A DNA stretch of 64,000 nucleotides, taken from contig OZ037772.1 of the NCBI GenBank assembly GCA_964035545.1, positions 4,778,233 to 4,842,232 on the forward strand. The letters run 5' to 3'. This DNA is from Bugula neritina. Taxonomy: Eukaryota; Animalia; Bryozoa. The position numbers and the translations under genes were made by a program. This document shows, piece by piece, positions 1 to 64,000 of this stretch (positions are counted from its first letter, which is position 1; every line of letters starts with the position of its first letter). Below the pieces are notes generated by a model. It had not been told where the DNA came from and made no database searches. It saw only the letters and a program-made list of their open reading frames with translations.

Positions 1-538
1 ATAGTGTAATCATCACAAGAAAGCAATAAAATATATATTTCATTTATTATGCAACACGCATAGTTGATTTTTACAATACATATAATTCATAACATCTAGT
101 ATGTATAAATGGATATTTTATATGCGTCAAGTATCATATCTAGTGTGTTACTCTGTAATGTTTATAGGATGTAACTTATAATTTTCAGTAAGTCCATCTG
201 TAATAAAATTTGTGTAGCAGTAGTTTAATTATGCCAAAACATGTCATCCTATACAAAATTTCAGCTTATCAAATTATTTCTTTTTGTTAAAGAAAATATT
301 TTGTGGTTTTGCTACACAGCACTGCAATAGCATTTTTTTTGCTACATTTGCTGGGCGTCACTTACACATGCAAAAAATCAATTGAATTAAATGTTCAATA
401 AAAATTTTGAAATGGTACAAGATTGAGTCACACATATAAACATATTGCTTACCGCAAAAAAAAAAACTTTTATTTCAACATGTTCTCAAATAACAAGAAT
501 TTTATTCGAATGGTGGATAGAGTGGTAAAAATACACAT

Positions 539-2960
539 CTATCTATATGCAGAGCAACTCTCAGCATACATAAAAACAAATTCCGAGATAACTTTCTATA
601 GACATACGCTATGCTAGAAACTATTCCTAAGTTCATAAATATGTAGCTGTGATATTTTTTTAAACATACCCATCCGCCATGTTGCTGTAGCCATAAGTCT
701 AAATTCTTGACTCTGAAATACTCGGTGCACCATTCAACCAGCTCAGCTATTCTGCCCATGTAGCCAAACTCAAAGGCGCTGTGGCACAACACATGGGTGT
801 ATATTACAGTCTAAAATACATGATGGTAATATAGCATAACATTACAGCATAAAATGATGGTAATATAGCATAAACCATCTTCTTCAATAATGTAATATAT
901 CAAACTGTTCTGTAAATTGACACTCTATAGAAATGACATTTGATAAAAAATATTATTAATAAACACAATAGACTATATGTGTTTTAATATTCTAAGCATA
1001 TCTGCATATTTTAGATTGTATATTCTTCTGCATATATTGTATGAGTTTACCTTGCTTTGCATATTATATTGTATTCGACATAATGATGTGTGAACAATAA
1101 ACCATAATCATTATACACGTATATATAGGTGTTGGTAGCCTTTGAAAATCTTCCAAAATAATTGAATTTCACTGTTTATAAATACCTCTTCATTGCAGTT
1201 CTTTTGTAAGCAATAATATTTAAAAGACCGCCATATGAAATTATTTTAATTTTAATATAGAGTTGACTCCTAATACTGTATTTCTTTTACATGGATAGTT
1301 ACTCTGAGGTCATATCCTTGCAGAACAAAATGGCAATGATGTAAAAAAGTTTATCTGCTAAAATACATCATATACTAGTCTACTATAAGTAGTTATTTGA
1401 TGACTATAGATGTGCTCACTGTTTATTTAACAATATGAAAAGCAAAAACTATGTATGTATCCAAATAGGAATTGGGTTTGTATTATTGCATAACTACAAA
1501 GTATGTTAAATAACATATATACTGACAGGAGTTTTGATTCTTCCTTTGCAGTGTTATAACCAGCATTTGTCGATTTAGCTTATTTATTTATAACAACACC
1601 TTGCAGCCTAATTGATTGAAGTATGAAAAACACTCCACAATGACAACTATTGCTAAGCGCATATACTTACAAGGTGTTCATCTAAAATGTATTACTGCAA
1701 GCTAGAAGTACTAACTATTAGAATCTTGCCCCATGTTATGCAGCCTCCACAGAACAATTTGTCCAAAGGTATTTTGTAGAGTTTCCATGCTTGCTGAGCG
1801 GGCAGAGAGGGAGGTATTGTGCTCGTCATATGAGAGAATCTATTTCCCACCAGGAGGTCATCTCCCACTAAGCTTATTTCTGAATAATTTAGTCACAAAC
1901 ATAATTATAATGATCATCCAGTGACAAGTGCTATCTCCTTTTCTCATACTGCATAAACTGGTCTAATTTAGGGTAATTTGACACAAATTTTTGAACCTAA
2001 ATTATATAATATTATCATTTGCAAGCAAAATGAGCTATTTTAAAATCTGTCATTTGAGTTAAAAAAATGTTCTAAAAAAAAACTTCTGCTTGCCTGTTCA
2101 TGCTCGTATAATTAACGGTACCAATACCTTTGCTAGTGAGTATTTTGCACAATGCTTGTGTGGTTTGACCAGGGCAAACATTTAAACGCTCACTGACAGC
2201 TTTCCCAATGACATTGAAACATTCTCCACCAAGCAAGGCAGCCTTTAGTAACCTGCGCAATCAGTGTTCAGTTTATTACAGTTACATTCATATTTTGATT
2301 ATCATATGAAAAACGCACATGTGAGAAGTCTTTATTAATATAAGGTACTGTTCAAGTGAGCTGAAGAAATCTTCAATGTACGTGGCAAAGGAGCAATTAT
2401 CAATAAATGTCTCTCCAAAAATCACTAATTTGACCTTTACTGAGATTCAAACCACTGACCTATAGCTTGTGTTTACTAAGCCAGTGCTCTCAACTGCCTA
2501 CCACAGTTACTCGTTTGAAATGTATATCCCAACGGTATGTATCATAGATTGAATAATTGTTTGAAAAAAAAACAAACTTCTGATTGAATAAGTGGTTTAT
2601 GTGCATTTATTTATTATGCTTTAAACCAAATTAAGAGCAAAATAGTTGAGATACAAATACAAACAGCAATAAAGAATAAGAAGCGGGTTTTTGCATTGAG
2701 ACGTCACAGAACTATAGACTACGTTGAAATTCTCAGTTATTTTTCTATGACTTACAATGTAGCTGTAAGACTTTCTTTAAAATTTCACATATTGATGGGC
2801 CATGGGTCAAGACCAACAATAAGAAATAATATTTATGAAATTGCTACTAAGCATGTAACACCTTTGAAACAAGAACGAAGTGATACCTTTGCTGAACAAA
2901 ATGCATAGCAACATTCCTAGTTGTCACGCTCTGCGGCGGCCCTTGAGGTTCCCGTCCCAT
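539..2960 (-). CDS. Bcl-2 family protein A (5 exons: 2960-2887, 2252-2128, 1879-1716, 810-670, 595-539; ~186 aa)
   Basis: Hand-spliced GT-AG exons with matching phases (2,1,0,0) give MGREPQGPPQSVTTRNVAMHFVQQRLLKAA (BH4-like), KEISLVGDDL (BH3), LDKLFCGGCITWGKILITVIY (BH1, WGK for WGR), WLQQHGGW (BH2) and KVISEFVFMYAESCSAYR*. The last exon is the least certain. Confidence 0.85.
2330..2510 (-). mobile_element. tRNA-derived SINE copy (in intron 1 of Bcl-2 A)
   Basis: Reverse complement has a tRNA-like head (tggtaggcagttgagagcactggcttagtaaac...ggttgaatctcagtaaagg) followed by body sequence similar to the copies at 7308, 7571 and 48585. Boundaries are approximate. Confidence 0.55.
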
Positions 2961-4661
2961 ACTACACTAATCATCCACCAGCAATACTCTCAACTCTTTA
3001 GGCTATTTATTTAGGCAAGGCTTTATTTCAACATTCATGCATCGGAATTGCTGACTTATTCTAAGATATCTGGTGTTTTGAACTAAATTTATTTTTCATG
3101 AAATTGTTGTTTGATAGATGTTAATGAATGCTTCAAATTTTTGTAATAAGAAATCTTTATGGCTTCACATAACGATAGAGCTGAATGTAACAAAAAATTA
3201 ATGTAAAGCTGTGTATAGAATTATTATGTGCATAAAATGAATGAGAATTTTTTTTGGTCGTTTGGCAAAGGATCTACTTTTCATGAACCTATAAATCAAA
3301 ATTTTCACTTTTAGCTTTAACATTTCTTTGCTGTAGATCAGCTGCTGTAAGACTGTATATAAAACTGCTATATATTTGCCTTAGGTAAACGACAAGTGTT
3401 TCTAGGGAGCAGTCGTGGTTTAGAAATTGGAGAGATTGGTTGTTGAACTCTAGTTCATGGGTGGTAGTCTTGGCTGTTTGCCAATATTTTACTAAAGTTA
3501 TACTGTTAGCTTTTGCAGTTTGTTCTGCTATTTTTTTGCTATTTGCTATTTTTTTGCTGGTACAAAAATCTCTTTAATTTATGTTATGGTTGTTAGTAGT
3601 TTCACTTGGCAGGAAAGAGTTCAAAGAAGCTTATATATTTGTAAGTGCCATTATAATTTCGGAGCTTTTTATTTAAAAGTTATAACTTACGTATATGTTT
3701 TTGTACAACATGTAACTATTCCTTATATAAAGTACATGACAAGGAATGAGCAATAAATCAAGAGATTAAGGATCTTTTTTCATAATTGTTGCTATTCAAA
3801 CAAATAAAACCATTCCTGGCACAATGAGTTACATTCCTAAAAAAGGCTATTGGTGGTTTTAGGAAGAGTATCCAAGCAGTCAAAACTGCTACTTATATAC
3901 AAGTCTCCAGTCTCCACATACAAATAAGTTCCCAGCTGACTTTAAAAAACTTCAAAAACTTTCTGTCTCCGGTTTCTCAAAGTGACTAATTACTTGTTTA
4001 AATACTATTTGATATTTTTTTCTTTGGTCATAAAGATGAGACAACTGAGGTAGAACTTGGAGTATAATAGATTAATTTATGTGAACAGAAAATTTGTCTT
4101 ATAGCTTATGCTATTATAACACTAATACTCTGACATCGATATTTATGGAAATTATGGTTTTGTTTCTGTTACTATGAAAAACACTCTTGCTAAAAAAATC
4201 ACCAGATGATATTATAAAGATGAAGCTAAAATAGTTAGTCGTATTGCAGCATTTAATTATATTATTTTAGAAAAAAATTTAGAGAAAGCGTTTTGCTATT
4301 TACAAAGCAACATCTAAAATATAATGCCTGTAACAAAATGTTGTCATTGCTTTCTAAGTGGAAAGATTCTTCTATATGAGTGACCAAGTTACATAAAAAG
4401 CAAAATGCTGAAGTATAAACTGTTTTTTTGCTTTATAGTAATTTACAAGAAAAAAATGGAAAGTAGACAAAATGCAGAATATGCAATTTGTTCATCTTGT
4501 GTTAGTGTATATCTACCATTTCACAGGTTGCGAGAAAAAGATGTTTTTGTTTGTTTTTTCAACACAAAAGTTTGAGTTAAATTTTCTTATGAAAACAATA
4601 AAAATTGCATCACCGCTATTTGAGGAAGCCATTTATATTATTATTGGAATAGCTTAGCAAA

Positions 4662-7600
4662 ATGGCCGATCCCTCCAATGAGCCAGATCTTCGTGAAGTA
4701 GTTGTAAAGTTCATGCTTATAAGGTGAGATACAGTTTCTTTTAAATGACATCAAGGACCTTGACCTCTAAATGAGACAGCTTTTTTGGCAGCCATTTCTT
4801 TATGTTGCCTAAAATGAATGACCTTTTGATTCATGCTTAAAAATGTTATCCAAAATAATACTAATTTTTATGTTTATCTCTGTTATTGGTTTGGCACACA
4901 TGGATTTCAGATAATATATTATAAATAAATGTAGCCTTAGCCCCTGATCTGTTTGTAGTGTAGAAGAAGCAGGATATTGTGTGGATAAATACCCTCACCT
5001 TCAAAGTATCCAGAAAACTTTACGGAAAAATAATGCTGAATATTATGCTAGGATAGTAGTCACCTGCCGTGAGTAGTCATATATACTTTTGGCTTCAACT
5101 CTGTTAACACTACTTCAGATGATATTCAGTATATTGCACACTGGTTTAGTATATTATACACATTATTTAGTATGGGTAACGGGGGGGGGGGGGGAGGGGG
5201 GCACAACGGTCATAGGAGAACAAAAAGCCAGCCAAATTGTGAAAGAACTTATTGACTTAGAGTTATGATTTTTTTTCATAAATAGTTATTGACATAATTA
5301 TTCAGCAATTGCAGTTTCAACACTTGCGAAACATATGTGTTGAAAAGGCAAGTGAAAAACTGTTTTTACTTACTTTTTGTAAATTTTTTTATAAGATGTC
5401 GTTAAAGCTTTATAACTTTTTACCATCAAAGGCAACAGGCCTAGATTTTACTGATATTGTTGCCATTGTTTGTCTTTACACTGCCTAACTAGTATAACAG
5501 CAAACTTCAAAATAAGTTTTCTTTGAGGCACATTTATTTTCAATTTAGCCATCCAGGGCACAATTGGACACCTGATTATTGCACTCTGATCACTGTTATT
5601 AGTTTGTTGGCCCAAAAAGTTAGTTGAAATGTTACTAAAATCTATAGATATAGCCACTTCTGACCTTTTTGTAAAATATCAAAGACATCATGGTAAGACT
5701 ACAAAACTACAAGGTGAAGCTCTCCTAATATATACATCTGGCGAGGTTAAAGCTTTGCCATTTTATACATAATACAAAGCACTATGCTGTTGCTACTAGT
5801 AGATAGTCATAATATTCATTATACATTATATCACTGAGGGAATGTACATGTATTTGACTAAAATAAATTGTGATTTGCCCCAGCCACAAACCGAAGCCAT
5901 GTATTTAGCTACAGTTCATAGAAAAAAAGTCCACTCAGAATTTTGTAGTACATGTTACTTAAGTTTTTCTTTCTGATAAAAGTTCCTCTGAAGTGTAAAT
6001 AAAAAACATTTTTAGTTCTAAACCATGACGGTAATGGCACTGTAAAAACGAGTGATTTTCGATTGATTTTGCTTTTTTCTGCTATCCGTGGTGGCACAAA
6101 CTGTACAGCTGAAACATGAATTTTGCTGTAGATCTGAAAGAATATTTATATTTATTTGTAATATTTAAGAAATAAAAATCAGATGCAACGAAATCCGCAA
6201 AGTTTCAATATATTTGTTGTGTCTCACCCAATGGCCCATTGTACTCCGATACTGGGGCACAATGGGCCGATTTTCTCGTCCTAAACATTTCATTATTCTA
6301 AAAGTTATGAGAAAGATAGAAACATCAAACTAATACTTGTAATAGACAACAGATACAACATTAAGACTACAGATTTTTGAACTAGTAACTTGAAAAACAC
6401 ACGAATGAGAGCAAAGAATGCAAAGTTCGGCCCGTTGTGCCCTTGTAACCCCTATATTATAGGCTTTTTTCTAACATATTATACATGCGGTGTTATATAT
6501 TTGTTTGGTATATATTATGCATATCAAAAATTATTTTTCACGCATGTATTTACTATTATAATTATTATGAACAATGGTGTCTTCACAGGATTATACACAA
6601 TATTTCATACAAAATTTTTAGTATGCTATACATATACACAATACTCACTGTATGCTACATATATAAATGTTATGTATTTTAAAACGCATTTCTATTATGG
6701 TAAAGTTGAAAATTTGTTTTCATGCTTGTCAAAAGCAAAACAGCCTATCTCATCAGATATCTATTCATCTACTACTATAATGTACTACTATACTATATGG
6801 TTTACTACAAATAGAAAAACATGGAAAATAAACAAGAGCACATATGTTTTTCTATGGCTATTGTGTTACAGAATATTACCAACTAAATAATATAATATAA
6901 CAATTATTTGTAAATAATTAGTACTTATATCAAAAGCTCCGACATACATATAAGTTATGTGATCTGTGTAGTGGCTCAAAAATCTGATGCTCTTATACAG
7001 ATGAATTTCCTCAAACTTTTGGCAGACAAGGAGCGTGTATTTATTTATTAAAAGAGTTGCTTTCACATCATTATAGTTTGATACTTTTTCATTTCACCAC
7101 CAGGAACTCAGTTGTCATGCAACCCCAGCATGATGGAGCTGATGCAGAGGGAGTCTCAGAACATTCCTCCTGATATGGACAGACAGAAAGCAGAGAATCT
7201 CTACATATCATTGCTGGATGTTATTTTGAAGAGCGGAGAGCACAGCTACAGTCGTCTTGTCAGAGTAAATACAATGAACTTGTAACATATATATAATCAT
7301 AAAAGTTGGAGCTGTAGTCTATGGGCTAGAGCATTTGCTTAGTGAACGCAAAGCTTTGAGTTCAAACCCCAGTAAAAGCTATTATACTGGTGTTTGAAGG
7401 AGCATATGGTAATAGTTACTCCTTTGCCTTTTCTGAATAAGTACTTAGCCAATTTGAATAAAAAAACCTCTCCATAAAAGGTTTCTCACTTGAATGATGA
7501 CTATAAACTGGCGTGAGTTTTGTCAGAGTAAATACAATAAACTTATAAACCTATATATAGTCATAAGAATAGGAGCTGTGGTCTATGGGCTAAAGCATTT

Positions 7601-8378
7601 GCTTAATGAGCTCAAGGTTTCTGAGTTCAAACCCCAGTAAAGGCTATTAATACATTTAGGAAAAGCATCTGGTAATAATTGCTCCTGTGCCTTTTCTGAA
7701 AAAGTATTTAGCCTAATTTAATATGAAGATTTTCTCCATCAGGAGTTTCTCACGCGTATGGTGATTATGAACTTGTGTGTGTTTTTATAGACATCAGAAA
7801 AGAACCACTATGTGTGGATTTCGAAATTACATGAATTGTGCCAACAAATATTGCAGTAATGTTGTACTCAGCTGACACTATTTATATTTCAACTCTTTCA
7901 ATTCCAGTTTTTACCTTTATAACTTGCATTGTCTTGAGAACAACAATTGAGATTCCAACTTGAAACAGTTTTTAGGTCGATAAGATATGAGACTTAGAAC
8001 ACAATGATTCTTTATGTTATTATCTACTTATATACATCATGATGTAGTGCAAACCATTAAAATAATCCTATAATAGAAGAGAATCAATAAAAATTTGAAG
8101 ATGTTTATGCGTTTTTAATAAAGCAGTGACTTTGCAGGTACTTGTTACAACAGCCAATTTAGCCTGTGAAGCAGTAAAAGCTAACAAGTCAGAGAGGGTA
8201 GTAGATCTTATTTCTTGGTGTCTGGTGTTACTTAAGAACTCAGGATATGCAGAGTGGCATGCTAAAGATTGTAATGGCTGGGTAAGTTTTTGGCATGTTG
8301 CCTAATTCAACTTTGAAAAATACATGTATAATTGAAAAGAGCAGGTATAAGGCAATATAAGTATTTTATAAACACACA

Positions 8379-8420
<42 letters not shown>

Positions 8421-8827
8421 CGCACACACGCACACACGCACACACGCACACACGCACACACGCACACACGCACACACGCACACACGCACACAATAGTTAT
8501 TGTTATGATATACTATAAACAATTGTAGTTATTAGCATTTACTATATTAGTATAACTATGCGACTCAGTGACTTCAACCTAACCTTTGTATTTTTGAAGA
8601 GTAACATGCTGATTGCACTGGAATGTGACAGCAAGAAGTCAAAAAGTGACCTCCTTGAAGAAGAAATAGCGAAAGAAGAAGATGCCAAAATAACTGCTGC
8701 TATAGACGCCGATCTTGCAGCAGCTACAGATGGTGAACTAGCTGCTGTCACAGATGGTGAGCTAACTGCTGCTACAGATGACGTTGCTGCTGCCAACAAA
8801 GAAGTCTTAAACGCTGAATCTGACTAG
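4662..8827 (+). CDS. Divergent Bcl-2 family protein B (5 exons: 4662-4723, 4959-5068, 7104-7264, 8138-8281, 8600-8827; ~234 aa)
   Basis: Exon phases 2,1,0,0 are the same as in gene [22 protein letters not shown] is BH4-like. [34 protein letters not shown] aligns with gene A IPPSLPAQQAWKLYKIPLDKLFCGGCITWGKILI (degenerate BH1). [10 protein letters not shown] is BH2 and is followed by the intron typical of the family. The tail is acidic and Ala-rich. Confidence 0.8.
5173..6452. mobile_element. Non-autonomous DNA transposon (pogo/Tc1-mariner-like MITE) in intron 2 of Bcl-2 B
   Basis: Imperfect TIRs (tgggtaac-G run-gcacaacgg at the left, ccgttgtgcccttgtaacccc at the right), TA on both flanks, and internal copies of the gggcacaa motif (~5556, ~6232-6268). 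Confidence 0.55.
7259..7785 (+). mobile_element. Tandem duplication (~263 bp unit) carrying two tRNA-derived SINE copies (~7308-7520, ~7571-7785)
   Basis: Both units start gtcagagtaaatacaat and contain A-box-like gtagtctatgggctagagc and B-box gagttcaaaccc. Confidence 0.65.
8371..8491. repeat. (CA)n / (CACACACG)n compound microsatellite
   Basis: Directly visible; it explains the CVCV ORFs at 8302-8522. Confidence 0.97.
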
Positions 8828-9929
8828 AAAATTGATTATCATTTGTATGAAGTATGAAATTCTTTTTAAAAACATTTCAGAGGGAAAGCAAGTCATTACT
8901 TTTTCAGTATTCAATGCCAAACTATGTCTATTCACATTCTAAACAGCAATCATGGAAAACTGTTGAGAATCGAAATGACTTCATTTTTCAATTGATTTTC
9001 TTGCTTCCAACCACAAGCCTTCAACATCTCAGTCTCAAAAAACAATTTATTGTCTTTTTAATAGCCATAAATAGACAATGCAGATCAAACTAAACATGTG
9101 AATGTCTCAGCCTAAAAATTTATTTTATAGAATAAAATTATTAAACAAAATAAAAAGTGTTTACTCATTTCCTATTCAAAAGAAAACTCATGAAAATATA
9201 ATTAGGCTTTTTATATAGCACTGTAAATTTCAGTAGCATCTTCTAAATACAATGAAATTGTCAATATATAAAAAGCAACGTAAGATAAAGTATACAAGAA
9301 TAACTATCCTCCATTGACTGTAAAGTTTAAAAACAAAACATGAACACATGCAGTGACCACAGTGACTTCTGTATATGATTTGTAAAAGCATAATATCAAG
9401 TTAGGTAGTTGTTGAGATTTTGAATACAAAAGTTTTAAATTTCAAAATTATATTGATACTCAGGTATATTTTGCTTCAATCGTGGTATTTGTGAAATTAA
9501 AACAACATAAATAACAAACATAAACTTGAGATATTATCAGGCAATGAAGATAACTCACCAAGTCTGTCACTATTTGATAACGCATACAAAAAAGTGTGGT
9601 GAGGATCTGTTTAAAATTTGTGCTTGATGAAGTCTTGCAAAAATACCTGTGCATTCTGATCTATACTAGCTGCACATGATAAAATAAATTTCTTTTGAGC
9701 AATCTTTTGCTAAAAAAACTCCGATAACAGTGTTTTCTTGTTATGACTACTATCTACAAAGTTACACTGCTCATCATCTCCATCTTCATTTCGATCTCCA
9801 TACAGTATACTTAGTCATAATCTACATAGAACATTTTAGCAGTTTAATATATATGAAACCTACCTTATTGTTTATTTGCAAAAAAGTCTAAAATAAGGAA
9901 CTAATATGTAAATATCATATTCCAATAAT

Positions 9930-12511
9930 ACCTGTTGACTCATAATAGTGAGAGGGATGATGCAATGTACACTCAACTGGTGAGCTGGTTTGCGGCGTTG
10001 TCTCCCCAGTCGAAGGAATTTAATATTCTCTTCTGGGAACACAGGTCTTATTTGTTGGTCCCACATTTCTATTGCATTGACTTTCCACTGACAAAACCAG
10101 CACACAAAACCTCCAGCTCACATTCTTTTTCTAAATCAGGACAACTGAAGAGCTCCAAGCACTATGGGCAGGCTCATCAAGGTCCTGGCCCAAAAGGTCT
10201 TGCACCTGACGGTCACTTCCTTTTCCAACTCAGGTCCTAACCGACGGGTCAGCTGCCAAATCGGCACTGTACCCGCTGGCAGAGGTATCTCATGACAGAC
10301 GGCTTTAGTCAGACCCATCTCATGGACGCCGCAACAGAACACATCCTAGTACTACGACAGTGATTGCGCCACTACCCAGCAATCCCTGTTTCACTGACAG
10401 GCATCACAGGCATTCCCTTACAAATCTACCTAGTGTTCAGGCACCGGCCCACTGCCGTTCCTAGTGGGTACTCCACGGGCCTCTTCCGCCGTCTCCATGG
10501 CTGCCCCACGTCCTCCTCCTGCACAGACTAGAAGTTTCCAACTAACAAATCAGCCGGCAACTCTACTGGCTCTATGAAAGGGTTCACACACTGTACCAAG
10601 ATTTTTCCAAGCTCACCCAGCTAATTCAGACTGTCCGAAAGCTGGAGGACACCTTCAAGTGCCCTTCCAGTTGGAGATTTTCTTACAGGTCACTCTGCAG
10701 CGAACTGTAGCCTGGGAGCACCCTGGAATGGTGCAGCACTGCAACACCTGCACTCCTCCACCAAGGGCCTGCTGAACTTATCAACACAAGCAACCTCACC
10801 TCATGCCAACATCACCGCTGACTTGCTAAAGTCGATGTGGCACTTTTTTCTCTTTAAAAATTGCATACCTAAGATGGCATTCTCCTTTAGCTGACTGTTG
10901 ATGATGGTCCCACTAATTGTCTGATCTTGTCAGCTCAATCAGTTAAAAGAATGGAATGCATGACCCATTTGCCAACGCACCATGCTCCTCTCTATAAGGC
11001 TCCAGGTTAGCCCTGCCTCATGTGCTGAGTGTGTTAAAAATACGCCAGTTTAGGAGATTGGTAGCACACCCAGTGTCAAACAGGAATGTTGCAGCTTTGT
11101 GGGCAAGCTTGCCTAGCAGAAAATAACTGCTTTCATGTGGCTGGGTGTTCCCCAAGCGGCTCCTCCCTGGAGGTGACACCTCATGCGCATGGAGTTTGCG
11201 AGAAAGTTTCTGAGGTCTCATGGGCAGCCGAAGAAAATCTTGGTCCTGCTCTCACTCCTCGTACACTCCTTCCTCTTGCAATCCTTCAAAGCACTATCTG
11301 AGTAGCGATGCTGGAGGCTTTGACAAACCTTGCGGTCTGCTAACGCTCCCTGGGGCTTGCCACTCCGACAAAGGCGGCCTCCCCGCCCTGTTGGACTTTG
11401 GACTTTGGCCTTAGTTTCGAAGGTATTAATCGAGGCAAACGGTCGGCGAATTCTACCATGGGACATCAAGGTTTAACCATTTCCTCCCATTATGCTGGGC
11501 ATTCACCCCAGGCCGACATGGGCTATTGACTCGGAAATAGGCATTTCTCACGTCGAATTGCCCTCTTCATCGTGTTGATTTCGAATACCAGCAAATGCCG
11601 TTTGAAGCTAATATTGTTGTACGACTGGAGAAACTCCTCTATCACAAAACTCATCCGGCATTATTTTGGCAAGTCGCTATAAGCGACTTGCATCAGCCGT
11701 TCAACTATATTTGCGTGTTCCCTCAAGAGTGTCTCAGGATTACGTCTACGTATGTGTAGTTTTACACGCGCATCTTGAGCAGTGAGCCCATACTGGGCTC
11801 TTCATGCCTGAAAATGCTGTTGACATTCGGCCGGTACCATAAGGATTGAACATAATCGTAGCTGTAAAATAGTGACCCTGGCCGGTCATCTATAGATGGC
11901 TGCCACATCAATGAACTCAGCAAAATATTTCTCCACATCTTCTTCTCCGCAGAAGGTGGGAGCCTGCAAATGATAGCTGTTCATAGGCAGCGCTTGGCCG
12001 ACCACGACATCCTCCTCCTCGTTACTTGCCATACTCTTCTACTTCTTAGCCTGGGGCATAATCCCACTGCTGCCACCACTGTTGTGGATTTGTAGGATTC
12101 ACAATATGTGGGTATTTAAGAGAAGATGCTTTGCAGATAATACTAATTCAGAGTATTGAGTATAGAAGGATTTATTGCACGCGAATTGTACAAGAGTAAA
12201 TGAAAGTGGCATACAGAAGGAAACACTACAAAATTACTAGCATGATTACAACTACTTAAATAAACTAGCTTAACTCTATGACAACGTGGGGCTGGCGCAT
12301 CACGGTGCTTTTATACTTGCTCAGCTGTTGTAATGCAAGAATGATCAGATGATCATTAGCCAATCTGTAGGGAGTGATCACTAGCCAATACAATGGGAAA
12401 TAGAGTAGCATATCATTGTGATTAGATTGGAAGGTAGCTTAGGGTATCGTAAGGGTTAACTCCATGTCTACCCTAGTGTTGCAACGCGCAGCATGGTAGT
12501 TGTGTCGCTTC
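9930..12511 (-). mobile_element. Degenerate, 3'-truncated Ty3/Gypsy LTR retrotransposon (LTR, PBS, gag, protease, start of RT)
   Basis: LTR 3' end ...cacaaca at 12080, then PBS tggtggcagcagtgggat (12078-12061). Aspartic protease motif FLFDTGC at ~11080 and RT-leader HEIPLPAGTVPIWQLTRRL at ~10290. Many stops and frameshifts. Homologous to the element at 22135-27600. Confidence 0.85.
12061..12078 (-). promoter_or_regulatory. Primer-binding site, complementary to a tRNA-Leu-type 3' end
   Basis: Plus strand atcccactgctgccacca matches the 3' end of eukaryotic tRNA-Leu(AAG/TAG) plus CCA and lies 1 nt from the LTR terminus. Confidence 0.75.
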
Positions 12512-15420
12512 TGATTGATTGATTGATTGATTTATTGCATATCACAAACATGACAACATGTTGCAAAATTCAGTGTAAATATTGACTATAACATAATTTG
12601 GCATGAACAAAATTAAGAGAAAAAGTCAAAACTCTGTTAGATTATTTAAAATAAAAGCTCATTTAAAGTATTTACAAGATGTCACAAGAAGCTATCTCTG
12701 CCCCATGCCTCTCTATATTTGTGGTTCGATATCTTCCAGATGGGCATTGACTCAGAAAGTCATTAATGAAATGGTCATTGTCTACTATATGTCTGATGGC
12801 AAGTTATTTAGTGAGTTTCTGAATGTGCAAATCAATGTTTAGATACTCATTCCCAAGTTTTGAGCAATTTTTGAAAAGCTTTCGGATAGCCTTTTTATCA
12901 CTGGCATAGATACAAGTAAAAATAATAGGTTGACAATAGGCGATGCGGGACATAATGAAAATTTTGAATAACATCTTTGCTAGAGGTTTACAGCTAAGAT
13001 ACACAAAATTCTTCACAATATACATTCTTCTTGATACTGTTGTAACTACTGATTGTACATTTTCATGAAATCTCAAATTCTGATCCACTAGCACACCAAG
13101 ATATCGCACTTTTTCAGACAGCACAATGTTGGTTCCATTCAATACGAGAGTTGGGGTATGAGGTTTAGCATTTCTTGAGTCTCGCTAGGGTTTAATAATT
13201 TGTTTAGATCATCACATTGCTTAGAAATTCTTTTAATCTCCTCAAAGTAAATATTTAGATCAGACTGCTTGCCAATGCAGCCAATAATGCAAGTGTCATC
13301 TATATATTTAATTACAGTTATGTTGCTCTAGCTTGATGTAATCCTATTGGTGTAGATAGAAAACAATAGTGGAGATAAACAGCACCCTTGGGGAGTTCCT
13401 GTGTTAGTTATGATTGGATTTGATGTTATGCCATCCACTATTGTGGGCTGTACTCTGTTTGTAAGAAAGCTGCAAATCCACTAAGTATTATTGGAGTCAA
13501 GATGAGTTAGTTGCGTAATGAGGTCTGGAATATATATAGTATTGAATGCAGAAGAGAAGTCTAGAAAGAGGCACCTTGGGTAATTGGATGCTTCCTTACC
13601 AATGAAACTTGTCACAGTTGTAGTTAGACATAACAGCGCATTTTGTGTAGAGCGATGTGTACAATATGCGAACTGATATTTATCCATAGGTGTATGAGTT
13701 ATAATGTAGCGTTTGATGAGCCTTTCCAGCATTTTGCATATACAGCTTGTGAGAGCAATTAGACGATATTGTTTAAGTAGTTCCGGATTTTCTACTTTAG
13801 GAAGTGGCTTGATCATGGCAGATTTCCATGAATTTGGAGTTGTCTTGGATTGGGCGGAGAAAGTAAACAGTTTCATAAAGGCAGGTGCTAGTTGATAGCA
13901 GCAGGTTTTCAAAACTTTCGAAATGAGACCATCAGGACCTGTACCCTTTTGAAAGTTTAGTCCCTTTAGCTGTTTGAGAACAGCATCTTCCGATATTTCC
14001 AATGGAAGTGCACTGATAATGTTTTCATCAAAAACAGGCTGATGAGATACAGGCTTTTCAAATCGGGTGAAGAGGGTATTTATGTCATCATGTGTAAAGG
14101 GGCTAGCTTTAGCAGTAGTTGTCTTGCTGTGTGGTAGACCACTTATTTTCTTTATATCAATCCATGCTTTGGCTGGTTGATTTATTAGTTGTAGTTGAAT
14201 TTTCTTAGAGTAGTTAGGTTTGCTGTTGGTTATAGATCTGGTAACATCATGTTTGAGCTTATTATATAGTTTACGGTTTCCTTCTTTGTGGGCTACTTGT
14301 TTTTGATAGATCATTTCTGTAATATGTTTAGTAATCCAAGGTTTCTGATTGGCACCTGTTCTGAAGCTTTTCATGAGTATGCACCTATCTGTGCAGAAGT
14401 TTATATAGTCTGTTACAATTTTAGATTGTTGATGGATGTTATCATCATCAGAGAGCAGATTATTCCAGATAGTAATGTCCAATGCTACTTTCAGCTTTTC
14501 ACAGTTCTCTTCAGAATATCTACGTCGGGTGACTTGAGTTGGTTTGTATTTAGATAATGGTGGGTAGGTTGGTATGAGATGTGTTATAAAGTGATCTGAC
14601 CCACCAAGCTTTGCAAGTTGATGGCAGTGTTTGAAGGCATCTTTGATTCTGATATAGCATTTATCAAGAATTTTATTGTTGCAGGTAGGTGTTTTGACTG
14701 TTTGATATTATCAATCAAGTTTAATCGGAACCTGATTTAAGTCCCCTATTACAAAAATGCAAGAATCAGGGTGCTTTTTCTTTGAGTCTTTAACATGTGT
14801 TGATATTGTTTTAGCTGTGGATGAAGCATTTTGTTTTAATCTAGAAGCATTGGTGAAGGGAGTATAGCATGAAACAGTGATAATTGAAGTAAACTCTCTT
14901 GGAAGTCAGTTAGGTCTTGATTTAATTGTCATAATTTCACAGTGAATGTCCATATATTTGAATATAAGGTTGTTATTTGTTGACCATTTGTTGTCAATAT
15001 AGACTAGAATTCCTCCTCCACAGGTTTTACCGCTAGCATCTGGAAGTCTGTCCATCTGGCACTGTTCATAACCTTCAAGCGCAGTTCTTGAATGTAGCAC
15101 ATCTGGAGTAAGCCAGGATTCCGTTATACAAATGAGCTGAGATTGGTTACTAAGTCTTTTAGTTTTAAGGAAACTGTGAAGTTTGTCGAGTTTATTTCTT
15201 ACAGATTGTGCATTAGTGAGAGCAACTGCAGGTAATGGTACTTTACCAGTTTTAGTACTGTGGTTGACTCTAACTCCGCCATGCTTGCCCCTCTTTCTAG
15301 ATCAAAGAAGTCTCGCATCAATAACCTTTACTGCGTGTTTGTAGTTAGTGTTCGAAATATCTTTTAGCTGATGTCGAGTCATAGAGCTTCTGATTGATCC
15401 AAAAATCTTTGCAATGTTGC
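12512..15420 (-). mobile_element. Rex1/Babar-clade LINE (APE endonuclease + reverse transcriptase), degenerate, abutting or inserted in the Gypsy LTR
   Basis: Endonuclease motifs RKRGKHGG...LPAVALTNAQSVRNK, ITESWL, GKTCGGGILVYI, SDH. RT motifs GPDG, YRLIALTS, QFAY, FLDFSSAFNTI, GTPQG. The 3' end is aataaa followed by a (tcaa)n tail at ~12537-12513. The 5' boundary is approximate. Confidence 0.9.
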
Positions 15421-16455
15421 TATCATCTTAACAGAAAAAAGAGATAGTGAAAGTCACACTTCTACCATCTGGTAAACAAGTAGGTTTTTCTTTTATTCAG
15501 CTGATTCAACCATAATTAACATTTAGCTCATGGCTTGGCAACTGGATTCATAATTTGGTAACTTGCTATTTGAGTGATGTCTTTGTAACTGCACTCAGCT
15601 TTGAACAAATTGTTTCAAAATGACTGATATTTTTTGAGCTTCTAAATATTCTAATAACAACTAGAATAATCACAACCTGCTAAGCAGAATGGTTAACTTG
15701 AAGGTCGCAGCTGGAATAACCCAGGAAAAAACTGATTACAAAATTGATTGCATTCTAAATTAAGTCAAGGCTAATATTGATAGCTCCAACAGGTTGAGTG
15801 TTGTAACAACAAGAAATATACAAAAAAATAAAGCAATTTATGTTCTCTGATATGCTTTTTTTATTGTTTCGAAAGCCCCTTCATTTTCAAGTCATAGCTT
15901 GTTGAAAAATATTGTCCCCTTTTGAAATATTTCTTAACTTATACACTCCTGACTTGTTATTGTATCTCTATATGCTTTGTATTTGAGTGCTCGTTAGTCA
16001 CGCTTTACTAACTCTGCCTTTACTTATACTATACAAGTGCCAGCCAGCAAATGTACTAGGAAAGTTATAATTAGTCACAGGAGCGTAGCTAGAACCACCA
16101 TATGAAGAATGTAGGTAACTGCAATGAAATTTGAAAAACAAAGAAAGTATATCAGAGAAAACATATCAAGAAACGTCAAATTTAGATTTTAGACTTAATA
16201 AAATCAAGCCCTTATGTTACAGCAGTGGAACATGGAGGGTGTAAAGTGTTACTTATTGTATAACAACTTTATCAAAAAATTTTCTTTTGAAAAAATGAAA
16301 AAAAAATTATGGAAGAGGAATGCGAGAGCTATCTGTTCATGTATAATTTTTCAATGTGAGACAGAAACTGTTCGAGCTATTCCCTGGAAACCGTTTATAT
16401 ATAACATAAAGCAGTGCCTGAATCTGGAAAGTTATGACCTTAAACTAACTGTGTG

Positions 16456-16756
16456 GTGATCACTCCCTACAGATTGGCTAATGATCATCTGATCATTCTT
16501 GTATTACAACAGCTGAGCAAGTATAAAAAACCATGATTCGCCAGCTCCACGTTGTCTTAGATTGGAGCTGGTTTAATTAAGTATCTGTATTCATGCTAGT
16601 ATTTAGCATATGTAGTCTTTTCTTCTTTTGCCGGTTTTTTACTCTTGTATAATTTGTGTGCAATAAATCTTTCTATACTCAATACTCTGAATTAGTAATC
16701 TGCACAGCATCTCATCTTGAATACCCACGCATTGTAGTCTTTACAAATTCACAACA
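16456..16756 (+). mobile_element. Partial solo LTR of the same Gypsy family, opposite orientation
   Basis: Reverse complement of ~12080-12381 (gtgatcactccctacagattggctaatgatcatc...caataaatc...cacaaca). Confidence 0.85.
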
Positions 16757-17061
16757 ATAGACCTTGAAAGTCAGTGTATGCTTCTATTACTTTCAACAAT
16801 AAAGCTAATTTACTTGGTAAATATATAGTCAAACACAAAGTTAGTTCAAGCTTATAGGTAATTGCTTATTATAGCCTCTTTTATGAAATGAAATTGAATC
16901 ACATGCTGTGTAAGGTAGCTCAGGCACCACAAAATTGATATCTTTTTATGAGGAGCCTTTTGTGTACATACAAAAGGGGTTGAAAGGGGTATTGTTATGT
17001 CCCTGTATGTATAGTGAGTTGTGTAAACTGCAATACATTCATTTTGTGAAGTTTCTTTATT

Positions 17062-17819
17062 CACAGGACAGTTAAGGGCAACCTTTTAGCTGCAACTGCC
17101 TTGCTGAGGTTTGCATTGTAATCATATAAGAATTCAGTACGAGTAAAATATAATCTCACCTAATTGTGCTAGAGTCATAATTTAAAAACTATATTGTAGA
17201 TCTTCTTTATCCTCAGTGCAACTTTTTTAGAAATTTCAATTTTCATTTTTTTTGCAAAGTTATGAACAAAAAACTGCCCAATTTTGGCCATTTTTGCCAG
17301 AAAAGCTGATTTTTCGTTCAGTACCAGTAAAATATCTCAGCAGCAAAACATGATATCTAAATAAAAGTTGCACTGCTGAAATCCTGAGATATTTCTCCAG
17401 TGCAATTTTTTTTTTTTTTAATAACTCTGCTAGATTGCTCATAAATTGGTGATTTATACACTGAAAATGCCATATTTTTTCATAAGAAACTAGCAGCGCG
17501 CAGTGCTTCACGCTTCAATGAGCAAGTAGGGATGAGAAGACATTGGTGCGTACATAATAATTACAGGCTCCCTAGCTGGCAGGCTATAATGAATAGCTCC
17601 CTTTGTATTTAGTTTATGTAGCACCCATCATCGAATGTTGATAGATAACGCAGCCCTAACGAAGGTTGCTCCTTATTGGTTGTAGTTTAATCTTAGGCTG
17701 AACAATTGCAAGTAGGCAACACGCATGCCACCCGCAGAGCAATATTATTAAAAAAACTGACCTACATTTTGAGAGAAATTTATGATATTCTTAGTGAGGA
17801 TGCCCTTAACTATCCTGTG
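17062..17819 (+). mobile_element. ~750-bp MITE, CACTA/EnSpm(CMC)-like, copy 1
   Basis: TIRs cacagga(c/t)agttaagggca ... tgcccttaactatcctgtg with a 2-bp TT target duplication; non-coding. Confidence 0.85.
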
Positions 17820-18414
17820 TTATAGTTACTACTTACACTACATTAGAAGCTGCAATTCTATAACTCTCCTAATATGTAGCTTTGCACCTATCCCAAGGTG
17901 TTTCTTTGCCAAATAATATCCCTACGAAGCCAGGCATTCCATCGATGAGTGGCAGCAGACACTGGTATGTATAATCTTCAAGTTTCACTTTGTATACTTT
18001 ATTCCCTCTACAATGGGAATGTAGGTCAACTGCCTTTCCCGTCAGCATAGCTACCATCACAGTAAGTCACCGTCTTTGGCGACAGCTCTTTGTTAGGGTC
18101 ACCATGGCAACAGACTATTATAGTATAGAGACAGTAGGATCAGCAGGCAGCTTCTCAAACTGCTGTCACCAACTTAGTCTACATCCGAAGTTATTCTGGC
18201 AGGAGTTTTTAGTATTGAACTAGTTTATGCAAGGGAAGCTGTGACACTGTCACACTTCATGTCACTTTTACAAGTATTTCACGCATCATGAACTAACTTA
18301 TTTTTATATATCTTAAAATACAGAGCATGCTTTTCTTACTTTCAACCATAAAGTTAGATTACTTGGTGTAGATATAATCAAACACAAAGTTAGTTCTAAC
18401 TTATAACTCAAAGT

Positions 18415-18752
18415 AAGTGCTTATAGCTGGGCATTGACCATATTGAGAGGCATTGACTCAGAAAGTTATTGATGAAATGATCACCGTCTATTATATATTT
18501 GATGACAAGTTCTTTAGTGCGTTTCTGGTTGTGTAAATCAATATTTAGATACTCAATCTCAAGTTTTGAGCAAACTTGGAACATCTTCCGGATAGCTTTT
18601 TTATCACTGGCATAAAGCAAATAAAAATAATAGGTTATAGGCAATATAGGTGATGCAGGACATGATAAAACTTTTGAATAACATATTTGCTAGAGGCCTA
18701 GAGCCAAGATACACGCAATTCTCCAGAGTATACATTCTTTTTGATACTGTTG
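18415..18752 (-). mobile_element. 3' fragment of the Rex/Babar LINE family
   Basis: Close similarity to 12740-13045 (YASDKKAIRKMF..CSKL..EYLNIDLH); a further short piece lies at ~18940-18997. Confidence 0.8.
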
Positions 18753-18935
18753 TTTTTTTTTGCTGTCCCTCTAAGTAGAGTATGATGTCTGCCTACAGCT
18801 GTTTGTGAGTAGCTTGATGACCTCTGAGTCCTTTCAGTGATCTGCATATGCGTTCACAGCGGAAGCATTTGAGGTCATCACTCGGTGTGTCTGTTGACCT
18901 AAGCATGGGCTTTGGGGTTTGCTGTTTGGGGTTAG
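18752..18935 (-). mobile_element. 3' end fragment of an RTE-type LINE
   Basis: Minus strand encodes LKCFRCERICRSLKGLRGHQATHKQL*, the C2H2 finger typical of RTE ORF C-termini, followed by a short UTR and an A-run. Confidence 0.6.
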
Positions 18936-18997
18936 TAACAATAATAGGTAGACGATAGGTGATGCTGAACATGATGATGAAACTTTTGAATTACATA

Positions 18998-19650
18998 CAC
19001 GGGATAGTTAAGAGCATCCTTACTAAGAATATCATAAATTTAGCTCACAACGTAGTCTAGGTTCTTGCTATGATATTGTTTTGTGGGTGGCATGCGTGTT
19101 GCCTGCCTGTGTATGTTTAGCCTGATATTAGACTATGACCAATAAACAGCAAGCTCAATTAGGGCTGCATTATATATCAACATTCCACTGTGGCTACTCT
19201 ATAAATGAATTACACACCAAGCTATTCACTAGCCTGTCGGCTAGCAGGTCTGTAATTAGTAATGTGCACACCAAAACCTTCTCATCTTTACCTGCCGACT
19301 GAAGCCCAAAGTGATGTGCGGTGGTAATTAGTAAGGAAAAACATCTCCTTTTCAGTGTATAAATCACAAATTTATAGAAAACTCTTGAAGGCTATTCGAA
19401 ATATTACAAAAACAAAGCTGCAGAAATATTTCAGGGTTCCAACAGTGCTTTCTTTTTTCAGGTATTATGCTTTCCTGTTAAAATATTTTTTACTGGTACA
19501 GACATGATGTTTTTTTAGCTAAAAGTAGACAAAGATGAGTAGTCTTTTGTCTGTAGCTTAGCCAAAGTTAATATGGAAAACTTGGAATTCTAAAAAACCG
19601 GTGCTGACGAAGAAAGCTAGCATCTACAGCATAGTTTTTAAATTTTAAAT
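18998..19650 (-). mobile_element. Diverged, truncated MITE copy 2
   Basis: Begins cacgggatagttaagagcatcc and is collinear with 38407-39155; lacks the other TIR. Confidence 0.75.
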
Positions 19651-20350
19651 TAAGTTTTTCGAATACAGCATATCATGGAGTCTGCAGTAACAGACAGTGG
19701 CTATGTATAAATTCTGAAACATTATGTTATATTAAGTATATATTATATCATATCATATGTTACAATATAGCATTATTTTTAGGGTTGTCTTCTTTCTAGA
19801 TTGTTATATGAACAAAATTGAATAATTATGTACATAAAATTGTTTTTTTAACAGATAATGACTTTATAAAAAGAACCACTATTTATGTCTTTTATAAATA
19901 TACCCCTTACCAGAAGATTTAAAATAATAGAGATGAGTAGAATTACATCACCGCTATCTATTTTACAAGTCTATAACCAAGACAGACACGCTACTTACTG
20001 TAGACACACAGACAACTCACTGTATCATTGATACCTGGAAAAGTCCATTTACATTCTCTAATTGTAGGTCATCTAATACTGAAAACACATAAATAGTTAC
20101 AGAGATAGAGCATCTTCAACTGCTACAGATAAAAGTCAACATTCAATGAAGTGTAAAGAAACTGAAAATGAGTCAGTAATCGTCTACAGGTATTCCACCA
20201 TAACTATAGTTTATACAAGTTGGCGGTTTTGCTCTTTTTTATATACATCACTGCACATGTATAAAACTACTAAAACTCTACTACCATGCAACAAAACATA
20301 TTTTAGCCAAAAATTTTTATACTCCTCAACTATATCATATATAATTACAG

Positions 20351-20566
20351 ATACCTACAGTGTCTGGTTCAGACACTCTGGAGAAGATGTACTTGATTGG
20401 AAATAGTGTCTAAAAGACACAAGAGAATACACCATAGATGATATAAAGGTCACACAATCACCCACATGATAGTAGATGTAGCTCTACCAGATAATATTCA
20501 TTTACTGGCTCCAGAGTTGAGATACTTGAGAGTGAAAAATGTGGAATCTGACTCTAACCTGTCTGA
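20351..20566 (+). pseudogene. Candidate upstream (LRR N-cap-like) exon of the LRR-ROCO-caspase gene, disrupted in its 5' half
   Basis: Acceptor ttacag and strong phase-2 donor GA|gtaagt, compatible with the LRR exons. The 3' part encodes MIVDVALPDIIHLLAPELRYLRVKNVESDSNLS; no frame is open across the 5' part. Confidence 0.35.
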
Positions 20567-22134
20567 GTAAGTATCAGTCTATTACTAAACATATAGAATA
20601 AGATAAGAATAGCTTTAGTGGAGGTGACTACAAACAGAAACAAGCTACCAATTTTCTAACAAAAAATTCAGCTCTTAATAAAATTAATACGTAAACAGAG
20701 TCTCTAATAAAGTAATGTTTTTTGCCACATATATATGATACTCTGTGTGTAATTTTGTTATCACATCAACCATCTGGTCTGCTTTGGTGTGCCAGGCTTA
20801 CGTATATCTTGTGCAGGGTTTATAAGCTATATATTAAAAATAGTAAACGATGTATTTTATTTTAGAGTCTAAACTCTTTATGTAGAATGTAGAATGACTC
20901 AATTTAAAACTATTTGCTGAGCTATCTTACAAAATTACTTCTACCTATTAAGTTACAAGCTGGGTTAATTATGCTATTCTAAAACATTTCTAAATATATA
21001 AGCAGATGCCATAAAGAATGCATAAAATATAACAAAGTAATCTTTTCTGTTTTCATATTATTTATACCGCGCTGCAACCTTAATTCAAGTGTATTATATT
21101 CATTTACCTTCATGTCCGTGACTGTCAGAATACACCTGATTAATTATCAAACAACAAGTAGTTAATGCTGATCACTGATAAGGAGAAAAGAAAACTTTAG
21201 GTTAATTGTGTGTTTGAAACAGTAGTTGTCATAATAATTTAATAATTATATGCCAGCAATTAAAAAAGCGAGTTGAAACTTGGTTCCGCCTAAAGTAGTG
21301 TTTACTCAACTGATAAAATGCATAAGTTTGGGTATATCATATGATACCGATGAAATTGCATAAAACAAGGGAAACATTTTTACTTGGAAGGCTTGTAAAA
21401 ACTCTGTTATTCAGAAAGAATACAAACACCTTTAGGTCTTTAAGATAAGTGAGAATATTCACTTCTGGTAGAACTTAGCACTCTAAGCAAAAAGTAACAA
21501 ATAGCAATATATCACATGTTAGACTCCGGCCACCTGCCAATTATAAATCAGGAGCTGTCTAAATGCACAGGAGTTTAAAAATAGAATACTTTAATAGAAA
21601 TAGTTACACTGTGTATGAGTATAAACGACATGTACTAGCTAGCTAAATAACAGTGTAAACAAACGCTGTGCAGGTGTCTAATATAACATGTCTACTTAAA
21701 CATGTTTGATGTAAATCTTTAATAAACTGTTGGATGAACGAAATAGGTTTTAAATTTCTTTGCTTCAGGGAAGTTATCAATTTGCTATCACTAATCATGA
21801 AACAGTTCATTTCATAAATTTTACCATAGGAAGCTCTACATTATACCTATACTGTAGTAGTTTTACGCTGCATGAGGAATAGAGGTTGTACAATAAGCTA
21901 CGTTGTATTCCTGTATTCTTGTAGTTTTTGACTCATGTAAAGTTTTTCCTAATTATATCTTATGTAAAAAACATATATATTCTCTTACATTCCTGACTAC
22001 ACATTTGGATCATTACATAATATCCATGTGATGTAGTAATTAGCAAAATACAAAACAGACCTACAAACTATAGTTCTGAAAACTATAATGGTAAGATATT
22101 GCATGCAATGCAACTGCCATTGAAACAGCCAACC

Positions 22135-25100
22135 AGGATTATCATGGCGGAAAATGCTACCGGAGTACTCCCAGTAGCAGAAGAGCTGGCGCAGCCTCCA
22201 TGTCTTATAGAAAGTGATCCTATACGTAAAATAGATTGCGAGGACCCGTGCTACAAGGTAAAAAGGCGAACAGGCATTGCCTGAAAGCCTCTATCTTCAC
22301 TGGCCAGGAGGATTTTGAACAGTTCATCCAGGAATTTAACGAAATAGTAGCCATTACACAATGGCAACCCCGTGTGGTCCTGATACAGTTGTGGCTGGCG
22401 TTGACGGCGAAGGCCAGGCCTTTTGGGCTATAACCTTACGTCAATGGGATATCTGCTGCACTGTGTGCCACCTTCGGCTTTTCCACTGTAGACGCCAGGG
22501 CCTGTCTACAAGGTCGCGGTGTGACCGGTGCACATCTCTCCAGGAACATGCCGCTTCGGTTGAGAAGTTGGTAAGATCGCGTATGGCGACTTGCCACCTG
22601 TTAATCAAGAGTGTTACACTTTTGATACCTTTTGGCAATCACTTAACGACCTTTTTCTCTACCACCAGTTTCTGGCGAGAAGAGTCGTGACAGCTAAGAA
22701 TGCCTTTCGCGAAGGTGAGGCCTACCTATTGGCTACCCAGCTTTGTAGGTGTCGCATGAGTTCCCGACAGGTTAATGTAGACTAGGCAGAGGATCGCTAT
22801 GGTCATCGACCCACTCACATAGCGGCAACCACCGCAAGTTATCCATTAGACCCAGAGGTTAGCTGTATGACCAAAATGATGGGGAAGCTAGTGGCAGTCC
22901 TAGCTTAATCCGAGGCGTCGAGCTCCGCTCAAAAACTCCTGCAGTCGAGGGTTGGGCCGTGGCAACGACCCTCTGCCATGTGCTGGGAATGTGACGGTCA
23001 CAAAAATCTTCATTAGGAGTGCCTGAGGATGGGAAGGGAGCTAAACTCTCACAACCCATAGATGTTTCCGCCTACTGCGAGTCGAGCGTGAGGGACTTCC
23101 CATGGGAAAACCGTCAGCTGTTCGAATAGATGCGACGGACAATCCTGCAAGGATGGCAGGTGCCACACAAAACAGATCGACCGTATAGTAGATCGGATAT
23201 CTTCACCTTGCCACTCTACAATAGCTTCGGCGGGTTACCTGAACCAGAACCTGAAGAGAGACAAGACTTTGCATCTGAGGGAATGCTTTTCCCCTCTTGA
23301 AGACCTGCTCGTGACTGCCGAAAGTCACATCAGTCACAGCTCAAAGCGAGAGAGGTATCTCCTGCATAGAATGAGCGAGCTAAGGGAGTACAGGTTCAAA
23401 CCTATTGGGCAGCTACTTCTTACCAGGCAAAGTAGCCGGTCAGGTTGTCATCTTCCTGTTAGATTCAGGCTTTACCACAAACATTTTTAGTCGCCAGATC
23501 TTTGATACCCTCATCGCTAGAGATAAGGCTGGGTTGGAACCATACGACGGGGAACATGGCACGTTGGCGGACGCGTCATGTATTCCCTTCCACAGGATAG
23601 TTAAGGGCAAGCTTTTAGCTGCAACTGCCTTGCTGAGGTTTGCATTGTAATCATACTATATAAGAATTCAGTACCAGTAAAATAAAATCTCACCTAATTG
23701 TGCTAGAGTCAGATTTTATAAACTATGTTGTAGATCTTCTTTTTCCCCAGTGCAATTTTTTTGGAAATTTCAATTTTCATTTTTTTGCAAAGTTAGAGAC
23801 AAAAACACTGGCCAATTTTGCCAGAAAAGCTGACTTTTTAGTACCAGCAAAATATCTCAGCAGCAAAACATGATATCTGAATAAAAATTGCACTGCTGGA
23901 ATCCAAAGATATTTCTCCAGTGCAAATTTTGTTCTTTTTCCAATGACTTTGCTAGATTGCTCATAAATTGGTGATTTATACACTGAAAATGCTATTATTT
24001 TTAATAGGAAACTAGCAGCGCGCAGCACTTCACGCTTCAATGAGCACGTAGGGATGAGAAGATATTGGCGCGTGCATACTTATTGCAGGCTTGCTAGTTG
24101 GCAAGCTATAATAAATAGCTTGCTTTGTACTTTGTTTATGTAGCACCTATATTGGAATGTTGATAGATAACGCAGCCCTAATGAAAGTTGCTGCTTCATG
24201 GTTGTAGTTTGATCTTAGGCTAAACAAATGCAAGTAGGCAACACGCATGCCACTCGCAGAGCAATATTATTCAAGAACCTGAACTACATTTTGAGAGAAA
24301 TTTTTGATATTCTTAGTGAGGATGCCCTTAACTATCCTAGGTCTATGGTATAGTTTAGTTGACAGGACATGTGCAGGATCAGGCTAACCGGAAGACGTTC
24401 ATTGCCTGTCAACGCAAGGAGGATGCTCTTTTCGGAATGCTGTTCTTGAAGGAAATGGATGCCATATTGACCTTAGAAAGCCTGCGGTGGTTATGGCCGG
24501 GTATAAGCTCACCTTTTTCAACAAGTTTGGCAGTCCTTTCATAGGAGGCGTGTAGATAGTACGGAGCTGTATGATACCTAGCTGCTCTCGTCCAACTATC
24601 TATTTCAGGGTGAATAGTAGGCGGATCTTAGAACTAAAAGTAGTGGAAGGCGTGCATGATAGAATCTAACTTGCCAGCAGCTTAAATAAGTTGACTGCAT
24701 GAAAAGAGATTTTAGTGAAGTGTATCAACCCTTTCACGTAGTCTGTGGAGCTGTCGTCTGGGTTCATGGTGGGCCGGTTTCACTCTGTCTAAAAAAGAGA
24801 TGTGGGGCCGTCATTGGGCGAGATGACGGACAAGCTCTGTCGACCTCAGCAAGGAGGTCGGACACCGGTCCTGACACACATCAAGGACTTGTACAAAGTG
24901 GCCTGTCAGGGCTGCATTAGAAACGAGGAATGCCTGGCCATGGCAAAGCTGCTGCGGGAGTAAAAAGACGTGTTTCGTAATGGAGGCTTGTAGACCTGAC
25001 ACGGGCTGTCCGTCACAATATTCTTCTAGCTGCAGGGGCGGTCCCGATCCCACAATCTACACATAGGTTAAGACCGGAAAAGAAAAAGGTGAGCCGACAA

Positions 25101-27600
25101 ATCCTGGATCTTTTGGACCATGACTTCATAGAGCCAGCACACAATGCGTAGAGCTCGCCAGTAATTTTGGTCAAGGAGACAGATGGGAGTAGGCGGCTCT
25201 GTGTGGATTACCGCAAGCTCAATAACGTACCCCCTTCCCTCCCAACCATGAGTCTCTGGATGCCCTGGCCGGTAAGAAATACTTCAATACGTTAGACTTG
25301 CTTAGTGAGTACACGCAGGTCTTCCTTAGCCTTGATGCTCAGTATAAGGCTGTGTTTATAACGCTTGATGGGCTCTGAAAATGGAAAGTATTGCCGTTCC
25401 GGTTGCCCTCTGCCTCGGCCACTTTTCAGAGACTCACGGAGAAATTTCTTAGCGGACTCCACTGAAAGACCCTGCCAATCTACCTTGATGACATCATCAT
25501 GGTCTTCCTAGACTTTGCGACCAATGTCAGCCATTTGAGAGAGGCTTTCGTAAAACTCAGAGGTGCCGGTCTTAAATTGAACCCCTCTAAGTGCGCTTTG
25601 TTACAGCTGGAGGCTAGGTACCTGGGGCACGTTGTCGGTCAAAACGGCGTGGCGACAAACTCCGAGAAGGTAAGGGCATTGAAAGACTTGGTCAGCTTTC
25701 AGGATTTGACTAGACTCCAGGCATTCCTGGGTCTGGTAAGGTACTACTGACAGTACACACCAGAGTTTGCAGGATGGCACGGCCATTAAAGCGGCTCACC
25801 ACGAAAGGGGTTCCTTTGCGGTGAACTCCGGTTGAACAACAGGCGTTTGACCATCTCAAGGGTTGCTTGCTTGAGGCTCCTGGCTTGGTTTATTCCGACC
25901 TAACTCGGGAATACATCCTGAATACGAACGTCAGCTACCACAATGTCGATGCTGTGTTGTGGCTGGTCCATGAGGACTGAGAAGTAGTACTAACTTACTT
26001 TGGTAAGGCTTTTTTCGCTGCCGAAAAGACTCACTGCACTATCTGGAAGGAGCTCTTGGCAGCAATCAAGGCGATGAAACAGTTCAGGCGTTTTTTTTAT
26101 GACAGAATGTTTGGGCTGCATACAGACCTTGCTTCATTGGTTTGGTTGAGCAACCATTAAGCAAGATCGCGTTGTGGCTTGAAAGCCTGTCCGAGATTTC
26201 TTACTGTGGAAAAACCACGGCTTTGCAGACGGGCTAAGCCGGCGACCTAATGGAAGATGCTGACAGTGTCTTGGCATCAAGAAGAGTGATGGAAGCTGCT
26301 CATGCCCCGAGTTGGAGACGCTGTCTGACTTTGGAGCGTAGTACAACTGGGTGCACGGCCAGCTGGTAAAAGTGCGTAAGCTGTACGAACCCTCCCCCGC
26401 TAACCCCATTTTGGCTGGTAGCGTCTCTGAGCTGAGGAAACTCCAGGAAAACCTTTCTGGAGTGGTAGCCGACCTAAATCAGGTCAAGAAGAAATGGAGA
26501 TGGCCCAGTGAGGCGCCACTGCCAACGCTGCGACTCCTTACGGATCAACGGTGATGTACTTCTAGCCATCACGTCGGTCGCCAACGGTAGACACCCAGAG
26601 AGGAAGAGGGTGGTCAGTCTTGCCGTCTATTTGCCGAGAGGTAATTTGGAACACTCATAAGCAGGCTGATGCAGGAGTTCAGAGGGTGTTTGCCAAGTCG
26701 TCACTCCGGTGGTACTGGCCAAAGATGGGCGTGATGTGCAGCTCAAAGTAAGACAGTGGGAAATCAGCCAGGCCAGTAAGCACGGCTGTCTCCCTGGTGA
26801 GGCGGGATGGCAGAAGTTATATGCTGGCTGGCCCTGGAAAGCAGTAGCTGTTGAGCTAGTCAGGCCATGCTCCTAACACTCCGAGGCAACAGCTGGATCT
26901 TCGTGATCAGAGGCCATTTTACTCGGTGGGCTGACACACTGGCTATCCCAGACACATCGGCTCCTACTGTGGCCCGTGTGCTAAACCGGAATGTGCTACT
27001 TTGGCCTCCCTGAGCAGATACATTCGGATCAAAGTGCTCAGTTTTATTCACAACTAATGAGCAACTTCTGTCGCTTCTGGGAGATGAACCAAAGCAGCAC
27101 TAACCATCCACAAGGTACAAGGTGGTAGAGTGTAACAACAGGATGTTGGGTGATGCGCTCTAGACCCTGCTCCTTGGCCTTAATCCAGAGAAATGGGAAA
27201 CAGCGGTTCCACAGGTCATGTGAGTTCCCAACCACCTTACCTACCATGTTCCTGACCACAATTCTGTACACGAGTATGTGGGGGAGTTGGTAGAGCGCAT
27301 GAGGGCAGCACACAAAATGCTTCGGGAGAGGCAATGACAGGTGCGGACTGAGGGCTCTTATGAGCCTCCCCCTATCAGGTGGGAGACTGGATCTAAATGG
27401 CCAACTACAGCAGGCGTTGTGGACAAGCAGCTTAGTTATGGCCCAAGTTCATGGAGCCCTACCTGGTAGTCGAGGCTATGGCCAATCATACGTACAAGGT
27501 CAAGCGCTCCATACAGGTAACAATCCAGAATGAAGATCGTTGGAAACCGTATTGAGCTAGTCCAATTGCGATAGGAAAAGCGCCACGTTGTTGGAGCCTA
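22135..27600 (+). mobile_element. Degenerate Ty3/Gypsy internal region (gag, protease, RT, RNase H, integrase); no LTRs recognised
   Basis: gag-like FTGQEDFEQFIQEF, protease FLLDSG (~23460), RT CVDYRKLN and YLDD (25481), YLGHVVG, RNase H ELLAAI, integrase remnants and GPYLV (~27455). Numerous stops and frameshifts. Confidence 0.9.
23591..24341 (+). mobile_element. MITE copy 3, inserted in the Gypsy protease region
   Basis: Same TIRs with a 2-bp TC duplication; removing it restores the pol frame CIPF-YGIV. Confidence 0.9.
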
Positions 27601-27722
27601 GACAGGATAGTTAAGGTCAACCTTTTAGTTCTAGCTGCTATGCTGATGATGCATTGTTATCATATAAGAAATCAGTCCCAGTAAAATGAATTTTTACCCA
27701 ATTGTGCTAGAATCAAAATCTA
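27601..27722 (+). mobile_element. MITE copy 4, left-end fragment
   Basis: gacaggatagttaaggtcaaccttttag... matches the first ~120 bp of the MITE and truncates the Gypsy element. Confidence 0.75.
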
Positions 27723-28069
27723 AACGTATTTGAATCTATTGAGAAGTTTTAAAATTAGATATAATTTGCAAATAAATATATGTTAACAAAGATATAAATC
27801 CATATAAATACCATGACATATTATAGTCAAGGAAAGCATAAAACATATTACAATATTTTAATATCTTCTGTTTGAAGTTAGTAAAAGTTAAAAAGTTAGA
27901 TTCATTAAAAAGCTTTTTTTGGGAAATATACAGGTAAAGCTTCAATATGTAATATCCTGCAGACTAAAATCAATTGTGTTGAGTTAGCAACATATAATAC
28001 AAAAAAATTGTTTTTTATATATATTTTGTATTATAAAATTTGTATTTTATAATTTATTGTCTGCTATAG

Positions 28070-28210
28070 CATGTCTGATCTGAAGAATCTGGAGACTCTT
28101 GATATGTCGGAGAATAACTTCAGTGAAGGATTACCTGATGTATTCACATCGATGACATCTCTAAGAGAAGTGAATATGGAGAACTGTGAGCTACCAACTC
28201 TACCTAAAAG
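28070..28210 (+). CDS. LRR exon 1 (141 nt, two LRRs)
   Basis: tatag|C ATG; MSDLKNLETLDMSENNFSEGLPDVFTSMTSLREVNMENCELPTLPK; weak donor gttttt. Confidence 0.75.
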
Positions 28211-31200
28211 GTTTTTAAAACCAACAATTATATGAAGTAGAAATAAACTGTTTTTATCTGGGATTTTGCATGGCTACATGTTTTTAGATTTATATTTTTT
28301 TAAGATAGATATTTTGTCAAAATTTCTCAAATCTGTTGCAAATTCTTGCAATATTATTACATAAATAAGCAAATAATTATACGCTAATGAAGAAATGTTA
28401 TGTATAAAATTATAACATGTGGTTAAATACAATATATTACATATGACAAACGGTACCATACTTTAGTTTCTAATGCTTGAAATGAGTAAATTAGGTAAAT
28501 AATAAGTTGACTTTATTCGCCTTTTCTTAAAAACGAAAAAGCGTAAGTTTCAAAATGTCATATCCTGCTGACTAAAGTAATTCTTTAATCTGGCAATATG
28601 ATGTATAATTGATATTTAAACAAGTCATACAGTAATAAAATTTGAAGTTTTAGAAACAATTATTTTGAAGTATTACATAAAAACGAATTATTTTCAAAAA
28701 TATAGTGGTAACAATAGAAAATATTGTTTTATATACTAATAAAATCTATATTTCATAACTGATATTCACCTTAAGATCTTGAAAAGAGAAACTCATGCAG
28801 TATATTTCACACACATATGTGATATTTATATGTAATAATGTATTTTATTCAAACTTCATTTTCCATTGGATGAAATTTTTATAATATCAATATACGACTT
28901 TATGCTAGAACTGCATTGCCTTTGCTTTAGATGGTCGTAATACTATAATTATAATGTTGCCTCAACTGGTATATGTTTACTATAGCATGTCTAATCTGAA
29001 GAATCTGGAGACTCTTAATATGTCAGGGAATAACTTCAATGAAGGATTACCTGATGTAGTCACATCGATGACATCTCTAAGAGATTGAATATTAGTTTCT
29101 GTGAACTACTAACTCTACCTGAAAGGTTAGTAAGAATGTATTAAATAAAATGTTCATTAGTGTGAAGGATATAATTCTGCATTAGATGTACCTATTTTTT
29201 TATTAAAGTTATCTACATATTCTGAAGTTGAGCTTGGAAAGTTCTAGAAGCATTTTGATTAGCTTTCTAGAGTTTCTAAGTGCAATATGTCGGGTTCACA
29301 GTAGAATCACAAGTACCAACTGTGTTAAACTTTTTCCACTGAGAGTTGACCACCGACTTTTCAGCTGACACCTTACCAACTACACTACAATAACTATTGG
29401 GTAATCTTAACATCTCATTCAACCAATTCTTCTGAACTCCACTGGCCCCTTTTCTACTCAATAACTATTAGGCTTCCCTGACTTCTCAACTCCCTTTGCA
29501 TCCAAACATACTACATGGCTGGCTATAGCAGTGTAAACAAACGCTGTACAGTTGTACAATATAACATCTCATATTCAATATAACATGCTTACTCGAACAT
29601 GTTTGATGTACATTTTTAGTAAACTCCCAGATGAATAATAATAATTTTTTATTCTCTTTACTTAATGAAAGTTTTCAGATTGTTATAACAATTCTTGATA
29701 CAGTTATAAAATCTGTGATCGTCCCCTCTTACCAGAATAATAGCTAATACAATCATTATAATAGCATATGTAACTTGAGATAGGAGTACGCTAATGTGTA
29801 TACAGGTCTAGTTCAACTCATCCTTCTGAGCCATCCCCCCCCCCTTATATATATGAGTAGAGTAGCTAGTCCTGAGTTCATTCAGGAAGCGCATTACATG
29901 ATATATAGATTTAGGCATAAAATAATTTGTAAACGAGCACGAAGAACAGTAAAAACATGCATGAGGGTCTGTCCAACATGTCCCCTGCCTACATACTTGT
30001 GACCCTCCAACGCATTACAGATAAACTTATTTTTAAACATAAATTTGAGTTATGAAGAGAGAAAAATCACCTTTTAGATGTTTTTTTATATAAATATAAT
30101 ATTACAAAACATGGAGCCTGCAATAATTATTGAAACTCCACTGTGTAATGATTCTTAAGAACGTAGAATAAAGTAATTTGAAATAATCGATAATGTGGCC
30201 CCTAGCCCAAGCTGAAGTTTAGAATATGTGGCTCCCACCATAAAATGCTCTGTTTCGAAAGCCCTCGCTACGAAAAGGTAGGAAACCCCCAGTCTAATAC
30301 ATGAGCTGCCTACTTGTATGACACAGCGGATGTGCACAGCCATAATCTACTACAATATTACTAAAGGAGTAAAAACTTATTTATGATTTGACTTTTTTAG
30401 CTGTTTCTTGAAAAATAAGAAGCTCAAGCTTCAATATGTCATATCCTGCAGACTAAAATCAGACTCTGATCCGGCAATATAAATTATAATGTATGATTCA
30501 TATTTAAATAAGTCATACAGTATTTTGTTATACTATAAGCTGTGATAAACTTTACAGATTTAGAAACAACTAATCTGCATTTTGAATTATAAAACAAAAA
30601 TGGATTATTTTCAAAAACTACCGGTAATGATAGAAAATATTGTCGTATATACTAATAAAATATAAAATTTATAACTTGTATTCAGCTTAATGTCTTGAAA
30701 TGAAGAACTCTGCAGTATATTTCACACACATATGTGATATTTATATCTAATAATGTCTTTTATTCCAACTTCATTTTTCATTAAATAAAATTTATATATC
30801 AATAAAAAACTTTACGCTATAATTACATTGCTGTAGCTTAAGATGGTTGTATTACTATGTGATGTCTCAACTGGTATATGTTTACTATAGCATGTCTAAT
30901 CTGAAGAATCTGGAGGTTCTTGATATGCCAGGGAATAACTTCAGTGAAGGATTACCTGATGTATTCATATCAATGACATCTCTAAGAGAGTTGCATATGC
31001 AGAACTGTGAACTACCAACTCCACCTGGGAGGTTAGTAAGAATGCATTAAATAAAGTGTTCATTTGTGTGAAGGGTATAGTTCTGCAATAGAAGTACCTA
31101 TTTTTTTATTAAAATTAGCTACATGTTTTAAAGTTCTACAGTTTTACAAACTTTCTGTATTTCATAAGTGAAATATATTAGGTTCACAATAGAATCAAAA

Positions 31201-34200
31201 GTACCAACTGTGTTACATACTTCCCATTGCAAGTCAACCACCGATTGCTAGCTGACGCTCTATAACCATTACATTACAAGGACTACTGGGTTATCCTGGC
31301 ACTCCATGCAACCAGTTCTTCTAAACTCTACTAGTCCCCTTACTACTTATTTAGTTTAGGCTTCCCGGGCCTTTCAACTCTCTTGCCATTCTACTAAAAT
31401 GCTATACTAAATGTGAAAAAGCTCCCTAACCATTACACATGGGTCGTTAGGTAATCTCAACACCACACTAAGCTGTTCACATGTGCATTCAGCTCCCTGC
31501 TACCATAAAGCTGTTCACGTGCACTAACCGTCATAATGTAAGAACTTCAATTACAGGAGGTTCTAATTTTACATGCCCCTCCTTTCAAATGGAAGGATAT
31601 CACAATTACTAGACATCAAATTTTTATAAGCGCATTACAGAGATTACTTGGTTAGCATGTGAATAAAATCTTAGTTGTATATATTATATGCTTCACTTGG
31701 TCTAATACATGAGCTGCCTACTTGTATGACACAGCAGATGTGCACAGCCAAAATCTACTACAAGATTACTAAATGATGTTTCAATTACTATATTATGTTT
31801 ACTATAGCATGTCTAATTTGGAGAATCTGGAGACTCTTGATATGTCACAGAATAACTTCAGTGAAGGACTACCTGATGTATTCACATCAATGACATCTCT
31901 AAAGACATTGTATATGAAGAACTGTGAACTAGAAATGCTACCTGAGAGGTTAGTGAAAGCAACTCAATATGAAATGCAAATAAACTATTTTATCTGTAGT
32001 ACACGACATCCAGGATTTGCCCGCATTTCTTTATATTTAAATTTTTTGCTGCTGAATAATTTCTGAAAATTCTTCAAACCTGTGAAATTATCTTTGCTAT
32101 ATTGTGTATAATATGCAAATAAATGCACGCCAATAAAAAGAATATATGTAGTATTATGACATATGATTCTGGAAAATATAAAAAATGTTACAATACTTTA
32201 ATTTCCTATATTCCTTAACGCTTGAATTAAGTAAAAGTTGATGAGTTAAGTTCAGTATATAGTTTTTTCTTGAAAAGATATACAGCTTTAGCTCTATTAT
32301 ATAATATACCTGCAGACTAAAACTAGCCATTGATCTGACAACATAATGGTAATTGATATCCAAATTATACAACTTTTTATTAAACACAATGAAAATTGTT
32401 AATTTGACAATCTTTAAATTTTAAAGTATAACAAAAACAAATTATTTTAGCAAATCACCTGTAATTATCGAAAAGAAATGATTTTAAATGTGAATAAAAT
32501 TTTAGTTGTACATCTGATGCTTTACTCAGTTTTAAAAAAAGCTCATGCTACAGTACATGTTTCACATGCATATGTAATATCTACTGTATATCTACTAATG
32601 TATTTTATTCTAACTTCATTTTCAATCAAATAAAATATGTATGTCAATCGGCAATTTTATGCTTGAATTACATTGCTTTAGCTTAAGATGGTTTTATTAC
32701 TATATGATGCTTCAACTGGTATATGTTTACTATAGCATGGCTAATCTGAAGAATCTAGAGACTCTTTATATGCCATATAATAACTTCAGTGAAGGATTAC
32801 CTGATGTAGTCACATCAATGACATCTCTAAGAGAAATGAATATTAGTTTCTGTCAACTACTAACTCTACCTGAAAGGTTAGTGAAAATGAATCAAATAAA
32901 ATATTTATTAGTGTGAAGGATATATAGTTCTGCAATAGAAGTACTTATTTTTTATTAAAATTTTCTACAGGTTTTAAAGTTCTACAGTTTTACAAACTTT
33001 CTGAATTTCTTAAGTGCAATATATTAGGTTCACAGTAGAATCACAAGTACCAACTGTGTTACATACTTCCCATTGGAAGTCAACTACCGGCTTGCCAGCT
33101 GATGCACTAACCATTATACTACAAGGGTAACCCTAACACTCCATGCAACCAGTTATTCTAAACTCTGCTGGTCCCCTTACTACTCATTCAGTTTAAGCTT
33201 CCCGGGCCTCTCAATTCTCTTGGCGTACTACTAAAATGCTATACTAAATGTGAAAGAGCTTGCTAACAATTACACATGGGTCGTTAGGTAATCTCAACAC
33301 CACACTAAGCTGTTCACATGTGCATTCAGCTCCCTGCTACCGTAAAGCTATTCACCTGCACTAACCATCATGATGTAAGAACTTCAATTACAGGAGGTTC
33401 TAATTTTACATGCCTCTCCTTTCAAATGGAAGGATATCACAATTACTAGACATCAAATTTTTATAAGCGCATTACAGAGATTACTTGATTAGCATGTGAA
33501 TAAAATCTTAGTTGTATATATTATATGCTTCACTTGGTCTAATACATGAGTTGCCTACTTGTATGACACAGCAGATGTGCACAGCCAAAATCTACTACAA
33601 CATTACTAAATGATGTTTCAATTACTATATTATGTTTACTATAGCATGTCTAATCTGGAGAATCTGGAGACTCTTGATATGTCACAGAATAACTTCAGTG
33701 AAGGATTACCTGATGTATTCACATCAATGACATCTCTAAGAGTGTTGTATATGGAGAACTGAAAACTAAAAACTCTACCTGAGAGGTTAGTGAAAGCAAC
33801 TCAATATGAAATACAAATAATATGATTTTATCTGTAGTACACGATACCCATTTCTTTATACTTAAATTTTTTGCTGTCAGGTAATTTCTGAAAATTTTTC
33901 AAACCAGTGAAATTATTCTTGCCATATTGTATATAATATGCAAATAAATACAAGCCAATAAAAAGATTCTATGTAGTATTATGACATATGGTTCTAGAAT
34001 ATATAAAAATGTCACAATATTTTAATCTCCTATATTCTTTAACGCTTGAATTAAGTGAAAGGTAATGAGTTATGTTCAGTATATAATTTTTTTTCAGAAG
34101 ATATACAGCTTAAGCTCTATTATATAATATACCTGCAGACTAAAACTAGCCATTGATCTGACAACATAACGTATAATCAATATTTAAATTATACAGTCTT

Positions 34201-37200
34201 TCATTAGATACAATAAAATTGTTAATTTGACAATCTTTAAATTTTAAAGTATAACGAAAACAATTTACTTTAGGAAATCACCTGTAACTATCGAAAAGAA
34301 ATTATTTTATATGTGAATAAAATTTCCGTTGTACATTTTACGCTTTACTCAGTTTTGAAAAAAATATCATGCCGCAGCACATGTTTCACATGCATATGTA
34401 ATATCTACTGTTTATCTACTAATGTATTTTATTCCGACTTCATTTTCCATCGAATATAATCTGTATGTCAATATCGGCAATTTTATGCTAGAATTACATT
34501 GCGTTAGCTCAAGATGGTTGTATTACTATATGATGCTTCAATTGCATGGTATTTTTTTACTATAGCATGTCTAATCTGAAGAATTTGGAGACTCTTCATA
34601 TGCCAGGGAATAACTTCAGTGAAGGATTACCTGATGTACTCACATCAATGACATCTCTAAGGACGATGTATATGCAGAGCTGTGAACTACCAACTCTACC
34701 TGAGAGGTTAGTGAGAATGCATCAAATAAAATGTTCATTAGTGTGAAGGTTATAATTCTGCCATAGAAGTACTTATTTTTTTTATTAAAATTATCTACAG
34801 TTTTTAAAGTTCTACAGTTTTACAAACTTTCTGCATTTCATAAGTGAAATATATTAGGTTCACAATAGAATCACAAGTATCAACTGTGTTACATACTTCC
34901 CATTGAAAGTCAACCACCGGCTTATGCCAGCTGACGCACTAACCATTACACTACAAGGATAACCCTAACACTCCATGCAACCAGTTATTCTAACTTCTGC
35001 TGGTCCCCTTACTACTCATTCAGTTTAGGTTTCCCGGGCCTCTCAACTCTCTTGGCGTACTACCAAAATGCTATACTAAATGTGAAAGAGCTTGCTAACA
35101 AATACACATGGGTCACTAGGTAATCTCAACAACCCACTAAGCTGTTCACATGTGCATTCAGCTCCGTGCTACCATAAAGCTATTCACGTGCACTAACCAT
35201 CATGATGTAATAACTTCAATTACAGGAGGTTCTAATTTTACATGCCCCCTCCTTTCAAATGGAAGGATATCACAATTACTAGACATCAAATTTTTATAAG
35301 CGCATTACAGAGATTACTTGATTAGCATGTGAATAAAATCTTAGTTGTATATATTATATGCTTCACTTGGTCTAATACATGAGCTGCACACTTGTATGAC
35401 ACAGCAGATGTGCACAGCCAAAATCTACTACAACATTACTAAATCATGTTTCAATTACTATAATTATTATGTTTACTATAGCATGTCTACTCTGGAAAAT
35501 CTGGAGACTCTTGATTTGTCACAGAATAACTTCAGTGAAGGATTACCTGATGTATTCACATCAATGACATCTCTAAGAGAGTTGCATATGAAGAATTGTA
35601 AACTAGAAATGCTACCTGAGAGGTTAGTGAAAGCAACTCAATATGAAATACAAATAAACTATTTTATCTGTAGTACACGACATCCAAGATTTGCCCGCAT
35701 TTTTCTATACTTAATTTTCTTGCTGCCAAATAATTTCTGAAAATCTTTCAAACCTGTAAAATTATTCTTGCTATATTGTAAATGGTATGCAAGTAAGTAG
35801 AAGCCAATACAAGGATTCTATGTAGTATTATGACATATGGTTCTAGAACATATAAAAATGTCACAATACTTTAATTTCCTATATTCCTCAACGCTTGAAT
35901 TAAGTAAAAGTTAATGAGTTAAGTTCAGTATATAATTTTTTTTAGAAGATATACAGCTTAAGCTCTATTATATAATTTACCTGCAGACTAAAGCTAGCCA
36001 TTGATCTGACAACATAACCTATAATTGATATCTAAATTATACAGCCTTCTATTATATACAATAAAAATTGTTAATTTGACAATCTTTAAATTTCAAAGTA
36101 TTACAAAAAGAAATTATTTTAGCAAATCACCGGTAATTATTGGAAAGAATTTCTTTTATATGTGGATAAAACTTTAGTTGTACATCTGATGCTTTACTTT
36201 GTTTTGAAAAAAGCTCATGCTGCAGTACATGTTTCACATGCATATGTAATATCTACTGTATATCTGCTAATGTATTTTATTCTAACTTCATTTTCAATCA
36301 AATAAAATCTGTATGTCAGTCGGCAATTTTATGCTAGAATTACATTGCTTTAGCTTAATATGCTTGTATTACGATATGATGTTTCAACTGGTATATGTTT
36401 ATTATAGCATGTCTAATCTGAAGAATTTGGAGACTCTTCATATGTCAGGGAATAAGTTCAGTGAAGGATTACCTGAGGTATTGACATCAATGACATCTCT
36501 AAGGACGTTGTATATGAAGAACTGTGAACTACCAACTCTACCTGAGAGGTTAGTGAGAATGCATTAAATAAAATGTTCATTAGCGTGAAGGATATAGTTT
36601 TGCAATAAAAGTATTTATTTTTTATTAGAATTATCTACATATTCACGTGCACTAACCGTCATGATGTAAGAACTTCAAATACAGCCCCTCCTTTCAAATG
36701 GAAGGACATCACAATTACTAGACATCAAATTTCTATAAGCGCATTACAGAGATTACTTGATTAGCATGTGAATAAAATCTTAGTTGTAGAATTACATTGC
36801 TTTAGCTTAATATGCTTGTATTACGATATGATGTTTCAATTACTATATATTGTTTACTATAGCATGTCAAATCTGGAGAATCTGGAGACTCTTCATATGT
36901 CAGGGAATAACTTCAGTGAAGGATTACCTGAGGTATTCACATCAATGAAATCTCTAAGAGAGTTGGATATGAAGAATTGTAAACTAGAAATGTTACCTGA
37001 GAGGTTAGTGAAAGCAAGTCAATGAGAAATACAAATAAAATGTTTTATCTGTAGTACACGACACCCAGGATTTGCCCGCATTTCTTTATACTCAATTTTT
37101 TTGCTGCCAAATAATTTCTGAAAATTTTTCAAACCTGTAAAATTATTCTTGCTATATTGTATATAATATGCAAATAAATACAAGCCAATAAAAATAATAT

Positions 37201-40200
37201 ATGTAGTATTATGACATATGGTTCTAGAATATATAAAAAATGTTACAATACTTTAATTTCCTATAACGCTTGAATTAAGTAAAAGTTGATGAGTTAGGTT
37301 TAGTATATAGTTTTTTTCTTGAAAAGATATACAGTTTAAGTTCTATTATATAATATACCTGCAGACTAAACCTAGCCATTGATCTGACAACATAACTTAT
37401 AATTGATTTTTAAATTATACAGTCTTTTATTAGATACAATAAAAATTGTTAATTTGACAATCTTTAAATTTGAAAGTATAACAAAAACAAATTATTTTAG
37501 CAAATCACCTGTGATTATCGAAAAGATATTATTTTATATGTGAATAAAATTTTAGTTGTACATCTGATGCTTTACTCTGTTTCGAAAAAAAAGGTCATGC
37601 TGCAGTACATGTTTCACATGCATATGTAACATCTACTGTTTATCTACTAATGTATTTTATTCCAACTTCATTTTCCATTGAATAAAATATGTATGTCAAT
37701 CGGCAATTTTATCTTAGAATTACATTGCTTTAGCTTAAAATGGTTGTATTACTATATGATGCTTCAACTGGTATATGTTTACTATAGCATGTCTGATCTG
37801 AAGAATCTGGAGACTCTTAAAATGTCAGAGAATAACTTCAGTGAAGGATTACCTGATGTATTCACATCAATGGCATCTCTAAGGAGGTTGTATATGCAGA
37901 TCTGTAAATTACCAACTCTACCTGAGGGGTTAGTGAGAATGCATTAGATAAAATGTTCATTAGTGTGAAGGATATAGTTCTTCAACAGAAGTCCTTTTTT
38001 TTATCAAAATTATCTGCAGTTTTTAAAGTTCTACAGTTTTTAAAGTTCTACAGTTTTACAAACCTTCTGCATTTCTTAAGTGCAATATATTAGGTTCACG
38101 GTAGAATCACAAGTACCAACTGTGTTACATACTTCCCATTGAAAGTCAACCACCGGCTTGCCAGCTGACGTTCTAGCCATTACACTACAAGTGTAATCCT
38201 AACACTCCATGCAACCAGTTATTCTAAACCCTGCTGGTTCCCTTACTACTCATTCAGTTTAGGCTTCCCGGGCCTCTCAACTCTCTTGGCGTACTACCAA
38301 AATGCTATACTAAATGTGAAAGAGCTTGCTAACAATTACACATGTGTCACTAGGTAATCTCAGCACTACACCAAGCTGTTCACATGTGCATTCATTTCCC
38401 TGCTATCATAGGATAGTTAAGGGCATCCTCACTAAGAATATCATAAATTTCTCTCAAAATGTAGTTTGGGTTCTTGAATAATATTGCTCTGCGGGTGGCA
38501 TGCGTGTTGCCTACTTGCAATTGTTTAGCCTAAGATCAAACTACAACCAGTAAGCAGCAACCTTCATTAGGACTGCGTCATTTATCAACATTACATTATG
38601 GGTGCTACATAAACAAAGTACAAAGCAAGCTATTCATTATAGCCTGCCAGCTAGCAAGCCTGTAATTAGCATGTATGCGCCAATATCTTCCCATCTCTAC
38701 GTGCTCATTGAAGCGTGAAGTGCTGCGCGCTGCTAGTTTCTTATGAGAAATATGGCATTTTCAGTGTATAAATCACCCATTTATGAGCAATCTAGCAGAG
38801 TTATTGAAAAAAAAATTGCACTGGAGAGATATCTCCGGATTCCAGCAGCGCAATTTTTATTCAGATATCATGTTTTGCTGCTGAGATATTTTACTGGTAC
38901 TGAAAAGTCAGCTTTTCTGGCAAAATTGGCCAAAATTGGGCAGTTTTTTGTCTATAACTTTGCAAAAAAAATGAAAATTGAAATTTTCCAAAAGGTTACA
39001 CTGGGGAAAAAGAAGATCTACAACATGGTTTTTAATTTTTGACTCTAGCATAATTAGGTGAGATTTTATTTTATTGGTACTGAATTCCTATATGATTACA
39101 ATGCATACCTCAGCAAGGCAGTTGCAGCTAAAAAGTTGCCCTTAACTATCCTGTGCAAGAATACATGGATGCTTCGAAAATTTAACCAATGGAACTTACT
39201 GGATTACATAATTATCAGGCAAAGGAATTTGAGTGAGGTTTTAGATACTTGAGCTGTAAGAAGAGCAGATTGTGGCACATATTATGTGATGCTAAAGTAA
39301 AAAATAAGGATTTAAAGAAAACACATTGCAAGAAAGACACAATTAAACTAAGCACTGTCATGCTGAAAGATCCAGAAAAAACAGAACAACTTAAAAAGAA
39401 ATTGAATAAGAATATAAAGTGTTGAGATGAAAATAATAATGAGATAGAGCAAATGTGGAAAATTTTGAGAACAGTGTTTTCAACTGATAGTGAAGTGGTT
39501 GAGAAGCAAGGCCGTAATAATCAGGATAGCTTAATGAGCATGATAAACTGCTACAACAGTTGATTGAGAAGAGAAACAAGGCAAGACAAGCTTTCTTCCA
39601 GTGTAATACCAGAGTGAAGAAAAGAGCTGCTTAAAAGCACAGAGCAGTCTTCAGAGGTATACCAGAGAAATGAAAAGTAACTGGTGGGAAGAAGAAGCAA
39701 TAGAACTCCAAATGACAGCAGACAGGAGGGACATGAAAGCATTATATTTAGGCTCAAAAGAAGCTTATGATCTGAAATCAAGAGTAATGATTCATCTCCG
39801 AGACCATAATGGACAAACAGTTTTACAAGAGAAGGGAAAAATATTAGAAAAATATCTGATCACTTCAATCAATTGCTTAACATACCAGGCGAGCTGGATA
39901 AAGCAGCAAAAAACATAGTGCAAAAGTCGCCTGTTGCATTTTTGGATGGTTCTCCCAATATGGATGAGCTCGTGTCAGCAAATAGCTCAACACAGGATGG
40001 AAAAGCTGTTGGCAGAAATGGTATTCTATCTTTGGTATGAAAGCATGGTGGTCAAAAAATGACAGGTGGTCTTTACAATACAGATTTTGTTGGACACCGA
40101 GACAGTACCACCAGACTGGACGGAAGCAAGCATTGTCCAATTTTTAAGAAAGGCGAAAGGAAAGTAAACAGGAATTATTGGGCATAATCTTGTATCTATT

Positions 40201-43200
40201 GTAGACAAGATTTCCTCTTGCATACTATCGGCTAAATGCATATACTACCCAAGAGGTGCTACTGGAGTCTCAGTGTGAATTCAGGAGTGGAAAGAAGCGC
40301 AAGTGTAAGAGAGGTGCAGAAAACATAATATGCTACTGTCCACAGCATTTTTTGACCCTAGTAAAGCATTTGATATTGTATATATTGCAAGCCTTTGGCA
40401 GGTTCTTAAAAGGTTTGACTGTACAGACAAGTTTATTTACATCAAGGAAGCTCTTCATACAGGCATGCAAGCAAATGTGGCAGTGGGCAGTTCCATCTCA
40501 AATAATTTTGCAGTAACAAATGGAGTCAAACAAAGGTGTTTCCTTGCACTAACACTTTTCTCACTCTACCGGTCAGCAATGCTTGAGGTTGCGTTCAAAG
40601 ACAGCTCCGAAGGAGTATCATAAAAACTAGAAAAGAGGCAGATCTTGTTGACGTTGCTCATGTCAAGTCAAAATTTAAAACCACTACTGAGTGAGTAAAA
40701 GATTTGCTATTTGCTAGTGATAGTACTTTAGTTGCTCTTCATTCTTATGCTATACAGACTCCAGTCAACAGATTTGCCAATGCTGCAAAATATTATAATC
40801 TCAAAATTATCATCAAGAAGACAGAATGCCTCTACCAGCTTGCAAATTTTGAAAATGCAGGTGTACCGTGCTACGTTACTCGCTGCCTTACTGTATGGTG
40901 TTGAGACTTAGAACATACACAGTGTGCTAGTAGACAGACTGCAAGCGTATGTCATGCAATATCTATGCTCAATCATGGGTGTCTTTTAGAAGGACAAGAT
41001 TACTAACCAAGAAGTATTAAAGAGAGCTAGCTTAGCATCTCTAAAATCTATCCTTATTCAAATGAACTTGAGATAGCTAGGACATCTCGAGACGACAGAT
41101 CATGGCCATTTATGTTAACAAATTCTCTATTCGCAGCTGAAAAAAAGTACACAAAGCCAAGGAAGGCCAAGATTTAGATTTAAAGACACTGTAAAGCGAA
41201 ATATAAAAAAGTTGGACATGTACAGAGATAGCTGGCAAAGGAAGGGTTAATGTAGATATGGATGGAGACGTTTGATCAAACTAAATTGAAAAGAGTCATT
41301 GTCGCACCGACAGACTGCTCTGATGACGACAGTGATGGTGATGATGATAATGATGATGATAATGAAGATGATGATAATGATGATATTGATTCTCATTATT
41401 ACTTTTGTTGTTATTTTAAGATCATAAAAAAATAGATATTTAATTTGTTTTAAAAAACAGTTAGGTTTGATGTATCATATTATATTTCATGATATTTTGC
41501 TGTATTTAGTTTGCTTCCAAGCGATGCTGAAAAATTTCTACAGTAAAACAGTTGCATAGAGTTGAGGTTTTTTAAATGACGTGTTTAAGAAAAATTCCCC
41601 GTGATGAGTTTGCAGACATCTTTGCAAATGCGTTATCGTCTGAAATAGGTGAAATATATTTTTTTAAAGATCTTCAAAAGCTATATTCAGAAGCGACTTG
41701 TTTGTTAGAATCTGACTTATTATATATCATATTTTATCTGAATTACAGTTTGCAGTATTTGGAGAATCTGGAAGTTCTGAACATTGGGCACAACAACATG
41801 ACTATAATTCCAGAGGCTGTCTGCAACTTGAAAAAATTATACAGACTAGAAGTTTCTGGATGCAAAGCTCTAACCACTCCCCCTTATGAAGTCTGTACAC
41901 AAGGATTATCAGCTATCAGACAATACTACAAAGATCTGGCAAAAGGTAAAGGTGAAAGTCTTCCCCTAGTCACCATTGCCGTGATTGGTCACACAATGGC
42001 AGGGAAAACGAGTCTCATCAGAACATTGCAGAGTGAAGAGCGAAAGCGAGTGCTGACAAATCGTGGACCTGAGTTTGAAGTTGACGAAACAACTAAAGTC
42101 TTTAAAGTTGAAGAGTTAAAAGTAAATAACACAGTTCTGAGACTAATAGACCTGGGAGGACAGCCAGTGTATCACATGACATACCAGCTAACACTTAAAC
42201 AAAACTGCATGCCGATAGTAGTGGTGAACATGGAGCACTATGATCTGCTGGCAAAGGAGAAAGGAGACAGAGAGGCTGTGAGAAGACTGGCTTTTGATTG
42301 GCTGGCTCATTTATATGTGGCAAATCCTGGAATTAGACAACCGAAACTGGTTTTTACTCACAAAGACAAGTTTGAAGAGGAGAATTTCACAAAGCTGACT
42401 TCTAATTTCACCAACACAGCTGATCTACTAAAAGATGAAATCATCAGAGAAGAGAAACAACTAGACCAAAGCATAGCAGAGATAGAACATTTCCATCAAC
42501 ACAAAGAGCTGTTCCTGCGTAAGGATATCTACTCAGTTGGGAAAGAAGATACTTATCAAATTTTTGAGAATATGAAATCTGCCATCTTTAATTCAGCTCA
42601 AAAATTTGTAAAAGTGTTGCCAAAACTATGGGAAGATGTGAATGAGAAGATTTTAGGATTGCAGACAGCATTCAGTACATTTGATGAAATACTTCATGCA
42701 GTGCAGCAAGTAGGTAGAGGTATCACACCTGATCAACTCACCACGATCCTCACCTACATGCATGATTGTGGTAAGATCTTGTGGTACAAAGATATCAAGG
42801 AGTTGAACTTGATTATTTTTCACAAAATTGCGAAAGTTACTGAGCTACTCAAAGTCTTGTTTCAGCATGATGAAAATGTGTGGCAGATTCGGCAAACAAG
42901 TTTCAAACCACAGCTTCTGACTAACGGAGCTTTTCTTGAGGAAGAACAGTTTGAGAAATTTGTAGGAGATTTCTTGTCAGCAGGAATCATGGAGAGCCAA
43001 CTTCTAGAACATTTAATCAAAGCTGAGACAGCATTCTTTGATGAAAATGCATACCTACTTGCTGTCACTTTGCTGCAGAAATTCAGCATTCTCTACGGAC
43101 CAGCTGATCTGGAATCAAGGAGCTGCTTCATTGTTCCCTTCTACTCTCCTGATTACTTAGAGAACAATCTTACTACTGATGAAGACATCATTCTCCATGC

Positions 43201-46200
43201 TGAGATCATGTTCAAAGGTTTCTCAATTCCACAATATGTCTACCAGCAGATGAGTGTTGTTGTCCTACAAATGTTCCCGGATGAAACAAGTGTTTCCCTT
43301 GTTAGAAAAAACGGAGTAAAGGTTTTCCACGATGACATCTCAGTGCGCCTTGTCCATGATGGTCTCTCAAGAAAGGCAGATGTAACAGTGTCTGGAGCAA
43401 CAGAGAAAATCACAGATTGTTGGAAACACATGGTCAGCATAACCAGGCAAATATCCAAGGAGATTCGGCGTTCATGGCCTGCCAGCAGAATGGTACACAA
43501 GTCTAGTTGTACACACTGCATTCTGAAAGATGACTCCAGTCCTGAGTTTCAGGTTACTCCCAGCTGGTGTCTTGACTTTCAAACTGAGAAGCCATATCAA
43601 CAGTTTCAGAGGAAGACGGTGACAGTTTTCTGTAGAGGGGAGAAGATTTTGAGCCCACTTGTTCACCCCTGTAAGTCAGTAATAAGTAGTTTTGTAATGT
43701 TTCAATTGCAATACTAGTTACCTGTTACCAACACTGAGAACATGTCTGCTGTTGCTATTTCAGGCACCCCTTTGACAAGCCAAGATACTCAACGACTTAA
43801 AAACACCATTGCAGAACTGAGAGAAAAAAAACAAGGGAAAAGCTTCAAAACTGGCAAGTCACCATTGTTATTTAACATCTAGTAAATTCTTTCCTCATTT
43901 AGTATGTTGATGTATAACAAATATATATATGTCAAGTTTGTTGTTGTTGCAATACCAAAAACATTTTAAAACAAAAAAAACTAGGGCAAGGTGACCGATG
44001 CAAAAGTTATTGCAGGAAAAAATACTAGAAATCTAAGTGTCTGCATTTATACATTTTTATTCTATCAGCATATTATTTTAATAAAACAATATGATTATAT
44101 TCACAATATAGAAACTGTCAAATCACATCAGCAAACCACAACCACCTCTGTGGAAGATGAGCTGAGTGATCTCTCTGATGATGATGAATATATTCTACCT
44201 CCACCATCTGCTGTTGACAAAATAAAACATCTTAAGCAAGTCCCTGTCTTTACAACTAAACAAAGTATAAAAGAGCTCTTTTCAAACACTGAGAAGGTAA
44301 TGTAACAGCTTTACGTACAACTCTATGGAAAGCCTTCAGCATTGCTCAAAAATACATGTATAGTAGTAATTTAAAAATATTTGTACTATTTTTATTTCAC
44401 AATTATAAAAAAAAGTGTGTTATTAGTATTAACTTCCTAGCGTGCCTGTGTTATGCTCTAAGGGTATGTATGAACCTTATGTATTCCAATTAGGTGTTTG
44501 GTATGACAATGCCAAGAGGAACCGCTTTGATAATCAACAATGAAAAGATAACCAATAGCTCAGACAGACCAGGTTCTCAAGTTGATGTTCAAAATCTGAG
44601 TGACATGCTACGATCCTTTCAGTTCAATATTGAGATGAAAACAGATCTCACAGCTGAGGTGGCAGTTATGACCAATTTTGTTGTTTCTTTTAATTAATTT
44701 TAAGCTATATAATCACAAGTGTTGTTATAAAGCAAATTTGACTCAGATATAATATAAGAGCTGAGTTTAAATCTTTTGATTTCTAATAATTTATAAGTTA
44801 AAAGTTACAATTGTGCTTCTCATTTGCTTTTATATACTGTTAACCGTCTGAATTGTTTTACAAAAGCTCACAACTTTTACACAAATATACTCATTATTTC
44901 CAATTTTTTTAAACAAACAGGAATTATACCAAACGGTTAAAGCAGAAATTAACAACAGCAGAAATGCTGACCACGGAATGTTCTTTCTGTTCATTGGTTC
45001 TCATGGAGTTGAGAATCATGTGTATGGATCAGATGGAGAGTTGGTAAAACTGACAGACCTGTATGACCTGCTATCTGTTCCTCAGAATCCAGTGGTTGCT
45101 GATAAGCCTAAACTGGTTGTCATCCAAGCTTGCAGCATTGGTGAGTATTCTATAACCTGCATCTTACTATAAGCCAATGTATTACAGCATCAAAAGTACC
45201 TCTACCAATCAAATACAATATATGAATCATTTAGATCTACCTAAATCTAAAAAAACAGAACACCCTGGTGCTGAGACTGCTACACCTTCAGTTTCTGTTG
45301 CTAGTACCAGAGACAGAAGTCTGCTGGAGAGACGTCATGGTGAAAATTTATATGTTATGAAAGCTAGCTTTCCGTGTGAGTAAAAAATTCTCTTTTTTGG
45401 ATTAGTGTGTTCTCTGTAGATATTTGCTTTTACATCTAAACATAAAATTGTTCTGTATGTGCTAACTTTTTCACAAATAACCAAAATATTGCATTCCAGT
45501 TTATGTCAGTTAGTAGAGCAATATCCACGTTATTGACTATAGCTCTTCAAGTACTAAAAGTTCAGCTTTGTTGTATGTTATATAGCTTATAGTGCCTGGA
45601 GATTTTCTGACTGTGGATCTCTATTCATCAGATGCTTTGTCAGAACCATGTACCGACATGCCTGTCATAGAGACATGCATGAGATCTACAAAATTGTGAG
45701 TGTGCTACATTCCATCTGATATAATATAGTAACATATAGCTTCTTTCAAAACTTGTTAATGTATTCTGTGTCTCATCTCTTTTGTTTTCATAACGTGAAA
45801 GACCATAGTAATTAAGTGAAAATAACTCAGAACAAAATAGAAACACTTATTATGTTGACTTTCTCATGCTGAATTTATTTCTAAATTATGTTTCAACTTA
45901 CATTTAAGTCTAAGCAATTTTTTTGTGGTGACATGTTGCATTATTTTTATGTAGGTACAAAATCGGGTTAGAAAATTTTGTACGGAGAAAAGACTTCCTC
46001 TTGGACAACTACCAGTTGCTATAGACACTCTGACACACCATAGAAAACTCTACCTGTTTCCAGGATATGATGGAAGTTCTGGTCGAGAGAAGGAGCTGAG
46101 TTTACTTCAACTCAGGAAGAGATGCCAACATCCTCCATCCAAGCCGCTTCTGTCCAGTCTAGCTGCACAGTCCACACTGTCAGAGTCAGCTAGCACTTCA

Positions 46201-46305
46201 CAGCAGGCAGAGAGTGGGCAAGGCAGCAAATCAAATAACCAGAAGAGAAAATTAGACTTCAGCAAGGATAGCATCCAAATTATAAAACACAAAAAAATTG
46301 AGTGA
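28070..46305 (+). CDS. LRR-ROC-COR-caspase fusion gene (ROCO protein with C-terminal caspase); 5' end unresolved
   Basis: Eleven phase 2-2 LRR exons are frame-compatible with exon 41749-43670 (LRR-ROC-COR), followed by 43764-43853, 44112-44296, 44494-44658, 44921-45140, 45235-45375, 45586-45695 and 45955-46305. All phases match, giving ~1060 uninterrupted codons after the array. Confidence 0.8.
28986..29125 (+). pseudogene. LRR exon 2, frameshifted (140 nt)
   Basis: 1-nt deletion (agagattgaat versus agagaaatgaat in exon 5) produces an immediate TGA; splice sites are intact. Confidence 0.85.
30891..31031 (+). CDS. LRR exon 3
   Basis: MSNLKNLEVLDMPGNNFSEGLPDVFISMTSLRELHMQNCELPTPPG; ag/gt boundaries, phase 2-2. 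Confidence 0.85.
31808..31948 (+). CDS. LRR exon 4
   Basis: MSNLENLETLDMSQNNFSEGLPDVFTSMTSLKTLYMKNCELEMLPE; phase 2-2. Confidence 0.85.
32736..32876 (+). CDS. LRR exon 5
   Basis: MANLKNLETLYMPYNNFSEGLPDVVTSMTSLREMNISFCQLLTLPE; phase 2-2. Confidence 0.85.
33645..33785 (+). pseudogene. LRR exon 6, in-frame stop
   Basis: ...SLRVLYMEN*KLKTLPE; the conserved Cys codon TGT is TGA at 33760-33762; splice sites are intact. Confidence 0.85.
34566..34706 (+). CDS. LRR exon 7
   Basis: MSNLKNLETLHMPGNNFSEGLPDVLTSMTSLRTMYMQSCELPTLPE; phase 2-2. Confidence 0.85.
35482..35622 (+). CDS. LRR exon 8
   Basis: MSTLENLETLDLSQNNFSEGLPDVFTSMTSLRELHMKNCKLEMLPE; phase 2-2. Confidence 0.85.
36408..36548 (+). CDS. 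LRR exon 9
   Basis: MSNLKNLETLHMSGNKFSEGLPEVLTSMTSLRTLYMKNCELPTLPE; phase 2-2. Confidence 0.85.
36863..37003 (+). CDS. LRR exon 10
   Basis: MSNLENLETLHMSGNNFSEGLPEVFTSMKSLRELDMKNCKLEMLPE; phase 2-2. Confidence 0.85.
37788..37928 (+). CDS. LRR exon 11
   Basis: MSDLKNLETLKMSENNFSEGLPDVFTSMASLRRLYMQICKLPTLPE; phase 2-2. Confidence 0.85.
38407..39155 (-). mobile_element. MITE copy 5 (inverted relative to copies 1, 3 and 6)
   Basis: cataggatagttaagggcatcc ... gttgcccttaactatcctgtg; no matching TSD, and the two flanks are unrelated sequences. Confidence 0.9.
39156..41390 (+). mobile_element. Degenerate, 5'-truncated RTE (BovB-like) LINE in the intron before the ROC exon
   Basis: NWWEEEAIELQMTAD, LLESQCEFRSG, FFDPSKAFD, GVKQRCFLALTLFSL, LFASD, GRPRFRFKDTVK, and a (gatgataat)n tail at ~41322-41390. 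Confidence 0.85.
41749..43670 (+). CDS. LRR-ROC(GTPase)-COR exon
   Basis: Terminal LRRs plus the PPxEVxxxG cap (TPPYEVCTQG), P-loop VIGHTMAGKTSL, G3 DLGGQ, G4 THKD, COR-A motif YMHDCGKILWY. Acceptor ttacag is phase 2 and donor gtaagt is phase 1. Confidence 0.92.
43764..44296 (+). CDS. Two linker exons (43764-43853, 44112-44296) joining COR to caspase
   Basis: TPLTSQDTQRLKNTIAELREKKQGKSFKT-ETVKSHQQTTTTSVEDELSDLSDDDEYILPPPSAVDKIKHLKQVPVFTTKQSIKELFSNTEK; joining them requires a GC donor (G|gcaagt). Confidence 0.7.
44494..46305 (+). CDS. Caspase (peptidase C14) p20/p10 domain exons plus C-terminal extension
   Basis: PRGTALIINN, RPGSQVD, DLTAE, FIGSHG (catalytic His), YGSDG, KPKLVVIQAC (catalytic Cys), SYSAWR....GSLFI, QLP...TL..KLYLFP. 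Stop at 46303-46305 overlaps aataaa. Confidence 0.93.
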
Positions 46306-48584
46306 ATAAATTTGGATGCAGGCTTTATAAAAATACCTGAGTATCTAAATTGGCATGTCTTTGGTTTTTGTACAGCTCAAAACAAACACTAGATGTTGCT
46401 AAAACCATTGAGCATAGCTGACAAAAAGTGCTTGGAAAAAGTATTCAATATGATTCACACACATCACTATGTTTGCTAATATTTGTGTGAATTTACTGCA
46501 ATTATAAGTAATGCCAGCAAGTTTCTTTTTTAAACTATATATATTATTAACCAGTTTCATATTCTACTAACTTAAATAATTATATAGTGTCAGCTTTTAA
46601 AAAGGACTATCAGCTTAGTTAATGTTCCAAATTAATGAGATAATTTACCTTCCAAATATGTTATAAGGCTGCATATTCAGGACCAATATTTTGTTATCTA
46701 TATAATCTGTTAGAGTCATATTAAACTTTATACCACTATGATAAGATGTTACGTGTTATTATTATCATTAGCTCTTAGCATACAATTGTTCTACTTGCTG
46801 TTATTTTGTATCCCTACCCTTATACTTGATGTATGTTACTATTTGGACTCTATTATTAATTCTGTCTGTTTGAACTCTGATACTATTGTTTAGTGTGCTT
46901 TGCTATATAATTAAAAAATTCAAATTTTTTTTAAAACTTATATGCCTATTTCTTGTGAACAAAATATAATATTATGTGAAAAGTCACAGTTCAAGAAGTT
47001 TCTAGTTCTTCACAGTTGACTTTTTATAAAGTTGAAACAGCAATTTGAATGACTATCAATTTGAAATCTAACACTTTACTAAAATGGCAACAATTATGAC
47101 AACATATTATGACTGTATATAACATAGTAGTTCCTATATCCCTGGATTTTTAGTAGACCATTGGAATCTTAGGAAAGTTTACTGTATGCATGGAGTTGTT
47201 TGTTATTACTGCATGAATCAGACGATGATTGACAACGGTATAATGTCATGTTCTGTATATATATACATATGAGATATGGATATTTACAAATAGAGAGATA
47301 GTTTTAGCCCTCTTAACCAAATGTAGTTTCTCCAGCATAAAGATAATAGCTGCTGCAACTAACACAAAATAAAAACCATCCTCATGTCTCTACCAGAGAT
47401 GATGTCCTGAGCTGAACTTGTCCACCTTAAAAGGATACTTAAAGAATTGCAGATTCTGAGCTAAGGTAGAGATATTCACCAATGGGGTCGAAGGTTGTAA
47501 AACTAAAATTCTGTTTATTCAGATAAAATATGGTTCTGGTGTACCATGTTACTCAAATTCTGATAGTCACGGCTGCATTGTTGTATAATACCATGCTACT
47601 TTAATTCCGATATAGAGCATTTGACAGCTATACTCCTACATGGCCATATAATCTATAGGCTCCAATGCTTTTCAGTAAAATTATTGTTATATCTACTGGT
47701 TAAGGAGCTCCTGCATCACTGGACACAGTTCATTGTGTCTTCCTGTATAACATTAGCTGTTGCATGTCTGATCATTACTTCTAAGACAATGGTTACTGTA
47801 GTCTAACATGATTAGTATCGACTGGGTGTATAATAATTACAGTAATATGTGCTAGCTTTATACATCCACATTTTTGTCTGATTTACTTTTAATGAGGCTG
47901 TAAAAGCTGACTAAATATTTTATTGATTTATAGATGACTTGACTAGACTTTAAATAAGATGTTTTTGAGTGTAGAAACATTGTGATGGGCAAGTTTATTA
48001 TGATTGATAAAGTCAGATACATACTTTCTCATTATATAATCAAAGTTTGAAATGAAGCAGAAAACTACAATACATAACTCATATATAAAGTCAATATATA
48101 AGATAGCTAATTCTTGTGTAACACAGCGTAAATATGCGTGGTAGATAACTCCTATGTAAAAAAGAGTGAGTATACATGATGAATAAATCATGTGTAATAC
48201 AGAGTAAATACACTATTGTAATATATAGTCATTATGTATTCACATAATATAGGTAACTATATACTAACTAATACTATAACTATATACTAATCTGTAACAT
48301 ATGGTATAGATGATACATGTATATAAATGTGCATTATACTATAATATTATTACTAAAATGACATGCAAATCGTGTTGGCACAGACTAAAATTTTTAGTGG
48401 TAATGAATCATGTTGATAGAGTTTCCTTGTAAGCTGAAGGTCAGTATATAACACTATGTGCATGTATGTATTCTGTAACCGGCACTATGAGCAGTGTATA
48501 TAGCTAAGAATAGTTTCTAATATATAAGAATATTAGTAATTATGTATATTTATTATAAATATATTTTAGTTTATAGTCATAATC

Positions 48585-48772
48585 CCTGTGAGAAGCCTTT
48601 GATGAAAAAGGTTTTTTCATTAAGGCAAACTAAATATTTATTCAAATGAGGCACAAGAGCAATTATAATTGGATGCTCTTCCTAACATCACATATGGTCT
48701 TTGTCGACGCTTGAACCCATGACCTCTTGTTTATTAAATAAACAATCAAACGCATAGACCATTGCTGCTCTC
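48585..48772 (-). mobile_element. tRNA-derived SINE copy
   Basis: Reverse complement (gcagcaatggtctatgcg...gggttcaagc...cttctcac) is similar to 7308-7490. Confidence 0.6.
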
Positions 48773-49350
48773 TATAGTAATAAGACATAGATTTCACAAA
48801 AATTTAAAAAGGAAATAAAACATGTTTATACCAATTTGTGCTACTTGCTTCTTTGATTTGTGAAAAATAATTATTATCATATCAAAGTTATAACAGTCAA
48901 ACAGGTAAAAACAATATTTACCCACGTGCTTCATTGATGAAGCTTATTAAGATATGATTAGTAAAAATGGTATTGATCTAGCATCAGTTTATACCCAAAT
49001 ACTGTTGCAAAAGTATCAGATAAATAAACCCCTTGTATTTGTATAACATATTCCAAAGTATATATAAATGTTGGCTAATTTTCCAAATAGAAATACTAAC
49101 CAATGCAATATGTTTTTTAATATTGTGCTCAGATTTCCAATAAGCCATTAAAGTTCCTAAAAATTAAATAAGTTTATTATATTATATTATTCAATAAACC
49201 TGCATGGATGTCCATTTCATTTTCCTACTTACCGTGAGTTGCCTTCCTTATGTTACTTTGATATAAATACAAAAGCACTGACATATGCGTGTATAAAAGC
49301 ATGTCCACAAGCACAAAGAGGCACACACCGAGATACACCTGTAAACAAAG

Positions 49351-49412
49351 ACACACACACTCACACTCACACACACACACACACTCACACGCACACTCAC
49401 ACGCGCCTACAC
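49351..49412. repeat. Imperfect (CA)n microsatellite
   Basis: Directly visible. Confidence 0.9.
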
Positions 49413-49710
49413 CATTAATTTCACACCTAAGTCAGACCTAATTTAGACTCAATTCACACCACTTTGCACCTGGTACCCAGTATATATACACTCAAATAAC
49501 CTTTTATACTAGGGTGCAGAAATTGTGGGATGAAAGTAATAAACAGAGCTATGTTGTGTTTAAAACTAATTCAATATGTAATCTTTTCATGGCTGTCATT
49601 CATTTAGTGATGAGTGTTTGCAGCATCGTTTTATAATTCTATAAGCCACATAAAAATGTTTCTAATAATCTCAGAAAGTTATAACAAGCAAACATATTGA
49701 ATTTGGCCAA

Positions 49711-52670
49711 CACTGAGTATTATGTTGTATTAGACGACACTTTCTTCACCATCAAGGTGTAATAAATTTTCGTTCATTGTCTCTTCTAATATAAAATAAA
49801 ATCATATATATTATATGACTGCTCCTTTAACCTAACTAGACTTGTTCTTTCACTAAATGCACTACATTATTGTTTTCACAATACAGAGCTATCGAGCCTT
49901 CCATTAAAACGAGGTTTCCCAATTGCAACTTTTGCTTTTGCTACTCCTTTACACAGACCGTGCTCATTCTATCCTCTTAAATTGTTTCAGCTCATTCTAT
50001 GATGTATTTAGTCCTGTTCAATACTAAATATGTTGACCAAAGTGAATATTATCTTTTCCTTTTAATTTATATTTATATTTAGCAATATAAAAATCTGAAA
50101 AGCAAAATTCATCTTTCAAAGCAGATGTTTACTTATTCATCACAAACTAAGATTTTTCCAATCTGCTTCAGCTACGAATAGTGACAAAGGGTATGACTTC
50201 ACTGCATTTTGATTTTTTTAAACAGATCCATATGTTAATATCTTGTTTATCTAAAGACCACTTTAGGAATCAGAATGTAGATTGCAGTTTATTGGCAAAC
50301 TCCTTCAAATTGTTTTTGAGAGACCGAAGAAGTCAAACATTTAACTTGGCATAGATTATTGACATTCTGAGTGATGTACAAGTATGAATTGTTTTATTAG
50401 TTTGTATATTGCATGATGATTACATACAAATGGAATTAATTTCATACACTGAACTAACTCTTTAGTTTGAGTTATGAGAGTTTATTGATTTTGAACTCTT
50501 TTTCTTATCCAATTGTTAGTTGGCATTTATTCCTAGCAATATATTTCCACTAACAAATTATCTATACACAAGTTAACATGAGTGAATTATTTGCAGTCCA
50601 AAACGTTTTGTAACAACATTTGGGTCTTATCCGTTCAATAATTACTTATCTTTTAGAATAAATTATAAAAATAAATTTTACGAGTTTTAGGAGTTTTATC
50701 ATATCAAAATTTACATTGTGAAACTAAAATTTAAGTAATGTGGATACAGATTAGTGGTTATATTGAAAAAACATGATGGTATAATCTAAATAAATGAGTT
50801 ATGTTAGGCAAGTCAATAACAATGTTTATCAATTTTTAGACTCTTTTTAAACTTTTGATAAAACAATGTATGTTATATCTAATTTTTAATTTCTTAGCTG
50901 ATTTTTATTACTCGCTGCTTATATTTTGGAGAAAGTTGGCTATGGAAAAGAACAATTAGAAAAAGACTTCTATTTAAAAAACATGCAGTTCACCAATAGA
51001 CAACTGGAAAGTAGACATTTGGGAAATGAAAAATTTTCAACATAGACTGGTTATGCAGGAGAAGACGTTTAGCATCCGACCAGGTTTAAAATAGCTTTTA
51101 ACAAAAAATATAAATTTTTAATCAGTTAGGTCTATAATGAACATTCAATTAGTTACCTAATAGTTTCCATTTTAAATTGTAACATTATGCAAAAAACTAT
51201 TTCAGACTTGACCAGATGCTGAATGCTTTCTCCCGACTGGTCCATGTTTAACATTTTAATAATGGTCGACACAAAGTATTATGTTGTATTAGACGATAGC
51301 TTTTTATCATCAATATGTAATAGTTTTTCTTGATTGTTTCTTCCAATATAAAATAATATCTTATATTAAATGAATGCTCTTCTAACCAAACTACTTGTTC
51401 TTACAGTGTATTCACTACAATTTTGTTTTCACACCATATACCTATTGAGCTTAGCTTCTATCATAATGAGGTTTCCAAATTGCAACTCCTGCTTTTGCTA
51501 TACTCTTTTCACTAAACTATGTTGATTTTATCATGTTTAATTTTTCAGCTCATTCAATAGCGCATTAAGTTTTTTGCAATATTAATTAAGTTGACCGAAG
51601 TAAGTATTCCCTTTATTGTAAATTTATACATTTAATTTGCAATATAAAAACCTGAAAAGCAATTAATATCTTGCTTTAAAACAGATATTTACTTATTCAT
51701 CACAAACTAAGATTTTTTAATCTACATCAGCTACGAATAGTCACAAAGGGTATGACTTTACTGCATTTTGATTTTGTCAAACAGGTTCATGCTAATATCT
51801 CGTTTATCTGAATACCACTTCAGAAATCAAAATTTAGATTGCAAACTATCGGTAGACTCCTTCAAGAGTCCAAAGAAGTCAAACCTTCAACCTGGCACAG
51901 ATTATTGACATAATGAGTGATGTTCAAGTATGAAATGTTTTAATAGTTTGTATATTGCATGATTATTGCATACAAATGAAATTAATTTCATTCACTAAAC
52001 TAACTCTCTAGTTAGAGTTATGAGAGTTTATTGATTTTGAACTATATTTCTTATCCACTTGTTAATTGGCATTTAATCCTAACAACATATTTCTACTAGC
52101 AAGTTATCTATACACAAGTTAACATGAGTGAATTATGTGCAGTCCAAGATGCTCTGTAACAACATTTAGGTCTTCTTTGTTCAATTATTACGAATTTTTT
52201 GCAATAATTTATAAAAATATATTTTACAAGTTTTCAGATTTATTATCACACCAAAATTAACATTGTGAAACTAAAATTTAAACTTTTGATAAAGCAGTAT
52301 ATCTGAGGTTCTTTAGTTGCTAATTTTTTATTTTCTCAGCTGATTTTTATTACTCGCTGCTTATATTTTGGAGAAAGTTGGCTATAAAATATAACAATTG
52401 GAAAAACACTTCTATTTAAAAAGAAGTGCAATTCGCCAATAGACAACTGGAAAATTGACATGTGGGGAATGAAGAATGTTCAACATAGAAACGGCGTTTA
52501 GCGTCCTGCCAGGTTCAAGATAGCTTTTAACAAAAATTATAAAGACTAAATCAGTTAAGCCCATGAGGAAAGAATAATTAGTTATCGAATAGTTTCAATT
52601 AAATTGCACTATTTTGAATCCGACCAGACTCTGAATGCTTTTTATTGACCAGTCTATGTTTAATATTTTT
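49711..52670. repeat. Direct tandem duplication, non-coding (~49711-51258 and ~51269-52670)
   Basis: Collinear diverged copies sharing blocks such as agtattatgttgtattagacga, tttacttattcatcacaaactaagattt and gctgatttttattactcgctgcttatattttggagaaagttggc. Confidence 0.9.
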
Positions 52671-53987
52671 CATTTTCTAAATAAGTGTTTTTTAATTTTG
52701 ATTATCTTTCCAATAGTCATGGATTCTTGAAGAAAACTCATTGTAGAAGTTTGAGAGAGCTATCGTTACTGCCTCCCACTACTCTGCTTGTTTATGATTT
52801 ATAAGATTATAACATAAATACATTGGATGTATTACTGAGATTTTCACCATCTTCAAAACATTTGCATTACTACAAGCACTACATAACCCTCAAGTTGTTA
52901 ATAGCTGAAATAATGTAAATTTATGATAGTAATTTGACTTGGAACTGTATACATCTGAGCAGAAGTTAAAGTTGTTAACAGCTAAAATATTATAGGCTGA
53001 AGATTGGAGATTGAAGTTGAACATTTAAACTGGCACTAAAACTATTGACATAATAAGTGATTTACTGAAAAGGGCTGCTTTAATAATATATCATATATGT
53101 CAAATAGAAACGCAATGTTGCTTGCATACAAGTAAAAATTATTTCACACGTACAGCCAACTCTTTAATTAGCAAAAGTTGTACTACTTTTTTTGTGTGTG
53201 TTATTTCTCATGAAAAAAAACTTTGCATTTATTCTTGGCATTTTTTTTTACCTACAGTAAATCAGCTATAGATAACTTCACTTTATATACCAAGGACTCA
53301 TCCACAGTCCCAAATGCCTCCAAACAATATTTGGGTCTCAATTGGTTCAGAATTATGCATCACTCTGTAATTTATAAAGTGAAACTTTGTATTTATGCCA
53401 ATTTTACCAACACGCTGTATAGGAATTTAATAATAAAACTTTGAATCTGCAAGAGATCTGCAATCAAATAGTCTGGATACAGATTGTTGGCACTTGAACT
53501 AAAGATGATTATGTAATCTAAACTATTGGTTGTATCAAACGACCAATAACATTGTTTATCACATTTTGGTTTTGTTGAACTTATTTCAAAACAGCGTGTT
53601 ACTGTCATTGCTGTAGTGTACTGTACTTTTTATCTTTTCTTCTGTTAAGTGGAGCATTTCTGCATGTGCTAGTGCTTTTGAGAAAAATGAGTTATTTTAA
53701 GTTATTTGCAGAATTTCATATTTGAGATACAATATTTAGGACTTTATTAAAGTATTTCGACAGATTTCAAAGCAAACAAAAAAGGTAGAACTTTCATGAA
53801 AACAAGACCAGCTGGTTTTACACACAACATACAAATATTCATTTACATCACAACTTACAATTAATTGTCAATTTTACTCTAGAAAGAACAAAAGTTAAAA
53901 TATTTTAGTGACTTTAAGCACTTGAATAGCTTATGCAATTCAATAACAATACAACATTCTGGAAATCAAAATAAGATTATGTGGATT

Positions 53988-54031
53988 GTTAGTTGATTCC
54001 TATAGGTCGAATAACTCTGTGAGAACGTGTA
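53988..54031 (-). pseudogene. Truncated GPCR duplicate (last ~14 codons only)
   Basis: Encodes [13 protein letters not shown], identical to the GPCR C-terminus, and ends at the (TA)n tract. Confidence 0.8.
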
Positions 54032-54032
54032 C

Positions 54033-54330
<298 letters not shown>

Positions 54331-55636
54331 GTATGAGAAGCATAATACTATATATATTATAGTATGAGAAGTATAATACTAGGTCAAACTTGTCCAGCTG
54401 TGGTAATATATTGAAAAGCCTCATTGAGTTTAAATATTCAATTAATTTAGGAAATATTGTGCAATTTTATGTTCTTGAAATTAATAGATTTTCTTCAATT
54501 TTATATACACTGTTTCATAAACATAGTGTATTGCAGCTTTTTTAAACGGACCCTTAAGCAAATGTCAAATTTGTCTGAAAACACTTTCAGCAATAGAATT
54601 GCAGATTGCAATTTATTGATAAACTTCTTCAACTTGCTTCTGACAACCATAAACGTTGAACATGTAAATTGGCACTGAAATTATTGACATAATAAGTCAT
54701 GTACTAAAATGGGTTGATTTACTAGTATATGATATATATCTAATAGAAACGCAATGTTGCCTGCATACAAGTAAAACTTATTTTATGCATACAACCAACC
54801 CTTTAATTGACAAAATTGTAGTATTTTTTTATTTTGCATTTAATGTTAGCAATTTTTTTTCGCCTACAGTCAATCAGCTATAGATTACTAAATTTTACAC
54901 CAATGACTCATCCACAGTTCCAGATGCTCTAAAAGAACATTTGGGTCTCAGCTGGTTAAGAATTATGCATCACTCTGTAATTTATAAACTGAAACTTTAT
55001 ACTTATGCCAGTTTTACCAACACTCTGTAGGACTTGAATAGTAAAGCTTTGAATCTGTAACAGATCTGCAATCAAACAGTCTGGATACAGATTGTTGGAA
55101 CTTGAACTAAAGATGATAATAATATAATCTAAAATATTGACTGTATCAAGCAATCCGATAACATTGTTTATCACGTTTCAGGTTTTTTGAACTTATGATA
55201 AAACAGTGTTCTACTGTCATTGCTATAGTGTACTGTGTTTTTTATCTTTTCTTCTGTTGATTGTTAAATTCCTGCATGTGCTAGTGCTTTTGAGAAAAAG
55301 GAGTTATTTTGAGTTATTCACAGAATTTCATATTTGAGATACAATATTTAGCACTTTATTAAAGTATTTCAACAGATTTCAAAGCAAATAAAGAAGACAA
55401 CTTCAAATAGAATTTTCATGAAAACATGATCAGCTAGTTTTACATACAACATATAAATATTCATTCACATCACAACTCACAATCGACAGCATTTGCGACA
55501 ACAGTTAATTCTCGATTTTACTTCAGAAAGAACAAAAAGTTAAAATATTTTAGTGACTTTAAGCATTTGAATAGCTTATGCAATTCAATAACAATACAAC
55601 ATTCTGGAAATCAAAATAAGATAATGTGGATAATTG

Positions 55637-56599
55637 TTAGTTGATTCCTATAGGTCGAATAACTCTGTGAGAACGTGTACCTATTCTTAAAATGTTTCTC
55701 ACATGATCAATGTATTTTGGATGAAAATAAATAAACATGAAAACATTCACAATCCCATACAATGAAAACAGACTTGCACTGACTGTCTCTAATACAACAG
55801 CTAATTTTGCAAGAAAACTAAAACTCTGACAAATGAGAAATACGACACCGAGCGAAAAATGAAGTTGATAAAGCAGATAACTCCATATAATATATTTACT
55901 GGCTGATATCACCAACTCATCTCCTGGTAAATTTCTTTGAGCCATTAGCTTCAGTTTTTTCCATACTTTGACAAGGAAAAAAGATGTAATGAATGACAGA
56001 GCTAGGAGCTCGAGTGCATACAAGATATACACTACACTGTATCCCCTCTCTCTTGACACAACTTGTATTGCTATCGCAGTCCAACAGAATTCTACTGTTG
56101 GTATCATATTAAGTGCAAAACAGTTTAACACTCCTAGAAGATAAATTGTTCCAGTCATAGACTTTATATTGTTAATGAAAAGGTGTGTGCCATATCTGTA
56201 TGGGTGACACACTCCAATATATTTCTCAACGCTTGAAACTAGAAACACAAGAACTCTTGAAAAGGTTCCACATGCGATTATAGAAATTAGAAGTTTTGAA
56301 ACCCAATAAGCTGCTTGTACACCGAGCTGTAAAACAATTTCTTTAAGTTTACAACTGAAGAACACAGCATCCGAAATGCTGTATGTTATGTCAGATAAAC
56401 CGATGTTTACCAAAACCCAGAAAAATTTGGTTCTCTTAAGTTCTTTCATTCGGTTGAGTATAATGAGATGCAAGACATTGACAATAATAGAGAGGCAGTT
56501 TATTCCATCATTAATCTGTACAAATGAGTGGTAACACTTCTCTGTCTCATTGTGACATGGTAAAATCTCGTCATATGATGAGGTGTTGTTTCCTTCCAT
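55637..56599 (-). CDS. Rhodopsin-like (class A) orphan 7TM GPCR, 320 aa, single coding exon
   Basis: Seven hydrophobic segments, N-glycosylation sequons in the N-terminus (NNTS, NET), TM1 Asn, TM2 LSD, ECL1 Cys, TM3 SVEKYIGVCHP. A splice acceptor (ttgctatag) lies 3 nt upstream of the ATG. Confidence 0.88.
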   Translation of the reverse strand: MEGNNTSSYDEILPCHNETEKCYHSFVQINDGINCLSIIVNVLHLIILNRMKELKRTKFFWVLVNIGLSDITYSISDAVFFSCKLKEIVLQLGVQAAYWVSKLLISIIACGTFSRVLVFLVSSVEKYIGVCHPYRYGTHLFINNIKSMTGTIYLLGVLNCFALNMIPTVEFCWTAIAIQVVSRERGYSVVYILYALELLALSFITSFFLVKVWKKLKLMAQRNLPGDELVISASKYIIWSYLLYQLHFSLGVVFLICQSFSFLAKLAVVLETVSASLFSLYGIVNVFMFIYFHPKYIDHVRNILRIGTRSHRVIRPIGIN

Positions 56600-56671
56600 T
56601 TTCTATAGCAAGAGAAAATATATAATTAGTAAATCCACAAAATGATATGTATATACAAACTAACTATATAT

Positions 56672-57850
56672 TCTTATTTTATATATTACGCAGGTCAAAA
56701 ATTATACTGATTGTTTTGCATAAAAAATAAATTAGAGTTGACAAAAAAAAATATAGATATCCAAGTATAAAAATGGCAAGAATTAGTGAAACTATGCGAG
56801 AGTTGAGTAGTGTGGAGCTATTGATATAGTTTTAGTGGTATGGAGTAATTTTGTTTATTTAGTTGCGGTTTTATTTGTTTAATGTAGAGAGCTTCGGCTA
56901 CTTTTCGATGGTGGATTCCTTTAAATGAATGATTTAAAACTGTTACATTGTCTATTGATATGTTTCCATGATTAGTGGTGGAAGAGTGTTGGTGACGGAC
57001 TACTTAGTGAAAAAGACAACAGGAAACACATTTTACTCCAGCTGCCTTATAAAGGAGTAACAGGAGAAAAACTAATCCGCTCCCTCAATAAATTAATTAC
57101 AGACTCTTTTTCAAATGAACTCAATGCCCGGATTTTATTTAAAGGAACCCCCTTAAGTTCACATTTTAATCTCAAAGATAAAACCAATAAAGAACACATT
57201 CACAACCTAGTCTACAAAATAACCTGCCCTGAAGCTACCTGTCAACAAACATATGTAGGCGAAACCGGACGTCGCCTATCACACAGGATACATGAACACT
57301 GCCATGACATCAATTCCAAAATTTATCAACACTCTTCCACCACTAATCATGGAAACATATCAATAGACAATGTAACAGTTTTAAATCATTCATTTAAAGG
57401 AATCCACCATCGAAAAGTAGCCGAAGCTCTCTACATTGAACAAATAAAACCGCAACTAAATAAACAAAATTACTCCATACCACTAAAACTATATCAATAG
57501 CTCCACACTACTCAACTCTCGCATAGTTTCACTAATTCTTGCCATTTTTATACTTGGATATCTATATTTTTTTTGTCAACTCTAATTTATTTTTTATGCA
57601 AAACAATCAGTATAATTTTTGACCTGCGTAATATATAAAATAAGATTCTCTCCCTAAGTTTCAATAATTTACAATAACTGCCACTCTCTACTCTTTGTGT
57701 CATGCATAACGTCTAACGTAACATAATAATTTTTGAATTTCATTCATTGCTACTCTGAAGATGGGTACAGTGGTACCCGAAATATTAGTAGAATTATTTT
57801 ACCTATAATAAAGTAATAAATCAACAATGTTTCTCGTATACCTATTTATA
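56672..57850 (+). mobile_element. Penelope-like element: inverted pLTR segment, GIY-YIG endonuclease 3' ORF (56994-57500) and 3' pLTR
   Basis: Open frame LQLPYKG...KDK...HNLVYKITCPEATCQQTYVGETGRRLSHRIHEH...SKIYQH...RKVAEALYI...PQLNKQ. 56672-56991 is a near-perfect inverted copy of 57327-57645. The element ends in (TA)n. Confidence 0.92.
57750..57791 (+). ncRNA. Minimal type I hammerhead ribozyme in the Penelope pLTR
   Basis: Stem I ctact/agtag, core CUGAAGA, stem II gggtac/gtaccc, GAAA, palindromic mini stem III (aauauu), predicted cleavage after 57786. Confidence 0.8.
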
Positions 57851-58053
57851 ATATATATATATATATAGGTAACTTTAGAGAAGAATAAAGATATTCCCCA
57901 CAAAGAAGCTGTCAGGCAAAGTAATATATCAAGCAACTGTAGAAGCTGCTAAAATTTTTGAAAAGCTTTTTAAAAATAAAATTTAATAGAAAATACATTT
58001 AAATGCTATTAACTAGTTCATTTGAGGCCAAACGATTTTGTAAGTTGTTAGCA

Positions 58054-58812
58054 CACAGGATAGTTGAGGGCAACCTTTTAGCTTCAACTGCCTTGCTGAA
58101 ATTTGCATTGTAATCATATAAGAATTCAGTACCAGTAAAATAAAATCTCACCTAATTATGCTAGTGTCAAAATTTAAAAACTATGCTGTAGATCTTCTTT
58201 TTCTCCAGGGTAACTTTTCTGGAAATTTTAATTTTCATTTTTTTTTGCAAAGTTATACACAAAAAAACTGCCCAATTTTGGCCAATTTTGCCTGAAAAGC
58301 TGACTTTTCAGTACCAGTAAAATATCTCAGCAGCAAAGCATGATATCTGAATAAAAATTGCACTGCTGGAATCCTGAGATATTTTTCCAGTGTAAATTTT
58401 TTTCTTTTTCCAATAGCTCTTCTAGATTGCCCACTAATTGGTGATTTATACACTTAAAATGCCATATTTTTTCATAGTAAATTAGCAACGCGCAGTGCTT
58501 CACGCTTCAATGAGCACGTAGGGATGAGAAGATATTGGCGCGTACATGCTAATTATAGGCTTTGCTAGCCGACAGGCTACAATGAATAGCTAGCTCGGTG
58601 CTTGGTTTATGTAGCGCCTATAATGGAATGTAGATATATAACACAGCCCTAATGAAGGTTGCTGCTTACTGGTTGTAGTTTGACCTCAGGCTAAACAATT
58701 GCAAGTAAGCAACACGCAAGCCACCCGCAGGGTAGTATTATTCAAGAACCTAAACTACATTTTGAGAGAAATTTATGATATTCTTAGTGAAGATGCCCTT
58801 AACTATCCTGTT
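58054..58812 (+). mobile_element. MITE copy 6
   Basis: cacaggatagttgagggcaacc ... gatgcccttaactatcctgt; collinear with copies 1 and 3. Confidence 0.9.
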
Positions 58813-58879
58813 TAACAAAATCAAAACGAATGCCAGTGGTTGACGACAAGTTTCAGGACAAACTCAAACAAGACGAAAT

Positions 58880-59110
58880 ATTGTGTAATTCTGAAAGTGG
58901 TGACCTAAAGGTCAATGAAGGAGACCCAAAGCTTTTATATGCCTTTCATGACATCATCCAAGAAGCCTGGAACATTGCTACAGTTCCTTAATAAAAAGGC
59001 AATAAACAAAGTATACCTTTGTGCATAATATTAATAGATGTTACTAACGCGTTTGACAACTTTGACCAGACTACTCTGTGGAAGATGCTCTGGAAACTGA
59101 TACCACCAGA
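58880..59110 (+). mobile_element. Internally deleted RTE-like RT remnant (duplicated at ~62670-62900)
   Basis: GDPKLLYAFHDIIQEAWNIATVP and LCIILIDVTNAFDNFDQTTLWKML resemble RTE RT motifs. Confidence 0.55.
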
Positions 59111-59307
59111 TCAAACTTTGTATTGTACTACTGACAACGTAACACAGCGAGAGAGAACCCTCTGATGCTATGTAACTGACAGAAATAGAATTTCATGAAT
59201 ACTCATTAGTTTAAACATGCGCTACGAACTAGTTGCTTGCCTTCGAAAAATATAGACATGAAGTTTGCAAATTAAATTTCCAAATTTGGCCTTTTTAAAG
59301 ACTTTTT

Positions 59308-59365
59308 CACACACACGCACACGCACACGCACACGCACACACACACACGCACACACACACGCACA
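59308..59365. repeat. (CA)n/(CACACG)n microsatellite
   Basis: Directly visible. Confidence 0.9.
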
Positions 59366-59435
59366 TATATAATGTATAGTCACTTGAGCACTCTGGCTTA
59401 GGTTCTAAATATGTTTTAGTAAAACCATAAGTTTC

Positions 59436-59887
<452 letters not shown>

Positions 59888-61878
59888 CAATAAAATTAAC
59901 AATTGCATAAATTTTTTAGTTCCTAAATTTACTCAGAGTGTCTTAGATGTCACTATGCAAAGTTAAGTTATGGCAGTTGTAGCTTGCAAACATTTTGTGC
60001 TCTATAAACATTTATTATATGTTCAAAGATTTTCTCTGTGTTATTAAAACAGAAAAAAACAGCTTAATAAGTAACATTTAGCTTAAAGCATTAGCATCTA
60101 TTTTCCAGATTTTTTGAAGATAAGCTATTTGGTATATACTAGACCTAATTTAGCTATTGAGATTTATTTACACTTACTATATATCATATATAGCCTGTGT
60201 TATTTACACTTATCTTACATTTTCCTAATTTTCGAATATTATAATCTTCAACTTACTGAGAAAAATTAGTTTCTAATAATTTATTAAATAAAAGACTTGG
60301 TGCCCGGCTTACAGCTGCCATCAAAAAGCATTAAGAAAATGTCAACAAAAAGAGTATATATATATACAAAAGACGCATCACTCAATCGTACACACAACAA
60401 CCTGATGATCAGAGTCAATAAAATGAATATATAAGTTTATTTCATATCTAAAATTATATCAGTACCAAATATAAATAGCCTACTCAATTTTTCAAAACTT
60501 CGAGATCTTTTGATTCATTTTTTAATTGTAGAAATTTTACAGCTTATTTTTAAGAATTGCAAGAACTACTTGAATGGTATTAAGAAGATATCAAGAGAAT
60601 CTATTAACCTAGAGTAAATTTATATGCTCATTGAGTACTGCATAAGCCTGCTGACAACATTTTTTTTAGGCAATTTGCTTACAAGAGGTAAAAAAAGTAT
60701 TTGTACAAATTTATAACATCTAGTATAACAAAATGATCAGGCTAGTTACGGAAAGCAGTATAGAGGACTGGTACAGCAGCATATTGTATTAAAATGAACT
60801 TTGATGTAGAGAGATGACAACTCTGGTTAGCAACCTATTATTTCAATTAATATTGATTGGCAGAACTAGCTGCTTTTATAAATTGCTCTGAGCTAAATTA
60901 TTTATATTGCATAATATGCTAAAAAAGCGAAGTGTAAACAATGATATTATTTACTTTCCAATTAAACCAAAACACTATTAAAGAGTTAGTATGTTTAATA
61001 ATGTCATTTGACATGAGAAGACAACTACATAATCATCCGGTGTTCTGTCTAATTGTCATAATTACATAAAGTAAACTGCAAACTACAAACAAATAATGGT
61101 AATCAATTTACATCCTAAGGTAATAAATCAATTTGATTTCCCGTTAATTTTACTTTATGTTGAGTCAAAATTATATACATGAAAATCTATTCTAAACATG
61201 CCAGAAAATTTTAAGATAGTAATTGATTTTATGGGAAATAACTCTTCACTTTTCACTATTAGTTATGTAATATTTCATCAATAAATCACTCCAAGCTAAA
61301 CTAAGAAGGTAGTGGTATATACACAAACCCTTAACAATACAACACTATTTATTATCGCGCTTCTTAGAAACAACTTGGCTTAATTAATACTCGAGAGAAC
61401 TTTATATAAATTATTGAATGGTTCAAAATGTAATTATATCCCTAGAAGAATGTAGTTTATATATTATATATCTTTTTGTGAATTGTGTTATGTTTTGTAT
61501 TTCAATATTAAATACTTAAAATTTAGAGAGAGTAGAGATTGTGAGCCTATAGCGACTCTAAATATACCAGCGTAAATGAACCAACTATATTGGGTGATAG
61601 AGAGAGTAGAGTATGTGAGGTGCAGAGTGAATGACTAACTTATAAGCAATCCGCACACAATTAACCAGCATGCAGAGCACTGGAGCATTAAATTGAAAGA
61701 TGCACTACAAATAAAATGAGACCATTTTTCTAAATTCTTATCCAAGTTAAATTATAATTAAAATGTAGAATTATACCAAATAATACACCATAAATTATAT
61801 ACCGTACATATTAAACAATAAAACTTAAAGCAGTGTACACCAATGCTGCCTTTGTAATATTGTATATATAATATTTTG

Positions 61879-62070
<192 letters not shown>

Positions 62071-62529
62071 GTATGTATTGTATGTATTCTGATATATGGA
62101 CAGCAGCTGTTTTGGCATTTCTCCTCTCATCAGTACAAAACAGAATATTGTGGCTCCTGACTTTGCAATATTAGAGTTACGTTAGTATTGAAGTTGCTTC
62201 AAAAGTTTTTGTAGGCGATGTTATTAATATATAGCTTAGTAATCTACAGATAAATATAAAAAATCGAATCTGAATTAATGAATAGCAAATTTTCAATCCA
62301 ATAAAAAGTTATTAAATTATGCACACCTAGTTAATTTTATTCAGACATTTTTCATAAAGAAAGTATAATAAACAAAATTGTTCAAATTGCAATTTTATGC
62401 TTGGTTTTATTAAATTTTGTTATTGTTTTGGTTTTTCCAGTTCGTAAGCAGTCGCTTTGAGGTTGCTAATTGAAATGACTGATTCTATATTGAGAATTTT
62501 GGTCTCCTATCACTTTGAACGACTTTTTA

Positions 62530-63560
62530 GAATAGAAAATGCACTTAAAATGCTATTGACTAGTTAATTCAAGAGAAAAAACTTTTGTCACTCATTGGTA
62601 ATTAAATAAAACCTATTACCAAAAGTTGAAGGCAAATTTCACAATAATTTCAAACAAGCCGTATTATTATGTAAATTTGAAGGTGGTAGCTTAAAGGTTA
62701 ATAAAGGAGACCCAAAGCTTTTATCTGCCTTTCTTGACATCATCCAAGAAACCTGGAATATTGCTACAGTTCTTCAAAAAAAAACATTAAATAAAATATG
62801 CCTTTGTGCATAATATCCATTGATGTTACTAACGCCGTTGACAATGTTGACTGGACTACTCTGTGGAAGATGCTCTTGAGGCTGAGATCTCCAGATCAAA
62901 TTTTGCATTGCATCACTGATAAAATAATACCGTAAAAGAAGAGGCTCTAAAGCTATTCATATGTCAAAAGAAATTGTTTTTATTCTAACTCTACAAAACA
63001 GTTACCTTCATTTCAAAACTATAAACATGAAAGTTTGCAATTTAAACTTTGAAATCTGGCATTTTCTAGGAATTTTCTCAAAGCTTAGAGCAATGTGCAT
63101 ATACAAATGAATAAATTGTCAGAATTTTTTAGTTTTTTGATTTACTCATGTAAAATGTCCTAGGTGTCACTATTGCAAAAGATATGCTAGCAATTGTGGC
63201 TTATAACAAAAACATTTTGTGCTCTATAAAAATGAACAATAATTTAATAATACAGAAAAACAGCCTAATCAGTAACACTTAGCTTAAAGCATTAGCAAAT
63301 ATTTTTCTGATTTTTTAAAGATGATCCATTCAGTATATACTAAAACAATTTAGCTAACCGAATTGATTTAAACTTACTACATATATATCGCCTGTGACCT
63401 TTACACTTATCTTTTATTTTCTTGGTGATCTAATATTATATATAACTTTCAGCATATAACTGAGAAAATCTGGTTTCTCATGAATTGATAAATCAAAAAC
63501 TTAATGCCTGGCCTACAGCTGCAATTAAAAACTCAATCAAAACCATTCAGAAGTGTCAAC
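62530..63560. repeat. Diverged duplicate of ~57985-60350 without the MITE, microsatellites and hammerhead insert
   Basis: Shared blocks aaatgctatt(a/g)actagtt, ggagacccaaagctttta, actactctgtggaagatgctc, acattttgtgctctataaa, tagcttaaagcattagca and tacagctgc. Confidence 0.75.
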
Positions 63561-64000
63561 ATAATGTTAAACTTATGATAACCAGTGATGTTCTTAGGAC
63601 TAGCAAATTTCCCGGGTAACTTATAAAATTGTTGGTATAGCGTACCCATTATTATACTTGAAGTACACATAGTTAATCTGACATAAACAGTCTATTATAT
63701 AGAGCTGTATAGTATTTTATATACTCATCTAGGGTTTCACTGTTTTTCAAACTTTAATAGGTTTGTTGTTTTAAATTATGATTCATGTTTTTAGCATATC
63801 TACATGTATAGGTTTGTTTTAGTGTCATTGATTATTATATTCTACTTTATTAAATTGGACTGGATTTTAATTGTAAACCTGCTTGGAAATATGCTCCTAT
63901 AACAAGCGTTTTGCATGCTGTCTAAATTTGAAAATTTGTCAAAAAGCCGTACAGGTAGTGATTGAGTTTATCACAAGTAGCTATTATTTATATAATTGTA

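What the first reader, a model, noticed from the sequence alone, without database searches (positions are those of the whole stretch)
28070..37928. Modular array of eleven phase-symmetric 141-nt LRR cassette exons
Seen: every exon is tatag|C-ATG...(A/G)G|gt, 141 nt (47 aa, two LRRs; exon 2 is 140 nt) and phase 2-2, so any subset can be spliced, duplicated or deleted in frame. Introns are also duplicated, in an A/B ~1.84-kb unit. Established: exon-per-LRR shuffling is described for ROCO genes of the brown alga Ectocarpus, and cassette diversification for lamprey VLRs and arthropod Dscam. Inference: this is an animal receptor-diversification system working by combinatorial splicing and/or unequal crossover, coupled to a caspase output.
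Basis: partly seen in the sequence, partly recalled or inferred. Interest (0 to 1): 0.88.

Follow-up and report, generated by a model that had tools for sequence, protein, structure and literature searches.

The report
Modular LRR exon array, ROCO-caspase gene
Eleven near-identical 141-base exons, each coding two leucine-rich repeats, form the sensor part of a GTPase-caspase gene. The gene belongs to a family of more than 250 copies in a bryozoan genome; the array grew by exon duplication, but this copy looks broken and combinatorial splicing is not shown.

Summary
Eleven exons (28070-37928) all read tatag|CATG...AG|gt, are 141 nt long and are phase 2-2. E2 is 140 nt (frameshift) and E6 carries an in-frame TGA. 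The introns alternate between two classes, giving a 1.84-kb two-exon unit.

The array is the LRR region of an LRR-Roc-COR-caspase gene. At least 267 Roc-COR exons exist in this 216-Mb genome, which is probably a Bugula-like bryozoan, and most have a caspase exon just downstream. Six close paralogues carry 7-14 such exons. Distant paralogues and the bryozoan Watersipora share the same exon design.

Variation sits on the concave LxxLxLxxN x-positions, where dN/dS is about 1.7-1.9 against 0.63-0.75 elsewhere and 0.2-0.3 in Roc-COR. Chimeric introns and a mosaic exon point to unequal crossover or conversion. Germline exon shuffling is therefore well supported.

Combinatorial splicing is untested. 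RNA contigs cover exons only, but every perfect match is shared with paralogues. This copy also has a frameshifted N-terminal exon, so it is probably a young pseudogene.

The closest parallel is the brown-algal ROCO genes (72-bp phase-2 LRR exons). First-stage note s1-444460 had already flagged the neighbouring paralogous array.

The parts
20362..20566 (+). N-terminal LRR-cap exon of the gene (...GHTITHMIVDVALPDNIHLLAPELRYLRVKNVESDSNLS|D, donor GA|gtaagt at 20566). It is frameshifted by a 13-nt gap relative to the neighbouring paralogue and contains stops.
   Evidence: An RNA contig loose end matches the paralogue exactly and the window with 3 mismatches. Of the 113 other family matches, 112 are uninterrupted and one has a single TAG; the window copy splits into two frames with a TAG.
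21903..27724 (.). Retroelement-derived sequence inside the 7.5-kb intron between the N-terminal exon and E1. It includes a ~760-bp dispersed repeat (23591-24338) and degraded Ty3/gypsy-like pol fragments (24342-27563).
   Evidence: GC is 0.46 against a 0.30 background. ORF fragments carry RT and integrase motifs and many stops.
27733..28069 (+). Remnant of an array-type intron immediately upstream of E1.
   Evidence: 86% identical to the intron preceding a cassette exon in paralogue C8_5021.
28070..28210 (+). LRR cassette exon E1 (141 nt, intact, weak donor gttttt).
28986..29125 (+). LRR cassette exon E2 (140 nt, 1-nt deletion causing a frameshift and stops). Its orthologue in paralogue C8_5021 is intact.
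29126..30890 (+). Intron 2: a chimera of a B intron (with an ~800-nt insertion) and the 3' part of an A intron. This is the footprint of the loss of one exon, and it is shared with paralogue C8_5021.
30891..31031 (+). LRR cassette exon E3 (intact).
31808..31948 (+). LRR cassette exon E4 (intact, type followed by an A intron).
32736..32876 (+). LRR cassette exon E5 (intact). It is only 83-84% identical to E3/E7 although its flanking B introns are 93-95% identical, and it is 92% identical to E2, so it is a swapped or mosaic exon.
33645..33785 (+). LRR cassette exon E6 (141 nt, in-frame TGA at the conserved Cys39 codon).
34566..34706 (+). LRR cassette exon E7 (intact).
35482..35622 (+). LRR cassette exon E8 (intact).
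36408..36548 (+). LRR cassette exon E9 (intact).
36549..36862 (+). Intron 9: a B-type intron shortened to 314 nt by internal deletions.
36863..37003 (+). LRR cassette exon E10 (intact). It is a mosaic: the 3' 61 nt are E8-like (58/61), and the middle shares E9-specific bases.
37788..37928 (+). LRR cassette exon E11 (intact, last of the array).
37929..41748 (+). 3.8-kb intron with transposon fragments.
41749..43670 (+). Large exon entered in the same phase 2 (tacag|T TTG CAG...). It encodes the last LRRs, the Roc GTPase (GHTMAGKTS P-loop, DLGGQ) and COR. It is an open frame under purifying selection.
44494..44658 (+). Caspase (Peptidase_C14) exon, start of the p20 region.
44909..45142 (+). Caspase exon with the catalytic SHG and QACS motifs.
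45585..46068 (+). Two further caspase (p10-region) exons, at about 45585-45698 and 45943-46068.
   Evidence: tblastn with Watersipora and amphioxus homologues

Best explanation
The array is the LRR 'sensor' region of a cytosolic LRR-Roc-COR-caspase gene, an MFHAS1-like ROCO GTPase with a caspase fused to its C-terminus. The gene is one of six close paralogues within a lineage-specific family of at least ~250 genes in a bryozoan genome. The family's building block is a 141-nt, phase 2-2 exon that encodes exactly two LRR turns. Adding, losing or swapping exons therefore never breaks the frame or the solenoid. The window's array grew by tandem duplication of a two-exon, 1.84-kb A/B unit through unequal crossover. 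It was later edited by deletion and conversion. It diversified mainly at the solvent-exposed concave beta-strand residues. This is germline birth-and-death evolution of a candidate immune or cell-death receptor family. It is not, on present evidence, a splicing-based diversity generator. The copy in the window carries three ORF-breaking lesions in its 5' third and is most likely a young pseudogene, or at best is expressed in truncated or exon-skipped form. Shown: the anatomy, the family size, the conserved exon design, the rearrangement footprints and the selection pattern. Inferred: ligand sensing by the LRRs, a GTPase switch and caspase output.
For: Anatomy of the exons and introns.

Gene identity: Roc, COR-A and LRR Pfam hits on the 713-aa ORF, and caspase Pfam hits with His/Cys motifs.

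Family size: 267 Roc-COR candidates, of which 68 were scored; 66 are open frames of 630-750 aa and two carry a single stop. At least 30 of the first 35 have a caspase exon 0.7-3.5 kb downstream on the same strand. The N-terminal cap exon gives 115 matches.

Presence in relatives: the LRR-Roc-COR-caspase architecture occurs in RefSeq proteins of the bryozoan Watersipora subatra and of amphioxus. In Bugula neritina only a Roc-COR-caspase model with a single LRR match was recovered.

Exon design: the six close paralogues have 7-14 exons of 141 nt. Paralogues with only 45-50% Roc identity have 141/144-nt two-LRR phase-2 exons. The Watersipora gene for P0023 has 141-nt phase-2 exons with the same ...CCAGAGAG|gt boundary.

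Shuffling: exon types are intermixed among the genes on the tree. There are near-identical neighbouring units in C8_5021, an exon-loss footprint in I2, the mismatch between E5 and its flanking introns and the E10 mosaic.

Selection: amino-acid entropy peaks at positions 11 and 14 of LRR1 and 33, 35, 37, 38 and 40 of LRR2. Parsimony dN/dS is 1.70 at the ten LxxLxLxxN x-codons and 1.87 with positions 40 and 42 added, against 0.63-0.75 at the remaining codons. Fisher p = 6e-5, and the deficit of synonymous changes against the neutral expectation has p = 0.007. Roc-COR dN/dS is 0.21-0.33.

Lesions in this copy.
Against: Along the window lineage, Roc-COR shows 22.5 synonymous and 27.5 non-synonymous changes (omega about 0.4 by my estimate). 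The sister gene shows 29 of each. The downstream exons are open. The gene therefore cannot have been dead for long, and skipping of E2 and E6 with initiation at a downstream Met would still give a protein.

The dN/dS estimate uses parsimony on a poorly resolved tree of 141-nt sequences that recombine, so it is indicative only.

No transcript specific to this gene was seen either way.

No population or haplotype data were available.

No biochemical evidence exists that these LRRs bind ligands or that the caspase is activated by the GTPase.
Confidence: 0.75

Rival explanations
1. Regulated combinatorial (cassette) alternative splicing: individual cells or conditions include different subsets of the phase-symmetric exons. 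One gene would then yield many LRR sensors, as reported for brown-algal ROCO genes. Disabled exons E2 and E6 would simply be skipped.
For: Every exon is phase 2-2 with near-identical splice sites, so any subset is in frame. Roc-COR and the caspase stay open and constrained despite two dead exons. About 10% of cassette exons in the sister arrays are also disabled while their genes look intact. In Watersipora, an intact, splice-competent cassette exon (L021:27356-27496) is absent from the RefSeq protein P0023. Ectocarpus ROCO genes with one-LRR phase-2 exons have up to nine annotated splice variants (PMC11378527).
Against: No isoform evidence of any kind was obtained. RNA contigs give only generic consecutive junctions that fit many paralogues. 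No 'isoform' entries appeared among the Watersipora homologues. No docking/selector-type inverted repeats exist in the introns. Dead exons keep perfect splice sites, so nothing marks them for skipping. The N-terminal exon of this copy is also broken, which splicing of cassettes cannot rescue.
Confidence: 0.15
2. The array, or its dead exons, serves as a donor reservoir for gene conversion or somatic assembly into other family members, in a lamprey-VLR-like manner.
For: Mosaic exons and the exon/intron mismatch (E5, E10) show that sequence exchange between cassettes has occurred in evolution. Exon types are shared across four linked genes on contig C8.
Against: All cassettes carry functional-looking splice sites and lie inside ordinary transcription units. 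The exchange footprints are germline and few. There is no incomplete germline 'acceptor' gene, and no evidence of somatic rearrangement. One assembly cannot show somatic events.
Confidence: 0.04
3. Assembly artefact or non-genic tandem repeat that merely looks like exons.
For: Tandem units of about 0.92 kb are a classic source of mis-assembly.
Against: The copies differ by 6-17%. The array sits in a 13.3-Mb contig. A colinear paralogue shares the unusual chimeric intron at 93% identity. The same exon design occurs in 5 other arrays here and in an independent Watersipora assembly, where RefSeq proteins contain the 47-aa repeats. RNA contigs cover exons and not introns, and they show exon-exon junctions.
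Confidence: 0.02

Closest known systems
LRR-ROCO genes of brown algae (Ectocarpus, Saccharina): exon-per-LRR shuffling (Zambounis et al. 2012, PMC3341825; Teng et al. 2024, PMC11378527)
   Same: Both have an N-terminal LRR array followed by Roc-COR. In both, the LRRs lie in short tandem exons that are all phase 2, so exons can be gained, lost or shuffled in frame. Variability is concentrated in the LRRs, and both form a multigene family proposed as immune receptors.
   Different: Here one exon holds two LRRs (141 nt) rather than one (72 bp). The duplicating unit is two exons plus two distinct introns. The protein ends in a caspase, whereas the algal proteins stop after COR. The family is about 7 times larger (>=267 against ~35 genes). 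The organism is an animal, so the similarity is convergent or an old LRR exon-phase habit. Alternative splicing is annotated in Ectocarpus and is not shown here.
MFHAS1/MASL1, the vertebrate LRR-Roc-COR protein (the name RefSeq gives to the Watersipora homologues)
   Same: The LRR-Roc-COR order is the same. Roc has the GxxxxGK[ST] P-loop and DxxGQ. Pfam Roc and COR-A match.
   Different: MFHAS1 is a single-copy gene in humans (established knowledge, not tested here) and has no caspase. Here there is a C-terminal caspase, a >250-copy expansion and LRR cassette exons. Orthology to MFHAS1 was not tested; the RefSeq name is automatic.
Expanded NLR (NACHT-LRR) repertoires of invertebrates and NLR-caspase inflammasome signalling
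   Same: Both are cytosolic and combine an LRR sensor, an NTPase switch and a death effector. Both form large, clustered, fast-evolving families with many pseudogenes.
   Different: The switch is a Ras-like Roc GTPase, not a STAND ATPase. The caspase is on the same polypeptide instead of being recruited through CARD/PYD adaptors. The six-frame search found only one weak NACHT match in this genome, but the sensitivity of that search is doubtful.
Bacterial LRR-AP-GTPase(Roc)-COR conflict proteins with variable C-terminal effectors (Kaur et al. 2021, PMC8195603)
   Same: Rapidly evolving N-terminal LRRs, then Roc-COR, then an interchangeable C-terminal effector.
   Different: This is a eukaryotic, intron-rich gene with modular LRR exons. 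The effector here is a caspase. Lingula and amphioxus relatives carry CARD or Death domains instead.
Arthropod Dscam1 exon clusters and lamprey VLR cassettes
   Same: Tandem arrays of similar exon-sized modules that encode the variable part of a recognition molecule.
   Different: Dscam uses mutually exclusive choice of one exon per cluster, guided by docking and selector RNA pairing; here the exons are additive repeats and no such inverted repeats exist. VLR cassettes lack splice sites and are copied somatically into an incomplete gene; here the cassettes are ordinary spliced exons.

Membership tests
ROCO (Roc-COR) GTPases | Roc (Ras of complex) GTPase domain with P-loop and switch II | tested here: met
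   PF08477 scores 27.6 bits against a cut-off of 27 on residues 134-222. The GHTMAGKTS and DLGGQ motifs are visible in the translation. Homologues score up to 64 bits.
ROCO (Roc-COR) GTPases | COR domain directly C-terminal of Roc | tested here: inconclusive
   COR-A scores 20.2 bits, below the 35.3 cut-off, on residues 349-425. The region aligns over its full length with homologues in which COR-A and COR-B pass, such as P0096 and P0111.
Caspases (Peptidase_C14) | C14 fold with a catalytic His (SHG) and Cys (QACxG) | tested here: met
   PF00656 gives E 4.7e-10 and 2.7e-10 on two exon translations. FIGSHG and VIQACS are present. Continuity of the spliced frame through all caspase exons was not assembled.
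Brown-alga-type exon-shuffling LRR-ROCO genes | LRRs encoded by tandem, equal-length, phase-symmetric (phase 2) exons upstream of Roc-COR | tested here: met
   Eleven exons of 141 nt, phase 2-2. The Roc-COR exon is entered in the same phase. The difference is two LRRs per exon instead of one.
Brown-alga-type exon-shuffling LRR-ROCO genes | Evidence of exon gain, loss and exchange between and within paralogues | tested here: met
   7-14 exons per paralogue, the A/B unit duplication, the chimeric intron I2, mosaic E5 and E10, and an intermixed exon tree.
Brown-alga-type exon-shuffling LRR-ROCO genes | Diversifying selection on LRR residues | tested here: met
   dN/dS is 1.7-1.9 at the concave x-positions against 0.63-0.75 elsewhere, with p = 6e-5 for the contrast. 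The method is approximate: parsimony, with recombination ignored.
Brown-alga-type exon-shuffling LRR-ROCO genes | Multiple splice variants that combine different LRR exons | tested here: inconclusive
   Short RNA contigs show only generic junctions shared by paralogues. No isoform entries were found among relatives.
Dscam-type mutually exclusive exon clusters | Docking-site and selector-sequence complementarity in introns, with one exon chosen per cluster | tested here: not met
   There are no inverted repeats of 24 nt or more linking introns, apart from two AT-rich 27-nt chance-like pairs. RefSeq proteins of the relative contain several consecutive cassettes.
Lamprey VLR-type somatic cassette assembly | Cassettes without splice sites flanking an incomplete germline gene, with somatic copy-choice | tested here: not met
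   All cassettes have canonical acceptors and donors inside the transcription unit. Somatic events are not testable with one assembly.
NLR / STAND receptors | NACHT or NB-ARC NTPase between effector and LRRs | tested here: not met
   No NACHT or NB-ARC is present in the gene. Genome-wide, there is 1 weak NACHT match and 0 NB-ARC matches in six-frame searches.

The most novel reading that the evidence does not exclude
Bryozoans may have replaced NLR-type receptors by a >250-gene family of single-chain LRR-Roc-COR-caspase sensors. In this reading, the phase-symmetric two-LRR cassette exons are shuffled in the germline and also alternatively spliced, giving each colony or cell a combinatorial repertoire of cytosolic sensors wired directly to a death protease. 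Possible uses are pathogen or symbiont surveillance, or colony allorecognition.
Probability: 0.12. Interest if true: 0.85.

Novelty: new variant of a known kind. Interest (0 to 1): 0.6.

Why it matters
Exon-per-LRR shuffling in ROCO genes has so far been described only for brown algae. Finding the same logic in an animal has two consequences. The logic here is phase-2 tandem LRR exons feeding a Roc-COR switch, with a caspase on the same chain and more than 250 gene copies.

First, it shows that the design is a recurrent route to fast-evolving intracellular sensors.

Second, it identifies the likely dominant innate-receptor family of a phylum whose immunity is almost unstudied. I found no paper describing it in the library searched.

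The family also offers a natural single-polypeptide sensor-switch-protease that could be tested biochemically. The specific array in this window matters less: it is a probably decaying copy, useful mainly as a record of how such arrays grow and break.

Tried and rejected
1. Gene-specific expression and isoforms. One read-laying run on 28900-34760 used four putative RNA runs. Contigs lie on exons only, but they are 31-117 nt long, and every perfect match also occurs in paralogues. There is therefore no verdict on transcription or on skipping of E2 and E6. No contig reached the E2 frameshift or the E6 stop.

2. RNA holders of the Roc-COR exon. Only 5-10% of the words are held, so the signal cannot be separated from paralogues.

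3. Isoform evidence in Watersipora through the protein database. No 'isoform' entries appeared. One intact cassette exon is unused by the RefSeq model, but that is a single weak hint.

4. Dscam-like intronic RNA pairing. None was found.

5. Rfam scan of the window: nothing. TRF does not see the array because its period exceeds 500.

6. Locating the start codon. The N-terminal cap exon was found at 20362-20566, but the first coding exon upstream of it was not identified.

7. Exon-by-exon orthology between the window array and its sister array. Only the end units are clearly orthologous. The internal units are about equally similar within and between genes.

8. Using metagenome contigs of the related host to compare arrays between individuals. 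I rejected this without running it, because at ~94% identity orthologues cannot be told from paralogous units, which are themselves 88-95% identical.

9. NACHT and NB-ARC census. It came out nearly empty, but the six-frame, exon-by-exon search may miss split domains, so it is treated only as a hint.

Full report
**Observation**

BLAST of the first exon against the window finds exactly eleven + strand copies between 28070 and 37928 and nothing comparable elsewhere. Printing each copy with its flanks shows the acceptor tatag|CATG in all eleven. The donor is AG|gttagt in ten and AG|gttttt in E1.

Ten copies are 141 nt and E2 is 140 nt. The frame is 1 nt + 46 codons + 2 nt, so the exons are phase 2-2. 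The junction codon AG|C reads Ser, and each exon encodes two LRRs, LxxLxxLxMxxNxF and LxxLxMxxCxL.

Two copies are disabled. E2 has lost one base, with stops downstream. E6 has TGA in place of the conserved Cys codon.

The introns fall into two classes that do not align with each other:
- Class A is I4, I6, I8 and I10 (89-92% identical) plus a diverged I1.
- Class B is I3, I5 and I7 (93-95% identical) plus the start of I11.

Two introns depart from this pattern. I2 (1765 nt) is a B intron with an ~800-nt insertion, joined near its 3' end to position ~270 of an A-type intron. That is the footprint of the deletion of one exon. I9 (314 nt) is a B intron with internal deletions.

**What the gene is**

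The 713-codon ORF at 41576-43717 matches LRR, Roc and, more weakly, COR-A. It shows a GHTMAGKTS P-loop and DLGGQ. It is entered at 41749 in the same phase 2 (tacag|T TTG CAG).

Downstream exons match the caspase domain (PF00656, E ~1e-10) and carry SHG and QACS.

Upstream, a loose end of an RNA contig led to a conserved N-terminal LRR-cap exon at 20362-20566. Between that exon and E1 lies a 7.5-kb intron filled with retroelement debris.

The gene is therefore N-cap, then 11 LRR cassettes, then LRR-Roc-COR, then caspase.

**Family and organism**

The genome has 216 Mb in 321 contigs. A six-frame search with the Roc-COR exon returns 267 candidates. Of these, 68 were scored; 66 are open frames of 630-750 aa and two carry a single stop.

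For at least 30 of the first 35, a caspase exon lies 0.7-3.5 kb downstream on the same strand. The N-cap exon has 115 matches.

The closest named proteins come from three species:
- Watersipora subatra 'MFHAS1 homolog' entries with LRR-Roc-COR-caspase.
- A Bugula neritina hypothetical protein with Roc-COR-caspase and only a single LRR match recovered.
- Amphioxus proteins with the same architecture or with a Death domain.

The sequencing runs that hold the sequence are of one organism and of a 'symbiont metagenome'. The window is therefore most likely from a bugulid bryozoan. That identification is an inference.

**The exon module is a family trait**

The five other close paralogues (79-89% Roc-COR identity) all carry arrays of 141-nt exons, 7 to 14 per gene, with the same splice sites. 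About 6 of ~60 exons are disabled.

Paralogues with only 45-50% Roc-COR identity have 141- or 144-nt two-LRR exons in the same phase.

Watersipora proteins show perfect 47-aa periodicity. In the genomic locus of P0023 each repeat is one 141-nt phase-2 exon ending ...CCAGAGAG|gt.

**How the array evolves**

Several observations point to duplication, loss and exchange of exon units:
- Exon types are intermixed among the four linked genes on contig C8, and some neighbouring units are nearly identical.
- The window array and its sister C8_5021 are colinear at both ends and share the chimeric intron I2 at 93% identity. Their internal units are about as similar within as between genes.
- E5 is 83-84% identical to E3 and E7 although its flanking introns are 93-95% identical. 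It resembles E2 at 92%.
- E10 is E8-like at its 3' end (58/61) and shares E9-specific bases in the middle.

All of this fits unequal crossover and conversion acting on in-frame modules.

**Selection**

Across 53 intact cassettes, amino-acid entropy peaks at positions 11 and 14 of LRR1 and at positions 33, 35, 37, 38 and 40 of LRR2. These are the x positions of LxxLxLxxN/C on the concave face. The convex half is nearly invariant.

Counting changes by parsimony on a FastTree topology gives these dN/dS values:
- 1.70 at the ten x-codons, and 1.87 with positions 40 and 42 added.
- 0.63-0.75 at the remaining codons.
- The contrast has Fisher p = 6e-5, and the deficit of synonymous changes against the neutral expectation has p = 0.007.

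Roc-COR between paralogues has dN/dS 0.21-0.33. The method ignores recombination and is approximate.

**Status of this copy**

The window's N-cap exon differs from all the others. Of the 113 other matches, 112 are uninterrupted and one has a single TAG. The window copy has a 13-nt gap relative to the neighbouring paralogue, which splits it into two frames with a TAG.

Together with E2 and E6, that makes three independent ORF-breaking lesions in the 5' third of the gene.

Against a long-dead gene, Roc-COR along the window lineage shows 22.5 synonymous and 27.5 non-synonymous changes, close to its sister's 29 and 29. The caspase exons are also open.

The most economical reading is a recently inactivated member of a birth-and-death family. 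Exon skipping with downstream initiation is not excluded.

**Transcription and splicing**

Four putative RNA runs laid on 28900-34760 give contigs on exons only, none on introns. They include exon-end-to-exon-start junctions. One contig joins the N-cap exon of the neighbouring paralogue, as an exact match, to a cassette start.

The family is therefore transcribed and spliced as modelled. The pieces are only 31-117 nt long, however, and each perfect match also occurs in paralogues. Neither expression of this gene nor any alternative cassette usage can be judged.

No intronic inverted repeats of the Dscam type exist. No isoform entries were found for Watersipora relatives. One intact Watersipora cassette exon is left out of the RefSeq protein, which is a weak hint only.

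**Comparison with what is known**

The closest described system is the LRR-ROCO family of brown algae. There, each 72-bp phase-2 exon encodes one LRR, exons are shuffled, and several splice variants are annotated (PMC3341825; PMC11378527).

The present case shares the architecture, the phase and the evolutionary mode. It differs in four ways: two LRRs per exon, a two-exon duplication unit, a fused caspase, and a family about 7 times larger in an animal.

LRR-Roc-COR with variable C-terminal effectors is discussed for bacteria, with DAPK as the metazoan relative (PMC8195603).

Searches of the paper library found no description of bryozoan ROCO-caspases or of their exon structure. The proteins do exist as automatic RefSeq models.

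Six-frame searches found one weak NACHT match and no NB-ARC match in this genome. This hints that the family may occupy the NLR niche, but the sensitivity of that search is uncertain.

**Verdict**

This is a modular, in-frame, fast-diversifying LRR exon array in a ROCO-caspase gene, shaped by unequal crossover. Combinatorial splicing remains unshown, and this particular copy is probably a young pseudogene.

Noticed in passing
whole genome G000: Very large expansion: at least 267 Roc-COR exon candidates, 300 caspase-domain candidates and 115 matches to the N-cap exon. They are clustered especially on C1 at 32.5-35.5 Mb and on C6 at 2.5-6.3 Mb.
   Followed up: partly
whole genome G000: Only one weak NACHT match and no NB-ARC match in six-frame searches. 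Either STAND-type receptors are nearly absent or the exon-by-exon search misses them.
   Followed up: partly
L021:27356-27496 (Watersipora subatra, OY755161.1): An intact 141-nt cassette exon with canonical splice sites is not part of the RefSeq protein P0023. A second gene model (944 aa, caspase) overlaps the whole locus on the same strand.
   Followed up: partly
P0033 (Watersipora XP_067945196.1), residues 1-8: The N-terminus MGNGQSRK looks like an N-myristoylation motif. This suggests that some family members are anchored to membranes on the cytosolic side.
   Followed up: no
window 17062-17819, 23591-24338, 27597-27724, 18998-19646: A ~760-bp dispersed repeat is present in several copies here and next to the paralogous genes. 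It may be solo LTRs. The copy at 23591 is followed by degraded gypsy-like pol sequence up to about 27563.
   Followed up: partly
window 13481-14482 (-): A 333-aa ORF with a reverse-transcriptase domain (RVT_1, E 2.5e-9). This is another retroelement upstream of the gene.
   Followed up: no
window 38300-41500: The intron between E11 and the Roc-COR exon contains transposon fragments. One piece (38392-38520, - strand) encodes nearly the same peptide as 24228-24353 (+).
   Followed up: no
window 55637-56599 (-): A 320-aa ORF with a weak rhodopsin-type 7TM match (E 0.005, below the cut-off). It may be an intronless GPCR gene.
   Followed up: no
window 8375-8492; 54034-54324; 59439-59882; 61882-62078: A (CACACACG)n microsatellite and several long (TA)n tracts.
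   Followed up: no
P0203 (Lingula anatina) and P0111 (Branchiostoma lanceolatum): Relatives carry CARD or Death domains where the bryozoan genes carry a caspase. The C-terminal effector of animal LRR-Roc-COR proteins therefore seems interchangeable.
   Followed up: no

What the first reader, a model, noticed from the sequence alone, without database searches (positions are those of the whole stretch)
28070..46305. LRR-ROC-COR-caspase fusion: a candidate single-chain sensor, GTPase switch and death protease
Seen: phase-compatible exons join an LRR array, an intact ROC GTPase (GHTMAGKT, DLGGQ, THKD), COR, a ~90-aa linker and a caspase with a His/Cys dyad. There is no stop after COR, and no CARD, DED or death domain or separate start exon is evident before the caspase. 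Established: ROCO proteins (LRRK1/2, DAPK1, MFHAS1) dimerise through ROC-COR in a nucleotide-dependent way, and initiator caspases are activated by induced dimerisation. The characterised animal ROCOs I know carry kinase or death-fold modules, not a caspase. Inference: ligand binding by the LRRs drives ROC-COR dimerisation and activates the fused caspase directly, making an adaptor-free NLR/inflammasome analogue.
Basis: partly seen in the sequence, partly recalled or inferred. Interest (0 to 1): 0.93.

Follow-up and report, generated by a model that had tools for sequence, protein, structure and literature searches.

The report
Bryozoan LRR-ROCO GTPase fused to caspase
This animal gene joins a leucine-rich-repeat sensor, a Roc-COR GTPase switch and a complete caspase in one protein; it is one of at least 66 such genes in this genome, so it looks like a large, undescribed family of single-chain cell-death receptors in bryozoans.

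Summary
Window 28070-46305 (+) carries eleven 141-nt LRR cassette exons (nine intact). Then come one 1.9-kb exon for LRR-Roc-COR, two short linker exons and five caspase exons. From the Roc-COR exon to the stop at 46305 the frame is open.

The fusion is supported by:
- a conserved splice donor at the end of COR;
- RNA contigs that cross 43670>43764 and five later junctions;
- a same-strand caspase exon downstream of 66 of 69 paralogous Roc-COR exons in this genome;
- one colinear alignment to Watersipora subatra RefSeq proteins (LRR-COR-caspase, 1413-1419 aa) and to a Bugula neritina model.

The junction 43853>44112 was not seen in RNA, and its donor here is GC.

The AlphaFold model of the Roc-COR exon matches LRRK1, C. 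tepidum Roco and LRRK2. The catalytic His and Cys are kept in all 23 paralogous p20 exons that I read.

This copy is damaged at its 5' end. Exon 2 has a 13-nt deletion and a stop, and a tentative exon 1 has lost its donor. It may therefore be truncated or decaying.

The sensor-switch-protease mechanism is inferred. It gains support from brachiopod relatives that carry a CARD where bryozoans carry the caspase.

The architecture is not wholly new. Bacterial LRR-Roc-COR-caspase proteins and one annelid caspase with a ROC pro-domain have been noted in print. The bryozoan expansion has not.

The parts
19675..19693 (+). Tentative exon 1 (ATGGAGTCTGCAGTAACAG). In paralogues it is followed by a GTAGGT donor; here a 5-nt deletion has removed that donor.
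   Evidence: Alignment with L045, L046 and L049; sequence read. Rests on only 3-4 sequences, so it is tentative.
20351..20566 (+). Exon 2. Five paralogues keep one frame through ..YSVWFRHSGEDPPDD..KGHTITHMIVDG.LPDNIHLLAPEL.HLRVKNV.S.SNLS up to a GTAAGT donor. The window copy has a 13-nt deletion and a TAG at 20404-20406. An in-frame ATG at 20466 remains.
28070..37928 (+). Array of eleven 141-nt LRR cassette exons, two LRRs each, all in the same phase. Starts: 28070, 28986 (dead), 30891, 31808, 32736, 33645 (in-frame stop), 34566, 35482, 36408, 36863, 37788.
38700..41000 (+). Reverse-transcriptase (LINE-like) fragments inside the 3.8-kb intron between the last cassette and the Roc-COR exon. Not part of the protein.
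   Evidence: ORFs; weak Pfam RVT_1 (E 7e-4) at 40330-40620
41749..43670 (+). Single exon for the last two LRRs, the Roc GTPase (P-loop 41987-42010, DLGGQ 42149-42163, THKD 42356-42367), COR-A and COR-B. It ends in phase 1 at T|GTAAGT.
   Evidence: Pfam; AlphaFold pLDDT 87, pTM 0.85; Foldseek to LRRK1, CtRoco and LRRK2; donor conserved in L001-L006; RNA joint 43670>43764
43764..43853 (+). Linker mini-exon, 30 codons, phase 1 at both ends. The donor is GCAAGT here and GTGAGC in the closest paralogue, L002.
44112..44296 (+). Acidic linker exon (..VEDELSDLSDDDEY..VPVFTTKQSIKELFSNTEK), with no Pfam domain and no Met. It is conserved in Bugula P0036.
   Evidence: RNA joint 44296>44494 in four runs
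44494..44658 (+). Caspase exon 1: start of p20, with the SDRPG arginine at 44560-44574.
   Evidence: Pfam Peptidase_C14 40 bits; RNA joints on both sides
44921..45140 (+). Caspase exon 2: catalytic His in GSHG (44996-45007) and catalytic Cys in QACS (45125-45136).
   Evidence: Pfam 35.9 bits; caspase-2 and CED-3 are the best solved matches; dyad kept in 23 of 23 paralogues
45235..45375 (+). Caspase exon 3: linker between the p20 and p10 subunits.
   Evidence: RNA joints 45140>45235 (four runs) and 45375>45586 (four runs, with two or more mismatches at the joint); borders corrected
45586..45695 (+). Caspase exon 4: p10 motifs SYSAWR and GSLFI.
45955..46305 (+). Caspase exon 5: the end of p10 (..GQLPVAIDTL..KLYLFPGY), a Ser/Gln-rich tail and the stop TGA at 46303-46305.
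   Evidence: RNA joint 45695>45955; translation

Best explanation
Window 19.7-46.3 kb (+) is one multi-exon animal gene. It belongs to a large bryozoan family whose product is a single chain, in this order: a short N-terminal peptide, about 18-22 LRRs built from 141-nt cassette exons, a Roc GTPase, COR-A and COR-B, an acidic linker of about 90 residues that looks disordered, and a complete caspase (p20 and p10) with its catalytic residues.

Shown here: the domain content, the reading frame, most splice junctions, the family size, and conservation of the layout in three bryozoan genera.

Inferred mechanism: the LRRs hold the Roc-COR module closed. Binding of a ligand, or a change of nucleotide state, alters Roc-COR self-association, as in other ROCO proteins. 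That brings two caspase domains together. Proximity activates the caspase, which resembles CARD-type initiator caspases. The caspase may then cut itself free at aspartates in the acidic linker. The outcome would be cell death or proteolytic signalling in cell-autonomous defence or allorecognition.

In effect the caspase sits where brachiopod relatives carry a CARD, so the adaptor step is skipped.

This particular copy has an intact Roc-COR-caspase part (1060 codons). Its 5' exons are damaged and two cassettes are dead. It would have to start at the ATG at 20466, or from another promoter, or it is on the way to becoming a pseudogene.
For: Architecture:
- Pfam finds LRR, Roc, COR-A and Peptidase_C14.
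- The AlphaFold model of the Roc-COR exon (pLDDT 87) matches LRRK1 8e05 (E 4e-23), CtRoco 6hlu and LRRK2 over about 600-700 columns.
- The spliced model is open from 20466 to 46305, 1517 aa.

One transcript:
- An RNA contig crosses 43670>43764. Joints 44296>44494, 44658>44921, 45140>45235, 45375>45586 and 45695>45955 are seen in up to four runs from three studies.
- The COR-end donor T|GTAAGT is conserved in six paralogues.
- The linker exons contain no Met.

Family:
- At least 69 intact Roc-COR exons.
- 66 of them have a same-strand caspase p20 exon within 8 kb downstream.
- His and Cys are kept in 23 of 23 p20 exons.

Other species:
- One BLASTP alignment covers model residues 1-979 against Watersipora XP_067947674.1 residues 394-1416 (E 1e-159).
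- XP_067948342.1 and Bugula EB796_002463 align in the same colinear way.

Mechanism:
- Lingula XP_013393996.1 is LRR-Roc-COR-CARD.
- The best solved relatives of the caspase are caspase-2 and CED-3.
- Bacterial LRR-Roc-COR proteins carry caspase and other effectors at the same position (PMC8195603).
Against: - No RNA contig crosses 43853>44112, and that donor is GC in this copy. Skipping the mini-exon would keep the frame.
- Most RNA contigs are only 90-95% like the window, so they come from paralogues or another strain. Expression of this exact copy is not shown.
- Exon 2 has a frameshift and a stop, the tentative exon 1 has no donor, and two cassettes are dead.
- The pentapeptide is QACSI, not QACxG, and the Gln varies (Q, H or E) among paralogues. 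Asp specificity is therefore uncertain.
- Dimerisation, ligand binding, GTPase activity and protease activity are all untested. The COR homodimer prediction gave no answer.
Confidence: 0.55

Rival explanations
1. There are two neighbouring genes. A ROCO gene ends just after COR by read-through to the stop at 43715-43717, and a separate caspase gene downstream has its own promoter. The apparent fusion comes from phase-compatible exons lying next to each other.
For: A stop follows 15 codons after the donor if the intron is retained. In-frame ATGs lie at the start of the first caspase exon (GMTM). The 43853>44112 joint was not seen. Bugula EB796_015160 was predicted without LRR or Roc.
Against: An RNA contig joins 43670 to 43764. 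The phase-1 donor is conserved in six paralogues. The layout is kept at 66 of 69 loci that have diverged to about 45% identity. RefSeq and GenBank models in two other genera are colinear through the linker. EB796_015160 itself aligns from COR-B onwards (model residues 414-860), so it is a truncated fusion model and not a free caspase.
Confidence: 0.04
2. The family is real, but this copy is a decaying or already dead member. Its 5' coding exons are broken, so no full-length protein is made from it.
For: Five paralogues keep exon 2 open, whereas this copy has a 13-nt deletion and a TAG in it. The tentative exon 1 donor is lost. Two of eleven cassettes are disabled. One donor is GC. A LINE fragment sits in an intron. 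Few RNA contigs are 99% or more like the window.
Against: 1060 codons across eight exons are open, with all catalytic motifs and splice sites intact. That is unlikely for an old pseudogene. A conserved in-frame Met at 20466 could serve as the start. Dead cassettes can be skipped without changing the frame.
Confidence: 0.3
3. The family is not an immune or allorecognition receptor set. It serves developmental or physiological cell death, for example the cyclic regression of bryozoan polypides, or general stress signalling.
For: Bryozoan zooids go through programmed degeneration (general knowledge). Brown-algal ROCO genes respond to many stresses (PMC11378527). Nothing here links the gene to pathogens.
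Against: The family has at least 66 clustered paralogues, with tandem cassette LRR exons that are gained, lost and disabled. That pattern is typical of recognition families, not of housekeeping death machinery.
Confidence: 0.2

Closest known systems
MFHAS1/MASL1 (animal LRR-Roc-COR ROCO protein)
   Same: N-terminal LRRs followed by Roc and COR. It is the nearest cluster by predicted structure for the Bugula relative (TM 0.63 over residues 8-699). RefSeq names the Watersipora family members 'MFHAS1 homolog'.
   Different: MFHAS1 has no enzyme after COR. Here a complete caspase follows. MFHAS1 is a single gene in vertebrates, whereas this genome has at least 69 copies. Orthology was not tested.
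Lingula anatina LRR-Roc-COR-CARD proteins (XP_013393996.1) and Trichoplax ROCOs with CARD or death domains
   Same: The same LRR-Roc-COR scaffold, with a cell-death module attached at the C-terminus of COR (Trichoplax as cited in PMC11378527).
   Different: Those proteins carry an adaptor domain that would recruit a caspase. The bryozoan proteins carry the caspase itself, and no CARD.
Bacterial LRR-AP-GTPase(Roc)-COR conflict proteins with C-terminal caspase, TIR, trypsin or GT4 effectors (Kaur et al. 2021, PMC8195603)
   Same: The same order of modules, with a caspase-type peptidase among the effectors. They are multicopy and are predicted to act in defence.
   Different: They are prokaryotic, have no introns and carry bacterial caspase-like domains. 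Here the peptidase is an animal caspase closest to caspase-2 and CED-3, in a gene with at least 19 exons. The fusion therefore most likely arose independently in animals.
Owenia fusiformis caspase with a ROC pro-domain (caspase-Y clade; PMC11463336)
   Same: A lophotrochozoan caspase whose pro-domain region holds a ROC domain. It is the only mention I found in print of an animal ROC-caspase.
   Different: It is a single gene, noted in passing. No LRR or COR was described, no expansion was reported, and bryozoans were not sampled.
NLR inflammasomes and the Apaf-1 apoptosome
   Same: The logic is the same: a repeat sensor, a nucleotide switch, and activation of an initiator caspase by proximity.
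   Different: The switch here is a Ras-like Roc GTPase with COR, not a STAND ATPase. There is no NACHT or NB-ARC domain, and the caspase is linked covalently instead of being recruited through CARD or PYD.
Brown-algal LRR-ROCO genes (PMC11378527)
   Same: An expanded LRR-Roc-COR family in which the LRRs are encoded by separate, shuffled exons. They have been proposed as immune receptors.
   Different: They have no effector after COR. Ectocarpus has 37 genes, against at least 69 here. Each algal exon encodes one LRR, and here each cassette encodes two.

Membership tests
ROCO proteins | Roc (Ras-of-complex) GTPase domain with G1, G3 and G4 motifs | tested here: met
   Pfam Roc scores 27.9 bits (cut-off 27) and matches 25 of 25 family members. 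GHTMAGKT, DLGGQ and THKD are present and invariant in alignment A1.
ROCO proteins | COR domain directly after Roc | tested here: met
   Pfam COR-A is below its cut-off in this protein (20.4 against 35.3) but matches 18 of 25 relatives. The AlphaFold model aligns to LRRK1, CtRoco Roc-COR and LRRK2, and to the COR-only structure 3dpt (TM 0.62-0.65).
ROCO proteins | GTP binding and hydrolysis, and nucleotide-dependent dimerisation through COR | tested here: inconclusive
The COR homodimer prediction returned 'no answer'.
Caspases (peptidase family C14A) | Peptidase_C14 fold with p20 and p10 parts | tested here: met
   Pfam scores are 40 and 35.9 bits for single exons. The full domain (1-230 of 233) is found in the colinear Watersipora relatives. 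Caspase-2, CED-3 and caspases 3, 6, 7 and 8 are the solved matches.
Caspases (peptidase family C14A) | Catalytic His (SHG) and Cys (QACxG) | tested here: met
   GSHG is at 44996-45007 and QACS at 45125-45136. Both are kept in 23 of 23 paralogues. The fifth residue is Ile, not Gly.
Caspases (peptidase family C14A) | P1-Asp pocket (two Arg and one Gln) | tested here: inconclusive
   The Arg in SDRPG, the Gln of QAC and the Arg in SAWR lie at the expected motif positions. I assigned them from knowledge of caspase motifs, not from a structural alignment. The Gln is H or E in other paralogues.
Caspases (peptidase family C14A) | Proteolytic activity and activation by dimerisation | not testable with these tools
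   Needs expression and an enzyme assay.
NLR / STAND receptors | NACHT or NB-ARC ATPase domain | tested here: not met
   No NACHT or NB-ARC domain in the window protein. Two of 25 relatives give weak NACHT hits (E 2e-4) of P-loop level only. It is an analogue of NLRs, not a member.
CARD/DED/death-fold initiator caspases | Death-fold pro-domain before p20 | tested here: not met
   No Pfam domain in the linker ORF 43991-44302. The linker is acidic and of low complexity.

The most novel reading that the evidence does not exclude
Bryozoans have built a major intracellular recognition system from single-chain LRR-Roc-COR-caspase receptors, with at least 66 genes in this genome. A Ras-like GTPase takes the place of the STAND ATPase of NLRs, and the death protease is wired in directly. 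The repertoire is diversified by shuffling, skipping and decay of phase-symmetric LRR cassette exons. This would be an independent invention of the sensor, nucleotide-switch and caspase logic of inflammasomes. It could underlie pathogen defence or the acceptance and rejection of neighbouring colonies.
Probability: 0.35. Interest if true: 0.9.

Novelty: new variant of a known kind. Interest (0 to 1): 0.72.

Why it matters
ROCO proteins such as LRRK2, DAPK1 and MFHAS1 are medically important, yet how their Roc-COR switch drives an output is still debated. A natural family in which the output is a caspase gives a simple readout, cleavage or cell death, for Roc-COR switching.

For the evolution of immunity, it would show that the receptor-switch-caspase logic can be built on a small GTPase without any adaptor. 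The brachiopod LRR-Roc-COR-CARD proteins would be the likely intermediate.

The size of the family exceeds the ROCO numbers reported for brown algae, which were described as the largest to date (PMC11378527). That makes bryozoans a good place to study how such receptors diversify.

Tried and rejected
- Complex prediction on two copies of COR (residues 290-640 of the Roc-COR exon) scored 0.00 with the verdict 'no answer'. It counts neither for nor against dimerisation.
The caspase p10 exons and 5' regions of L002 and L003 could therefore not be compared.
- Comparing window 1-28069 with 46306-64000 to find shared 5' exons found only a 760-bp repeat.
- The search for homologous proteins with the linker-caspase part of P0036 found only the two Bugula proteins, a limit of its word index. 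The exhaustive search was needed to find the Watersipora proteins.
- The ESM Atlas listed no large cluster with both Roc and caspase.
- My first model of caspase exons 3 and 4 (45373/45593) was in frame but lacked three residues. I replaced it with 45375/45586 after comparing paralogues and RNA contigs.
- I considered that the linker might be a degenerate CARD and rejected it. It has no Pfam hit and is acidic and of low complexity.
- I considered horizontal transfer of a bacterial ROCO-caspase and judged it unlikely. The caspase is of the animal type and the gene is rich in introns.
- Four literature searches found no paper on an animal LRR-Roc-COR-caspase family. Of two further searches, the second found the single Owenia mention.
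Full report
**What is in the sequence**

The window is AT-rich animal DNA with about 30% G+C. It lies at G000:C8:4778233-4842232 in a 216-Mb genome. Between 28070 and 37928 on the + strand there are eleven 141-nt exons. Each encodes two LRRs of the form SMSNLKNLETLDMSxNNFSEGLPDVFTSMTSLRxLxMxNCxLxxLPE. All have the same phase and ..tatag acceptors, and ten have GT donors. Nine are intact. The cassette at 28986 has stops and no GT donor, and the one at 33645 has an in-frame stop. This agrees with earlier scan notes s1-444272 and s1-444459.

A 3.8-kb intron follows, holding reverse-transcriptase fragments. Then one exon, 41749-43670, encodes two more LRRs, a Roc GTPase and COR. The motifs are GHTMAGKT at 41987-42010, DLGGQ at 42149-42163 and THKD at 42356-42367.

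Two linker exons come next, 43764-43853 and 44112-44296, followed by five caspase exons: 44494-44658, 44921-45140, 45235-45375, 45586-45695 and 45955-46305. Together with the Roc-COR exon they form one open frame of 1060 codons that ends at TGA 46303-46305.

The caspase has GSHG at 44996-45007 and QACS at 45125-45136. It also has the SDRPG, SYSAWR and GSLFI motifs expected of a caspase. Single exons score 40 and 35.9 bits on Pfam Peptidase_C14, against a cut-off of 21.4. The best solved relatives are caspase-2 and CED-3.

**Is Roc-COR real?**

Pfam Roc just passes its cut-off (27.9 against 27). COR-A and COR-B are weak in this protein. Across 25 relatives, Roc matches all 25 and COR-A matches 18.

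An AlphaFold model of the exon, built on that alignment, has pLDDT 87 and pTM 0.85. Its best Foldseek matches are LRRK1 (8e05, E 4e-23), the C. tepidum LRR-Roc-COR crystal structure (6hlu), LRRK2, and the isolated COR domain 3dpt. The G1, G3 and G4 residues are invariant in the family.

**Is it one gene?**

Five lines of evidence say yes.

1. The exon after COR ends in phase 1 at T|GTAAGT. That donor is kept at the same position in six paralogues whose introns have diverged.
2. Contigs from public RNA-type runs were laid on 41500-46400. One contig (run X1, 339 nt) crosses 43670>43764. Others show 44296>44494 (four runs, three studies), 44658>44921, 45140>45235 (four runs), 45375>45586 (four runs) and 45695>45955.
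3. The genome holds at least 69 intact single-exon Roc-COR reading frames, from 267 first-look candidates, and at least 129 caspase p20 exons. I compared the two coordinate lists by eye and added. By that count, 66 of the 69 Roc-COR exons have a same-strand p20 exon within 8 kb downstream. The exceptions are C1:34570672, C6:2607458 and C6:3792310. The paralogues have diverged to about 45% protein identity, so the adjacency has been kept for a long time.
4. The spliced model aligns as a single BLASTP segment, residues 1-979, to Watersipora subatra RefSeq XP_067947674.1 at residues 394-1416 (33% identity, E 1e-159). It aligns in the same way to XP_067948342.1 and to Bugula neritina EB796_002463. 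The Watersipora proteins are 1413-1419 aa. Pfam finds LRRs and a full Peptidase_C14 domain in both, and COR-A in XP_067948342.1.
5. The linker exons contain no Met.

**What is missing**

No contig crossed 43853>44112. In this copy that donor is GCAAGT, whereas the closest paralogue has GTGAGC at the same place. The mini-exon is in phase 1 at both ends, so skipping it keeps the frame.

Most contigs are only 90-95% like the window. They therefore come from paralogues or a diverged strain, and transcription of this exact copy is not shown.

One X4 contig joins the 43853 donor back to the 41749 acceptor. That could be a circular RNA, a tandem relative or an assembly chimera. I could not tell which.

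**The 5' end**

The cassette at 28070 has an acceptor, so the gene starts further upstream. A DNA search of the genome found conserved blocks about 21 kb upstream of the Roc exon in this gene, and at similar distances in paralogues.

In five paralogues the block at 20351-20566 is an exon with one open frame, up to a GTAAGT donor in the phase the cassettes need. It encodes ..YSVWFRHSGEDPPDD..KGHTITHMIVDG.LPDNIHLLAPEL.HLRVKNV.S.SNLS. The window copy has a 13-nt deletion and a TAG at 20404-20406, and only the frame from ATG 20466 onward remains open.

A tentative first exon, ATGGAGTCTGCAGTAACAG at 19675-19693, is followed by GTAGGT in paralogues. Here it has lost that donor.

From ATG 20466, and skipping the two dead cassettes, the model is 1517 aa. 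No death-fold, TIR or membrane domain appears at the N-terminus of the family. This copy may be N-terminally truncated or decaying.

**How it probably works (inference)**

ROCO proteins self-associate through COR in a way that depends on the bound nucleotide. Initiator caspases are activated when two monomers are brought together. Both are established knowledge. Putting them on one chain suggests that a change in the LRR-Roc-COR module controls pairing of the caspase domains.

Three results here make this more than a guess:

- The nearest non-bryozoan relatives include Lingula anatina XP_013393996.1, which is LRR-Roc-COR-A-COR-B-CARD, and a second protein, HEPN-LRR-Roc-COR-CARD. A caspase-recruiting domain therefore sits exactly where bryozoans have the caspase.
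- The caspase is closest to CARD-type initiators.
- The catalytic His and Cys are kept in all 23 paralogous p20 exons I read, which argues for selection on catalysis.

The acidic linker (VEDELSDLSDDDEY) offers aspartates where the active caspase could be released. That is speculation.

The residue before the catalytic Ala-Cys or Val-Cys varies among subfamilies (Q, H or E), so substrate preference may differ between them. The family size, its genomic clustering and the cassette LRR exons resemble recognition families. Whether the targets are pathogens, foreign colonies or internal signals is open. The one complex prediction gave no answer.

**What is already known**

- Kaur et al. 2021 (PMC8195603) list caspase among at least 24 effector domains found after LRR-AP-GTPase-COR in bacteria.
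- A 2024 survey of lophotrochozoan apoptosis genes (PMC11463336) notes, in passing, one Owenia fusiformis caspase with a ROC pro-domain. It did not sample bryozoans.
- Trichoplax ROCOs with CARD or death domains, and brown-algal LRR-ROCO genes with exon-shuffled LRRs, are described or cited in PMC11378527. Aplysia ROCO-TIR and ROCO-death proteins are described in PMC9334734.
- Family members sit in RefSeq and GenBank as 'MFHAS1 homolog', 'uncharacterized protein' or 'Caspase family p20 domain-containing'.
- I found no paper that describes an animal LRR-Roc-COR-caspase family or its expansion. The library does not hold most subscription journals.

**Verdict**

The mechanism is plausible but untested. 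The thing is a new variant of a known kind, a ROCO protein with an animal caspase as its output. It is notable mainly for being conserved across cheilostome bryozoans and for having at least 66 copies here. This particular copy has 5' damage.

Noticed in passing
window 43853 > 41749 (run X4): One RNA-type contig joins the mini-exon donor back to the acceptor of the Roc-COR exon, 2.1 kb upstream and out of frame. It could be a circular RNA of these two exons, a tandem relative or an assembly chimera.
   Followed up: partly
window 17062-17818, 23591-24338, 58054-58811 (+), 18984-19646 (inverted), 27602-27724 (partial): A repeat of about 760 bp (72-88% identity between copies) occurs several times in the window. 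The G+C-rich stretch at 22-27.7 kb (46-49% G+C, few ORFs) looks like two 4-kb tandem units that end in this repeat. Related copies are scattered over many chromosomes.
   Followed up: partly
window 12804-14482 (-): ORFs of 333 aa and 112 aa that look like fragments of a non-LTR retrotransposon reverse transcriptase, judged by eye only. They are separate from the reverse-transcriptase fragments at 38.7-41 kb.
   Followed up: no
window 55637-56599 (-): An intact 320-aa ORF with the look of a seven-transmembrane receptor. It lies between this gene and the next ROCO-caspase paralogue.
   Followed up: no
G000:C8:4884196-4886115 and C8:5039151-5041070 (L003, L002): The two closest paralogues (84% and 89% protein identity in Roc-COR) lie 64 kb and 219 kb downstream on the same strand of the same chromosome. 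Larger clusters sit at C1 33.8-35.5 Mb and C6 2.6-6.3 Mb.
   Followed up: partly
G000:C7:5.07-5.11 Mb and 7.58-7.71 Mb; C9:9.32-9.41 Mb; C2:30.51-30.55 Mb: Further tandem clusters of caspase p20 exons, some in 175-aa open frames. They are not next to any of the 69 scored Roc-COR exons. They may be other caspase families, or ROCO-caspases that were not scored.
   Followed up: no
P0169 (UPI000695F1B6, 1675 aa): A relative with the layout HEPN_DZIP3 - LRR - Roc - COR-A - COR-B - CARD - integrase zinc-binding domain. This is another unusual ROCO architecture outside bryozoans.
   Followed up: no
window 61876-62160 (+): A long TA-rich microsatellite that reads as (IY)n in one frame.
   Followed up: no

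Follow-up and report, generated by a model that had tools for sequence, protein, structure and literature searches.

Eleven tandem exons of one gene in the bryozoan Bugula neritina each encode two leucine-rich repeats (LRRs), and the residues of their predicted concave surface change amino acid at two to four times the rate of neutral DNA. The exons lie in a window of 64,000 nucleotides, the whole stretch that we analysed; downstream of them the same gene continues with an exon for LRRs, Roc and a putative COR domain, and with caspase exons. Their variation sits mainly in two short patches on the predicted β-strands. There the ratio of non-synonymous to synonymous change (ω) exceeds 1 across the six closest paralogous genes, and amino acid change exceeds the rate of the flanking introns. 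We think it probable that the exons are cassettes of a single LRR-Roc-COR-caspase gene whose surface is under diversifying selection. All comparisons are between paralogous cassettes, not alleles.

An LRR cassette array, a putative Roc-COR GTPase and a caspase

The array fills positions 28070-37928 of the plus strand with 11 exons of 141 nt apiece, except for exon 2 with 140 nt. Its limits, the start of exon 1 and the end of exon 11, match those given in a preliminary description of this DNA. A 30-nt core pattern matches 11 times in the array, with 0 matches expected by chance. The cassettes share the acceptor ..ctatag/C and the donor AG/gttagt (slashes mark exon boundaries), and because the split codon AG/C encodes Ser, every cassette exon is phase 2-2. 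Two of the 11 cassettes are disabled, exon 2 by a frameshift and exon 6 by a stop; the other nine are intact, as are all splice sites. With two of its exons disabled, this gene copy may be losing function, and both exons would presumably be skipped.

Each cassette encodes 24 + 23 residues, that is, two LRRs. Single exons exceed the Pfam cut-offs for LRR_1 (29.7 and 31.7 bits, cut-off 20.6) and LRR_8 (28.6 and 29.3 bits, cut-off 27), the first value of each pair being that of exon 1. In alignments, the motif register matches solved LRR ectodomains and SHOC2. The predicted fold of one cassette, computed with 63 aligned cassettes, places strands at residues 9-14 and 33-37 with moderate confidence (mean pLDDT 69). 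Exons were searched and folded one by one, with the two breaks in exons 2 and 6 masked. Upstream of 28070, the search found neither another LRR exon nor a first exon. The stretch from exon 2 to exon 3 was examined for a missing exon; it holds rearranged intron pieces and no exon. A tRNA scan of the sequence found nothing.

Table 1. Exons of the gene and their positions in the window. For intact cassettes, the variable residues of the first and second repeat are given in brackets.
Feature	Position	Strand	Remarks
LRR cassette exon 1 (DMSE / REVNMEN)	28070..28210	+	donor AAG/gttttt, weaker than those of other exons
LRR cassette exon 2, disabled	28986..29125	+	1-nt deletion in codon 33, giving 140 nt and a shifted frame; splice sites intact
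LRR cassette exon 3 (DMPG / RELHMQN)	30891..31031	+	
LRR cassette exon 4 (DMSQ / KTLYMKN)	31808..31948	+	
LRR cassette exon 5 (YMPY / REMNISF)	32736..32876	+	
LRR cassette exon 6, disabled	33645..33785	+	Cys codon 39 changed to in-frame TGA; splice sites intact
LRR cassette exon 7 (HMPG / RTMYMQS)	34566..34706	+	
LRR cassette exon 8 (DLSQ / RELHMKN)	35482..35622	+	
LRR cassette exon 9 (HMSG / RTLYMKN)	36408..36548	+	short intron before exon 10, start-to-start spacing 455
LRR cassette exon 10 (HMSG / RELDMKN)	36863..37003	+	
LRR cassette exon 11 (KMSE / RRLYMQI)	37788..37928	+	
Large exon: last two LRRs, Roc GTPase and COR (putative)	41749..43670	+	P-loop GHTMAGKTS in the ORF; acceptor ttacag/T; 3' end approximate (T/gtaagt)
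Caspase (Peptidase_C14) exons	44494..45172	+	inside ORFs 44494-44697 and 44978-45172; SHG and QACSIG in the second ORF

The array leads into a putative Roc-COR exon whose acceptor is in phase with the donors of the cassettes and whose frame is intact over 713 codons. Its Roc match is marginal (PF08477, 27.6 bits, cut-off 27). The COR-A profile reaches 20.2 bits on the window ORF, below its cut-off of 35.3; on a Bugula relative (37% identity, 652 residues), COR-A (30.5 bits, cut-off 35.3) and COR-B (22.1 bits, cut-off 27) stay below theirs too. The closest database protein, at 86% identity, spans the Roc-COR ORF only. Both caspase exon ORFs match Peptidase_C14 (PF00656; E 4.7e-10 and 8.3e-9), with the catalytic motifs intact. 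The intron 5' of the Roc exon carries a retroelement fragment.

The genome holds at least 74 paralogues of the family to which this gene belongs. Among the six closest genes, two carry stop codons in the Roc-COR exon, and a distant subfamily has cassettes of 144 nt. We propose that each of the 11 exons is an interchangeable cassette of two LRRs and that these cassettes multiply via unequal exchange, in units of 0.9-1.8 kb. In the predicted product, a solenoid of about 24 LRRs would be joined to the Roc-COR GTPase and the caspase.

Variation and selection at the concave surface

Conserved and variable segments alternate within the cassette. Among the 10 full-length copies of the window, nucleotide diversity is 0.025 in codons 15-24 (NNFSEGLPDV; 3 of 30 sites variable), 0.044 in codons 26-31 (TSMTSL), 0.259 in codons 11-14 and 0.288 in codons 32-38. 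Since the flanking introns of older cassette pairs are 25-57% different, the first two segments are conserved at the nucleotide level too. The preliminary description had called NFSEGLP(D/E)V and TSMTSL almost invariant even in nucleotides, as we also find, and the variable strings it read out are exact: the four-residue strings for all 11 exons and the seven-residue strings for all ten exons listed, exon 2 having been omitted there. Its claim that the x positions of LxxLxLxxN/C vary holds for the two patches (0.26-0.29), but in the first repeat x2 and x3 (E, T) are nearly invariant; x10 and codon 42 (after Cys), both off the β-strand, vary as well. Entropy across 64 intact copies peaks at codons 11, 14, 33, 35, 37, 38 and 40.

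Codon models place the excess of amino acid change on the concave surface. We fixed the concave class beforehand as x2, x3, x5, x7 and x8 of each repeat (xxLxLxx). In a fixed-site model of 63 unique intact copies (six closest genes), ω is 2.05 at concave sites (interval about 1.4-3.2, p=2e-4), 0.41 at scaffold sites (p=0.0015) and 1.12 at the remaining sites. In the window alone, scaffold codons also have ω below 1, and concave ω is 2.22 with a 95% interval of about 1-6 (p=0.058, not significant); significance depends on adding paralogous copies. The dN/dS above 1 at concave sites that the preliminary description had proposed as a check, set against intron divergence, is found once the paralogues supply enough power, but not firmly in the window by itself. 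Its further remark that most substitutions are non-synonymous is right by count (38.7 N and 13.3 S differences in three window-only pairs), but for the whole exon this equals the neutral expectation (ω 1.05), and only the concave class shows an excess.

The concave estimate varies with the genes and trees used. It is 1.90 (p=0.002) for arrays restricted to genes with an intact Roc-COR exon, and 1.34 for the chromosome-8 arrays alone (p=0.19, not significant). Separate trees for each exon half give 2.31 and 1.56 (combined p=0.015), and the distant subfamily, taken as a replicate, gives about 12 (p=2e-4). In simulations, our codon-model code recovered the true ω and returned 0/30 false positives at ω 1. 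Site tests are positive at 8, 14, 16, 19, 25, 35, 38 and 42, and indicate purifying selection at the scaffold sites 7, 15, 31 and 41. Nei-Gojobori values over all pairs are lower, 0.92 for concave sites in the window and 1.36 overall; we trust them less because the method takes no account of transition bias or of saturation in codons hit more than once.

Flanking introns supply a tree-free comparison, which recombination cannot distort. Across 16 independent nearest pairs, 59 concave codons differ in amino acid where 24.7 are expected at the intron rate (95% range 16-34), and six differ only synonymously where 7.4 are expected. Measured against the flanking-intron rate, non-synonymous change reaches 3.1 times in concave codons and 0.45 times in scaffold codons; synonymous sites are at about 1. 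First and second positions of concave codons differ by 0.24-0.27, against 0.14-0.19 in the flank not used for choosing the pair. Multi-base differences occur in 21 of the 59 changed codons; multi-nucleotide events can inflate ω, and synonymous change within concave codons is somewhat elevated (1.5 times). The exons themselves are not decaying, because intron indel rates in 10 pairs predict about 11 exon indels where the intact set has none, and because 64 of 69 cassette copies are intact with splice sites kept. The diversifying selection suspected earlier for the ligand-contact residues is thus supported by both the family ω and the intron comparison, with the qualification that sites outside the concave class (16, 19, 25 and 42) also evolve fast.

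The scaffold residues L1, L4, L6, N/C9 and L11 are kept in the cassettes, and so are the splice sites and the segments of loop and helix. Residues on or beside the predicted β-strands (first repeat: x5 and x8; second repeat: x3, x5, x7, x8 and x10) would be driven apart between cassettes by positive, diversifying selection, leaving almost every cassette with a surface of its own. This surface probably recognises a ligand and may gate the GTPase and caspase, an arrangement resembling an NLR or inflammasome in one chain.

Sequence exchange and rival explanations

Exon and intron histories are decoupled through sequence exchange. Exon divergence stays flat as intron divergence rises, the histories of exon halves and flanks are weakly correlated (rho 0.06-0.26), and the nearest relatives differ between the two flanks of one exon. 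Given the weak correlation between segments and the flat relation of exon to intron, no single tree can be right, and exchange may have imported some of the excess. The PHI test (incompatibility 0.583 for neighbouring and 0.527 for distant sites, P=0.994) is uninformative on recombination here because clustered hypervariable sites swamp it. Re-assortment of a small cassette pool was rejected: the 64 exons carry 45 distinct haplotypes of one patch and 54 of the other, mostly unique, with no four-combination quartets among recurrent patches.

Exchange could in principle account for the divergence without selection for diversity, if the surface were unconstrained and conversion among 70+ similar exons outpaced point mutation in the introns. 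The decoupled divergence, the discordant flanks and the weakly correlated segments all agree with this account; the conserved core is far more alike than old introns, which points to homogenisation, and the chromosome-8 ω is compatible with 1. We nevertheless judge it unlikely. Neutral import should yield ω near 1, not 2, and a value of 1 is excluded by the family interval, the pair test (p=0.004) and the replicate subfamily; the mostly unique patch haplotypes leave few differences traceable to a donor. It is very unlikely, in turn, that the window copy is a young pseudogene in which neutral decay overlies an older conserved pattern. The two disabled exons, the retroelement fragment and the Roc-COR stops in two sister genes point that way, but the Roc-COR frame, the caspase motifs, nine cassettes and all splice sites are intact, the scaffold still has ω below 1 and intact exons lack indels; moreover, decay can neither raise ω above 1 nor target strand positions. 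Any LRR protein varies more at x positions than in its scaffold, and the differences might be old and stable, with each repeat's own contact residues under purifying selection. This last account is extremely unlikely and already contradicted by the data: against their nearest partners in other genes, whose introns are 7% apart, window exons change at concave codons at 4.7 times the intron rate (ω 2.68), and near-identical units with 0/246 nt different in the upstream intron are already five amino acids apart without any silent change.

Relation to known recognition systems

Hypervariable, positively selected LRR surfaces mark receptors engaged in arms races or self-recognition. By analogy, the family may serve as pathogen or allorecognition receptors. 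We know of no bryozoan recognition genes, and these paralogues are concrete candidates for innate immune or allorecognition receptors in the phylum. The signature of diversifying selection here belongs to an animal family of Roc-COR GTPases with a fused caspase; our literature search found no paper describing an LRR-Roc-COR-caspase architecture in animals. A bolder proposal, which we regard as quite unlikely, is that the phase-symmetric cassettes are used combinatorially, disabled exons being skipped, so that each of 70+ genes yields many isoforms for colonial self/non-self or pathogen recognition with the caspase as built-in executioner. If true, this would be a germline-encoded, splicing-based repertoire, unlike NLRs, VLRs or Dscam.

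Several systems share parts of this design. Lamprey VLRs likewise diversify a concave binding surface with LRR cassettes, but theirs are non-spliced donors copied somatically into an incomplete gene, whereas those of Bugula are in-line exons with canonical splice sites. Donor cassettes without splice sites, as VLR-type somatic assembly would use, were not found among the 69 copies, which stand in line with their gene, 68 with an AG acceptor and almost all with a GT donor. The metazoan proteins MFHAS1/MASL1 and LRRK2 also place LRRs before Roc-COR, as the Pfam Roc match and P-loop indicate here, but they are single-copy and conserved, with a kinase or no effector and without cassette arrays; the literature searched held no report of diversifying selection in them. 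In bacterial AP-GTPase (Roc-COR) conflict systems, rapidly evolving N-terminal LRRs precede a Roc-type GTPase, COR and a variable C-terminal effector, including caspases (Kaur et al. 2021, PMC8195603). Their domain order is that predicted for the Bugula gene, but they are prokaryotic single ORFs without exon cassettes.

The closest known systems are plant R-gene LRRs and the LRR-ROCO cassettes of brown algae. Exposed x residues of plant R-gene LRRs (Cf-4/Cf-9, NLR xxLxLxx) are hypervariable with Ka/Ks >1, and the genes form clusters of paralogues that exchange sequence and turn over by birth and death. Plant R genes carry NB-ARC or no switch domain where the Bugula gene has Roc-COR, and they lack both the cassette exon per repeat pair and the fused caspase effector. 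According to Zambounis et al. 2012 (as cited in PMC11378527) and Teng et al. 2024, LRR-ROCO genes of Ectocarpus and kelps form expanded families with tandem phase-2 LRR cassette exons that are duplicated and shuffled. Site models are reported to show positive selection at a few concave-side LRR positions of these genes (14, 16, 18 and 19), and an immune receptor role is proposed for them. Both families thus have tandem phase-2 LRR exons upstream of Roc-COR and positive selection at the LRR surface; sites 14, 16 and 19 are common to both, provided that the brown-alga numbering starts at the first Leu. Alternative splicing of cassettes is a feature of the algal genes. Cassettes there are 72 nt long with one LRR, whereas in Bugula they are 141 nt with two (144 nt in the distant subfamily), the host is an animal and a caspase is fused after COR. 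After the brown algae, the Bugula family would be the second case, and an independent one, in which phase-2 LRR cassette exons serve a ROCO sensor.

The cassette array and its gene

Each cassette is a 141-nt exon encoding two leucine-rich repeats (LRRs; 24 + 23 residues), bounded by acceptor ..ctatag/C and donor AG/gttagt (slash, exon boundary). The exons open with the third base of a Ser codon and close with its first two, so all are phase 2-2. Taken singly, exons score above the Pfam cut-offs for LRR_1 and LRR_8, solved LRR proteins align with them in register, and the 30-nt core of the repeat is matched 11 times within 28.1-37.9 kb versus 0 expected by chance. Two intron types alternate along the array with a period of ~1.84 kb. 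From exon 9 to exon 10 the intron fuses both types (start-to-start spacing 455). The 1.9-kb gap that separates exons 2 and 3, within which no exon was found, joins a B-type intron piece to a copy of the stretch preceding exon 1. Two exons are broken with splice sites kept: exon 2 by a 1-nt deletion and exon 6 by a TGA where the others have a Cys codon. A sister gene on locus L007 has two further broken cassettes, truncated at 666 and frameshifted at 8238; such cassettes seem to be tolerated within otherwise open genes.

The array leads into a Roc-COR gene, analysed exon by exon in both searches and fold prediction. The exon after the array, whose acceptor phase matches the cassettes, holds a 713-codon open frame with two further LRRs, a Roc GTPase and a predicted COR; ORFs downstream of it encode a caspase domain in which both SHG and QACSIG occur. 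The sole named relative, at 37% identity, is from Bugula neritina and combines Roc, a predicted COR and a caspase, so that the genome is probably a bryozoan's. In the 216-Mb assembly the Roc-COR exon occurs at least 74 times; six of the copies are 79-100% identical to the window's, and two of these six have stops. Judged by architecture alone, the product may be a ligand sensor gating GTPase and caspase.

The window as a whole is eukaryotic, with G+C of ~30%, TA microsatellites and spliced genes. Upstream of exon 1, two direct repeats, both 88% matches to one segment of another locus (L001), enclose a G+C-rich stretch, with integrase-like ORFs close by. The arrangement is probably an LTR retrotransposon, and a related element sits upstream of the next gene's array. 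One reverse-transcriptase-like fragment falls in the 3.8-kb intron that separates exon 11 from the Roc-COR exon. Elsewhere in the genome, chromosome-scale contig C6 contains a full-length COX1 with nine TGA codons identical to those of the mitochondrial contig, which reflects either mitochondrial DNA inserted in the nucleus or a join made during assembly; COX1 on contig C17 lacks internal TGA and is possibly bacterial.

Features of the window and of other loci in the same genome (window positions unless a contig or locus is named)
Feature	Coordinates	Strand	Remark
Tandem repeat, two copies	7257-7785		264-nt unit with tRNA-derived look; no tRNA found in it by ARAGORN
(CACACACG)n array	8375-8492		~15 copies
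Reverse-transcriptase-like ORF fragment	13481-14482	-	RVT_1 match, E 2.5e-9
Direct repeats	17062-17815; 23591-24337		~750 nt each
Integrase-like ORFs	26.8-27.5 kb
Exon 2	28986-29125
Exon 2-exon 3 gap	29126-30890
Exon 6	33645-33785
Exon 9-exon 10 intron	36549-36862
Reverse-transcriptase-like ORF fragment	40330-40623	+	judged from ORF translation only
Roc-COR exon	from 41749
Intronless ORF, 320 codons	55637-56599	-	weak rhodopsin-type GPCR match (7tm_1, E 0.0047, under cut-off)
Distant cassette subfamily	L017:2684-9021 (G000:C5); L016		144-nt two-LRR cassettes, some spaced only 271-276 nt
COX1 loci	G000:C6:11174072-11175412; C321:12636-13976; C17:12213-13505

Variation along the cassette

The residue strings that the preliminary description read from the cassettes match the exons exactly, and the near-invariance it reported for NFSEGLP(D/E)V and TSMTSL, down to nucleotide level, is borne out. 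Among ten full-length window copies, nucleotide diversity is 0.025 over codons 15-24, 0.044 over codons 26-31, 0.259 over codons 11-14 and 0.288 over codons 32-38. Of the x positions that it described as variable, x2 and x3 in repeat 1 are almost fixed. Across the intact copies (64 of 69) in the six closest genes, entropy peaks at codons 11 and 14 of repeat 1 (x5, x8), at codons 33, 35, 37, 38 and 40 of repeat 2 (x3, x5, x7, x8, x10) and at codon 42. A one-cassette model predicted with moderate confidence (pLDDT 69) from 63 aligned cassettes assigns residues 9-14 and 33-37 to strands. Introns of older cassette pairs differ by 25-57%, so the conserved exon segments are conserved at silent sites too, suggesting that the exon core has been homogenised.

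Tests of selection on concave codons

We defined the concave class beforehand, taking from each repeat the five x positions of xxLxLxx, so that sites were not picked by their own variability. A purpose-written fixed-site MG94-F3x4 model recovered simulated omega values of 0.4, 1 and 2, with 0/30 false positives at omega 1. The predicted dN/dS above 1 at concave sites was borne out in the 63 unique exons of the six closest genes (omega 2.05, p=2e-4; profile interval about 1.4-3.2); the 11 window exons alone, with breaks masked, gave 2.22 (p=0.058; about 1-6). In the 63-exon set, omega was 0.41 for scaffold codons (p=0.0015) and 1.12 for those in neither class. Concave omega was 1.90 (p=0.002) in arrays of genes with intact Roc-COR, 3.71 (p=4e-4) in chromosome-1 arrays and 1.34, not significant, in chromosome-8 arrays. 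Exon halves on their own trees gave 2.31 (p=0.019) and 1.56 (p=0.089), with a combined p=0.015. The distant subfamily lies far above the window, with concave omega about 12 (p=2e-4) and whole-exon omega 5.7. Site by site, codons 8, 14, 16, 19, 25, 35, 38 and 42 were positive, and scaffold positions 7, 15, 31 and 41 were purified.

Sequence exchange limits what trees can say. Exon divergence is flat over intron divergences of 0.03-0.36, and correlations of distance among the two halves of the exon and its two flanks are weak (rho 0.06-0.26). The cassettes have no single genealogy; tree-based p-values are therefore approximate, and for that reason we gave weight to pair counts. In 16 independent nearest-neighbour pairs, picked by 250-nt flanks and with introns 7.1% apart, concave change exceeded and scaffold change fell below the intron rate, the comparison proposed in the preliminary description. 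Concave non-synonymous differences numbered 80.7 versus 26.0 expected from intron rate and spectrum, and synonymous ones 13.3 versus 9.0 (omega 2.1; binomial p=0.004). For scaffold codons the rate was 0.45x expectation, and for those in neither class 1.04x. Counted by codon, 59 concave codons changed amino acid versus 24.7 expected (95% range 16-34), and 6 were silent-only versus 7.4. Window exons and their nearest partners in other genes showed a 4.7-fold excess (omega 2.68, p=0.004). When pairs were chosen by one flank, the other flank was 0.14-0.19 apart versus 0.24-0.27 at concave codon positions 1+2. Some near-identical units have several amino-acid differences and zero silent changes. 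Intron rates predicted ~11 exon indels in ten pairs; the intact set had 0.

Competing explanations and related systems

The best explanation, and a probable one, is positive, diversifying selection on strand-face and some neighbouring residues of paralogous LRR cassettes. Its setting would be a receptor-like family that has expanded, its scaffold held uniform by duplication and exchange. Relaxed constraint plus exon-biased conversion, a neutral account that we consider unlikely, explains the exon-intron decoupling but leaves an omega near 2 unaccounted for. Decay of the window's gene copy is possible, with two disabled exons in its array, yet decay could not generate the observed pattern of variation. 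The diversity does not come from a small pool of shuffled patches: distinct patch haplotypes number 45 and 54 in the 64 exons.

Plant R-gene LRRs bear an xxLxLxx signature, which the window cassettes share. Our literature search found no paper describing an animal LRR-Roc-COR-caspase cassette family. A parallel in architecture is offered by bacterial Roc-COR conflict proteins, which join rapidly evolving LRRs to caspase effectors (PMC8195603). The nearest system described so far is that of brown algae, whose LRR-ROCO family has phase-2 LRR cassette exons that are shuffled and alternatively spliced, with positive selection at concave sites (PMC11378527); the window gene differs from that family in host, in its two repeats per exon and in its fused caspase.
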